DNA of 64,000 bases from Hypanus sabinus (taxonomy: Eukaryota): contig NC_082707.1 in NCBI RefSeq assembly GCF_030144855.1, forward strand, positions 154,132,001 to 154,196,000. Reading direction: 5' to 3'. The notes beneath the pieces are model-generated. The model saw only the letters and a program-made list of their open reading frames with translations, ran no database searches and was not told where the DNA came from. Shown here in pieces: positions 1 to 64,000 of this stretch (position 1 is its first letter; each line of letters opens with the position of its first letter). The position numbers and the translations under genes are program-made.

Positions 1-963
1 TATAATACACAAACTTTGAATAAATGTACTTTGTTGCATTAACCATGATTTAAACTTTAATTTCTTTGAATCACGATAGGAGCAAAAGAAGTGTGTATGA
101 TAAAACAAACCATTCTCCATCAGTGAATATACATGAGGTAGGATTTTGATTACAATGAAACATTTACAATTACAATTGAGTAACTTATCTATTAGAATGT
201 GGATTAACTGTTAGTTTTAAAACTCTTTTAATGTCCATTGCTCTTTCTGAATTAAGAAGCTTATGCTGCTTGCTGGAAAAAAACGAAATCTTCAGATTTA
301 CAATCCAACATCCGTTGAAATATACATGCTACGAATTTTCATACTCATGAGTTTACCCTTAAAGTCTGTGCTTTTAGATTCAAAGAGCTTATGGTTCTGG
401 TCTCCAAAGAATACAGGAATAGTAACTAACCTCTAAGTGAAAATACTACAAATTTTAGTAAACTATGTAATATTGCCCACTGAAATACCAATATGGTTTT
501 GTCCAATGAAGTGAATTTGGGGGGGGGGGGGGGGGGGAGAGATAAACAGTGGTGCCAGTTTTGGATATGATTAAATCTCTGGATAGTGTACCTAACAGGA
601 ATTCCATAGAGGCTTTGTGCAAAACAACGCATAGTTGGTTTAGCCTACAGAAGTGAGTTATTCTATTGAGTAAGCATATTTCAGTATTAGCATTCTCAAC
701 ATGCTGTCTTAATGATCTTTTGCCCATTCTTCTTTCAATTATTTACTGTGTAATTATGAGCAAATGTGCACAACAGAATTATACTTAAAAGCAATCCTGT
801 AAGATCAAATATTAATTGAATTTGAACAGCTAGCGATCTGCAGTAGTTCAAACTCTCTAAAATGATGCTTTACTATAATTTTAACCTTTCCCAATTTATT
901 CCCCCCACAGAATATCAAAGTTGCTACGTTTCAGTTATCCAATGTGTGACATATGCAATTTAC

Positions 964-969
964 TTTATT
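964..969 (-). promoter_or_regulatory. Candidate JKAMP polyadenylation signal (AATAAA)
   Basis: tttatt on the + strand about 170 nt past the JKAMP stop; other downstream signals are possible. Confidence 0.4.
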
Positions 970-1140
970 AAAATTTGTTTTATACATTTTGGAACAATTT
1001 CTTTCAAGTATATGAAGAATATAAATAACCTTAAGCAATAAAAACAGGTTTGAATGGTGATTACTGTTTCTCCTTGGGATGTTAGAATAATCTCTACCAT
1101 TCATTGATCAATCTGCTGTATATTGTTATTTTTCTATCCA

Positions 1141-1359
1141 CTAATGTCCATTGCCACCTTCTGACAGTATCCTTGAAGGCTCTGTATATTTAGCTGTTAA
1201 CAGATAAAAAAGTGTTGGAGTGGGCACTAAGGCCAACAGTGGCAGGTCCTGGTCCAGTTTATCCAGTCTGGAAATTGAGATTATTCCATAGGCATGCAGT
1301 ATCCAGTGACTAAACAGAACAACCATTCTCTTCTTTTTGGTGATCAAATCCTTGTAAGT
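1141..1359 (-). CDS. JKAMP: JNK1/MAPK8-associated membrane protein, coding exon 7 (last)
   Basis: AG acceptor at 1360-1361. Reads TYKDLITKKKRMVVLFSHWILHAYGIISISRLDKLDQDLPLLALVPTPTLFYLLTAKYTEPSRILSEGGNGH-TAG, matching the JKAMP C-terminus. The seven joined exons total 933 nt (310 aa) with consistent phases. Confidence 0.96.
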   Translation of the reverse strand, partial: TYKDLITKKKRMVVLFSHWILHAYGIISISRLDKLDQDLPLLALVPTPTLFYLLTAKYTEPSRILSEGGNGH

Positions 1360-1529
1360 CTGTTAAGGAGAAACAATTTTAATTATACATAGAATCTAAT
1401 TTACATTTGTATATTTAGTAGTTTTCACTGAAAGCAATTAAACATTCGTAATTCAAAACTTACACTTTCTGTGAATCCTTTAAAGTGTTCACATAGATTG
1501 TAATTAAAGCCACACCTATTCTCATATTA

Positions 1530-2275
1530 ATTTTCACAGCCTTTAAATCAATTGGGTCTAATATGGAGTCCTCATGCAGGATTCCCTAAAGGTTAACTTG
1601 CAGGTTGAATTTGTGGTAAAGGTGGCAAATGCAATGTTAGCATTTTGAGAGGACTAGAATACAAAAATAAGGATGTAATGCTAAGGCTTTGTAAGGAATT
1701 GGTCAGACTGGATTTGGAGTATTGTGAGCAATTTTGAGCATTTTATCCAAAAAAAAGATATGCTGACATTGGAGAGGGTCCAGAGGAGGTTCGCAAAAAT
1801 GATCTCTGGAATAAAAGGGTTGACATGAGGAGTGTTTGATAGCACTGGGTCTGTACTCACAGGAGTTTATGAGAATGAGAGGGGCAAGGGATCTCACTGA
1901 AACTGACTGAATACTGAAATGCCTAGATAAAGTGGATGTGGAGGATAGGTATCCTATAATGGCGGAGTCTAGGGCCAGAGGGCATGGCCACAGAATAGGG
2001 GGATGTCTACTTAGAATAGAGATGAAGTAAATTTTCTTTTAACCCAAGGGTGGTGAATCTGTGGAATTCATTGCCACATACAGCTGTGCAGGCCAAGTCA
2101 CTGGGTATATTTAAGGTGGAGGTTGATAGGTTCTTGATTAGTCAGGGTATTAAAGGTTGCGGGGGAAAGCAAAAGAATGGAGTTGAGAGGAATAATAAAT
2201 CAGCGATGATGGAATGGCACAGCAGACTCAATGGTCTGAGTGGCCTAATTTTGCTCCTATGTCTTACTGTCTAAT
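1530..2275 (+). mobile_element. CR1-type LINE, 5'-truncated decayed 3' end
   Basis: Degenerate RT C-terminus (VVNLWNSLP..AVQAKSLGIFK.EVDRFL) followed by the family tail ggcctaattttgctcctatgtctta; boundaries approximate. Confidence 0.8.
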
Positions 2276-2329
2276 ATTATAATATGTCAGTTCTCCAAAC
2301 CCTTATTAATTTTTTTTATTCTAACTTAC

Positions 2330-2406
2330 CTGTATTTCTGAAGCGGACATATATACTGCCAAAGTTACCAAGGACAAGACTAAAATTATATATGGAAAAG
2401 CATAAT
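2330..2406 (-). CDS. JKAMP: JKAMP coding exon 6
   Basis: ag|AT TAT GCT...ATA CAG|gtaag; reads YAFPYIILVLSLVTLAVYMSASEIQ. Confidence 0.95.
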
Positions 2407-2787
2407 CTGAAAAAGAGGTTGGAAGTTAAGAAAATATGCAGAAAATCAAATTAAAATATGGTACATATACATATGTATTTTGCCACTAACTGAACTGGTA
2501 TACATTTAATTAGCATTTATTTCAATATTAAGGTAATGTATTAATAGCAATTCTAGATCCTTAACTAGGAATCCCAAATGTGAAATTAAACCAACACCCA
2601 AGACCCATATTTTCAGGCATATTCATTGCAATGTAAATTGGTCAAGAGATATCCTTTCCAATATCTAGATCAAGGTTCTATTGGTTAATTAAAGTCAATT
2701 GTGTTATGGTAAAAATTCTGTCAGAATTTATTGTAAATTGTAGTTGATTTTAAATTTAAGATGGTAACTAAATAAAAATGCACTTAC

Positions 2788-2969
2788 AAAGCAGGCCTCC
2801 ACCAACTGCCTGAAGTACTGTAAGAATTGGGAAAAAGTAAAGCGCTGCATAAATACTTTTAAATCGGTCTGATTTTCCAAGACCACATGCAATCTTTTTA
2901 ACCAGCAGTGGACGAAGCAGCATCATGAAAACGAGACAAAAGGCATAGTATATAAAGACAATAGTGTAT
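2788..2969 (-). CDS. JKAMP: JKAMP coding exon 5
   Basis: Reads YTIVFIYYAFCLVFMMLLRPLLVKKIACGLGKSDRFKSIYAALYFFPILTVLQAVGGGLL; canonical AG/GT. Confidence 0.96.
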
Positions 2970-3225
2970 CTGAAATCAAACAGACAACAGACTATCAGGT
3001 TAGCAACATTAGTAAAGGGGAAATTTTCATTTTATGAAATATTGATTTCCAATTTTTAGGATTCCCATTATCTCTTCCATTTCTGACATCTCAGAAGGCT
3101 GGCAGCCATTATTCTATGCACAATGCTTAATTTTAAATTTAAAAACACAAAGACTCAAAAAACAAATACAAACTGTATTTATATGACCCAGAGAACTACT
3201 TAGTTTACACTTGTATTTAAAAATA

Positions 3226-4090
3226 CAGTCGGCCCTCCTTATATGCGGGGGATTGGTTCCGGGACCCCCCGCGGATACCAACATTCACAGATGCTCAAGT
3301 CCCTATTCAACCTGTCTCAGTGCGCTGGACCTTAGGACCCAGCGGAACCCCAGGCCTTATTTAGCCTGTTTCAGTGCACTGGACATTACGACGCGGCAGC
3401 AGAGATCTGAATCCGCAGTGTTTCTGTTCGTGAAAATAATCACGAACACGATTGAAAATAAAATGAATATAATAAAGTGACTGGAAAGAAGTGAAACACC
3501 ATCGGTCATTGGAAAAACATTAGGCTATGTCGGTCAACAATTGGAACAATTTTAAAAGATAAAGTGAGAAAGGCTCTGCCCCAATGAAAGCAGCTACAAT
3601 TATTACTAAGCAACGCAGTGGTTTAATTATTGGGTTTTGGGTTTTTGCTCTTCCACATCAACCCGGCAGGGTGGAGAGAACACTCAGGAGCAGTCTGTCC
3701 CGAGTCCCAAGAACTTCCGTTCCCAAGCCCGGTGCTGAAACATACGTTCTTATATACGATATACTGAGACAAACGTTTGACTAACTGACGCTAAATAAAA
3801 CCAGATGTACCTGTTCCGACTTACTAAGAAAACTTACGATTTTTTTCAATCCCGANNNNNNNNNNNNNNNNNNNNNNNNNNNNNNNNNNNNNNNNNNNNN
3901 NNNNNNNNNNNNNNNNNNNNNNNNNNNNNNNNNNNNNNNNNNNNNNNNNNNNNNNNNNNNNNNNNNNNNNNNNNNNNNNNNNNNNNNNNNNNNNNNNNNN
4001 NNNNNNNNNNNAGTGCTGGAAGAGCACTTCTAGGTTTTCGCGATTAGTTGAATTCATGCATGCGGAATTCGCGGATAGGAGGGCCGACTA
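3226..4090 (+). mobile_element. TcMar-Tigger (MER2-like) non-autonomous DNA transposon, copy 1
   Basis: TA-flanked TIRs cagtcggccctccttat ... ataggagggccgacta; internal decayed CENP-B-type HTH remnant; contains a 156-nt N run. Confidence 0.85.
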
Positions 4091-4178
4091 TATCAGATGT
4101 TTTTACATAGCAATAACTAAATTAATATCAAAAAACTGAACAAGTCAGTATTGCATATATTGAAAAACATATACTTAC

Positions 4179-4385
4179 AAGGGAAATACAGCTTCCTGTG
4201 TACAATGCAGTGTAGTAATATAATCTGGACTGGGATTATAAAGCATTGTATACCAATCTGATAGCACCTTCACAGGGCAGGACCGAATTTTCAGCTCTCC
4301 TATTGGATCATTCACTAACAATGTGACAATGGCTGCAACAGCACATTCTAGTAATGCAGTCACATGCTGAAAAAGAGCACTGGAA
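4179..4385 (-). CDS. JKAMP: JKAMP coding exon 4
   Basis: Reads SSALFQHVTALLECAVAAIVTLLVNDPIGELKIRSCPVKVLSDWYTMLYNPSPDYITTLHCTQEAVFP; canonical splice sites. Confidence 0.96.
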
Positions 4386-4444
4386 CTGTACAAAAAATAC
4401 AATGAATTATATTTCAAATGAATTTGGTTTTAAATAAATTTCTA

Positions 4445-4977
4445 TAGTACTATGCTAAAGTCTTAGAAACAAAGATATAGCTAGGGTACCTAAACTTTTG
4501 CACAGTAGTGTTTGTCAACTTAGAGTGGAGAGAGAGCACGAGTTAATAAATCTGGCACAAGCAAAGGCTGTTGGGAGTGGCAAGGGTGGAGTTCTGCGAG
4601 TTGGGTGTGGGACAGGTGGCAGAGCAGGAGTGATAGGGGAGTGGGTGCAGACACATTATCCCTGAGACACCAGGCAAGGTAATTTGATTCCAAACAATTG
4701 GTTTATTGATCATTACAGAATGTCTCTATGCTGCTTCCCACTCCCTCTCCTCTTCCATCCCCTTTTCCCAACCATGATTCCGGCCTCCTTCCCCCTTTCC
4801 ACTCTGTCCACAATGGAGACCCATATCAGAATCAGGTTTATAACCACTTACATGTCATTAAATGTGTTTTTTGTTGCGGCAGCAGTACAGTGCAATACAT
4901 AAAATTACTAAAGTACTGTGCAAAGGTCCTGGGCACCCTAGCTAAATTTATGTCCCGAAGACTTTTGCACAGTACTA
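4445..4977. mobile_element. Tc1-type MITE with about 65-bp terminal inverted repeats
   Basis: TA-flanked ends resembling cagtactgtgcaaaagtc; 4445-4508 is an imperfect reverse complement of 4911-4977. Confidence 0.65.
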
Positions 4978-5663
4978 TATAATAAATTTCATCTGAGTCA
5001 TATAATTGAATGCTGGTATAATCTTGGAGTGACTTAAAATAATGAAGAAATAGAATAAGGCAACAAATGGCTGTTTTCAATAATTGTTCCCATGTTCTGG
5101 ATACCACTTGTGGACTTTGTGAACAAAATTTAACATTGCTATTATCTCTTTCTCTTGAACACGTTCCTATGGTATAGCTATTATTTTACAAGTACATCAG
5201 TCTATGTTAGCAAGCATGTTTCTGGGAACTGTCACCTTTGGCACTGACTATATTTCAGATAATAGTCCATATCGATAGGTGCATCATATCATAATGTTAA
5301 ATACAACTACAGCTAAATTATACATTTCTCTGACACAAAGTCACAATTCCATGTCTATGAATTTAAAGGATTTTAATTTCTTACTGAAAGTAATACTTAT
5401 GAGCATCCAATTGTGCTTTAATTAAACGTCTATGTATACATACACTTCTGCTTTCCACAAGTACATAAATATTCTGTTTTGTCCAGAACATACTGTTCAT
5501 TTACATTTTACATTCATAGATGTAGACTTACACCCAAATTGGACCCTACTGCTTATAAATTTATGACTTACAGATAAAAGTGCAATGCTGAAATCTATTA
5601 AGGCACTTATCCTTCTATTATAATAACACCGATTCACATTCCAAATTCTCAAATATCACAAAC

Positions 5664-5818
5664 CTTTTTTTGCCCGAGTACCATTCAATAAAAAACCAGT
5701 GCAAAACCAAAGGCAGAACTGCCATGAAACCAAGATACAGCCAGTCATACAACTCTGGTGATGCTTCACATTTACGACAAATTTTCAGATCATCTGATCT
5801 TTCTCCTCTTGGACATAC
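5664..5818 (-). CDS. JKAMP: JKAMP coding exon 3
   Basis: Reads VCPRGERSDDLKICRKCEASPELYDWLYLGFMAVLPLVLHWFFIEWYSGKK; canonical splice sites. Confidence 0.96.
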
Positions 5819-6334
5819 CTGTTGAGAATTTTTAGGACAATGAAAAATCTTTTCAACTTTCTGTACCATAAATATATGCCATATGCCAGACTGATAGAGG
5901 GTGAATACATCTACTAGATACCTTCAATAATTTTGTTTTTAAGTAAAAAAAAGCCAACATTGTTTGGAATTAAATTAGAGATGTTAATGGAGCCTGCTAT
6001 TGACTTTATTCAAACTACAAATCCCTTTATTACAAAATGCATTTGAATGCATTTAGGCTTGAATTTAGGTGCAATCAAAGATAACTTACAAACAAATACA
6101 ACTAAATTAGATTTTATATCACTTGTACCATGTGAATATGAATGATCTTTTGAACATTTTTGAACAGCATGATGGTTTTGTACACTGAACTATATACAAA
6201 CATATGATTTACATCTACAAGGAAAATACAGCAGCAGTTTAAACCCTGAAACAAATACAAAATGCTGGAAATACTTAGGAAGTCAGGCAACATTTGTGGT
6301 TAAAAAATGAATTAATATTTCCAGATTGATGACT

Positions 6335-6645
6335 GCCAAAGTGGTGTTGTAGCAGTTAGTGAAAAGCTATTACAGCACCAGCGACTCAAACCACTGTCTA
6401 GAACTAGTTTGTACATTCTCCCCATGACCATATGGATTTAGTCAGGGTGATCCGCTTTCCTTCCACATTCCAAAGACATACAGATTAGGGTTAGGAAGTT
6501 GTAGGCCTACTATGTTGGCACCAGAAACATGGCAACCCTTACAGGCTGCACCCACCACATCCTCAGACTGTGTTGGTCACTGACACAAAAAACACATTTC
6601 ACTGTATACTTTGATGTACATGTGACAAATAAAGCTAATCTCTTA
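6335..6645 (+). mobile_element. V-SINE-like SINE (second fragment at about 6700-6810)
   Basis: V-domain-like core ttctccccatgacc...tttccttccacattccaaagac and a 3' tail gtgacaaataaagctaatc. Confidence 0.6.
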
Positions 6646-6863
6646 ATCTTTCATCAAAACAGTTGACCTGAAACATTAAGCTGTTTCACTCTCCACTAGG
6701 CACCACTATCTATAAGGAGTTTGTACAGTCTCCCTGTGACTGTGTGGTAATCTGGTTTCCTCCCACATTCCAAAGGCCTACAGTTTAGGATTAGTAAATT
6801 GTGGGCCTGTTTGCAAGTCTCCAAGATTACAATGTAAGAAATGCAAAAATGAACAAAGCTCAC

Positions 6864-6952
6864 CCCACAATCTCCATATTGCGGTTGACTGTCATTAGCA
6901 ATTTCTTTTATTTGCTTTCCACAATATAATCCAGGGCATATCAAATCAACAT
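6864..6952 (-). CDS. JKAMP: JKAMP coding exon 2
   Basis: Reads (D)VDLICPGLYCGKQIKEIANDSQPQYGDCG|gtgag; homologous to human ACLGLYCGK...YGECG. Confidence 0.93.
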
Positions 6953-7717
6953 CTGAAATACAGTAACATTTAAAAACAAATTGCATTAATAACTAGGTTA
7001 ATTCTGATAAATTATTTGTTCTAATTCACATTTATATAAAATTGACTATTAAAACAGAACTTGACTTTATGGAATTCCAGCAAAACAGAATTCAGTGGTG
7101 GTTGAACAGAAAACCTTGAAGAGAAATGAAGTTATACTTTACTACAGGTATGCCATCACATCCCCAGGCCATTGATGCTAAAGTTCCTCAAGGATGTATT
7201 AATGAGTCTAGAACAGTAGCAGCCTCTATAAATATCTTTTTTAAAAAAAAGGAAAAGACTAGGGAAGGCAAATGAGAGTCTCTTCCAGAAAGAAGTTGCA
7301 GAACTTACAGTTGCAAGACAAAGTTTGCAATTACTTGGATTTCTGCATTAATTACTCATAAAATGTGGTCGGGGAAGCTGTGGAGGAAGGAACAACAGGC
7401 ATCTAGACAGCTACTCAAATGAGCAAAGCATAGACAGATAAGGATTTATATAGCAGGCTTAGGATTAGTCTACATAGGCATCATAGTCCAAAAGGCCTAT
7501 ATCTATGCCCTACAACTAAGACTCTACTGTATAACGTGAAAAAATGTGACATTCAACAGTGTTCAGGAGGTATTACATTCAAAGGAGCAGAAAATCTGAA
7601 AATGTCACCTGTCTAAATGGTACTGGTTAGGTTACATCAACTCTCACAACTAACATTTTTATCACGTAACATTTGCAACAATCACATCAAGTGCAAATTA
7701 AAAACAAGTAAATAATA

Positions 7718-8442
7718 TAGTCGGCCCTCCTTATCCGCGGATTCAATCAACCGCGGATCGGGAAAATCCAGAAGTTCTCTCTCCAGCACNNNNNNNNNNN
7801 NNNNNNNNNNNNNNNNNNNNNNNNNNNNNNNNNNNNNNNNNNNNNNNNNNNNNNNNNNNNNNNNNNNNNNNNNNNNNNNNNNNNNNNNNNNNNNNNNNNN
7901 NNNNNNNNNNNNNNNNNNNNNNNNNNNNNNNCGTTATGAATGAGTTCCATTCCTGAGTCCGTCTTTAAATCGGATTTGAAGTCAGAACAGGTACATCCGG
8001 TATTACGTAGCGTCAGTCAAATGTTTTTCTTAGTGTATAGTACATATTTTACCTTTCTAGGCATGTAAATCACTTAAAAAACATACGTATTTCAATAATA
8101 TAACCACTGCGTTGCTTAGTAATAATTGTAGCTTTTATCGGGGCAGGGCCTTTCACATTCTCCATTAAAATTGTTCCCATCGTTGACCGACTGTGGCCTA
8201 ATGCTTTTCCAATGACCGATGACGTTTCACCTCTTTCTGATCGCTTTATTACTTCCACCTTATTTTCAATCGCGATCGTGATTATTTCCATGAACAGAAA
8301 CACTGCGGATTCAGAGCTGCGCCGCCAGGTCCTAATGTTCACCGCACGGAGACATGTTAAATAAGAGACTTGAGCATCCGTGAATTTTGGTATCCGTGGG
8401 GGTTCCCGGAACCAAACCCCCGCAGATAAGAAAGGACGACTG
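7718..8442 (-). mobile_element. TcMar-Tigger (MER2-like) non-autonomous DNA transposon, copy 2
   Basis: Same TIRs as copy 1, TA-flanked; HTH remnant ITIAIENKVEVIKRSERGETSSVIGKALGHSRSTMGTIL; contains a 142-nt N run. Confidence 0.85.
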
Positions 8443-8793
8443 TATATACAATTCTCTAAAAATGCTCTTTTGTTAACTTATAATTTTTACTTTTACAATG
8501 ACAATGTTCTTAAAAACAATTTGTATTTTCATACTGGGGCTTCCAAATTTTTCACAAAACAAGTAACCACATGAGTTGCTGCCAATACTGTAACCGGAAC
8601 ATTTAAAAAGGGAGGGGGAAAAGAAGAGGAAATTACCAATTCATTAGACTACCAGCAGTAGTGGGGAAAATTCTGAAATCTTCATTAAAGCATGTAATGG
8701 AAAAAACCACTTAAAGGAGATTAATAGAATGGATTCAGCATAAATTTATGAAAGGAAAATTGTGTTTGATAAATCTATTTGAGACCTCTGAGG

Positions 8794-9362
8794 TGTAACC
8801 CCCTGGCACGCCTCAGGCTTGCTCAACTCACTTCTGTCTAGGGGCAGTAGCCTTTGGCCCAGCCAAACTGGGTAATCAGCTTGTGTGGATGCTGAGTGAT
8901 GTCCCCACCCCGCCAAATAACAGACAGTACACCATATGCGATTAAATGATTACACTTTTTAGAGATCACTAGAACTAAGTGATTAATAACAGAAGGAAAA
9001 GAAAATAAAGAAAAGGCGCCAAAACTTATCAAAATCCAAAACACCATGCACAACCGTTGGAGCTCAATTAACGAAGTCTTCTGGCCACCATTCGATCCCC
9101 TCAGACCTCCTCAACTCGTAGCTCAGGACCATCAGAAGTGATCAACCAAGCACCCCCGGCACGTCTGTCTTTGCCTCCTCTCCTCACCAAAAATCCTGGC
9201 CTCGGACACCCACTCGGGGTCCATTCCGTCGCCCAGCTTACAGCATCGCGTCCTCTCTCTCTCACCCCCTCGCGGCGACTCCCCAAATGCCCACAAACAC
9301 TGTTCGCTTAACAGACCCACCAGAAGAATAACTTCTATCCCAATTGGTTAATAAATGAATAC
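8794..9362. mobile_element. Probable LTR fragment
   Basis: GC-richer block beginning tgtaacccc (LTR-like terminus); no partner LTR in the window; the other end abuts the next element. Confidence 0.35.
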
Positions 9363-9364
9363 AA

Positions 9365-9938
9365 TTCAAAGAACTTCTGGTGGGACTGGTGAATATCGCA
9401 TGGAAGACATTCAAGGATATTACCTGAATTTTTTTTTGGCAACTACAGAGCACCAAACTATGTGCAGCTGATTGACAACATGCTTCAAACATACAAAACC
9501 ATGAAGTGCAATGTGACTCTAAAGATTCATCTTCTGAATTCCCATTTAGTCTTCTTCCCTTAAATCTTGGCATTGTCAGTGATGAGCACGGTGAAAGATT
9601 TCACCAGGACATTGCGGTCATAGAGAAACGGTATCAGGACAACTGGAATCTATCAATGCTGGCTGATTGTTATTGGCCACTTAAACGAGAAACCTCAGAC
9701 ACTGAGTACAAACAAAAATTATCAACAAATCATGTTTAGCTTAGCTGAACTATTGCGAAGTGTCAACACTGCTAAGCAAGTAAAAATATGATACTCAATA
9801 GAAGTTAATTTCTTGTTTATTCAAGTTCTTACATGGTACAAGTAGTCAAATTATGTTTGTGTTCAGCTGCAAGCATTCCATCATAACCACAAAAAAATTC
9901 TGAGGAAGCAACACTTTCAAAAAAATTGCTGTCCAGTG
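9365..9938 (+). mobile_element. Chapaev3-like (CMC) DNA transposon 3' fragment
   Basis: Decayed transposase C-terminus NYRAPNYVQLIDNMLQTYKTMKCNVTLKIH...NLGIVSDEHGERFHQDIAVIEKRYQ; terminus ...gtccagtg reads CACTGGAC on the other strand. Family assigned from recalled motifs. Confidence 0.6.
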
Positions 9939-9939
9939 T

Positions 9940-11270
9940 TTATCAAATCCATCCCAATTTCCATTTTTAAAATTCTACCTGGGGAAATGATCACTCCTCA
10001 CTGCTTTATCAGTTTACACTTCCCAGTTACGCACACTTGCCATATCCTCAGATACCAGTGCACGATCAAAAGCAGAGTGTTGTTAAATAGATTTATCCTT
10101 GTACTCCTACCATCAAACACATCGCTTTTCTTTCATAAAGTCTTCCACCACCACCCCATTCACATTTGTGTCACTACAACTCTACGGAGCACTATGAGCA
10201 TTAAAATCCCCACACCACATTACCTTATTTTCCCATTTCCATCCATACTTTCCAATTTATCAGATATACCTTTCCCAAGGATTATAAAAAAATGTTCTTT
10301 ACTATTTTCCCCCAAATTTCAACCAGAATTGACTCATAAACAACCACAATCTCCATAACTCTATGTGCTATCCCATTTTTGACAAAGTTTGCCACTCCTC
10401 CTCCATTACCCATAACCTTGTATCTTAAAACTTGGACAAGATCTCAACCAGGTTTCCTGTACACATATAACATGAAGTTTATTTGGTAAATCATCTATAA
10501 ATTTCTTAAATTCTTGACCATTAGCTGCAGGCTTCAAGCATTCCATTGTAAGATTAGAAAAGCCATTAAGAACCCTTCTTTGAAGTCTGAACATTATAAA
10601 CTCCTCCTTATAAGGTATCATTAATAACTTGTAGAGTTAAGTCTTTTATCTCTAGATCAGGGATTCCCAACTTTTTTTTTAAACACACCATAGAGCCTTA
10701 CCATTAACCAAGTGTCCATAGACCCCAGTGTGGGAACTCCTGCTTCAGATGTTTTTCTGCAGCTTTTAATATAACTATTTTTTTGTCCTCGTTTTAGTTT
10801 GTGCTGTACAATTTACCACATCTGCCATGAAAGTGACAAACTTTAGCTTATCAATAATCAGCAAATCCTTTTACAATCAGGCACTTCACATACTATCAGT
10901 ATCCTGGGGTATTAATAGGTCCCACTGACACTTTCTGTATGTTATGCAGAGTTTCTGATATAGGTTGCCCACTTCCACCTGAACATGCTGCACTTCCACA
11001 GCTTTCTTATATATAGGACACCCTGCATAACAAACCCATATGCTACAATTTAGCCTAACTTCTGCCACATGTTCTCCACATCTACCACACCTACTTTTTA
11101 TCCTTCTACACATGACCAAACCCTCTGGTATTAAAAACATCTCGGGGGGGGGGGGGGGGGGGTGGCACATACACTGAAACTTTCTCATATTGATTATACC
11201 TTTACAAAATACTAAGACCACCCCACCTCTTAAACAAAGTCCAGTTACAGAGCCTGCTCTTCTCAAGTAT
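9940..11270 (-). mobile_element. I/Nimb-clade LINE fragment (ORF1 zinc knuckles plus start of AP endonuclease)
   Basis: ORF1-like RCGRCGEH...YAGCPIYKKA, then APE motif ANGQEFKKFIDDL...VICVQETWL...FKIQGY; frameshifted. Confidence 0.7.
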
Positions 11271-11280
11271 GATCTGTTTA

Positions 11281-12488
11281 CATGCACCATAACTCGATCA
11301 AAACAACTGAGGACCTTAGAAGAAGAATTATAGAGATGCACGAAGCTGGAAAATGATTTCTAAAGACCTGAATGTTCATCAATCCACATTAAGAGAAACT
11401 GTCCACAAATGGAGGAAATTCAGTAATGTTGCTATTCTCCCGAGGAGTGCATGGCCTGCAAAGATCACACCAAGAGCACAACATGCAATGCGGAACGAGG
11501 TGAAAAAACCAAGGGTAATAGCAGAAGACCTGTAGAAGTCTCTAGAACTTCTTAAAGTCTCTGTCCATGTGTCCACTATAAGCAAAACACTTAAGAATGA
11601 TGTTTATGGAAGGAAACAACTGCTCTCCAAAAAAAAATTGCTGCACGTCTCAAGTTTGCAAAAGGCCACCTGGATGTTCCTCAACCTTTCTGGGACAATG
11701 TTCTGTGGACAGATGAGACAAAAGTTGAACTTTTTAGCAGAAATGCACACCGTTATGTTTGGAGGAAAGGGGGCACTGCACACAAACAGTATAACCTCAT
11801 CCCAACTGTGAAACATGGTGGAAGGAGCATCATGATTTGGGGTTGCTTTGCTGCCTCAAGGCCTGGACAGCTTGCAATCGTTGAGGGAACAATGAATTCA
11901 AAATGATAGCAAGACATTTTACAGGAGTCTATCAGGGTAACAGTACGAGTAGCAGAATCTTAATAGAAGTTGGATGATGCGACAAGACAATGATCCGAAA
12001 CACAAGAGTAAATCAACAACAGAAATGGTTTAAAAAGAAAATTCAAGTTTTGGAATGGCCAAGCCAAGACATTAACCTAAATGAGATACTGTGGCATTAG
12101 CTGAAGAGGGCTGCTCATGCAAGGTATCCCAGAAATATTGATGACCTGAAGCAGTTTTGTATGAAGGAATAGTCTAATATTCCTCCTTGCCGTTGTGCAT
12201 GTCTGATCAGCAGCTACAGGAAACGTTTAGTAGAGATTATTGCTGCTAAAGGAGGTTCTATTAGTTTTTAAATACAAGAGTTCACATACTTTTTCCAGCC
12301 TGGACTGTGAATGATTAAAGAATGTGTTCAATAAGGACATGAAAACTAACAATGTTTGTATGTTATTAGTCTAGGCAGATAGTATTTGTCTATTACTGTA
12401 ACTTAGATGAAAATCCACCACATTTATTAGTAATTAATGCAGAAAACCAGGTAATTGCAAAGGGTTCGCACAGTTTTTCTTGCAACAG
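11281..12488 (+). mobile_element. Tc1 transposon, decayed transposase and right TIR
   Basis: ISKDLNVHQSTLRETVHKWRK, LWTDETKVELF, TVKHGGRSIMIWGCF and QDNDPKH motifs with stops and frameshifts; ends ...ttttcttgcaacag|TA; left TIR missing. Confidence 0.88.
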
Positions 12489-12752
12489 TATACACACACA
12501 AGGACATAGTATACTATATAATACAACTAATTTATACACATAACAGCACATCAAATTTTAAACATCTTTCTGACCGGGGGTGGGGGGGTATGGTGGTTGA
12601 CTCGCTGCTTATCTCTGTGAGACCAGTGGCTGTGAACAATCTCAGGATCTGGGGTCTCCTCCATGGTGAATGTAGGAGTTGAGCCTGGGACCTAACCCTA
12701 ACCCTAGGCACTTCCCGATTAACTCTGGCATCAGCCCCACAAACCGTAAGCA

Positions 12753-12966
12753 TGTAGCGCCTCATTTCCTAGCGTATCCGAACCGACTCACAATTAGATA
12801 GCCTACGGGGGTTTGCGAGCACAGAGCTTTGGAGCCTCTTCGCCATGGGGGGCCGGTTGACAGAGGCTTAAAAGTGAGGCTGAAGTTTTCGAATAAAGTT
12901 TTTTCCTTCGACTGCAGTACCGACTCCGTGTCGTAATTTTAGCGCTGCTTGTAGCACACCGCTACA
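12753..12966 (+). repeat. Gypsy 5' LTR
   Basis: TGTAGCG...CGCTACA termini; contains AATAAA; identical by eye to the 3' LTR. Confidence 0.96.
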
Positions 12967-13043
12967 ATTGGTGACCCCTCCATGCCCGTGCTCGGCGGCT
13001 TCCCCCGGACAAGCTCCGACTGGCGAAGGAGGAGTTCCAGAGA

Positions 13044-15563
13044 ATGGAGGAATTGGGGATCGTCCGGCGGTCCGACAGCCCCTGGGCTTCCCCCCTGCAC
13101 ATGGTGCCCAAAGCGACGGGGGGCTGGAGACCGTGCGGCGACTACCGCAGGCTGAACGAGGCTACCACACCGGACCGCTACCCTGTGCCGCACATTCAGG
13201 ACTTTGCGGCAAACCTGCACGGCGCCCGGATCTTCTCCAAGGTCGACCTTGTCCGAGGGTACCATCAAATCCCGATGCATCCTGACGACGTCCCCAAAAC
13301 GGCTCTCATCACCCCGTTTGGCCTCTTCGAGTTCCTCCGCATGCCGTTCGGCCTGAAGAATGCCGCACAGACATTCCAGCGGTTAATGGACGCGGTGGGA
13401 CGGGACCTGGACTTCGCGTTCATCTATTTGGATGACATCCTCATAGCCAGCGGCAGTCGTCAGGAGCATCTGTCCCACCTCCGTCAACTCTGCGCCCGAC
13501 TGAGTGAGTACGGTCTTACAATCAACCCTGCCAAATGCCAGTTCGGACTTGATACCATTGACTTCCTGGGCCACAGGATTACTAAAGACGGGGCAACCCC
13601 TCTGCCCGCTAAGGTAGATGCGGTCCGCCACTTCCCCCGACCCACCACGATCAAAGGCCTTCAGGAATTCGTAGGTATGGTCAATTTCTACCGCCGCTTC
13701 CTCCCTTCAGCTGCCCGGATCATGCGCCCCCTGTTCGCCCTGATGTCGGGTCCGAGCAAGGACATTACCTGGGACGAGGAGTCCGCCGCCGCTTTCGTTC
13801 AAACGAAGGAAGCTTTGGCTGACGCCGCAATGCTAGTACATCCCAGAATGGACACCCCTACCGCCCTCACAGTGGACGCATCAAACACGGCAGTCGGTGG
13901 GGTGCTGGAGCAGCTCATCGCAGGTCGCTGGCAACCCCTGGCGTTTTTCAGCAAACACGTGCGGCCACCCGAGCTCAAGTACAGTGCTTTTGACCGGGAA
14001 CTGTTGGCGCTCTACCTGGCAATCCGGCATTTCAGGTACTTCCTAGAAGGTAGGCCCTTCACCGCGTTCACGGACCACAAACCGCTTACCTTTGCGTTTA
14101 CGAAAGCATCCGACCCCTGGTCATCCCGCCAGCAACGCCACCTGTCCTACATCTCTGAATACACAACGGATGTCCGGCACGTCTCGGGTAAGGACAATGT
14201 CGTGGCGGATGCGCTCTCTCGCCCTACCGTTCATGCCCTTTCCCAAGGGGTAGACTTTGAGGCACTGGCAGAGGCACAGCAGGTAGATGAGGAGATTCCG
14301 AGTTACAGGACTGCAGTCTCTGGTTTGCAGCTCCAGGACTTCCCCGTGGGCCCAGGTGAGAGGACCCTTCTCTGTGACGTCGCCACCGGCCAGCCCCGTC
14401 CGGTCGTCCCCGCAGCCTGGCGGCGACGTGTTTTCGACTCCATTCATAACTTGGCGCATCCCTCCATCCGGACGACTGTCCGGCTGGTTTCCAGCAGGTT
14501 CGTTTGGCACGGTCTCCGCAAACAGGTCAGTGAATGGGCCAGAACGTGCATGCACTGCCAGACGGCCAAGGTTCAGCGGCACACCAAAGCCCCACCGCAG
14601 CAGTTCCATCCCGCCCACCGGCGTTTCGACCACATTCATGTGGATATCGTGGGCCCCCTGCCAGTGTCGCGCGGAGCGCGTTACCTCCTGACTATCGTGG
14701 ACCGGTTCACAAGATGGCCAGAGGCGGTCCCGCTCACCGACACCACCTCCGAATCTTGCGCCCGAGCCCTGCTCGCCACCTGGATATCCCGCTTTGGTGT
14801 ACCAGCCCACATTACCTCCGACAGAGGCGCCCAGTTCACCTCCAGCCTGTGGTCAGCTATGGCCAGCCTTTTGGGGACTCAGCTGCACCACACCACTGCC
14901 TACCACCCACAGTCGAACGGGCTAGTGGAGCGTTTCCACCGTCACCTGAAGTCGGCCCTCATGGCCCGCCTGCGAGGAGCCAACTGGGCGGACGAGCTTC
15001 CCTGGGTCCTTCTCGGCATCCGCACAGCGCCCAAGGACGACCTGCACGCCTCGTCGGCCGAGTTGGTATACGGCGCGCCCCTGGCTGTCCCCGGGGAGTT
15101 CCTACCAGCCCCGAGGGGGCAAGAGGAAGATCCCGCTGCAGTCCTGGGCAGACTTCGCGAGAAGCTCGGTAACCTGGCCCCCATACCCACTTCACAGCAT
15201 GGGCGGCACCCGACCTGCGTACCCAAAGACCTACGGAACTGTAAGTTTGTGTTTGTGCGAAGGGGCGGGCATCGGCCACCGCTGCAGCGGCCATACGAGG
15301 GGCCGTTTACGGTGCTCCGGAACAACGGGTCCACGTTCGTGCTGGACGTTGGGGGGAAGGAGGAGGTTTTCACGGTGGACCGCCTCAAGCCGGCCCATGT
15401 GGACCTGGCGCAACCGGCCGAGTTTCCGGCGCCTCGGCGCAGAGGCCGACCTCCCAAGCAGGTTCTGGCCCAGGCTGTGGACATTGGGGGGTGTATCGCC
15501 GGTTCTGGGGGGGGGTTATGTAGCGCCTCATTTCCTAGCGTATCCGAACCGACTCACAATTAG
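13044..15563 (+). CDS. Gypsy pol remnant: reverse transcriptase, RNase H, integrase
   Basis: RT ([18 protein letters not shown]), RNase H (TVDAS, DRELLA, TDHKPL, VADALSR), integrase (HHCC zinc finger, DIVGP/SDRG/GLVERFH, YEGPF, AT-hook-like RRRGRPPK). The frame is open from 12975 and the stop lies in the 3' LTR. Confidence 0.93.
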
Positions 15564-15732
15564 ATAGCCTACGGGGGTTTGCGAGCACAGAGCTTTGGAG
15601 CCTCTTCGCCATGGGGGGCCGGTTGACAGAGGCTTAAAAGTGAGGCTGAAGTTTTCGAATAAAGTTTTTTCCTTCGACTGCAGTACCGACTCCGTGTCGT
15701 AATTTTAGCGCTGCTTGTAGCACACCGCTACA
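15519..15732 (+). repeat. Gypsy 3' LTR
   Basis: Same 214 bp as the 5' LTR, preceded by the PPT gggggggggtta. Confidence 0.96.
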
Positions 15733-16899
15733 AGCACACCCTGATTAACCCTTAAGCACATTTAAGGACATTAAATCTGACTTAGGCATTTAGGCACATT
15801 AAATCTGACTTTCTGAAAAGTATCACAAATCCTGGACCACAGAACATCACAACACGGAAACTACCCTTGCTAACAGGATACAGTGGGATGGCAGTGAATA
15901 TTCACAGGACAGTCAAAACACACTTTGAAGAACTGAAAACGGAAGCGGGGACACTGGGACAATACACCATTCATTGTCTCAGCCTTCAAAAGGGGTAGGA
16001 ATCCGAAAGACATACTAATCAGTACCAAAGTACGAGCAGCGCCAAACTGTGAGGTGGGAAACTGCAGGGCATGCATATACCTGAGAATTTCAAAAAGCAT
16101 ACACAACAGAGCCACAGGAAAGTGGGCCGAGATAGAACAGAGGATAACTTGTGAACAAAAGAATGTAGTATATGCAATCCTCAGTAACATCAGAAGGGGA
16201 AACCAAAACAGACCAGTTAGCAGGCACTTCCAGGAGCATGGGACGTACTCCTGAAAAATATTAGACCTGGAAACTAACATAAACTGGTCAAACGCCCAAA
16301 GAAAAAGAGCAGAGAGGAGATGGATTGAAACACTGCAGACTTATTCCCCGTATGGCCTAAACGAGGCCTAAAAAGCTAGGCTGCCCTGAAACTAACATCT
16401 TCACAGCCCTTAAATACGGATGCTCTTCTCGCCAGGGGGCTAAACCTACCCCACACCACCAGTTATACCCTCCACCACTCAGTGAAACGCCCCCTCAACC
16501 CTAACCCCCCCCCCCAAAACCTAACCCTAAGGTCCAAAGGACCACATACCACAACTAAACCAGAAGGTACATCCCAACCCTAATCCTAATCCTAGTTATA
16601 CAGATGCCAGGTAATGATGTTTAAAAATAGCATTACCCTCAGAATTACATGCCACTCATTATCTGGTCCATGGGAAATACATAAGCCAGGTCTGATCAAC
16701 TTTGGCTGGGCCACCTCGGGGAGGATGTATTATGATTAAAGGCCCGAAACACCTGATGATCCGAGGGTGCATTACTGACGATGTGTCCCAGTGCACACCC
16801 AGTTCGTTGAACCAAGCAGTATCGGACCACGATAATGAAAGGCTTGGACCAGATTAACCTGACTTCCCCATACAAGCCTAGCCGCCATAGCAGCTCATA

Positions 16900-18012
16900 C
16901 TCAAAACTCTGCAGCCTAACCTCTCCCAGCCAAACATATCCATCCACCAGCCCAACATTCAAACCTAATCCTGAAGTCCAAAAGGGGCACACACCCCCAC
17001 AAACCCTAGGCACTTCCTGATTAACCCTGGCTTCAGCCCCACAAACCCTAAGCACACCCCGATTAACCCCTGCTAAACCCCCACAAACCCGATGTCCTAT
17101 GTCAGGAGGGGCGAGATTCAACAAAGGCAAGTGTTGGATCTGGTTAATGAAGGCGGGGCCAGATCAAAGTGGCAGGATCGCGTGAAACTGAATCTCAAGT
17201 GACAAGATCAAAAAGCACAAGAGGGCTGATTCGCCCACTGCCCGCATAATCTCAACCTAACCGAGCCAAGCATATACATCCACCAGCCCAACATTCAAAC
17301 CTAATCCTAAAGTCCAAAAGGGACACACACCCCCACAAACCCAAGGCACTTCCCGATTAACCCTGGCTTCAGCCCCACAAACCCTAAGCACACCCAGATT
17401 AACCCTTGCTAAACCCCCACGGGCTGGATGTCCTATGTCGAGAAGGGCAAGATTCAACTAAGTCAAGTGTTGGACCTGGTTAATGAAGGCGTGGGCCAGA
17501 TCAAAGTGGCAGGGTCGCGTGAAACTGAACCTCAAGTGACGAGATCAAAAAGCACAAGAGGGCTGATTTGCCCACTGCTCACATAATCTCAGCCTAACCC
17601 TAACCCTACTAGCCCATCCTCCATTGCATCTCAGACCACCACTCAAAACTCTGCAGCCTAACATCACCCAGCCAAACATATACATCCACCAGCCCAAAGC
17701 TCAAACCTAATCCTAGAGTCCAGAAAGGGTATACACCCCCACAAACCCTAGACACTCCCCGATTAACCCTGGCTTCAGCTCCACAAACTCAAAGCACACC
17801 CTGATTAACCCTTGCCAAACCCCCACAAACCCAATGTCCTATGTCAGGAGGGGCAAAATTCAACAAAGGCAAGTGTTGGACCTGGTTAATGAAGGCGGGG
17901 CCAGATCAAAGTGGCAGGGTTGCGTGAAACTGAATCTCAAGTGACGAGATCAAAAAGCACAAGAGGGCTGATTCGCCCACTGCCCGCATAATCTCAACCT
18001 AACCCTCACCCT
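16900..18012 (+). repeat. Three tandem units (periods 336 and 406 bp) upstream of the Penelope ORF
   Basis: aaacctaatcct recurs at 16961, 17297 and 17703; the core gtc-ggaggg...gcccactg...cctaacc starts at 17101, 17437 and 17843. Confidence 0.9.
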
Positions 18013-18299
18013 ACTAAACAGCTACTAAACAGCTTCAGCAACTACTGAGAATGGCCAGTATTAAATTTCCCCATGCCAGTATCTGGGTGCCAGAATTAAA
18101 CTTTAGCCACAGTTTGACAGAGGCAGAACAAGGGCCAAGTAAACGAGGTTATTAGAACTAAGAATCATATCCCTACGATCCCGGCGAGGCAGTTTAAGGT
18201 AGACACAGACCATATCCATTGGACAGAGAGCACAGCCCAGACAATAGTCAAGAGGTGGATGCAGTCTTTAAACTAGAGTGGAGACAAAGCCAAGAGAGG

Positions 18300-20405
18300 C
18301 AGGGTGCATAACTGGGGGAGACTATCGTGAATCTCTCCCGCACATTCACCCATACAGAAACCCAGCAAAAGGTTCTGAACAGGCCTCACTTTTGTACCAA
18401 CTGCAAAACTCCATAAGGAGCAGATTAAGAGGGACATGGATAAGTTCTATAGGAGATTGGTACTCATCGACTATTTTGGCAAGTCAGAGCATAGAAAGTC
18501 CCCTTTCATCCCTCCCTCAGACTGGATGAGATAATAGAGAGGGAGAAGGAAGTACAGGATAAGCCCAATCTAACTAGGAAGGAGAGAGCAGCCCTGACAG
18601 AACTGAGGGAAAACATGGACATTGTTATCAAACCAGCGGATAAAGGGAGCAGCATAGTTATCGTGGACAAACAGCAAATACCTATTTGAGGCACACAGAC
18701 AATTAAACAACACGGAACACTACACAAAACTAAAGGAACCCATATACTGGGAAACACACACAGAAATTAGGGACATTTTACAAGTACTGGATAGGACTGG
18801 GTACCTTGAAGGGAAGCAAGTAGAGAACCTGACAGGGATACAGCCATGAGCAAAAAGTTTTATATCCTCCCCAAAATACACAAGAACCCAGACTCATGGA
18901 CTGTTCTGAGGGAAATTCCACCCGGCAAGCCCATCATGTCAGACTGCAGCAGTGAGTCATACAGGATAGTGGAGTTCATTGATGCCTGCCTTAATCCACT
19001 ATCACAGAAACACTCCAGCTACATCAAGGACACATATCACTTTGTCCGAATAGTCAATTCCATGTCAGTGCCCCCTGAGGCCATACTCTTCACCATGGAC
19101 ATTGAAAGCCTGTACACCAATATCGAAACAGACAGGGGTATAGAGGCAGTGAGGGACATCCTACGGAAGAACCCTCAGCTAGGGAGACCATACGAGGCCT
19201 TGCTAGAACTCCTTTACCTCAGCCTGACTAAAAATGACTTTGAATTCAATGATGAATTCCACCTACAAGTCAAGGGCACAGCAATGGAAAAGAAGTTTGC
19301 TCCAGCCTATGCCAATATATACATGGCAAAGTGGGAGGAAACAGTCTATCCAAAGTGCCCTAAAATACCCATGTGTCTCTATAGATACCTGGATGACATC
19401 TGGGGGGTGTGGACACACTCAGAGGTGGAATTAATTCAAATCCTAAACACTCATCATCCATCCATTAAGGTTAAAGCCACAACAAATAGGGAGAAGATTG
19501 ACTTCCTGGACACTACAGTACTTAAACTAGCACCAGAAAATGGCAACCAAAAACTAGCTACCAAGGTATTCTTTAAAACCACAGACACTGACACCCTCCT
19601 AAACACAGAGAGCCACCATCCCAAACACACCATCAGAGGCATTGTCAAGGGACAGCTGACTCGGTTTCACCGCATTTGCACAAGGGCGGAGGACTTCCAC
19701 CAGGCCACAACTATCCTCTTATCTGCAATTAGACACAGGGGCTACAGCAGGAGACTTATACACATCAAATCTGACTTTCTGAGAAGTATCACGAATCCCC
19801 GACCACAGAATACCACGACACGGAAACTACCCTTGATAACAAGATACAGTGGAATGGCAGTGAATATTCACAGGACAGTCAAAACACACTTTGAAGAACT
19901 GAAAACGGAAGCAGGGACACTGGGACAATACACCATTGTCTCAGCCTTCAAAAGGGGTAGAAATCCGAAAGACATACTAGTCAGTACCAAAGTACAAGCA
20001 GCGCCAAACTGTGAGGTGGAAAACTGCAGGGCATGCATATACCTGAGAATTTCAAAAAGCATACACAACAGAGCCACAGGAAAGTGGGCCAAGATCGAAC
20101 AGAGGATAACTTGTGAACAAAAGAATGTAGCATATGCAATCCTGTCCACAGAATGCCATATTATATACATAGGGGAGATGGGCAACAGCTTGAGAACCAG
20201 ACTCACGGGACATCTCAGTTACATCAGAAGGGGAAACCAAAACAGACCAGTTAGCAGGCACTTCCAGGAGCATGGGACGTACTCCTTAAAAATATTAGGC
20301 CTGGAAACTAACATAAACTGGTCAAACGCCCAAAGAAAAAGAGCAGAGAGGAGATGGATTGAAACACTGCAGACTTATTCCTCGTATGGCCTAAACGAGG
20401 CCTAA
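18300..20405 (+). pseudogene. Penelope/Neptune polyprotein (RT, Cys linker, GIY-YIG endonuclease), frameshifted at the 5' end
   Basis: N-terminal TIVNLS...LTFVPT and IKPADKGSSIV in broken frames. Open part 18846-20405 has LPKIHK, MDIESLYTNI, KGTAM, YRYLDDIW, CEVENCRAC and YAILSTECHIIYIGE, ending YGLNEA. Confidence 0.9.
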
Positions 20406-22344
20406 AAAGCTAGGCCAGCCGAATAGGATATACCAACACAAAAATTTATTAAAAGATCGAGAAAATCAGAGTAGGGAGGAAGAGGAGGATCCCCTTCAGT
20501 CACCCACTCAGAAATGAAATTAAGACAAGGGGCCATTAAATAGGAAAGGGACTCCTTACTTTGGAAATAGAGCTTAACAGCTAGGCCCCAAAACAGAACT
20601 TAATTCCCCAAATAGTACCACCTAAACAGAATAGAGAGGGATAAAGTTAAAAATTATAACTCTACGAGGGGTAAACACTAGGAATAGACTTGTAACGACC
20701 AGTCTGATCCAAACACAGCACTTGCCCCAACCTCCCGGCTTCCCCCCAGGGGGTAGGATACATTCCCAACACATGGCCCTGCCCTGAAACTAACATGTTC
20801 ACAGCCCATAAACACGGGTGCTCTTCTCGCCAGGGGGCTAAACCCACCCCACACCACCAGCTATACCCTCTGCCACTCAGCGAAACCCCCCCCAACCCCA
20901 CCCCCCCCAAAACCCAACCCTGTCCAAAGGACCACATACCCCAACTAAACCAGATGGTACCTCCAGTGAACCCTGGCCAAACCCCCACAAGGAGGCCTAC
21001 TTAATGCGGGACCCCATGCTCCTTTTCTTCCAAACACCCCCCGATGGGGTGGCCTACATGCACATTCCTCGGCCGTATGCCTAAACATAACAACTACAAC
21101 CATCCTACGCACCCCCATAAACCGGTGCCCTCTCTCCACCAGGGGTCCAAGGTCACTTCACTACACAATAAGTTTGGGCATCCCATCCCTAGACCTCCCA
21201 CCACCACAAGATCCCGTGACCCCACTACCCAAGCAACACACCTTGGCCCAACACCTCCAACACACCCCCATAAACCCTACGCCTCTCACCGGCAGAAGGC
21301 CATGCTCACCCCACACCACCAGTACCCAGATTCACCCAATATCACCAGCGGTTAGACTCCTGGTTCAGTCCTCCCCCCCTACTACAAGGACAAACCCCCC
21401 CCTGCACACCCCAAATAACCCAAGCCAGTCCCCAAAGGACAGCCCCACCTCCCAACCATACCCTAATCGTAACACTTCCAACCCTCTTACACTCCCCCAT
21501 AAACCCTAGGCCTCTCCCCCGCCAGGGAGCCATGTCCACCCAACATCGCCAGCACCATGCCACCCCACAAGCATCCCCAATCCCACCCTTCACCCTAAAC
21601 CTAACTTCCAACGGACTGCACACCCCAACTAAACCAGACAGCACCCCAAATAACCCAATCCACACCACGCAAAAAGGCTTACATAACAGTCCTTTACCCT
21701 ATCCCTAAACCTAACATCTTCAACCATGCTACACACCCCCATAAACCCATGCCACCAAGGAGCCAGATTCACCCAAGATCACCAGCAGTTAGGCTCCCAG
21801 TCCAGTCCTCCCCCCCCCCACTGAAAAGGAACAACCCCCCCCCCCCCGCAACACCATTTGCCACCCTGCCCCACCTCCCTTTGCCGGGAATCCTCAACCC
21901 CCATTATTTAACTCTATACCCCAGCTGGTCCCTCCCCCAAAAGCACCCTTCAATTAGCTGCTGCACAATCCTCAGTCACTAAAAAAAACCCCAAATCCAA
22001 AGCACTATCCATAAATAATAACTCCACCAATTTAACTTAAACTCCAGAATGGAGGTTAACAAGGAGGAAGATCTCAATAAAGGCAAGTCGGGGACCTAGA
22101 TGATGACAACGTGGGCCAAAAAACAAAGTGGCAGGGTGAAGTGATAGGCATCTCCAGTATGAGATCCACAAACACTAGAGGGTTATTTTGCCCACTGCCC
22201 ACATACTCACACCCTAACCCTAACACTTTTATGGAAAAAAGTACAGTTGACATTTTGGCTCGATGCTACCTAGCCTGCTGAGTTCCTCCAGCATTTTGTG
22301 TGTTACTTGTCTACTTAGCCTCCCTCCCCACTTATTTTTAATAT

Positions 22345-22893
22345 ATAAAACCAGATATACAAGATCTTGGTCAGACCCCACTTGGAGTACTGTGTTCAGT
22401 TTTGGTCACCTCACTACAGGAAGGATGTGGATATTATAAAGAGAGTGCAGAGGAGATTTACAAAGATGTTGCCTGGATTGGAGGGCGTACCTTATGAGTC
22501 TAGGTTGAGTTGAACTTGGCCTTGCCTCCTTGGAGAGATGGAGGATAAGAGGTGACCTGATAGAGGAGTATAAGATGATGAGGGGAATTGATGGTGCAAA
22601 TAGCCAGAGGCACTATCCCAGCACTGAACTGGCTAACATGAGGGGGTACAGTTTTAAGATGCTTGAAAATATGTACAAGGGGGATGTCAGGGGTAAGTTT
22701 TTCACACAGAGTGGTGACTGAGTGGAATGCAGTGGCGGTGGTGGAAATGGACACAATAGAGTCTTTTAAGAGCCACTACATGGAGGTTATTAAAATAGAG
22801 GACAATGCGCTCAGGAAACTCTAAGCAGTTTCTAGAGTAGGCACAACATTGTGGGCCGAAGGGCCTGTAAAGTGCTGTCGATGTCTATGTTCT
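22345..22893 (+). mobile_element. CR1-type LINE 3' fragment
   Basis: LVRPHLEYCVQFWSPHYRKD and RIRGDLIEEYKMMRGID motifs; tail gggccgaagggcctgt...tctatgttcta. Confidence 0.85.
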
Positions 22894-23575
22894 AAGTAAT
22901 GAGCTCGTATGTGACGTGGTGGTGCAATGACATATCCCAATAACGTACCTCTTACAAATAACCTTAATGTATTATGTATTGTAATCGAATATATTTACAA
23001 TATTACTCAAATATTACTGAAATATTAAATACAATACACAAATCTTTAATCTAAATGGATTGATTCAGAAACAGGTCTACATTCAAAATGCAGCAAAACA
23101 TCAAACCTTTCCTTCCTTCTCTTATTTAAATCCTGTCTACTGCCTTTACCACTGGACGATAAGCCACTACAACCCGTAATCGGCCGCTTACTTTTCCGTT
23201 TAATAGAAACTTGCCATTCGCCTTCCTCCAGACCCATCACCCAATGCCCCCTCTCGTTAGCTCCGTTTGTCGCTACCTGCCATCTCTACTCCCTTCCTAC
23301 CTGAGAAAATTCCCAACAGCAGGCTCAGCCATTTGCTCCAGCCCCAATCAACGCAACTGCCCACCCCACTTCCGTCGGAGGGTACCTGAAATAAATTTTA
23401 AAACAGCGGGTCGAGAGAACCCATCTTCACATCGTTCCTATAATGGGGGCGGTCACAACTGAATGCAATACTCCAAGTATGGCCGAATCATCATTGCATA
23501 CGCACCAACCGCCGCCGGGATAACCGAGCGGGTCAGTCCCACAGAACAGAGCCACCCCGTATACCGCTGGCTTAC

Positions 23576-23579
23576 CCAT
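23576..23579 (-). CDS. JKAMP: JKAMP coding exon 1 (ATG G)
   Basis: ttcaccATGG|gtaagc: strong Kozak context and consensus donor; the phase joins exon 2 to give M-D-V-D-L-I-C. Confidence 0.85.
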
Positions 23580-23709
23580 GGTGAAGCCCAGCAAACCGCC
23601 CGACTCCGAAACAGAACGACACCCGAACCCGGCCGCGGTCCCGAACCGGAAACAGACTCCCATTTCCGGCTAACCTTCGCCCCCTGTCGTCAGTTGGGTG
23701 CGGGGAACA

Positions 23710-24190
23710 ATGGCGCACGGCCGGCCGCCGCCGTGTAGGGATGGCGTGATCTCGGTGCTCGACATGCACACGGGCGGCGAGCCGCTGCGTATCGTCACCG
23801 GGGGCTTCCCGCCCGTCCTCGGCCACGACATCCTAAGCAAACGGCGCTACGTGCGCGACCAGCTGGACGGGCTGAGGCGGCTCTTGCTCTTCGAGCCCCG
23901 GGGCCACCGTGACATGTACGGCGCGCTGCTAGTTGGCTCGGAGGAGCCCGACGCCCACCTCGGCGTCCTCTTCATGCACAACCAGGGCTACAGCACCATG
24001 TGCGGGCACGCCGTCCTGGCTCTCGGCCGCTACGCCCTGGATTACGGCTTGATCGCCGAACCCAGCTCCCCTGAAACACAAGTCAACATCCACTGTCCGT
24101 GCGGCCTCGTCCGAGCTTACGTTCAGTATGACCGGGGCAGGAGCGGACGTGTCCGCTTCCACAGCGTCCCTGCCTTCGTCTTCGCCACAG
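23710..24190 (+). CDS. L3HYPDH: Proline racemase family enzyme, L3HYPDH orthologue, exon 1
   Basis: aacaATGG start; DMHTGGEPLRI, FEPRGHRDMYGA, FMHNQGYSTMCGH and IHCPCGLV motifs; donor ACAG|gtaga. The five exons total 1044 nt (347 aa). Confidence 0.95.
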
Positions 24191-25670
24191 GTAGAGGCCG
24201 AATGGCTGCTGCACGGATCACAACATCACTGTTTCAGTCTTGTCATTTACACGTTTCCCGTTTACTCGGCGCTCGCACTAAATTATTTTGATGTGTTCAG
24301 TCCCGGTCAATCAAAACAGCCACAGAGTTTGCACATATAGTATTCTGTATATTTTATCCCCGTAAATCAATACATCCGTAAGAGTTTACATATATCCCGT
24401 ATATTTGATCCCAGTGGATCATGCGGCCTCGGAGGTTGCACGTTATTTTCTGTATATTCAGTTCCAGTGAATACTTGAGCTCAGATTTTTGTACGTGAGG
24501 CTTCCTATTTATTCAATAACAGCGTGTTCAGTCGTAACAAACCAACAAAGTTTGTATAGCCTTGTATGTATATATATATATTCAGTCAGAGTGACTGAAT
24601 ATGTTGCAAATAGAAAGTTTCCAAGTGTTACGTCTTCTGTCTTTAATCAAAATGTGGGTTGTGTCTCCAAATCTATAAATTCTAGCTTGGCAACTTTTGC
24701 TCTGGGTACATGTCAAAATTTGCTCTGACTGTGACTGCAGACTGAATGTTCTAGATTCAAAGTAAAATATCAGAATACATACATGTTGCCACATGCAACC
24801 TTGAAGTTCTTTTTCTTACAGACATTCTCAACATATCTGTAGAACAGTAACTAAAAAGGATCAATGAAAGAATAAAACCATAGAAGACAACAAACTGGCC
24901 AAATGGAAATGCAAATATAAATAAAGAGCAATAAATAAGGAGAGCATGAAATAACAAGATAAACAGTGAGATCACTGGTTGTGGGAATATCTCAATAGGT
25001 GAATGTAGTTATCTTCTTTTGTTCAAAGCATGATGGTTGAGGAGTAGTAACTTTTGGTTCTGTAACGGAGTCTCTTGCTGTTTTCCTGTTAATTTGTTTT
25101 TATGGAGTAATTTTGCATGTAGCCAGTTTTTAGTGGAGACCTGGGGAAAACCCACATTGTCCATAGGGGGAATATGCAACCCCCTCACAGACTGCACCAG
25201 AGATCAGGATTGAATGTGAGTCATTGGAATTGTGAGGTGGTAGTTCTGCTAGCAGCCCTGATAAAAACTTTGAAGGTGGAAATAAAAGAGGGTTCCATGT
25301 GAAAAGTAAATCATGCCAAATGGCATAATGTAATAATAAAAAGAACGATCAATATTTAAATCACCATTACACCACCTTTGTCAGCTGCTTTCCTGCTTAC
25401 AGTACACTGCTTTTTTATTGTAGGATATAGGCATGTCTGTACAACATTTTTGGCATTGATTTACAATTCATGACAGTCTGTGCCTAGATTCACTAGCAAA
25501 GTGTTAAAAGGAGAAGATTCAGGTTCCAAACAGTAATGATTTCACTCTTGGATCAGTTTTAAGTCCCTTGGAATTAGAGCAGAAGGCTGAGAGAAGCTCT
25601 GTTCATATTTAGGGCTGTGACATAGATGAGCACGTACAATGTACAGCCCTACCTTACTGGTCTTTTTCAG

Positions 25671-25846
25671 ATATTCCTATTGATCTACCTGGACCTGGAC
25701 GTGGCAAGATTGTGGTGGATGTTGCATATGGAGGTGCTTTTTATGCATTTGTGAGTGCAGATTGTTTTGGTTTGGACGTTTGTTCCTCCAGGACACGAGA
25801 CCTTGTAGATGCAGCAGTAACTGTAACTAATGCTGTGAAAGCACAG
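25671..25846 (+). CDS. L3HYPDH: L3HYPDH exon 2
   Basis: tttttcag|AT; reads IPIDLPGPGRGKIVVDVAYGGAFYAFVSA...AVKAQ|gtgcg. Confidence 0.95.
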
Positions 25847-26791
25847 GTGCGTAAAGAAATAAAGTACTTCTCTGATTCTCCCAGCTGCCATGGTTTAAAT
25901 GCAGATTAGTGATGGTGTTTATGTGCTCCATGTGGCAAACATCCAACCCCCCATCCCTCCTCCATAAAGAAACTTCTTCAGAGGATGGAAAAAAATATGC
26001 AGTTGTGAGGTGGCTAATTTGTGTTGTTAGAAATGGATCCCCTTTCTACAGAGTTGTGTGTAGTGAATTAAACACTATGCTTTTTTTGTATTCTGCTCCA
26101 AGTTTTATTTACCTTGCAGACTTAACAGTCCTAGCTGAAAGGCAAAGTAAATAATTCTAAGGAAAACAGGGCAAACAATGCAGGGTTTTATGTTCAGCCC
26201 AGATTATGTGGCTGTGAAACTTAAGTATGGCGATTTTTGTAACTGTTTAGACCTTTGGTGAAATATATAAACAATATTTTGTGACCTGGTTTGGGATTGG
26301 GATAATTGGACAAGCAATTCTGCAATCCTTGCAGCTCTGAGACGTCAACAAGTTTGGACTAGTAGTCATTACAAGAGCTGATCATAAGGGTGATAGCTGC
26401 ATTCCTCCTTATCAGTCTCCAGGATTGTTTTAATTTGTTTCTCGTGATTTGATTCAAATTTGATGGATTGGTTCCGCCAATATCAATGAGTATCAGCTAC
26501 AAGGAGATATTGCCCATAAAGCAATGTACTTGGCATTCGTACCGATTAATGGAGACTAAAAGTTACTTTTTGTTTTAATGTTAATTCCACTATAGTTGCC
26601 ATATGCTAAATAATTTATGAAGTACAAGTACTACCAATGGTTGTCAGTTAACATTCTGGGCTTCTGAAAAAGGCTTAAGTATGATGATACATAACAATTA
26701 AAACACTTTTTTTGTGAACACTTACAAGATGCAACTGCTGCTACTCATCCAGTAAGTTAATATCAAACCTGACATGTATTCTTTTTTACAG

Positions 26792-26914
26792 GTCAAGCTG
26801 CACCACCCTGATAGTGAGGATCTTGCCTTCCTCTATGGCACTATAATAACTGATGGCAAAGATGCATTTTCTGAAGAACCAACAGCAAATATCTGTGTTT
26901 TTGGAGATGCTCAG
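26792..26914 (+). CDS. L3HYPDH: L3HYPDH exon 3
   Basis: Reads VKLHHPDSEDLAFLYGTIITDGKDAFSEEPTANICVFGDAQ; canonical splice sites. Confidence 0.95.
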
Positions 26915-27228
26915 GTAGATAAATTAAATCATTATTTGTAAACATTATTGCAATAAGTAGCAGTACAGGCATTTTAACAATCCAACTGTACAAGTAAAAA
27001 CAAAATAACCTCATTTAAACTCTAAACTGGAACTGCTTGGACAGAATCTTTATTGGGTACTCATTTACGTAACCTATTGAATAAGTTGTACATCACACTC
27101 TTACTGAATTGTATAACTAAAGCTAAGCAAAATTCTCCTGATAGAACTTAAAAACATTACACAGAAGCAACTTGTTGAAATGAAATAGTTTTGACATTGC
27201 CCTTTCCCTGGGTTTGGTTCATCTAAAT

Positions 27229-29142
27229 CAGGGGTGTCAAACTCAAATACACAGTGTGCCAAAATTAAAAAATCAGTACAAGTCGAGGGCCGGACTGGTT
27301 CAGCGTTTATTGCAAAACTTATTGAAATGAATTTATTACACATATTAACCTGGAACTAACAAAGCTTAGGTTATTGCCTACAAAAACAACATTGAACATT
27401 AAATAAATAAAAAATCAGTTGCATTTATTTCTTATGGCTTTATCTGCAGCTTTTCCAGAGTAATTTCTAATGAAAACATTTTTCCACAGGCCAACACTCT
27501 GTGATTCACACTCGTCTAAGCCAGATACTTCGCATCTCATCTTGGATGCAAGTTCATCAATGTTTGGAGTCAGGCTCTGAGCTGAGGAAATCCTCAGAAT
27601 TGAGTGAAGGTGTTCATCAGAAAGACGACTCCTGTGTGATGTTTTGTTTATCTTCATCAAAGAGAACAGTTGTTCACACAGATATGTGCTGCCAAACATA
27701 GAGAGCATTTGAGCAGCTTGGGTACGCAGCTGGGGCATTGTGTCGGGAATGAAACGTAGAAACTGTGCAGCGCCCACTGAGTCATACTTTGCCTTGAGTG
27801 TGTCACTACATTGGAGTTCAATCAGCTCCATTTGTATGTTGGTTGGTGCGTTTTCCACGTCAGCTGCAAATGGATTACTGAGCAGTTCAAACCTGCTTTT
27901 TTTGGGCTTCAAAGTCGGCAAATCGCCGTGTGAAGTCGGCACCAAGTATGCTAAGTTTTACAGCAAACTTTGCACGTGGGAACACTGCGGTAGAAACCTG
28001 CTCTTTCATAGTTTGGCAACACGGAAAATGGGTCAAGTTTTCTTGCTGTATCTGTGTCTCCCACAGGCGCAGCTTGGTTTTAAAAGCCCTCACTGCAGCG
28101 TACATGTCTGTGATCACACAACCCCGCCCCTGAAGCTGCAGGTTGAGCGCATTGAGATGGCTCGTGATGTCACACAGAAACGCCATTTCACAAAGCAACT
28201 TTTTATCCCGGAGCTCTGTTGTGTCTTTCCCTTTGCTTTCCATGAACTGACAGATCTCCTCACGCAACTCGAAACATCTTTTCAGCACTTTTCCTTGGCT
28301 TAACCATCGCACCTCTGTGTGATAGGGCAAATCGTTATATTCTGAACCCAACTCCTCCAAAAACGACTTGAACTCGCGGTGATTTAAACCTTTGGCTCTT
28401 ATGAAGTTAACTGCTCGTGTTATGGTGCTCATTATATGTTCCATTTTCAAGGCTTTGCCACACAACGATTCCTGGTGTATGATGCAGTGATAAGCTGTCA
28501 GTTCACTTGCGCCGTTTTCCTCCCGCATCTTCTCCTGGATCCTGCCTACCAATCCACTCTTTTGACCGCACATTGTGGGCTTCTGTTTCTTGTCCAGATG
28601 CTTGTATTTGTCGTGGTGTTTCGTTTCATAGTGTCGTCTTACGTTAAATTCTTTAATTACAGCCACACCATCTCCACACACAAGACAAACAGGTTTGCCC
28701 TTTATATCTGTGAACATATACTCTGCCTCCCACCTGCCTTGAAAACCCCTGTTTTCAAAGTCCACCTTTCGTTCAGCCATTTTTGGGGTGAGGGATAGCT
28801 AAAAGTTGACCACACGTGACTAGCGCCATGAGAGAGTAAGGCAAGCGCGAGCAATGCACTGGCAGTGCATTGTGGGATTTGTAGTATTAGTGGTGCATGC
28901 AATATACCGGTGGGCCAGCTCTAATAGAAAAAAAATTTACTCATTAATGATATTCAGGAAATAAACCAGGGAAACCGAATAAACACTAAAAACCCTGAAA
29001 ACCTGGTACCTGAATAAACTCAGCATTAGCCATATCATACGCCATAGGCGCTTCGATTACTGGGGCCAGCTTTAATAGTAATTAGATATTATCTCGCGGG
29101 CCAAAGATAATTCCACCGCGGGCCTTGAATTTGACATATATG
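27229..29142 (-). mobile_element. hAT-Charlie (OC1/SPIN-like) DNA transposon, internally deleted, in L3HYPDH intron 3
   Basis: Perfect 8-bp TSD ATCTAAAT (27221-27228 and 29143-29150); imperfect TIRs caggggtgtcaaactca and catatatgtcaaattca. Transposase has a BED-like CLVC..RRHYETKH, then HCIIHQE, VRWLS and FGSTYLCEQLFS, with one frameshift near 27900. Confidence 0.93.
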
Positions 29143-29252
29143 ATCTAAATCCTTGATGTTCAAACTGGGAGATGATTTTAAATTGAATGACTGAATTATA
29201 TACAATGTATTAAAAAGTTCAGAGATATTTTTGCTCAACTTGTCTTGAATAG

Positions 29253-29390
29253 GTCGACAGAAGTCCTTGTGGCTCAGGTGTGACTGCTCGTGTTGCATTG
29301 CAGTATCATAAAGGATTTGTTCTACTGAATCAGACTAGGACATTTCAAAGTGGTCCAACAGGCTCATTATTCACAGGAAAAGCTGTTGAG
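29253..29390 (+). CDS. L3HYPDH: L3HYPDH exon 4 (second catalytic motif, here DRSPCGSG)
   Basis: aatag|GTC GAC AGA AGT CCT TGT GGC TCA GGT...GTT GAG|gtgaa; reads VDRSPCGSGVTARVALQYHKG...FTGKAVE. Confidence 0.95.
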
Positions 29391-29506
29391 GTGAAGAACA
29401 ATTTATAAATATTATGTTTAAGCACCTTACAAGGCAGTAAGTTTTGATGCAAAATAAATGCAAGCAAAAAGATTGGGATGCTGATTTAAAAAATGATTTT
29501 TTTCAG

Positions 29507-29632
29507 GAAACAAAATGTGGCGATTTCAAAGCTGTTACAGTGGAAATAGCAGGACAAGCACATTACACAGGAACGGCAAACTTTTGTGTCGAAGATGATG
29601 ACGTTCTCAAAGATGGGTTTCTTCTTCGATGA
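29507..29632 (+). CDS. L3HYPDH: L3HYPDH exon 5 (last)
   Basis: Reads ETKCGDFKAVTVEIAGQAHYTGTANFCVEDDDVLKDGFLLR-TGA; tandem AATAAA near 29946-29956. Confidence 0.95.
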   Translation, partial: ETKCGDFKAVTVEIAGQAHYTGTANFCVEDDDVLKDGFLLR

Positions 29633-30394
29633 AGTATTTAGAACAGAAGTTACCATGTGTACTTAACATTAAAATCTTGGTATCATTTTAAAGTCCTAAC
29701 TTTTATTAAGTATAATTTAGTTTTCTATGTATTAATTCTATATTTGAATTTCAGTCTTTAAAGACACTGAACTATGAATTATTCATGTATAATTAAGTTT
29801 GTAACATATTTATACTTAGTAGTCTGATGGATCATGTTTAATTATTTATGAAATGGAAACAAGTGTTATGATTCTACATTACTTTGTGGGTAAGTCCTAA
29901 ACTCTGATATTTCTATCTACACTGTATGTAATCATTTTAATTTTTAATAAAATAAAATTATCACTATAATATTAATTGTAAGCTCACTGTATAAGCAGAG
30001 AAAAATTGTAGCTTTGTTGAAGATTTCTACTGTTTTAAATCAGACTGCACCATTTTAAATTAGTGATTTTTTTTCTAGTTACTAATCTTGTTTACACAGT
30101 TAAATTGCCCTTCAGTCTGATACTAATTGTAAAACAATTTCGATCAAATTAGTATTGGTATGTCTGATCAATTTAAGTTATGATAAGGGTAGATAATGGC
30201 CAATTTTAAAATAACAGAAAATAACAGCACGTTCTTTATATCTGCTTTGCAACAAGTAATGTGGTTTGATTGTGTAAAGCAGAACAAGGATAGTAGCCTG
30301 GTTATTTGCTCAGAATGCCTTGGGCTCCTTTCTGAAAATTAATATATGAAGTAAAATATTTTTGTTAAATATATTTTCAGAATGAGTCGATATA

Positions 30395-31220
30395 CAGTTC
30401 ACGCTCCTTATCTGCAATTTCCGCATGTGCGAATCAAGAAAACCTGGAATTGCTCTTCCAGCACTTGTTGCTTGAGCATGTACAGACTTTTTTTTCTTGA
30501 CATTATTCCTTAATGCAGTAGAACAACTATTTTACATAGCATTTGCATTGTATTAGGTATTATAAGTAGTCTAGAGATGATTTAAAGTATACGGGAGGAT
30601 GTGTGTGGGTTATCGTGGATTGGAATTGAAAAAAAATCGTAAGTTCTCTTACTAAGTAAGTTGGAACAGGTACATCTGGTTAGCATCAGTCAAATGTTTG
30701 TCTTAGTATATAGTATACATTTTACCTTTCTATGCATGCACTTAAGAACGTATGTTTCAGCACCGGGCTGGGGAACGGAAGTTCTCAGGTTCGATCCAGT
30801 GACGGATCGCTTCCGAGTGCACTCTCCATCCGTGCCTGGTTGATGTGGAGGATCAAAACCCCAAAACCCAATAATTAAACCACTGTGTTGTATAGTAATA
30901 GTTGTAGCTTTCATCAAGGCAGGGCCTTTCTCACTTTATCCTTTAAAATTGTTCCGATCGTAAACGGACTGTAGCCTGACGCTTTTCCAATCACTAATGG
31001 CATTTCACCTCTTTCAGATCGCTTTATTATTTCCAGTTTATGTTCAATCGTGATCATGATTATTTTCGTGAACAGAAACACCGCGGATGCAGAGTTCCGC
31101 CACCAGGTACTAATATCCACTGCACTGAGACAGGTTGAATAAGGGACTTGAGCATCTGCGTTTTTTGCTATCTGTGAGGGGTCCCAGAACCAATCCCTCA
31201 CGGATAAGGAAGGCCGACTT
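30395..31220 (-). mobile_element. TcMar-Tigger (MER2-like) non-autonomous DNA transposon, copy 3 (no N run)
   Basis: More diverged TIRs; colinear with copies 1 and 2; same HTH remnant. Confidence 0.85.
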
Positions 31221-32579
31221 ATTCAGAGACCATGCAATAAAATACGGCAGTATCTATTTATTCCTGATACGGCTTTATTCAGAGCCCTATAAACCAAAAT
31301 GTTTCCAGGTTTGCTGCCCAGCCCAAGTTGGCTCTTCATAAATCCTTAAGTAATAAAGGGAAAATATATACTGCATTATTTTGTGATAAGTGCTTTAAGA
31401 AGTGTAATTCTGGAATTCTTTTCCAATTTCTTCTGTTAGGTTACTTTCTAAAATCTACCTCCTTGAATAGGCTTTAACTGGCCTAGAATTTTAACTGGTT
31501 CAATGGACATTTTTGTTTAATAATATGTTATATAAATGATAGCCATTAGTCTTGATTATACAGCAATTCATGCACAAACTGCAGAAACAAAAATATGGTT
31601 GTCTCAGGTAAGATAGCTTACAAAGTTGATAGTTTACTATCTTTGGCTATACTTGTCTGTGTATTCAGAAGCAGCTCTCAGCTTTGAAAGCTCAGTGTCA
31701 CATACAGGATAGTTCATTTTTATAATAGCTTATATTACGTAAGAAGTCTATGCCCCACTCAAATCTTCTCCTGTCTTTCATCTTCTAAACCTAACTGCCT
31801 ACCCTCTATACCATTCTAGTGCACTTACTGCTCTTGTGTGTAAATTTACTTTTCACTTCAACCACAATCCCTAGTAGCAAGTTCTGTAGTTTCATTACCC
31901 CTTGAGTAAAGAGGTTTCTTCCAAATTTCCTATTTGGTGTCTTGTTATGTTATGAAGGTCTCAAGTTATGCTATGGAAATTTGTCTCTGTATCCAGTCCA
32001 TCAAAACTGGTCCACACTTGCCCTTTTTGCAAAGGGAAAGAGATTCAGTTTGCTCAAATTTTTTGATTATATACTGTATATAATTTTGTGTTTGTAATTT
32101 AATCCTAATAAATCTATCCTGAATGGTCTGTTCCTACTTTTAAGACTGATCTCCATTTTAGATCTCAGAAATATCATATTGGTATCTTCGATCTCAAGAC
32201 TGAGTATATTTTAAAGTGATATTTGCTAGGAATTTGGAAGCTTCTGACAGCTTGTCGATGAACATACATTCGTCTCAACGCATTGCATCCTGTTACTTTT
32301 TTTTGGTTGTATCTCATAGGAACACAAACAAAGTTATATGCGTAGATTCCCTCGGTCCCTCCCTCAGTCCGGCTGTGCCTTTCATATGAACCCCTATATG
32401 TGTCAAAGATTTTCTCCTTGAATAGCTCTAACGATCCAGTCTCCACAGGATCGTGGTTTCCAGAGATTTGCCATAATTTGTGAAAAGGAGTTCACAGAGA
32501 CTTATGCCTCTGCAGTTTTGTTTGCTTCAAGGGTTCCAGCTGCAGGAAATGAATTTGGTGTCACTGCCTGAGTCAGGGT

Positions 32580-33480
32580 GCAGCCGCTGGATACCCTGAC
32601 AACGGCGGTACGCGTCACGGTGCTTGGAGATGGAGAGCGGAAGGGAGGCGGAGCGGGACATGTGCGGCTACTGAGGCGGATCAGGAGTGGAACCGGAGGA
32701 TGAATCGGAGTGCACTGGTAATGATACGTGCTGAAAGGCTAGAACTTGTAGCCGCCGGCTTCCGAGCGAGGTAACAGCGCTGCCGCGGGGAGATGTTACG
32801 CAGAAAATGGGCGGCTGAAAGGGTGTCGGTAAGGCAGCGTGGGAACCGGGGGCGAGTGGTCCGTGGCCCAACCAAGCGGCCGCAGGGACCGCTCGCCGCA
32901 GTGGCGGCCCCGGTGATGTGCGGAGCTTTAGGTGGACGCGCCATTCGGGTCCATGGATCCGCCTACCGGGACTTCGGTGCTGAGCAACGACACGGCGCTC
33001 GGCAACAACAGCGGAGCAGCGCAGCCGGAGCGAGCGAGCGGCCAGACCGACGTCGGGTCTCTGCTCCACGGTGTGGCCGTGGCTTCCAAGGCTCTGCTCC
33101 TCTTGCTCATCTTTCTGTTGTCCAGCCTGGGCAACGCGGCGGTGATTGCGGTGATCGTCAAACACCGGCAGCTGCGGACTGTGACTAACGCCTTCATCAT
33201 GTCGCTGTCCTTGTCCGACCTGCTCACTGCCCTGCTCTGTGTGCCATTCTCCTTCATCATGCTCTTCAGCCAAGACGGTGTCTGGATCTTTGGGGACCGC
33301 TTCTGCGTGGCCAACGGTTTCTTCAATTCCTGCTTCGGGATCATCTCTACCCTCACCATGACCCTCATCTCCTTCGACCGCTACTACGCGATCGTCAGGC
33401 AGCCGCAAGAAAAGATGGGCAGGCGTCTGGCCGCGCAGCTCTTGGCCGCCGTCTGGCTGACGGCCTTCATTTTCTCTTTC
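32580..33480. promoter_or_regulatory. CpG island over the GPR135 promoter and 5' CDS
   Basis: Sharp rise in GC and CpG; GC-box-like ggaggcggagcggg near 32644. Confidence 0.75.
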
Positions 33481-34227
33481 CCCTGGTATCTCTTGTTACA
33501 AGCCCCAGGACAGCAGGTTATTCATAAGAAGGGCTTCTACCACTGTATGTATATCTTCCACTCGGGCAGCTCCCGTATGGGCACTGGGTACAGCATCGCC
33601 TTGATTGTCACCTGCTACCTGTTGCCCTTCTCCCTGATGTGCTTCTGTCACTACAACATCTGTAAGACAGTGAGGCTATCAGAGATCCGAGTCCGTCCGG
33701 TCACTACATATGCCCATCTGCTACGCTTCTACAGTGAAATGAGGACAGCCACCACAGTGCTGATAATGATCGTCTTTATCATCTGCTGCTGGGGTCCTTA
33801 TTGTGTAATGGGAATCATCACAGCCACTGGAAACTTTCATTTCACCCCCATCATGGACACTGTAGCTATCTGGCTAGCCTGGGCTAATGGTGCCCTCAAT
33901 CCCTTAATCTATGCTACCAGGAACCCCAACATCTCTATGCTTTTGGGAAGAAAAAGGGAAGATGGTTACAGGACTAGAAATATAGCAGCCTACTTGTCTA
34001 GGCAGAACCAGGACCATGAGGTTAGGAGTCAGGCAGACAGGATAAGGGACCGCTATGTCAGTCGGCAAGGGGCTGGTAGCAGGATGTCTTCTTCTAGCCC
34101 GGCAAATGGAGATGTCCTGATGTGGGCCTGTAAAAATCCAGCTGTGCTTTTCTGCAGGGATGGACCACCCAACAGAATGCCTGAGCCTGCCATGGCCAAA
34201 TCAGAGACTGCAGACACCAGCCTTTAA
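32953..34227 (+). CDS. GPR135: Orphan class A GPCR GPR135, single coding exon (424 aa from first ATG)
   Basis: Seven hydrophobic segments with GN, LSLSD, DRY, CWGP and NPLIY; [25 protein letters not shown] and MWACKNP...DTSL are typical of GPR135; synteny agrees. The ORF track start (32932) is a GTG. Confidence 0.95.
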
Positions 34228-37200
34228 ATAGAATGGAACTATTCCATTCAATACACTGATGACACTTAATGGAGATACGCTTCATTGTTTCTTGAAAGTG
34301 CAGTATTGTAGCAAATAGTTTCTACTGTGAAACTTGTTTATGAATCAAGCATAGCATATAAAAATCTACTATAATTTAGATTGTAATTCATTTGAAATGG
34401 AACCATCTCAAAGAGAAAATCACCATGTTATGTTTAATCCCTGTAAAATACAATATTGAGCCCTTACTTTAGAAAAAATTAACAATGTTCTAAAATGTTG
34501 AGTGCATGAATTGAACCAAAATAACACAAAGCCATTCCCTAAACCAGGGATAAATATTACTTTCAGTTGGTTTGCATTGTTTTTATTACCTTGAACATGC
34601 ATTGTTGCAACAGTGTAATGATGTAAAAATGGTCTCCCTTTTCAGATGAAACTATGCTTTATGAACTTGATCAATTAGAAATTGGATATTGTCTATTTTT
34701 TGCTGTAATAAGCTATGTTTAACACTGAATTTGATCAGAATCAGACTGCAAGAAATTATCAAAATGACCAGCAAATCATTTGAAATAGCACCACAATTTG
34801 CAAACAGGGACATCCAGAAGGAAGTTGTTGAGGACAATTGTGATGCTGTGTGCAGGCAGGGTCTCTGATCTTAAAAGGACCATCCTCATTGCATCCTTTT
34901 CACTATGATGGAGATGGAGAAAAATTCAGGTGAGGTGGGGGGGGGGGGAAGGGAGAACAATGTGTGTAGCTAACCCTCAAATGATCTGTTGCCCTGTTCA
35001 GACGGCAACATCTCAAGTAGAACCACATCACTTAGAGATAATCAGGCATGGCAGTGTGCTGCTATAAAATTCACAAGATAAAAAAGGCTCTCATCAATGA
35101 TGGAGCAAGGAAATGTAATAGTAAAAGTATTTCAACCTTCAAAATATATCTTGAATGCTATGATCAAAACAATTGAGAATGGAGACTTGGTTTGTGTGTT
35201 TTAAAAATAATAATTGTCATAGCACAACTATTCTTGCCATGTCAGAGCAGAATTTCAGTTCGAAGAATGTTAAAGTTGATATTATTTATGTCCAATATTG
35301 CTTAAAGGCCATGCATGCTGAGGTGGAACATGACTAGCATTGCTTGGGCTAATTTCACAAGTCACAATTTCATCTGAAAATGATGGCTAGCACAATCTAC
35401 TCCAGTTGATTTTTTTTTTTGCACAATTAGTGCATTAAAAACATACTAATTAAATTACTAGGCTTGTGTGTTCAGTTTAAAAACTCATCCAGTGTCTTAA
35501 GCAAGTCAGAGGTTAAGGTTGACTTGCTTTCAAACATGTCTTTGATTTCTGAGGTGGTTGATTGGGCCATTATGAGACTCTGCCTGATGGGATGCAGTGG
35601 AAGGGGGTGGGGGGAATGAGTAGTTTGAGTGGTGGTACTTTTCCTATTGTTTACAGTGAACTACTGTGCACTTCCAAGATATGGACTTGAGGCTCTCAAT
35701 GCCATCTGGAATGCTTCTCTGCTTTAAGTAGTTCAGAGGTAGGAATATAGCACTTTATCTGGGAAGCTTTTAAGAGCATCCTTGAATCATACACTCCACC
35801 TTGCTGTTACAGCGAGGTGTAGAGTGTCTGTATAGGTTATTTCTGGTAGTTCTCCCCTATAATCATTCAATCTGAACATGCCAAAGTTGATAAAGACTGG
35901 AAGCACAACCAAGAGATCTTTCTAAAAGTTTGCTATAGCCAAATAAATACTAAATAAAATTAGAAACAAATTGAATTTATGATGGAAATACTGTATCAAG
36001 TTAAAATTATATGGTTTAAGTCTTAACTATTATAATTTCAGTTCACATTAATCATTTTAACTGATTCTGAATACAACTCAACCTGGTTGGTCACTTGTAG
36101 GAACCTGCTCCTTTATACAGGTAATGAATTTTGTTCAGTTTTCCCTTCAAACAACCTTTTTAAATAGCATAAAAACACAAACGACAATTGACTTATGCCA
36201 TTGCTGGCCTTTTGATTGCTTTATCTGTTTCTGGCCTATTCCTTACTATCAATTTTCACAAGATTTGTTTTGATGAAGAGCCTGTCAAGCAGAGATATTC
36301 TTGTCCTAGTGATCAATCACCTGCTACTTAAATTCAATAGACAGTTACTGCATCTCACAAAATATCTTGGGAGAAAGCAGTTAAGTAAATTATTCCCTTG
36401 AATTAGTCTTGTTTATGAATATCTCAAATGTATTTAAATCTCATCTTCTTTTAAAGAAACATTCTATGTTTCATCAGTGTTCATAGATGGAAAATTTGCT
36501 CTATTTTTAATTAATGTTGGTTTATAAATGCTTTAAGTTATGCCTGGCTACCCAGTCTGCTACATTGTTAACACCTGACTATAACTGGGCTCTCAATGCT
36601 CAGGGTATTTGTCAGGATAAAGGTGCTGATGTTATGGGGAATTAAGAGGATTTTATGGAGATAGCTTTATTGTATTTAGTCAATCTGGATGGATTTCCCA
36701 GCTCAGCAGCTTGAATTGGAAGTCAATCCTCAAAAGCCATTTTCTACAGTCACTCAAAAGCTTTGATGACACACTGAAGATAATGGTAAGTTTCGTCAAT
36801 GTCTTATTCAATGAGAGGTAGCTCCCAAATTATAGCATGTGATGTGACAGAAGGTTGGTAAAGGATTATGTCTTGTAGATGTTGAGTACAATGCTCAGTT
36901 TCTCACACAGTTCAGTAAATGATGACTTGGAGCTCAGTTCCTACATGTGACTATTGTTATTGCAACTCAATGCCTGCGATGGAATAATCCATCAGGAGCT
37001 GCAGCTTTGGGTAAGATTGAACAAAGGGTTGGTGGATGCAGCAGCCTTGTAATCTTGAGGGACTCCATGATGCTGCTGAGGTGCGTTTTGTTACTGGGAA
37101 CAAATTCCTTAGGATCCTGATGTACAATGGCTCTGCTCCTGCCCTTCCAGAAATTTTGTACCACTTCATCAAGACTGCTGTAGTTGTTTGCTAACAGAAT

Positions 37201-38289
37201 AAGGACACCAAGTTTGATTTGATTAAAATTGAAAGCAGAATACACCAGCTAGCTCTTTATTGCAACTTAAATAGGGTGTTTCCCCCTATATAAAGTACAA
37301 ATCACCTGCCACTTGTAACTATGGAGTTTCTTCATTGTTTTAATGAACCTAGAAAAAAAAAATTCATCTTGATTTTATAAAAATCTTTGCTTGACACTAA
37401 TCTGCACTGAAATGTCTGGTGTGAATGGGTTAAATTCACAGTTTGTATGTTATTATGTACCAAAGAAAGTTGAATTTCTGCAGGTAGTCATGTTTAGAAT
37501 GTGAGTTTATTTGGGTCAAAAATGGCTATGTTCAAAACTATAAGTCAGCCACTCAACAAAAATTACACAACCTTCTTGTATATCAGTATCACTTTAACCC
37601 ATATTCCTCAACTCATAATATTTAAAAATCAGTATCTTGAATATACTCGGCAACAAAGATTTCTTAGCATCTTGGGAGTAATCTGTGTGAAGATAATTTT
37701 TCACAGCATTCAGAATCTCACACCCTTAGAATCTCTGACATCTAGCTCAAGTCACATCAACCAGGGAAAACATCCCCGCATTTACCCTGCCAAGCTCCAA
37801 ATGAATTCTACACTTTTCAGTAAGGTCATGTCTCCTCTTAACTGCTCAAGAGTTAAGACCCAGTGTTATGACAAACTCTCCATCCTAGAAGTCAATATGA
37901 TGAACCTTTGCTGTACGCTCTATCCTTGGGCATGAATAGAATGTGCATGATACCCCAGCTGAATGATTGGAGCAAGTCATCTAAATCCACATGCAATAAA
38001 AGTTTATTAATTGTTTTCTGTACTATTGTTTCAGTCCTTGATGCTGCTGCTCCCTGTGTTCCTTTTACAGTTGACATCTAGTACCTTGACCAGGGTAGAA
38101 TCCATGCTGCAATTCAAGGAGCCACTGGGAGGAAATGGTTGTGGAGTTCCTGGTGATAACTGGCTTGATAGATATAGAAATTACATACTGCAAATCATTT
38201 CTCGGTTCTTTGCCCAACCACCACCACAATAATGTATTTGTAATTTTTTATCTATAAATATCAGAGTAGTATTACGGTGGGTAATCACT

Positions 38290-39480
38290 AACAGTGGAAG
38301 CATAATCCCATTAGATGGATGGCAAGAACACAGCAAAACAGGAAAAGGCCACGTGCCCTTTGAAGCCTGCCATTCGTGACTGGTCAATTTGCCCCAACCC
38401 TCAATCGTTTTCTATGCCTGTTCCACACAGTCCTCAATTACTTGATTTTTCAAAAATACATCTACCTCCTCTCTATCCACAGCTCTGGAAAAGAATTCCA
38501 GAAATTCGCTACACTGTGGTAAGAAATTCCTGTGCATTCTTGTTTTAAATTATTACCCTCTTGTTTGAGTCTCCCACTAGAAGTAACTTTTCAACATCTA
38601 CCTTGCTGTGCCATTTTAGGACTTATTGAAATGTACAAGATCATACTTAATTTCAAATTCCAAGAAATATAATCTTTTTTTTAAGTTTTTTTTGTTGCAT
38701 ATATCCTCTTACCCTAGGAATTAGCTGTAATGAACTACTTCCAGATTATTTTGGTGGTACAGTCCTTTAATAAGGGGACCTAAATTGTACATAGTACTAC
38801 AGGTCCAATCTCAGCAACACCCTATACAATTGGAACATTTTTAAATTCCAGCTGCATAAAAATGAAGACTAATGCATCATTTGTACCTTATGTACCTGCA
38901 TGCTAACATTATTTTTTATGCATAACGTGTAAATCTCCGTTTCACTCATTTGCAGACTCTACATTAGACAAATCTGCTTTTGAATTGTTCTATACACTCA
39001 CTTTCCTCCATAAAAGTCCACTTGCCAAGTTTTAGTCCATTTATTCAAACATTCTGCTGTTGTAGGATCCAAATATTCTCCTCAATCCCCTCAAAATTCT
39101 ATATTTTGGTGCCTCCTAAAATCAATAATACAAGTTGTATAGGGCTTTGAGGGTTGAGGGTACAAATTGAGGCTTAAGGACCATTTCTTGGGGCACTCAA
39201 CAGTTATATCTTTCCTGTTTAAGAAACACCCATTTCTTTCAACTTTCTTTTATGTTATAAACAGTTGTCATTTGGTCCTGAAATATTAAACCAAGACAGT
39301 TTTTGTACATCAGCTTTTTATGTGGAATGCTTAATTACTTTGCAGAAATCCAAATCCATCTTTAAGCTTTCTCCTATTGATCTGCTTGTTATTATCTACA
39401 ACAAGTTATTCAAACATGATTTTCTTTCCATAAGACCAAGTTGACTTTAGCTCAATTGCATGAAACTTTTCTAAACAACT
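38290..39480 (-). mobile_element. Old CR1-type LINE remnant
   Basis: Highly decayed antisense CR1 3' region; boundaries approximate. Confidence 0.5.
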
Positions 39481-40739
39481 GTTAACACCAAAAAGATAAT
39501 AACCAAGTATTCAATTAGTACCAGCATTCTGTAAGATTAATAAGTGCTCCTCTACAGTCATCAATAATGTGCCAAAACTATAGATGAAACTCAATATAAA
39601 AATAACAAATACTGAAATTTAAAATACATATACTTTATGAATTGCTTTTTGCCTATTTGCAATTGTTAGAAAAGCCAAATCACAACTAATCGCTGAATTT
39701 CAGTGTCTGGGATATGAATCTGATTGTTTTTCACTGTTTTATGGTACATATTAAAATAATTCTAATTAAAATTAATTTTAAAAATACACACACACACAAA
39801 ATATATTTTGATGCCAATACTTTGCAGTTTATTGGTCCAGAAGTTATTGTCTGTTATAAAGCCTTAAATGTCAAAAGATTGCTGCCATCACTTTCTTTCT
39901 TTGATAGTCCTTTGGGATGAAATGGTGCAATGAAGCCATTCGGTGTCTAGTATAATAATGAGAATTTGTTAATGTTTGTGGAGCTTATTTTGTAAATTCT
40001 GTAATTTGTCTATTTTTAATACTTCCTTTATTTTCTAAGGGAATGATGCAAGAGTTTTTGCCTAAACAGATGGCAGTTTAATTTATCGTTTGGTGTCAGA
40101 CTACTGAACAGTGTTGTATTTATCAATATACTCTGGTCTATAATTTAGATTAATTCAAGAAATATTTAATGGCAGTAGCAGTATTGCCAGTATACTATGT
40201 CATTACAAAAATATACATTTTAGTTGATATATTTTATGTACAGACAATCTACATTAAATTTTTGGTGACCGTTATAGCACGATTAAAATACAACCACTTC
40301 AATTGTCTTAAATGGAAGTCAGAAATAAAATGGTTGCTTTGTAGATATTTTTGAAATAACATTCATTTTGTGAGCTTTATTTATTAAGAAGAATTACAAA
40401 CAGCTACAAGGGCCATATACCAAAGTTTCAAGAGTGCAACTATTGAAATCTTTGTGACCCACAAATATTGCTGGTCTTTTAGCACCAAAGAACATTCAAA
40501 ATTATTAATTGCAGAGGTCAAACATTTACCAGTTTGCAATTATTTAAAACTTAACAATTGCATAAAGCACAATAAATTATTCATTTTCAGTCTTCCAAAA
40601 CAACCCCAAGGACGTACCGACATGCTACATGTCCTACTCTTTCAAGACCCTCCAAAGTGCATTAAGATTAAATAGTTGTTCTTACCATTTTACCTGCTGA
40701 TCAAGATCATTCCATAGCCCAAGACCAGATCAAAACCAC

Positions 40740-43250
40740 TGATTTTCACACCTGCTGCCAATCACATCGAACAGTAAGGATCCAGTGGCATGGGGTCACA
40801 GGTCACAGGTTTCTAGTCATTAAGTCAACTCTCCTCTGCTACCATCACTCTCTGCCACTCATTACCAAGGCAATTTTGGATCCAATTGACTAAGTCATTT
40901 TGGATCAGCCTTCCACATGGGAACTAAAAGGCTGTACATCTATAAACCACATCCACACTGCAGTCTTAAATATAAATAGTAACCTCTTCAAAAACCTGGA
41001 ATTTAATGAATAATTTAGAATCTCTGACTTTAAAAAATCCGTGATTACTATTGCTGATCGATCCATGCCATTTCAGGGATAGATTAATCATTTCCCTCCA
41101 ATTTTTTTCCACTAATTTCCCTATAATGTTGAATTCTGACTGGCCTATCCCTGGTGCTGTTTTGAATTAAGTACCACATTTGCTATTTGCTAGGCCTCTG
41201 GAACGTCACATGAGTCAGTGAAGATGTAAATATTGCCACCAAGGCTCCAACAACCTCTTCCCCTACCTCCCATAGCAGCCTGGGATGCATCTCATCAGGC
41301 CCTGGGAATTTATCTATTTTATGCCTTCTAATACGTCACATTTTTAATCTTCGCATGCTCTAAAACATCACCTTCCCAATTAAAATCCCAATTAAAGTAC
41401 CATGCTTTCCCTTCTTAGTGAATACAGATAAAAAGTATTAATTTCAGATGTTGCCCACTTGTCCTCTGGTCACACTGTTATTCATACTAATTCACAATAT
41501 ACCTTGGGATTTTCTTTAATCCTTTCAGTGATATTTTGTGGCTCCTCTTTGACCTCTAATGTATCTTTAAAAGCACCCCTACACCCTCTGAAGGGCCTTC
41601 CTCATTTTAAGTGTGCTGTACATGTTCCCTTTATCAAACCTCCAATATTCCAGGACATAATACATGCAGCTGTGGAGGCCAGGTCATTGGGTGTATTTAA
41701 GACAGAGATTGATAGGTTCTTGATTGGACATGGCATCAAAGGTTACAGGGAGAAGGCTGGGAACAGGGTCAGGAGGCAATTATTAAAAAAAGGATCAGCC
41801 ATGATTGAATGGCGGAGCAGACTCAATGGGCCAGATGGCCTAATTCTGCTCCTATGTCTTATGGTCCTATGCTGTAATCCTTAATCCTTACAAGAATACA
41901 TTGGCCTTGAACTCTCTGTATTTTGCTTTCAAAAGATTCACACTTTCTGAATGTGTGTTTACTGGCAAGTAGCAGTTCCCAGTCTTCATTTGCTAGGTCC
42001 TGAGATTAAGATCAATCACTTCCCAGTTCAAAACACTTAATTTCTGGACTGTCAGTTTTTCAAAATTACTTTTAAACTTCCTGGATTATGATGACTATCC
42101 CCTAAAACCCACTGACATTTAGCCACATGCATTCAGTCTAGCACTAGCCAAGACCTAGACTGACTACCTGTATGTTGGCACAAGCAGTTCTCTTGGGTGC
42201 ACTTTAAAAATTCCACCCTGTCTAATCCCTTTATATAGGCAATTCCAGTTAATACTATGCAAGTTGTAAGTTGAAATCCCCTACTACTGCAAATCCTATT
42301 TCTCTGGAACCTCCCTGCAATTTGTTTGCAGATCAGCTTCTGTCTCCTGCTGATGCAAATTGGTCTCCCTATCCTCCTGTGTCTTATGCTTATGTATGCT
42401 CTACCTACAATACTAACCTTGATTTTCTTACATATTTGAATGAACCTCTTACCCTGCTTGTACATTTATTGTGTCCCATCTTCATGCAAAATTTGTTGAA
42501 ACCGTCTCAACAGCTCAAGCATTCTAAAAGGGGAAAGCTCCCTACAAGGATGTTGAACCTTTTCCAGTTCAGCTGCAGTCTGCCCTGCCCTGCTTGTGTA
42601 TGGCCTATCTACCCCAGAAACCTATCCAATTATTGAAAAAAAAGTTTTCTCTTCAACACTGTCCCTTTAGCATACATTCATCTGATCTATCCTATTCTTT
42701 TCTCAGGAGTACTTAGCACAACAATCCAACAATCCAGACACTAGCCTTTGAGGTCCTGCTCTTTAATATGCTATTCCTAAATTCATATTGCAGGACTTCA
42801 TCCATGTCGGTATGCATTATGTCAAATGCTGTTCCACTTTCCCCTTTCTGAATAATGACCTTGGCACCAGGAAGGCAAAACACCATTTAAGTGGCATTTG
42901 TGGCCACAGAAACAAAAACAAACCTCCCCAGCTGTGCAGCAGAGCTGACCAGGGTGCCACAATCTTAGCCATTGTAGTTTTTCTCTCAGTATCCAAACTG
43001 GTACATGTGTTTGTGAGGGGATGACCAAGGGGAGGGGATGCACTATCATCCTGTGTCTCCCGGTGGTCAGCCATTGCTTTTCTATCAATGCAGCCACTGC
43101 TTGTGGTGTGACCACCTCACTAAACATGATATGGTCTTTGGCTGCCGACAGTTTTTGAAGAGCTGCTCCACTTCCTGAACACGTGGTCATCAAGGACACT
43201 ACCAATTCCCCACATGTTGTCGGATTGGAAGCCTGTGACCACTCGTGTGC
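40740..43250 (-). mobile_element. Decayed CR1-type LINE, with a younger + strand CR1 tail at about 41665-41870
   Basis: Antisense remnants such as KGLDRVEFLKCTQENCLCQH; the nested tail matches 2080-2270. Confidence 0.6.
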
Positions 43251-45399
43251 CACAGGGATTGGTGTTGTTTGTCATCTAAATTAACCATATTTGGTGACAA
43301 TGGCATGATTGGCAGTATATACTGTGAAGAAGGTCATCTCAGATTACATCAGAGTTTAACAAAATATCAGTTTTCTATTTCCCTTTCTGGCAGGAGTGTA
43401 CAGTGAGCATCACGAGAGGCATCCTTGTTTTTTTTCTGGTTCTCATATTAGAGAAAATAATTAGGAACAGAATGTCAGCGTTTCTGTTCCATATAATTTA
43501 ATTATGAATATTAATATAGGGAATTATAGATTTAAAGGAATTACAATAAATACTGTGAGGGGAAAAAACATGCCAATAAGAACAACACTTTCTATTTGCC
43601 CACCATGCTCCACCTTCAGGCTTCACTTGTCGCCATGTTATCAGATTCCAGAATTTGCAGCCCTTGGTTGTCTCCACTATCACCTCCCAGCCTCTCACTA
43701 TCTCTACCCCTCCTTTCTCCACTTGGCTCCATCTGCCTATTAACCCCTCATCTCTTGGATTGACCTCTCATTCGCCAGCTCCTAACTCACCCCCCTCAAC
43801 TCTTTATATTGCCCAAATCCCCTTTCTGTTGATATGTCAACCATCCCTCTGCCTCCAGAGGTGATACTTTCCCCCTTAACTACTTCCAATCTTTTGTAAC
43901 TATTGATGCGAAAAAAATTAGCAAAATAATACCTTTCTATTCTTGGAAACCATTTTACAAAAATTACATATTAAAATACATTTATAGGGAGAGAAAACAA
44001 AAATTTTCCCCCTTGCAGCTTGAACCTGCAATTCTCAGCCAGGCCATAAGGTGGCATCATTGTACCATTGCTTGAAATTAATTTACCAACTAATGTTGCA
44101 TCCTTACAAAACAATTTATAAATATATTTAAAACTTAATTTTCTTATGAAACAGGCTAGTGTGTACAACTCATTTTCCATTGAATCTGAACAGTGATTTC
44201 CCTTATTCTGTTTTTTCAAATCCTGGAGCTAAACATCCCCAGCCCCTCTCCCCCCACCCTGCATCTCTGACCTAAAGCGGCATTACGTGACCCTAGGCCA
44301 GCAGGCTTCCTTTTTTTCTTAGTATAATGTCCCTTCTGAACTGAATTATTTAAATTTCTTAGGGAAAAAAATAACAATCACTTTATCCATGCTTGAAAGA
44401 ATGAGTGAAAGCACTCATCCCATCGAGATAAAAGATTACCCAAAACATGTGTTCCACTGCCAACAATCCCAGAAGACATATTGAGAGCAGCTGCATGGGC
44501 TGGTTTGTAACTGAAAGAAAAAAAACAGGAATTGTTTCCTGCAGATGAGGATATACAACAGAGGTGGGGGAGGAGACTACAAGGAGAGATGGCCTGTATT
44601 GAGCAAAGAAAGCGCTCGTCATTGTTGAAATGATGTGGCACATCACCAATTATTTGGAGCCCCAGACTAACACGTAGAAACATGTAACTTCTTAAAGGGT
44701 CTTCTATAATAAACTGATGCAAAATCAAAATTATACAGAATAAAGGAATGAATTCAGCCCATCGTTCCTGTATGTATGTTTAAAAGTTCTCCAATTAATC
44801 CTATTCTCTCATTCTTTCCTCAAACATTAGGAAATTACATATTTTGCAATTTCCTCATACACTCTCATGCAGTGCAGTCTAGATTATGACAGGTATTGTG
44901 CCACAAAATCTGATGTTCTCACTAGTTCTTTTGACTATTAGTTACTGATTCACTCCTGAGTGGAAACAGTTATCTTTATTTGCTTTATCAATTTTGAAAA
45001 TCTCAAAAAGTTGCACCTTCATCTTAGTACTAAGCAGAACTATCCTTGCTTCATTAACGGAAACCATTCTTTCTGGTATCATTATGGCAAGTTGACTGCA
45101 TCCTTTCCAAGGTCTTAACATCCTTCCTGAAGTGTTGTGTTCAACATTTTAACCAGTGATGTTCTTTATAATGTTCTTGCTTTTAAACCATATGTCTCTA
45201 TTTATAAAGCACTGGTCTTGACATCTGAATCGACTTGTCCTGTCACTTCCAAAACAGTGTACGTGAATCTCAACCTTCTTGAAATGGAGGGGTTATTGAA
45301 ACAGTGTGCGGAGAGTACAACTGGAAAAAATACTAAAGCTAGTTAAAGCCAAGCCAGGTGACTGATCTAATAGTGGATGAACATTTTAGAAATATTGAC

Positions 45400-46930
45400 C
45401 ACAGCTCATTATGTTTTAAGATAGCTACGAGTATGGATAAAATTAGATCTTTGGTAAGGTACTAAATTGGGGAAGGATAAATTACAATAGGATAAAATAG
45501 GAACCAAGGGGTATTGATTGGGAGCAGCTGCTGTCGGAGAAAGCCATGTCAAACACGTGGGAGTTGTTTAAGTTCGGAGTTAAGGGTTGGATTGTTCCAG
45601 TAGGGGGCGAGAATGAGGATAGTAAGGGAAGGGAAACTGAAGGACTTGAGAGGTCCAGAATTTAGTCAGGTAAAATAAAGAAACATACATAAGCTAAAAT
45701 CATATTGGGCCCCTTGAGGAATGTAAAGATTGCAGGGCAGTGCTCAAGCAGGTGATTAGGAAGGCCAAAAAGGCCACAAGATATCAAGGATTATCCCAAG
45801 GCATTAAGAAAAGTAGGATATTTAAGGAGAGGGTAGATCCTCTCAAGAAGAGTGGGAGGAACTGGAGCTTGAAGTATGACCAAGTGATCGAAGTCTTAAA
45901 TGAGTACTTTGTGTAAGTATTTACCAAGGAGAAGGAGTTGGAGTATACTGAAAACAGAGTGGGCATGCTACTGTGCTGGGATATTTTGAGATTAGGAGAA
46001 GGTTGTGCTGGGACTTCTGAGAAGCATTAGGGTGTGTAAGTCCCCAGGTCTGATTACGTATATCCCAGAATATTGAAAGAAGCAAGTGATATTGCTGGGG
46101 GCTGTGGATGGTGCAAAGGACTATCTCGTAATATAGTGGGGTATACTTCATTTACAGATACGGACAGAGAGCTGTCAGAGGTTAATTCGGGGAAATGTGA
46201 TGTATTGCACTTTGGGAGGTCAAATGAAAGGAGAAAGTATACTGTTAAAGGTAGATTTCTTAATAGCATTAAGGTACAAATGAGTTTTGGGTTCTAGGTC
46301 CACGGTTCCTGAAAGAGGCTATGTAGATAGATAAAGTGTTTAAAAAAGGCATATGGCATGCTTGCCTTCGTTAGTAATGGTGCTGAGTATAACAGTAGGG
46401 AACCACTGTTGTAGCTACATACATTTTCACTCAGCCCACACTTAGAGTATTGATCACCCCATTGGAAGCATGCGGGAACTGCGCAAGGGCTGCAGAAGAG
46501 ATTTAGCTAAATGCTGCCTGGATTAGAGAGTATGAACTAAAAGAAAGATTGGACAAACTTGGTTGTTCTCCCTAGAGAATCAGCAGCTGAGGAGGAACAA
46601 TGATGGAAGCTACTAAAATTAGGAGAGGCTGAGATAGGGTAGACAGTCAGAGTCATTTCCCCCGGGTAGAAATGTCAAACACCAGTAGACATGTTTTTAA
46701 GGTTGGGGGTGGGGGAGAGAAAGTTTTTTTTGTGTAGAGTGGTAGGTACCTGAAATAGGTTACTAGCGATAGCAGTCAGTTTGGTGAAGTTTAGATTTTT
46801 TTTTAAATCTACATAGGAATATGCAGGGAATGTAGGGATACAGATAATACACAGGAGGATGTTAAATACAAACTGGCATCAAGATCATCATTGGCTAAAG
46901 AGCCTGTCCAGTGATGTATTGTCCTGAACT
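45400..46930 (+). mobile_element. Decayed CR1-type LINE
   Basis: Remnants such as KCDVLHFGRSN, LNEYF and KSPG.D..YPRILKE. Confidence 0.7.
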
Positions 46931-49680
46931 CCTTTGACGTTGAACCATTTAAGATTATTTTGCCTCACCTTCTTCTGGTCCCAAATCTTTACAACTTAAC
47001 AGTTCCCTGCATCAAATTTCATCTGGGTGCATCTTTAGCTAAATCACAAAGGAATAGTGGTTACTTTCACCCATTTCTTGGATAAACCACTTTTCCCATT
47101 CATAATTTCTCTCTACTTTCTGTCCTTCCTATTCTGTACTACAAGCCATGTACCTTTCATCTTTAACCCCTGACCTCTGGTCGTAGCGTCACCCAACCTC
47201 AGTGGATGAAGCTTGCTTGCATTTACCTTTGAGAAGGAAAAATAAATCTCCAGACAACTTTATAGTATTCAACACCACCTGTTACAAATTTAAATTTTGC
47301 TGAACATTTGCTAAACATTTTGTTCTTGCTCTTCAACTTGTTTCATTTTCAAATGTAAATCCAGTAAAAAAAATAAAAGGTACATGATTAAAGCAAAGTA
47401 ATAATCTTAAACATGAATGGCTAATCCATTCAGATGGACTACAAAAATTCAATGATACCCAGTATAAATAAAAAAGATTATTATCACATTACAGACTGAC
47501 ACATTAATCGAAGTTTTAGGTTTTGGCATAATTGGCAAACTCAGATTTTCCAGCATTTCTTTTGATTCTGAAGATGCTACTAAATGTTGGGCTCAAATAG
47601 CACTTCAAGAAAGTTTTGCCTCTTGAATTGTGTAATTTAGCAATGGGAATATCAATTACCACTTCAGGATTAAAAGTAGAAGATCAATTTGTGTGGAGAA
47701 TGATTAAAAAAAACTACCAGCAGTTGTGCCCTACAGTTCAACAGTAGCTTCTTAATCCAATGAGCACAATGAGTACGCACATAGCTCTGTTACTTTTAGT
47801 TATTTGTATTTTCTTGTGTATTAGTGCAAGAGATCATGTTGATTTCAATGTTTAAGTCAATTCTGTCACAAAATCAAAACTAGCAATCAGCTCAAGCACT
47901 GCTAGGTAAAACCGTCAGAAGTTCTCATTTACAATAAACCTATTACTTAAACTAGGTTAATTCATTCCATTTGTTTCAAATAGACTTAAAGATGCCTTTG
48001 GTCTGCAAAAAAAAAGATCAGAGGAGGAAGTAAACTGCTTGTTTATATAGCCACTGTCATCTGAATCCAACATTTAAGGCAGGAGATTATTGCATTCTAA
48101 CCAATGAAACACAAAGATCACTAAAAAGCAAATTCCTGACTGTTGCCTAACTAGAAATACCAATTTATAGCCCTGTTAACTTACAAAGATGCACTCTTAA
48201 ATTAAACCGAAAGGTAAGGGGATCAAGAGACAGATTGATTCTAGAATTGTATTGAATTGCACACAAAAATGAATTATGCATTTAAAAAACAAAATTGACT
48301 TAGTTTCACTTCTTGCCACATCCTGAGAAGCATACAGAAGGCAGGAATAAAACATAGAACTTAAACCAGTACAACACAGAAACAGGCTCCTCTCTACAGT
48401 GTTGTGCTGAACCAATTCAATTAGTAATCAAATAGCCAAATAAACTAATTTATTCTGCCTACACAGTGTCCACATGCTTCCATTTTCCTGAAATTCATGC
48501 GACTATTTAAAAGTCTCTTAAAAGTCCCTAACATATCTGCTTCTATCACCACCCGAGGCAGTGCATTCCAGGTAACCACCACTCTAAAAAAAAACTGCCT
48601 CTCACATCTCCTTTGAAATTACTCTCTCCCACGTTCAATTCATGTCCTCTAGTTTCAGACATTTCAATCCAAATAAATGCGACCTGAGTTAAGTTCATTG
48701 TCAAAATAATGAATGTTTTACTTCACATGTTTGTATACCAGCTTCTGTTGTGAAGACCTAGGGTCAAAATGCAATATCAATGTTAAAAACAGCCAAAGTC
48801 TGTTTAAATAAGTTCCTAAAATCACCATATCTGAATTGAAACTGTACTTCGATTTTCTTTACACATTTTCAAAGGAATAAGCAATTGATAGTTTATTCAC
48901 AAATTCCATTTATTAGACTGATTCTAACCAGAGCCAAAATTTTGAGACATAAATACACAAAGGTTCTCAAGTTACCGGTAGGATGTTATCATTTGAGCCT
49001 ACAAACCTTTAGGACTGATGCTTAAATGTGTGTGCTGACTGGTAGTACGATCACTTCATCTCAACAATCTCAATGCCTTCTTTCTGCAGAAAGACTGGTC
49101 TCAGTAAGATCCTAGTTGATATAAGATGTACATAAAGTTAATTCGATTAAATGAGTGATTTTACAAGATGAGCCTTGCAGGTGATAACTGTTCAATTTAT
49201 TTAGTACTAGCATAATATCTATAAAATAAAAAACTGTGCATCTAGATTTGGCTACAACTAGCTGGGATGACATTTTCCAAGCTCATTTCATATTGGATCT
49301 TGAAAATGGAAGAGCTTTATTCCACTAATGGCATAGAACTAAAAACTAACATTCCAGAGTGATTAGATATTGATACACATCTCAAAATTAAGTAAATACG
49401 TGTTTACAATACTATTTTAATAGCCACACAGTTCTTACTGAAATACCAGCCAATGCTTTATTTTAAGCTGCAATGCTATAGCAGAAAACCATTTACCATG
49501 TAGTCTCACAGCAAGCAAAGCCAATTCAAGAGATGCCGTAATATACTTCAGAAATCAAAAAAAAACAGAATCAGGCATGTGTAGTGAAATAGGAATTGCG
49601 GCAGCAGTACATTACAATACATAAAAACAAAATTACAATAAATCTATGGTGTATGTGTACGTGTATGTATATATATTATA

Positions 49681-49689
<9 letters not shown>

Positions 49690-49730
<41 letters not shown>
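49690..49730. repeat. (CA)n microsatellite
   Basis: About 20 perfect units, preceded by TA/TG-rich sequence. Confidence 0.95.
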
Positions 49731-49735
<5 letters not shown>

Positions 49736-51024
49736 TAGTGCAAAAAGAGAATAAAGAAGTGAGGTAGTGTGAATGAGTTAATGTATTTTAAACTCATATA
49801 CTTTCATTACTTTATAAATAATATAATTTGTGCCCCCATCAAGAACTGGTTTAGCTTTCTTTTGAAGGCAGACAGGACGACAGCTCCAATTACACCAGGG
49901 AACACCACATTCCAAGGACTCACTGGTCCATTAGACAAACTGCGTAACTTAGATGGAGACACACGAGAATGCACACACTGGAGCCTGGAACTATAAACAA
50001 TCTGCCGGAGGAACTCAGCAGGTTGGGCAGAGATGCTGCGTGACCTGCTCAGTTCTTCTAGCAGATTGTTATGTTTCCTGATTACTGAATTGAATGTAGT
50101 TAAATTTTGTCTCTCTTTTATGTAACATGAACATATCTACAGAACACAGGTAGGACATTGTTTAGAATTAAGTAGTCAAGATTTACTTCTATCACATGTC
50201 ACATTCCATTAATCAAAATTAATTACTAAAACTTACTCCAAATTTTATGTAAAAGTCTTCAATATATGAAAATATGCAAGTAGGATTTTAATACAAGTTT
50301 CCAAATAATTCTAAAACACCTCATAATTCAATTAATGATCAGGGCTGCCTATCAACATTAAACTACCACTGTGGCATGACAAGTTCCTGATTCAACCTAA
50401 TAAAGAATGCTTTCAAATAAAACAAAGCTGTGTTAACGTGGCCTCTTACTTGTACTGAAAATTCTAGTCTCCATTTAAGAGAAATGTTAAAAATGGTCAG
50501 TTTCTTATTAATCCACAACCACGATAATGAATACAGACTATAATCACACTTAAAAGCATTGCTGGGAATACTAATAGTCAGGGTCATAATGCATCAGCAC
50601 TGAAGGTTTGTGAGATGGAGTGGTAGCTACAGTTTAACAAATTAGTATTTTTGACACAGTGGAGAAAACAATGGTTCAACTACTTTATTGCATTTTACCG
50701 TTAAGGATTTCACAAGTCATAAAGGTACATGGCAATTGTGACTGCTCACATTTGTATTAAATGACATCCCACTAAATTACCAAACAAATGAGATCCTTAG
50801 TGTACATTCTTGTTTACAAATATTATAACCATTTTTGGCATTGTTGAAAATATTTGTTAAATAAACCCAAGAAACAAACAAGCTTCTACCTGAACCAGCA
50901 CCAGTCTAAAACATTCTTATAACAGTGGCACAATGGAACTGCTTTCACACTTCCATTCTGGAAAGGAAAGCAAAGTGATGCATCAAAGTTTGACAGGAAG
51001 GACACAGGGACATACGTGCATGTG

Positions 51025-51062
51025 CACGCACACACACACACACACACATATATACACACACA
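51025..51062. repeat. Interrupted (CA)n microsatellite in the probable DAAM1 3' UTR
   Basis: Visible directly in the sequence. Confidence 0.85.
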
Positions 51063-52456
51063 TTCGCAAACACAGAGTCAGATCTATGCTTTTATTGTGT
51101 TCTCACTCTTTACAGGACCAATCAGAACACTTACTTCCCCTAGCCAATAGTTTAAACTGTACAGTGTCCAAACAATTTTAAAACAAAACATCAAGAGCCA
51201 GAATAAGAAAAGTAAGAGTGAGCCCTATTCATAAACACAAACCTGTTTGCAGGCACTTTGGTTACGGAGAAAGGCTCATTGGTTGTTACCAAATGAATGC
51301 TTTACAATTTGGCTAGAAAATTTGATGTATTTGCTACAGTATTTGAATATATATTATGTTTGAAACCACTTTCCAAATACGCCCAAATACAAATAGGCTG
51401 TAGATTTCGATTGTCCTTAATTATTCACACAGCCTATTTATAATAACCATTTTCAGACTGTAATTGCCAGTTAATTAGATAGACATTGAATGTCATTTGT
51501 TATTCAAGTTTCAAGTACACACAGTTTATTTCTTCTTTTAGTCAAAATTCACCACTCTACACGACCCTGCCCTCCCCCCACCCACCCCAACCCTTCCCTA
51601 ATCTCCTCCACCAATATAACTGAATAGAAACACTTCAACTATATTCTGTGTCTGGTTATGGTCCTGCTGTAGAGCTGCCAGCAGCAAGAATAAAGGTTCA
51701 ATTTGTCATTGCCCTTTAGAGAACCCTTTCATCCACATTAATTATGGAATGTTTTATATAAAAACAAAAACGATCTGGATATCACCAAGATAACATCTAT
51801 ATTTGCATTTCCATGATCATACTTACTTTCAGTCATGAAAATAGTTTGAGAAAATGATGTTTAAAATAAAGCATTTTCAAAATAAGAATCATTTTTAAAA
51901 ATGATCAAGGGAAATCACTCAAATCCTTGGAAGCAGGTCAAAAGCCACAGATGTTCAAGGGTCTTCAGAAAAACATACTTAAACTGTTCCTTCTAAACTT
52001 CACTTATTTAAGTCAACACTGTCTTTCCAGCATGCTTTATTCATGTCAGATTCACATCAAAATAATCACCAGTTCTACACATCTCCTTATTGTGTCAGCA
52101 CCATCTTTCATCCATTTGGTAACAGAATGGAGAAGTTGCGATGCAATGCTTACGTAGTGAGGCATTGTGGAAGGATATACTTTTATTACAAAAATCATGG
52201 ACATCTAGTTGTACTCATCTGATGTGCAAATCCTTGGAATGCTCCAATGTTTCCTGTGCTTTAGCACCACATAAAAGTTCTTATTAATAGTGGTGCATGC
52301 AAAACCCAGCTACAAAGTGGAAAAGGGGCCTGCTGTGAAGAGCAGCAGCCACTAATAGGGCCAGTAGGCAGGATAATTGGTGAACAGGATCACAACAGGA
52401 TAGTAACACATAAGTTAGCTGACGCACAGCCATAATTCTGTACTACAGATGATGAC

Positions 52457-52663
52457 TTAGTAGTTGAGCTTCATGGCTGGTCGTTCTCGACTCCCATCTG
52501 TCACTTGGCTGCTGACACGTTTCCGGTTGCGCTTTAGCTTAAAATCTTTATCGAAAACTTCTCCTGAACGTAGAGCTGAAACCAGGTCATCAAATTCTCC
52601 TCCTTCCTCACTGCCTTCTTTTGCTTTCTTTGCTTTCCGCTCTCTTTCTCTTTGTTCTTTAAG
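52457..52663 (-). CDS. DAAM1: Formin DAAM1, last coding exon (DAD domain)
   Basis: Reads [71 protein letters not shown]. Called DAAM1 rather than DAAM2 from sequence and from synteny with GPR135. Confidence 0.93.
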
Positions 52664-53269
52664 CTAGGATTTAAAAACAGAGAACTTCTTGTGAAAACTG
52701 CCAACTGATTCAACCTGAAAAAACAGACTATCCTCCATGCATTGCACAGATTGTAGAATTCACAGCCAAGTGAATTTAATTACATAAATTACTACTGGAA
52801 GCATCACTTTGCCTCGACAATCACTGAAGGGAAAAGCAGAGAGGCAGAAGAAAGTCATGCCTTAATTAATTTGCACTGGAAGGCGTAGAACAAAACGAGC
52901 TTCTTTTGGAACCAAAATCTAATCATCAATATCCAAATTACGCAATTTATCCATTATAATTGCCATTGTAAAACAAATGGAACCACCATACTGTTTTATA
53001 AACGAGTCTGGTGATGGAAATCTAGCAAATGATAAAACTCGGGGAATACAAGAATATTATGAATGTTTGACAGGAAAGTTGATAAATAACTCCAATAACT
53101 AATATACTTTGATCATACACCCAATTACTTTTTCATGTTCCTAGTATTCCTCTCAAAATAAACCCATGTTTATAGCTATCAAAACTTATTCCAATTTGAA
53201 AACAATAAATTTATAAATGTAACATGTGCAAACTAACAAAATAAAAATTAGGCAACAACACAACATAAA

Positions 53270-53397
53270 TGCAAGAGATTCTGCAGATGCTGCAAATCCA
53301 GAGCAAGACACACACAAAATGCTGGAGGAACTCAGCAGGCCAGCCAGCATCTATGGAAATGAATAAACAGCCAACGTTTCAGGCTGAGATCCTTCAG
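53270..53397 (-). mobile_element. Penelope (Poseidon-type) terminal fragment with truncated hammerhead-like motif
   Basis: The reverse strand reads tgaaggatctcagcctGAAACgttgg, then the family tail catagatgctg..ctgctgagttcctccagcattttgtgt. Confidence 0.6.
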
Positions 53398-53711
53398 AGT
53401 AAATATCAACAAAGCTACTTTCAAATTTAAGTATCCATTACATCCAAATCTTTTTGTTTCCGAATGCACTATTTTATAGAAGACTGATGTCTGCTGTGTT
53501 AATGTCATTACTGCAATCCAATGGCATAAAATGAAGAATATAGGCTAGCCCTGAGAAAATATCCAGATCAATTCAGTTTCAAAAAGGTTTCTACATGGAA
53601 CTTTACATAATCAACCTTTCAAATATTAATTTCCATGAAACTTGCTAACATTTCATTATGTATGCATGCACATTTGGTTTTCTACATATTTAAAAATTCA
53701 TACTGTCTGAC

Positions 53712-53882
53712 CTGTGCTTCCATTTTAGCTCGTCGTTCCTCCTCCTCCTTTTTCCTCCTCATGTTCTCATTTTCCTGTTTGGCCTCTGCAAAAGCTTGGA
53801 GGAACTGATCAAAAATGCCAAAGAACTCATCAGGCTGCATTTTGCCAGTTTCTTCTCCAAAATGCTTTAGAGCTTTATTAAA
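53712..53882 (-). CDS. DAAM1: DAAM1 coding exon (end of FH2)
   Basis: Reads [57 protein letters not shown]. Confidence 0.95.
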
Positions 53883-55853
53883 CTGATTTGTGGAAAAAGA
53901 AACACATAAATTGGGTTACAAGTAAATATACAAATAACAAAAGCATTTATTCAAAAAACATATCCCAGCAGATAAAAATGTTCAAAATAGACTGTTAACT
54001 TTTATTTCCAATCACATATGGGAAAATTATGACAAAACTATAATAATTTATTTCTCAGAGTTCACTTTCAGATATTCAAGCTACAATCTGAAACACTCGT
54101 GCTAGTACAGAATGCCAAGCTAGAATATACTTTTTGAATTGGAATATTATTGTCACATGTACTGAGATACAATGAAAAGCTCATCTTGCACACTGTTCAT
54201 ACAGATCAAATTATTGCACAGTGTGTTGAGGTATAGCAAAGTAAAAACAACAAAAGAATGCAGAATAAAGTGTAACAGTACAGAAAAAGTCCCAGTGCAG
54301 GTAAGCAGTAAGGTCCAGGATCATAATGGGCTAAATTACAAGATCAAGAGTATATCTTATACTAGGGAACTGTTTAATAGTCTTATAAGAGCAGGGTAGA
54401 AACTGCCCTTGAGTTTTTCAATTCTAAAGATATCTACAATTGCACAAACTGAAAAGTTTGCAAGGCACCAAATTTAAGATTTTTGCATTAGCATACATTT
54501 CCCTTTCTCACATAATTTGGTAACTTTTGCTGGAATTTTATCGTTCCTGTCAATGTTATGTTTCCTCAGTCCTCTGATGCAGGTTCAATTATCCAAGGTT
54601 TCACTGACCCCTATACTTTTAAGGAAATACCTCATCATAACCCATCATCTAAATTATGATACAACAGCATCATTTCAGAGTAGCTGGGACCGCAACTACC
54701 CTGACTCACTATCCAATAAAAATAACTCACACATATGTCATTTTTAGTTGTGATATTCAGCAAATATACAGCAATAAACACAAATGCAAACAAAGGACTT
54801 GGATATTAATTAAAGTATAAACTAAGTGGGGTGAGTTATTTTCTGTTTTGAATTTCAGTGTTACTCACTGTTCCTAGTACTCTTCTGATGTTCAACTTAG
54901 TGAGAACCCAATAAAACATTGTACAGAGAGTAGTCTGCAGTGCCCAACAATTTATTTTAGATCATAAAACTGTTGTAAATATTTTACTGGTTAAAAATTT
55001 CATTTGCTAAGTTCCTTTGATGTAGCTCTTTACTTCTTATCATAGTGTTTCACTATTAGTTCCATCTGTACATTATTTTTATGGGTTGAAGTAAACATAT
55101 TCATTTTATTAACCATTGGAACCAGGCAAGTAGTTAATCATTTTAATAATGGATGTATGACCACAGAAATTTCAAAAACACTAGGTAATCAAAAATATTC
55201 ATTACTGGGCTAATTTCTCTTTGGTCGCTGCTAGACATGTTACATAAAAGTCAGTTAAATTCAACCAAATTTCTAACAAAATATAATTTAACAATAAGGA
55301 CAAAGAAGGCAGAATTCAAATGATAAAGGGTAATTTTCAAGCATCACTATTCCTTTTACATTGAATAGTTCTTTTACTGAATTGCCTAGATTTTGACATG
55401 AAATATTATTTCTTTTTTCCTATGTAGACCATCTAGGAAAAGCAGTTTTAATTACCTTAGTACAGAAGCAAGAAATGGAAAATCATTTTTTTGGTACTGA
55501 CTATGCTAACAAATAGCTGACTAAAATCTGACAACAAAAATGGCAGTGTAGTGTAATCCATGCTGGGTCTTAACATGGCACTGTAGGATAGGAGAGTATG
55601 TGACTTCTGCACTTTGATCTCAGATATCCTGCATGGAAGACAGCCAACAATCGGTTGGGAAACACTGAATATTCACCTGTAGTCATGCCAATGCAGAGCA
55701 GGAACAGGATGTTCACTCACACATAGAAATCTGTGCTGAAAAGTGCATGGAAAGACAGCCAGAGAAGATCATGCACTCATGCCCATCAAAGAAGGGATAT
55801 CCCTCAAAAAAGAACTCAAACACAAAAATACATAGAAATGTTGATGCTATTAC

Positions 55854-55985
55854 CAGATCTTTAGCTTCCAACAGAAGATCCTCCACTTCAGAGAAGCTAA
55901 AACTTGCAACGGCAATAAACTGACTGACTACGGAGGCAAACTTGTCACCAGGCTGTGCAGATTGTGACTTTTGATACTCCAGCTC
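55854..55985 (-). CDS. DAAM1: DAAM1 coding exon (FH2)
   Basis: Reads [44 protein letters not shown]. Confidence 0.95.
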
Positions 55986-56084
55986 CTAAAAAAATAATTT
56001 TTAAAAGTAATCTACTGTTTGAACAACAAAAAAGCATTTTTCCTCTCCTCACAGAAATAAAATGTTTAGCTCATTGATGAGAAC

Positions 56085-56750
56085 ATAAGAAATAAGAACA
56101 AGTGAAACATTCACACCCTTAAGCTTATTTTACCACGCAACAAGATCATGGCTGATCTTCTCTGTCAATTTCATCTTCCTGCCCTATCCCCATTTCTCCT
56201 CTATTTTTTTAAGATCCACAACTATTAATCTCTACTTTGAATGGAATCAATGAGCAAGTCTCCAAAGCTTTAATGACCCTCTAGCATAAAGACATTTCAG
56301 CTTATTTCAGTCCTAAATAACCAGCTTCCGGTATTAGACCTCCATATTCAGGACTCCTTAGCTATCTGCACTGTCAACTCTTCCAAACAAAATGAAGATG
56401 CTTCAATGTGGTCACCTCTCATTTGTCTCGTGTCTAGTGATCACAGGCTGAGCCTAATCAACCTCTGCTCATTCGACAGATCCGTCACCTCAGTCTAAAG
56501 AATATTTGTTGTATTTTGTTGAGAGCAAGTATACCCATTCTTTAGTAAGTCTGCCCAAAAAATGTACACAATACTCCAATTGTGGTCTCACCTAACCCTA
56601 GCTAATTATAACAAAACATCTCATACTCAAATCCTCTTGCAAAAAAAGTCAACAAATTAATTGGCCTCTAATTGCCTGCTGCACCTGCATTTTAACTTTC
56701 AGCTGTGTAGAAGGACACCCAGTTCCCTTTGAATATTAATACCAATGTCA
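56085..56750 (-). mobile_element. Old CR1-type LINE 3' remnant
   Basis: Begins with the antisense tail agaacataagaaataag; decayed RT C-terminus. Confidence 0.6.
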
Positions 56751-56989
56751 CTAATTTCCCATCAGCAAGAAAGGCTGGGGGAGGTAGGGCGCAGAGCAGT
56801 GGTGGGGTGCAAAGGGGTAGGGAAAGAGGGGAGGAATAAAGAGGTGGGAGGTAATGGGAGCAGAGCTTTAAGGCCTTCTTGATGGGGTGATAGAAATTTA
56901 TAGGGCCTGGACATTCAAGGTTAAAATGAGGCAGTAAGGGTCAGTGAATTGAAAGCTGTCGAGGAGATACAGAGCGGACGTACTTGGGA

Positions 56990-57600
56990 AAAGAAATCTG
57001 CTGGGGTTCTCTATTGTGTCTGGCGCCCCGAATGTTGCATCAGTCAGACGCAACAGAAACTGGGGTATCTGCTTTGTTGAGCACCTCCACTCCATCCACC
57101 AAAAGCTGAATTTCGCAATGGTCAACCATTTTAATTCCTATCCCCTTCCGACACGTTGGTCCAAGGTCTCCTCTTTTGCCACAATGAGGTCACTCTCAGG
57201 ATGGGGGAGCCATGCCTCATACATGGTCTAGGTAGCCTTCAACCTGATGGCATAAACATCGATTTCTCAAACTTCCAGTAATTTGTTCCCTTCCCTCTTG
57301 CTTCTTTTATTCCCCACTCTGGCCTCTTACCTCTTCTCCTCAACTGCTCATCAGCTAGCTCTGGCTGGTACCCCTCCTTCCCTTTCTCCCAGGATCCACT
57401 CTCCTCTCCCATCAGATTCCTCCTTCTCCAGTCATTTACTTTTCCCACCCACCTGGCTTCACCTCTCACCTTCTAGCTACCCTCCTTCCCCTCCCCCACC
57501 TGTTTATTCATTTCCATAGATGCTTCCTGACCTGCTGAACTCCTCCAGCATTTTGTGTGTGTTGCTCTGGATTTCTAACACCTGCAGAATCTCATGCATT
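56990..57600 (+). mobile_element. Penelope (Poseidon-type) 3' fragment: GIY-YIG C-terminus and UTR
   Basis: FVEHLHSI...VNHFNS and GLGSLQPDGINIDFSNFQ-stop, then a pyrimidine-rich UTR and the same tail as 53270-53397. Confidence 0.75.
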
Positions 57601-58641
57601 TGTAGTAACTAAGATTTAAACATTTCTTTCCTGTGTGACCTCACCATTCTGGCCCACAGCTGTTGCTGAAATCATCACCTTACAAATACAGCGGATTTAC
57701 AAAATAACTGAAAATGGCATTTAACTACTTTTGAAAGACGAGTAGTAGCAGTACAAGATGTTTCCCCTCCTGAATTCCTTTGTCTTTTCCTTGCTGTTGG
57801 CAAAGTGCACAAGGTGCAAAACAAATGCAGTTCATAATCCCTTAACGGCTCCTTTGTAAGCAATCATTTTCAAATATTCTGCACTCACTTCAAATGTTCA
57901 GACACGCAGTCCTACAATACTATAATTAATATTGTGCTCAATTCAATACATTTTATAGTTTTAAAACATAACTGATTATATTCCATATCCACTAAGAACA
58001 GGAATCAAGAAAGTGCTACATTTTTTAAACATTTTGTGTCTCTCAAAACATAGCAAACATCTTAATTAACCAACTAAAGTAACTTCCTTTTCAGAAATAG
58101 CTTCTTAAATGGTATACTGCACTACAATTCAAAGTACTGTAATTCAAGGTTGTAAAAAAAGAAACAGAGTATTTTAAAAAATCTAAATAGTATCATTGTG
58201 TGACTTGCTTTCCTCTTCTTAAATGGCTGTAACAATAGAATTATAGAAGAAAGCCAAGTGAGAACATAATAGCAAATTGGAGGTGACTAATGCGTTTCCT
58301 GTGAGTGAAATGCTGATCACATACAGTGTAAGGTTGTTCCCTTCCACACCACTGTACTGCTCAAGAAAAGGTTTGTACAAATATACAAAAACTGGACCAA
58401 CTTTAAAAGTCGTATTGGAAAGATACAGTATATCTAATAGAAAATCAGGCTGATCCAGTGTAAATTCAAATGCACAATATGGAAAGGAAAAGGCACTTGC
58501 AGTGAAGGAAGGAAGCATGTCTGATGTGAAGGGAAATGGGTGAATACTGATGAATGTGAAGACTTCCCACCCATGCTTCCGTTAAATATATAATAAAAAA
58601 AACACAATCTAACAAAGAAACAGAACACTGGGAATACTTAC

Positions 58642-58702
58642 ATTCTCCACAGCCTTCAGACCACTTCTCAGACTACTGAATTCCTTTTCCAACTCAATCA
58701 AA
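58642..58702 (-). CDS. DAAM1: DAAM1 coding exon (FH2)
   Basis: Reads LIELEKEFSSLRSGLKAVEN; phases match both neighbouring exons. Confidence 0.92.
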
Positions 58703-59732
58703 CTGCAAAACAAAACCACACATCATTGTTAAAGGCACACATTCAAGAGAATAGCTTCTCAATTGTAAACACAAATATGAATTTTAAGCTCATTTTTGTT
58801 TCAAGTAATCTCACTTCTCCAAGGGTAAAGCTTTTGGTCAACATTCTGAAGCAACAGGGGTGAGAAAGACAGCTTCCTTATAAGGATAATGTCAAGATGT
58901 ATTATTATCTTGTAATTTTAAGATTGATTCATTTTCTCAAATTAATATTTTTAATTAGCTAATGAATTTTCAGTTTATCAACTAGACCACAAGGGAGTGG
59001 AAAATGGCTCTGATTAGTTAAAAGCTCCAAATGCTACAAGTCAATGATCTGAGACAAAATTTATTTCAGCCTTTATGAAGTTAGAGAAAGATAAGTGATC
59101 CAAGATGTAGATAGTCTTTACCCCATACCAACTCCACTTCCCCACCTGTGCTTTCAGAGCTCTTGGGGAAACTCCTATAATAAATCCCTTTTCACTTATG
59201 GTCGATGTCACATGTCAAAGCCTATTCTGCACCAACCCTCAAAAGGTTAGCATGCACATAACATCTCTACTACTAATACAGTATAGATAAAGTGTGAACT
59301 ATCCATAGGCTGACATACAGCAAGTCATTAAGTTTCTTGGACAGCACCTCCTAAATCTGTTCACCCAGAATGACAAGGGCAAAGGGTGCACAAAAAAAAA
59401 CCCATCAACTCCACATCACTTACAATCTTAATGTCAGTATCTTACATCGTCACTTTATTGTAGCTAGGGCAAAATTATCTACCTAACAGCAGTGTGAGTG
59501 AGGTCTACCTTCACCACACCTACTACATTTCCATTACCAGCTTTACATTAAGGGATAAAAGAAAAAAGATTTGCTGAATCCCACTCAGCACCTGTAACTC
59601 ACTCACAAAACATGACTGAGAAAAAAAACTGGTAAAAGCCATCGCTGAATTTCAATAATTATTTAATTTCTCAAAGAAATATTAAAGAAGGCTACCTTCT
59701 CACTGAGCACTTATCAAGTATTAAAAACTTAC

Positions 59733-59840
59733 TTTACTTTGGCTGCGTCTGGAACACTCTGTAAATCATCGTGGATGTTCACCACTTTTGAAAATTTCTT
59801 CTCCAAAATTGTAATCAAATAGTGCAAAAGAGTAATATTC
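59733..59840 (-). CDS. DAAM1: DAAM1 coding exon (FH2)
   Basis: Reads [35 protein letters not shown]. Confidence 0.95.
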
Positions 59841-60266
59841 CTTTAACAAAAATGAACAAAAATGAAAGTATTAAATGTTTTTAATCAAAAGTACAATCAA
59901 GAAAAATCAACAATGCATGGTGAATAGTACAGTTCTGACAAAATTTCTTTGACCTGAAACTGCCTGATTTACTGAGTGTTTCTAGCCTTTTTTGTTTCCA
60001 TCTGTTTCATCAAAATGGGTGATACACTTCCCTGACTCTTTATTTTAAAGTGCTCAAAGGATTTGATAGGATCAATACAAAATCTCGATCTTTTGGTTGA
60101 GTTCAAAGTTGGAGGTGGGGTGGAATTAATTTTTCTTCAGTGATAGAAGCACCAAGCCTTTTAAATACAAATTCTGCAAACATATTTTCTCCTCCCATGC
60201 AGTAGAGCTTAACTTTCTACAGGCAGAGCTAGGTTGGGTCAAGTGCCTGAGATTGTTATTAACAGA

Positions 60267-60295
60267 TAATAATAATAATAATAATAATAATATAA
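60267..60295. repeat. (AAT)n microsatellite
   Basis: About 8-9 units. Confidence 0.85.
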
Positions 60296-60720
60296 TTAAT
60301 AACATTGTTATTAGGCAAGAAAATCAATAGAGACTCAGTGAGGCAAGGGCAGATAAATCAGCTGCAATCTAACAGCATGGTAGAACAGTGATTGAATTCC
60401 CAAAATAAAAGTTTTCACAAAAATATTACTTCACAAATTGAAGGTCCATTTCCACAAAGTTCACAAGGCTAAAGAGGTTATTTTACTGATTTTTTAGACT
60501 CAGGAGGACAACTTGCTCCAAGTTTTGAAAATAAACATCAGTCACTGCTTACATTCTTCTTCAGTTTTCATAATAGTCTCTATAGTCAATAAGCATAACA
60601 GACTGAGAAAAATCTTTGAATGCAGTCTAGTTAAAGGAACAGAGAGCAACACTGGTCTTAAAACTGACAGCGTAGCAACATAATTTCATTTCAAAAACCA
60701 CAGGGTTGACAATGCCTTAC

Positions 60721-60889
60721 TTCTCAATACTAGACTTGGTGTCTGCAATCTTGTTCAGACTAGAGAGTCTGAAACCAAAAGCATTGCCTCTTTGTCCCTT
60801 GTTCATGTAATTGCCAAAAGCTAACACCACTTCCAACAGCTGCATCAGATTTTTGCTTTGCAAAACCTCCTTGGAGCTCAGACGAATAG
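60721..60889 (-). CDS. DAAM1: DAAM1 coding exon (FH2, GNYMN motif); upstream exons lie beyond the window
   Basis: Reads [55 protein letters not shown]. Confidence 0.96.
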
Positions 60890-61064
60890 CTAGAAGAAGA
60901 AAAAAAATCATATCGGTGAATTAGATGCAATACACAATATCTCAACGAGATACCATGGATTAAAATTAACTAAGAGCTCGGCAACTTAAATTACAAAACA
61001 AAACTGAAACCAGGCATTAGGTTATTTAAAGCTCCTTCAAATAAATAAAGGAGTAAAATAGAGA

Positions 61065-64000
61065 GTCATAGAGTCAAGGAAAAATACAGCTTAGAAGTAG
61101 GTCCTTCAGCCCACCCAATCTGTACAAAGCTATTTAAACTGGCTACTCCATTGACCCGCACTGGAACCATAACCCTCCATTTCCCTACCATTCATATACC
61201 TATTCAATCTTCTTTTAAAAGTTGAAATTGAGCTGACATGCACCATTTTTGCTGCCAGCTTATTCCACCCTCTCACAGCCCTGAGTGAAGAAGATTCCTC
61301 TCGTGCTCCCCTTAAACCTTTCACATTTAACTCATGACCTCTGGTTGCATCTCACCAAATCTCAGTGGAAAAAGCCTGCTTACATTTATCCTATCTACAC
61401 CCATCACGATTTTGTATACCTCTTATCAAATCTCCTCAATCTTCCACACTCCAAGGAATAAAGTCCTAACTTATTCAATATTTCCTTACATTCCAGGAAT
61501 ATCCATATATATTTTACCTTTACTCTTACAACTTCATTTACATCTTTCCTGCAGGTTGTAAACTACACACAATACTCCAAATCAGGCCTCCCCAACATCT
61601 TATACTACTTCAAAAGAATAACTCGTCTCCTGTACGCAATACTTTGATATATGAAGGACAATGTGCCAAAAGCTTCCTTTACAACCCTATCTACCTCTGA
61701 CGCCACATTCAATGAATTATGCACCTGTATTCCCAGATCCCTTTGTTTTACAGCATTTCTCAGTGTCCTATTGTTCATGGTGTAAGAACCACCATGCTTG
61801 GTCCTACCAAAATACAACACCTAGCACTTGGCTGCATTAAGCTCCATCTGACATTTTTCAGCCTATTTTTCCACCTGGTCCACATCCCACTGAAAGCCTT
61901 GATAGCCTTCCTCACTAGGAAATCTGACTGCATGCGCAACTGTATTGTCACCTGCAAATTTCCTGATCCAGTTAACCACAGTATCATCAAGAGCTTGATA
62001 TGGATGGCAAACGACAACGGACCCATCACCAATTCCTGTGGCACTCTACTAATCACAGGCGTCCAGTCAGTGAGGCAACCATCTACTACCACGCTCCAGC
62101 TTCTCCCACAAAGCTAACAGAATTTATTAATTATTAATAAGTCTAATAGAATTTACTAACACATCTTGAATGCCAAGCGAATGAACCTTCTTGACCAACC
62201 TCCCATGCAGGACCTTGTCAAATACCTTGCTAAAGTCCACATAGACAACATCCACTGCCCTGTCTTCATCACTTTCCTGGTAACTTTCTCGAGAAATAAC
62301 CTACCATACACAAAGCCATGCTGACTATCCTTAATCAGTTCAAGTCAATCCAAATACTCAGATATATGGTTCCTTCGAATACCTTTCAATAACTTTCCCG
62401 CTACTGATATCATACTCACTGGCCTATAATTTCCTGGTTTATTTTTAGAGCCTTTATTCACTGGCAGGTAAACATTTACAATCCTCCATTCCTCTGGTCC
62501 TCACTTTTCACTAGGGATGATTTAACTATGCCTGCTAGGGCCCTGGCAACTTCTGCAATGCCTTTGTCCAAGAAAACACCTTGTCAGACCCTGGGGATTT
62601 ACCCACAACAAGACAAGACAAGGCAACAAACACCTCCTCCCCTGTAATCTGTAAAGGATCCATGAAGTTGATGCCACTTTGCCTCACTTCTGTGTCCCTC
62701 TCCTGGATAAATACAGAAGCAAAGATTTCATTCAACCCCTACCTCTTTTGGCTCCACACATGGATTACCATTCTGATCCTCCAGAGCACCAATTCTGCTC
62801 TTTGCAATCATTTTACTTTTAAGGTATCTGTAGAATCCCTCAGGATCCTCCTTTTTCTTGTCTGCTAGGCAACCTCATGCCTTCTTTTAGCCCTCCTGAT
62901 TTCTTTCTTAAGTGTTCCTTGCACTTCTTATAATCCAGAAGTAACTCATTTGTTCCTACCTGCCTACACCTTCCATACACCCATTTTTCTTAACCAGGGC
63001 TTCAATATCTCTTGAAAACCAAGGTTCCCTACACTTGCTATCCTTAATTTTTAAGCTCTGTACTCCTACATTTTCACTTTTGAAGGCCTCCCACTTTCCA
63101 AGTATACCTTTGCCAGAAAACAGCCTTTCCCAATCCACTTGCCAGATCCTTCCCGAGACCATCAAAGTTGGCCTTTCTCCAATTTAGAACCTCAACCTGC
63201 AGACCAGACCAATCTTTTTGCATATTCACTTTGAAACTAATGGCATTGTGATCCCTAGATGCAAGGTGTTCCCCCACACAAACTTCTGTTTCGCTCCCTA
63301 ACAGCAGATCAAGCGTCACACACTCTCTTGTTGGTACTTCTATATACTGATTAAAGAACCTTTCCTGTACATATCTGACAAACTCTATCCTTTTACAGTG
63401 TGGGAGTCACACTCAGTATGTAGAAAGTTAAATCACCTACTATAACAGCCTCATGTTACTTGCAAAGGTCAGCAATCTCTCTACAAATCTGTTTCTATAA
63501 ATCCCTCTGACTGTTGGGCAGTCTGTAATATAGCCCCATTCACATGATCATACCTTTCTTATTTCTCATTTCCATCCATAACACCTCAATGAGTTCTCCC
63601 GTCTATCCTGGCTGAGCATTGCCGTGGCATTTTCCCTGATTAGCAATGCAGCCTCTCCTTTAACCCCTTCTGCCCTGTCACATCCAAAACAATGAAACCT
63701 CAGAATATTGAGCTGCTAGTTGGGGCACTTCTGCAACCAAGTCTCACTAATGGCTACAATATCATAATTCCAGGTGTTGACCCATGTCCTGATCTCATTG
63801 GTCTTTCCTATGATACTTGCATTGAAACATATGCAGTTCAGGACAATGTTTGCACTATGCTCAATCGTTTCGTTTCTGACTTTGCCCCAGGTCTTGCCAA
63901 CATTTGTCTTCACAATCTTTCCACCATCTGTTCTGGAACTCTGGTTCCCATCCCCCTGCAAATGTTCTATTCTTACTAATTTTCCAATGTACATTTGTAC
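61065..64000 (-). mobile_element. CR1-type LINE, about 3 kb of decayed ORF2 (APE to RT C-terminus)
   Basis: CFNASIIGK..EIRTWV.TWNYDIVAISETWL, LDLLLG, DHNAISF, NWRKANFD and VISRVPQELVMGP remnants with many frameshifts. Confidence 0.88.

What the first reader, a model, noticed from the sequence alone, without database searches (positions are those of the whole stretch)
23992..29279. L3HYPDH orthologue with a Cys/Cys active site: candidate vertebrate proline/hydroxyproline racemase-epimerase
Seen: exon 1 encodes STMCGH (Cys98, TGC at 24001) and exon 4 encodes DRSPCGSG (Cys266, TGT at 29268-29270) in an intact 347-aa spliced frame. Established: in the proline racemase family, two catalytic cysteines define racemases and 2-epimerases. 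Human L3HYPDH has Cys104/Thr273 (DRSPTGSG) and is a trans-3-hydroxy-L-proline dehydratase; its engineered Thr-to-Cys mutant gains epimerase activity. ACN to TGT needs at least two substitutions, so a single base-call error is unlikely. Inference: this lineage's syntenic orthologue may make D-proline or cis-3-hydroxy-D-proline, or be bifunctional as some bacterial Cys/Cys members are. That would imply an undescribed D-imino-acid or collagen-catabolism route. I cannot tell from this window whether Cys is ancestral or a reversion.
Basis: partly seen in the sequence, partly recalled or inferred. Interest (0 to 1): 0.85.

Follow-up and report, generated by a model that had tools for sequence, protein, structure and literature searches.

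The report
Cartilaginous-fish L3HYPDH carries two catalytic cysteines
A stingray's hydroxyproline-degrading enzyme, like that of every other shark, ray and chimaera sampled, has a cysteine where all but one of 126 bony vertebrates have threonine, the one change known to turn the human enzyme into an epimerase, but its activity has never been measured.

Summary
A five-exon, GT-AG, 347-aa gene on the + strand (23710-29632) encodes MCGH with Cys98 (TGC, 24001-24003) and DRSPCGSG with Cys266 (TGT, 29268-29270).

It is the true L3HYPDH orthologue. It lies between JKAMP (minus strand) and a GPR135-like receptor, as in Callorhinchus and Hemitrygon. It is 72% identical to the salamander Pleurodeles orthologue, and its closest solved relative is human L3HYPDH.

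The cysteine is not an error. All 8 other chondrichthyans sampled have Cys (Callorhinchus uses TGC). By contrast, 125 of 126 bony vertebrates have Thr. It is the only column with a perfect class split, and every other known active-site residue matches human.

Echinoderm, hemichordate and brachiopod outgroups mostly have Thr. Cys is therefore probably a reversion on the chondrichthyan stem, but cyclostomes, amphioxus and tunicates were not sampled. Cys/Thr switched at least 8 times in a 79-sequence tree.

Function is inferred, not shown. The enzyme is most likely a trans-3-hydroxy-L-proline 2-epimerase, probably with dehydratase activity retained. A true proline racemase is unlikely, because the pocket is the 3-Hyp type.

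I found no paper on Cys-type vertebrate orthologues. I class it as a new variant of a known kind.

The parts
23710..24190 (+). L3HYPDH exon 1 (ATG at 23710; 160 codons plus 1 base), containing the MCGH motif
   Evidence: Pfam PF05544 E=1.5e-47; donor GT at 24191
24001..24003 (+). TGC codon of Cys98, the first catalytic cysteine (human Cys104)
   Evidence: invariant in all 119 vertebrate sequences aligned
25671..25846 (+). Exon 2
   Evidence: AG/GT boundaries; frame continues from exon 1 (G|AT = Asp161)
26792..26914 (+). Exon 3 (123 nt, same length as in Callorhinchus)
29253..29390 (+). Exon 4 (138 nt), containing the DRSPCGSG motif
   Evidence: Pfam PF05544 E=2.7e-10
29268..29270 (+). TGT codon of Cys266, at the position of human Thr273
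   Evidence: Cys in 9/9 chondrichthyans and Thr in 125/126 bony vertebrates
29507..29632 (+). Exon 5 with stop TGA at 29630-29632
1144..6959 (-). JKAMP exons (upstream neighbour, head-to-head); synteny marker
   Evidence: tblastn of Callorhinchus JAMP-gene frames against the window gave six collinear blocks at 83-97% identity. JAMP is the upstream gene in L003 and in Hemitrygon
32932..34227 (+). Single-exon GPR135-like receptor (downstream neighbour); synteny marker
   Evidence: Pfam 7tm_1 E=1.4e-49. Nearest Atlas clusters are 'G-protein coupled receptor 135', score 0.98. A 7tm_1 gene sits downstream in Callorhinchus and Hemitrygon

Best explanation
[quoted passage not shown] The second catalytic position, Thr in all but one of the 126 bony-vertebrate sequences sampled, is Cys, and this state is fixed across cartilaginous fishes.

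Shown: the gene model, the orthology, the class-wide fixation under purifying selection, and an active site otherwise identical to human.

Inferred mechanism: Cys98 removes the C2 proton of trans-3-hydroxy-L-proline, as in the human enzyme. With Thr opposite, the carbanion can only expel the 3-OH, giving pyrroline-2-carboxylate. With Cys266 opposite, a thiol can reprotonate C2 from the other face. The enzyme should then also, or mainly, form cis-3-hydroxy-D-proline. In effect it would be a natural version of the human T273C mutant: a 3-Hyp 2-epimerase, probably bifunctional with the dehydratase reaction.

Outgroups suggest the Cys arose from Thr on the chondrichthyan stem.
For: Gene model and codons.
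Orthology: the JKAMP(-)/L3HYPDH(+)/GPCR(+) order holds in the window, in Callorhinchus and in Hemitrygon. Exon lengths and phases are shared with Callorhinchus. Vertebrates form one clade (100/99) and chondrichthyans one clade (100/99).
Fixation: 9/9 Cys versus 125/126 Thr, with both TGT and TGC codons in use. dN/dS between window and Callorhinchus is 0.18.
Active site: human D74, Y76, M103, C104, C137, Y192, Y241, F263, D269, R270 and S275 are all conserved. Only T273C and E98Q differ.
Fold: a model of the 96.5%-identical Hemitrygon protein has pLDDT 90.9. Its best PDB match is human L3HYPDH 7QPO, TM 0.93-0.95.
Mechanistic precedent: the human Thr-to-Cys mutant shows T3LHyp epimerase activity (PMC3958920 citing Visser 2012). 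PaLhpL, with Cys at the second position, naturally makes both cis-3-hydroxy-D-proline and the dehydration product (PMC5144071 supplement). Cys-Cys TlProR epimerises 3-Hyp (PMC4364671).
Polarity: 6 of 7 ambulacrarians, and also Lingula and Macrostomum, have Thr.
Against: No enzymology exists for any Cys-type animal orthologue. I could not read Visser 2012, so I do not know how much dehydratase activity the T273C mutant keeps.

Cys and Thr exchanged at least 8 times among 79 sequences. The Cys forms include barnacles, bivalves, Lytechinus and one teleost transcript. This could mean the swap is nearly neutral for the pathway, because reversible epimerisation plus irreversible dehydration still drains to pyrroline-2-carboxylate.

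The polarity inference lacks cyclostomes, cephalochordates and tunicates, and the animal/bacterial backbone of the tree is a polytomy.
Confidence: 0.55

Rival explanations
1. [quoted passage not shown] Cys266 merely substitutes for Thr as a non-catalytic pocket residue, or epimerisation is a minor reversible side reaction. The pathway 3-Hyp -> pyrroline-2-carboxylate -> proline is unchanged.
For: The whole pocket apart from this residue is the human type. The best family model is the dehydratase model, with the same score pattern as a primate enzyme. Frequent Cys/Thr toggling in animals, fungi and bacteria fits a tolerated swap. PaLhpL, with Cys at this position, still dehydrates.
Against: On the human scaffold the same single change is reported to create epimerase activity. 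Thr is invariant in 125 of 126 bony vertebrates and Cys in 9 of 9 chondrichthyans, across both codons. That pattern is not what a neutral site shows.
Confidence: 0.28
2. It is a genuine proline racemase or 4-hydroxyproline 2-epimerase, making D-proline or cis-4-hydroxy-D-proline.
For: The Cys/Cys dyad defines ProR and HypE (PMC4364671; PMC3958920). Cys-Cys TlProR is broad in specificity.
Against: Ligand site 1 is Tyr70 (DMYG), where ProR has Phe (DMFG in 7PB3). The pocket is identical to human L3HYPDH. NCBIfam scores are dehydratase 352 bits, proline racemase 281 and 4-HypE 228. The protein nests inside the L3HYPDH clade.
Confidence: 0.08
3. The catalytic change is irrelevant because the protein's selected role in this lineage is non-enzymatic, for example the interferon-stimulated antiviral role reported for human L3HYPDH.
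For: Human L3HYPDH is reported as an interferon-stimulated gene that inhibits EV71 translation (PMC10875296, listed).
Against: All catalytic and ligand-binding residues are strictly conserved across about 120 vertebrates, and dN/dS is 0.18. This argues for a maintained active site.
Confidence: 0.05

Closest known systems
[quoted passage not shown]
   Same: Orthologue. Same gene neighbourhood and same fold (TM 0.93-0.95 for the Hemitrygon proxy). Phmmer E=1.5e-166 for the proxy. All named active-site and hinge residues are identical.
   Different: Thr273 is Cys266 here, and Glu98 is Gln92. The human enzyme is a dehydratase without racemase activity (PMC9309405).
Engineered human T273C mutant (Visser 2012, as cited in PMC3958920)
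   Same: Same scaffold and same Cys/Cys dyad. The chondrichthyan protein is in effect the natural counterpart.
   Different: The mutant is a laboratory construct. The natural protein has about 28% other substitutions and a long history of selection with Cys. The mutant's kinetics could not be read here.
PaLhpL (PA1255) of Pseudomonas aeruginosa, Ser-Cys type
   Same: Cys at the second catalytic position. It naturally makes both cis-3-hydroxy-D-proline and the dehydration product from trans-3-hydroxy-L-proline.
   Different: Ser rather than Cys at the first position. It is bacterial and belongs to a different subfamily with different ligand sites.
TlProR of Thermococcus litoralis (PDB 6J7C) and Trypanosoma cruzi proline racemase (1W61)
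   Same: Cys/Cys dyad and the same fold. TlProR epimerises 3-Hyp.
   Different: Only 32-37% identical, with a ProR-type pocket (Phe at site 1). They are racemases of proline first.

Membership tests
Proline racemase superfamily (Pfam PF05544) | Significant match to the family profile | tested here: met
   Exon 1 E=1.5e-47 and exon 4 E=2.7e-10
Proline racemase superfamily (Pfam PF05544) | Two-domain pseudo-symmetric alpha/beta fold | tested here: met
   Tested on the 96.5%-identical Hemitrygon protein, not on the window protein itself: pLDDT 90.9; TM 0.86-0.95 to 7QPO, 6R76 and 1W61
Proline racemase superfamily (Pfam PF05544) | Conserved MCGH and DRSPxGxG motifs | tested here: met
   STMCGH at residues 95-100 and DRSPCGSG at 262-269
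Vertebrate L3HYPDH orthologue group | Conserved synteny JKAMP - L3HYPDH - GPR135 | tested here: met
   That human shares this order is from my own knowledge and was not tested.
Vertebrate L3HYPDH orthologue group | Falls inside the vertebrate clade of the gene tree | tested here: met
   Vertebrate clade 100/99 and chondrichthyan clade 100/99
[quoted passage not shown] | First catalytic residue is Cys | tested here: met
   Cys98
[quoted passage not shown] | Second catalytic position is Thr | tested here: not met
   Cys266 in the window and in all 8 other chondrichthyans
[quoted passage not shown] | 3-Hyp-type ligand pocket (human Y76, M103, Y192, Y241, S275) | tested here: met
   All identical
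[quoted passage not shown] | Curated equivalog model NF045511 above its cut-off | tested here: inconclusive
   It is the best model at 352 bits, but the cut-off is 540. A primate L3HYPDH scores 359.5, also below the cut-off. The model is tuned to prokaryotes.
[quoted passage not shown] | Dehydration of trans-3-hydroxy-L-proline to pyrroline-2-carboxylate | not testable with these tools
   Needs an enzyme assay
Proline racemase / hydroxyproline 2-epimerase (Cys-Cys type) | Cys at both catalytic positions | tested here: met
   Cys98 and Cys266
Proline racemase / hydroxyproline 2-epimerase (Cys-Cys type) | ProR- or HypE-type ligand sites (site 1 Phe in ProR, Val/Ser in HypE) | tested here: not met
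   Tyr70 at site 1, versus Phe in 7PB3 ProR. Site definitions are from PMC4364671.
Proline racemase / hydroxyproline 2-epimerase (Cys-Cys type) | Closest to the ProR or HypE profile or subfamily | tested here: not met
   ProR model 281 bits and 4-HypE model 228 bits, both below the dehydratase model at 352
Proline racemase / hydroxyproline 2-epimerase (Cys-Cys type) | 1,1-proton transfer at C2 (racemisation or epimerisation) | not testable with these tools
   Needs a D2O exchange or chiral product assay

The most novel reading that the evidence does not exclude
Cartilaginous fishes possess an active PLP-independent imino-acid 2-epimerase that makes cis-3-hydroxy-D-proline from collagen-derived 3-hydroxyproline. 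This would give a whole vertebrate class an endogenous D-imino-acid pool and a catabolic branch, for example via D-amino-acid oxidase, that bony vertebrates lack. The same switch would have been made independently in barnacles, bivalves, a sea urchin and at least one teleost.
Probability: 0.2. Interest if true: 0.8.

Novelty: new variant of a known kind. Interest (0 to 1): 0.6.

Why it matters
L3HYPDH is annotated by homology as a dehydratase in every vertebrate genome. Here a whole class carries the one substitution reported to convert the human enzyme into an epimerase. That class is roughly 400 million years old by my own knowledge of the chimaera/elasmobranch split.

If the natural enzyme epimerises, it would be, to my knowledge, the first vertebrate member of the proline racemase superfamily with racemase-type chemistry. 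It would also show those database names to be wrong, and it would point to D-hydroxyproline metabolism in sharks and rays.

The recurrent Cys/Thr toggling across animals also offers natural replicate experiments on how a two-base racemase becomes a one-base dehydratase and back. All of this can be tested with one recombinant protein and one point mutant.

Tried and rejected
(1) My first three translations were off by one base and gave stops. A script corrected them.

(2) The exhaustive representative search with exon 1 alone mostly returned exon-sized fragments without the second motif. It was useful only for seeding.

(3) My first 90%-cluster search used P0020, which turned out to be barnacle-like. 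It gave invertebrate and bacterial relatives rather than vertebrates. The Pleurodeles query and the sea-urchin transcript query did the real work.

(4) I hypothesised that the chondrichthyan E98Q change is mechanistically coupled to T273C. I rejected this because barnacles, Lytechinus, Paraglomus and the Cys-type teleost keep Glu.

(5) Visser 2012 (JBC) is not held under its PMC id or DOI, so the mutant's kinetics are second-hand.

(6) The Carcharodon protein is not on record for a DNA look-up. Hemitrygon DNA was too large to fetch. Codon evidence therefore rests on the window and Callorhinchus.

(7) My first exon-chaining script failed. It was replaced by boundary enumeration.

(8) Literature searches for proline racemase in sharks, 3-Hyp epimerase, and D-proline in elasmobranchs found nothing relevant.

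(9) The scan's earlier notes hold no racemase-family paralogue elsewhere in this genome. That is not proof of absence.
Full report
**Observation**

Reading the window and splicing by script gives a five-exon gene on the + strand. The exons are 23710-24190, 25671-25846, 26792-26914, 29253-29390 and 29507-29632. Every intron is GT...AG. The coding sequence is 1044 nt, 347 codons plus TGA.

Residue 98 is Cys (TGC, 24001-24003) in GYSTMCGHA. Residue 266 is Cys (TGT, 29268-29270) in VDRSPCGSG. Exons 1 and 4 each match Pfam PF05544, Pro_racemase.

**Identity and orthology**

- The closest full-length proteins retrieved are chondrichthyan 'trans-L-3-hydroxyproline dehydratase' entries. Hemitrygon akajei is 96.5% identical, Pristis 92%, and Narcine, Carcharodon, Rhinoraja, Chiloscyllium, Mustelus and Callorhinchus 83-87%. 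The source is therefore a stingray-like batoid that is not Hemitrygon akajei itself.
- The Hemitrygon protein's best solved relative is human L3HYPDH, 7QPO (E=1.5e-166).
- An AlphaFold model of the Hemitrygon protein (pLDDT 90.9) superposes on 7QPO with TM 0.93-0.95.
- Upstream on the minus strand lie JKAMP exons at about 1144-6959. Downstream on the plus strand is a single-exon receptor whose nearest Atlas clusters are GPR135.
- The same JAMP(-)/Pro_racemase(+)/7tm_1(+) order is called in Callorhinchus (L003) and Hemitrygon.
- Callorhinchus shares the five-exon structure and the last three exon lengths, 123, 138 and 126 nt.
- In a careful maximum-likelihood tree with the trait column removed, vertebrates form one clade (100/99) and chondrichthyans form one clade (100/99).

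This is the syntenic orthologue, not a paralogue.

**Is the cysteine real and more than chance?**

- Among the best 120 homologues of the Pleurodeles protein, all 8 chondrichthyans have DRSPCGSG.
- 110 of the 111 bony-vertebrate sequences in that list have DRSPTGSG. These include coelacanth, lungfish, amphibians, mammals, bichir, gar and many teleosts. Fifteen further bony fishes from a later search are all Thr.
- Callorhinchus uses TGC where the ray uses TGT. The residue, not the codon, is conserved, and independent assemblies agree.
- Of all alignment columns, 266 is the only one with a perfect 9/9 versus 110/110 split.
- dN/dS between the window and Callorhinchus is 0.18. The gene is under purifying selection.

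**The rest of the active site**

I numbered residues with a 354-aa primate sequence and used the residues named in the human structure paper (PMC9309405). D74, Y76, M103, C104, C137, Y192, Y241, F263, D269, R270 and S275 are identical in all nine chondrichthyans. Only T273C and E98Q distinguish them.

E98Q is not coupled to the switch elsewhere. NCBIfam models rank dehydratase (352 bits) above proline racemase (281) and 4-Hyp epimerase (228), and a primate L3HYPDH gives almost the same numbers. The chondrichthyan enzyme is, to a first approximation, a natural T273C L3HYPDH.

**Polarity**

A search seeded with a transcript that proved to be from a sea urchin brought in deuterostome and other invertebrate orthologues.

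| State | Taxa |
|---|---|
| Thr | Diadema, Acanthaster, Amphiura, Anneissia, Ptychodera, the urchin transcript, Lingula, Macrostomum |
| Cys | Lytechinus, the bivalves Solemya and Mya, all barnacles |
| Fungi (split) | Paraglomus Cys; Rhodonia/Postia Thr |

On the 79-row tree at least 8 Cys/Thr changes are needed. By outgroup parsimony the gnathostome ancestor had Thr, and Cys is a reversion on the chondrichthyan stem. It needs two nucleotide changes, probably through Ser.

This conclusion is provisional. No cyclostome, cephalochordate or tunicate sequence could be reached with the capped searches. The backbone joining animals and alphaproteobacteria-like sequences is unresolved.

**Mechanism (inferred)**

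The family's chemistry is established. ProR and HypE use two cysteines on opposite faces for a 1,1-proton transfer. Cys-Thr enzymes keep only the base that removes the C2 proton and then eliminate the 3-OH (PMC4113996; PMC4364671).

Three precedents bear on what a second-position Cys does with 3-Hyp:

- The human Thr-to-Cys mutant shows T3LHyp epimerase activity (PMC3958920).
- PaLhpL, a Ser-Cys enzyme, makes cis-3-hydroxy-D-proline and also dehydrates (PMC5144071 supplement).
- Cys-Cys TlProR epimerises 3-Hyp.

I therefore expect the ray enzyme to epimerise trans-3-hydroxy-L-proline at C2, probably alongside dehydration (confidence 0.55).

The main rival (0.28) is that the pathway outcome is unchanged. 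Epimerisation is reversible and dehydration is not, and frequent toggling in evolution fits a tolerated swap. A true proline racemase is unlikely (0.08), because the pocket carries Tyr70 where ProR has Phe and is otherwise the 3-Hyp type.

**Novelty**

Full-text searches found no paper on Cys-type vertebrate or animal L3HYPDH orthologues, on proline-racemase-family enzymes in cartilaginous fishes, or on D-proline in elasmobranchs. Public records name all these proteins dehydratases by homology.

I class this as a new variant of a known kind. It is real, class-wide and directly testable, but its biochemical meaning is still an inference.

Noticed in passing
L002:876-878 (Logan SRR19345908, 1779-bp transcript contig): One percomorph teleost transcript (P0386) has TGT Cys at the Thr273 position. 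It is 91-92% identical to cichlid and needlefish orthologues and is sister to Xenentodon in the tree. It is the only Cys among 126 bony-vertebrate sequences. It may be an independent reversion or a single-sample artefact.
   Followed up: partly
P0426 (Lytechinus variegatus) versus L001:934-936 (urchin transcript, ACA) and P0427 (Diadema): Within sea urchins, Lytechinus has Cys while a 75%-identical urchin transcript and Diadema have Thr. This is another recent switch, or possibly a paralogue pair.
   Followed up: partly
Gene tree; identities: Animal L3HYPDH sequences are 56-63% identical to alphaproteobacterial or metagenomic proline-racemase-family proteins (Dongia, Pelagibius, Geminicoccaceae and others). 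They interleave with them in an unresolved clade (86/96). This reflects either unusual conservation or gene transfer between bacteria and animals.
   Followed up: no
window 12690-22226: A transposon pile lies between JKAMP and L3HYPDH. ORF 13044-15560 carries RT, RNase H and integrase domains, which indicates an LTR-retroelement pol. ORF 18846-20402 has only a weak GIY-YIG hit, which is Penelope-like. Three 42-bp tandem arrays with CCCTAA-like units lie at 16993-17834.
   Followed up: partly
window 27890-28780 (minus strand, inside intron 3 of L3HYPDH): A 297-aa ORF with a Spin-doc-type C2H2 zinc finger (PF18658, E=2.5e-9). It is probably part of a transposon-derived gene or a relic.
   Followed up: no
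window residues 257 and 168-171 of the L3HYPDH protein (exon 3, codon 26900-26902; exon 2): The window protein alone has Gly257 where the 8 other chondrichthyans and 109 of 110 bony vertebrates have Ala, nine residues before Cys266. It also has a 2-aa longer loop (PGPGRGK versus PGHGK in Hemitrygon).
   Followed up: no
P0155 (Solemya velum, 560 aa): The bivalve protein holds about 1.6 tandem copies of the whole racemase-like domain (two blastp segments). This may be a gene-model fusion of tandem duplicates.
   Followed up: no
Hit lists: No bird or reptile orthologue appears in any of the three best-120 lists, although mammals, amphibians and fishes do. The lists are truncated, so this is only a hint of loss or divergence in sauropsids.
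   Followed up: no
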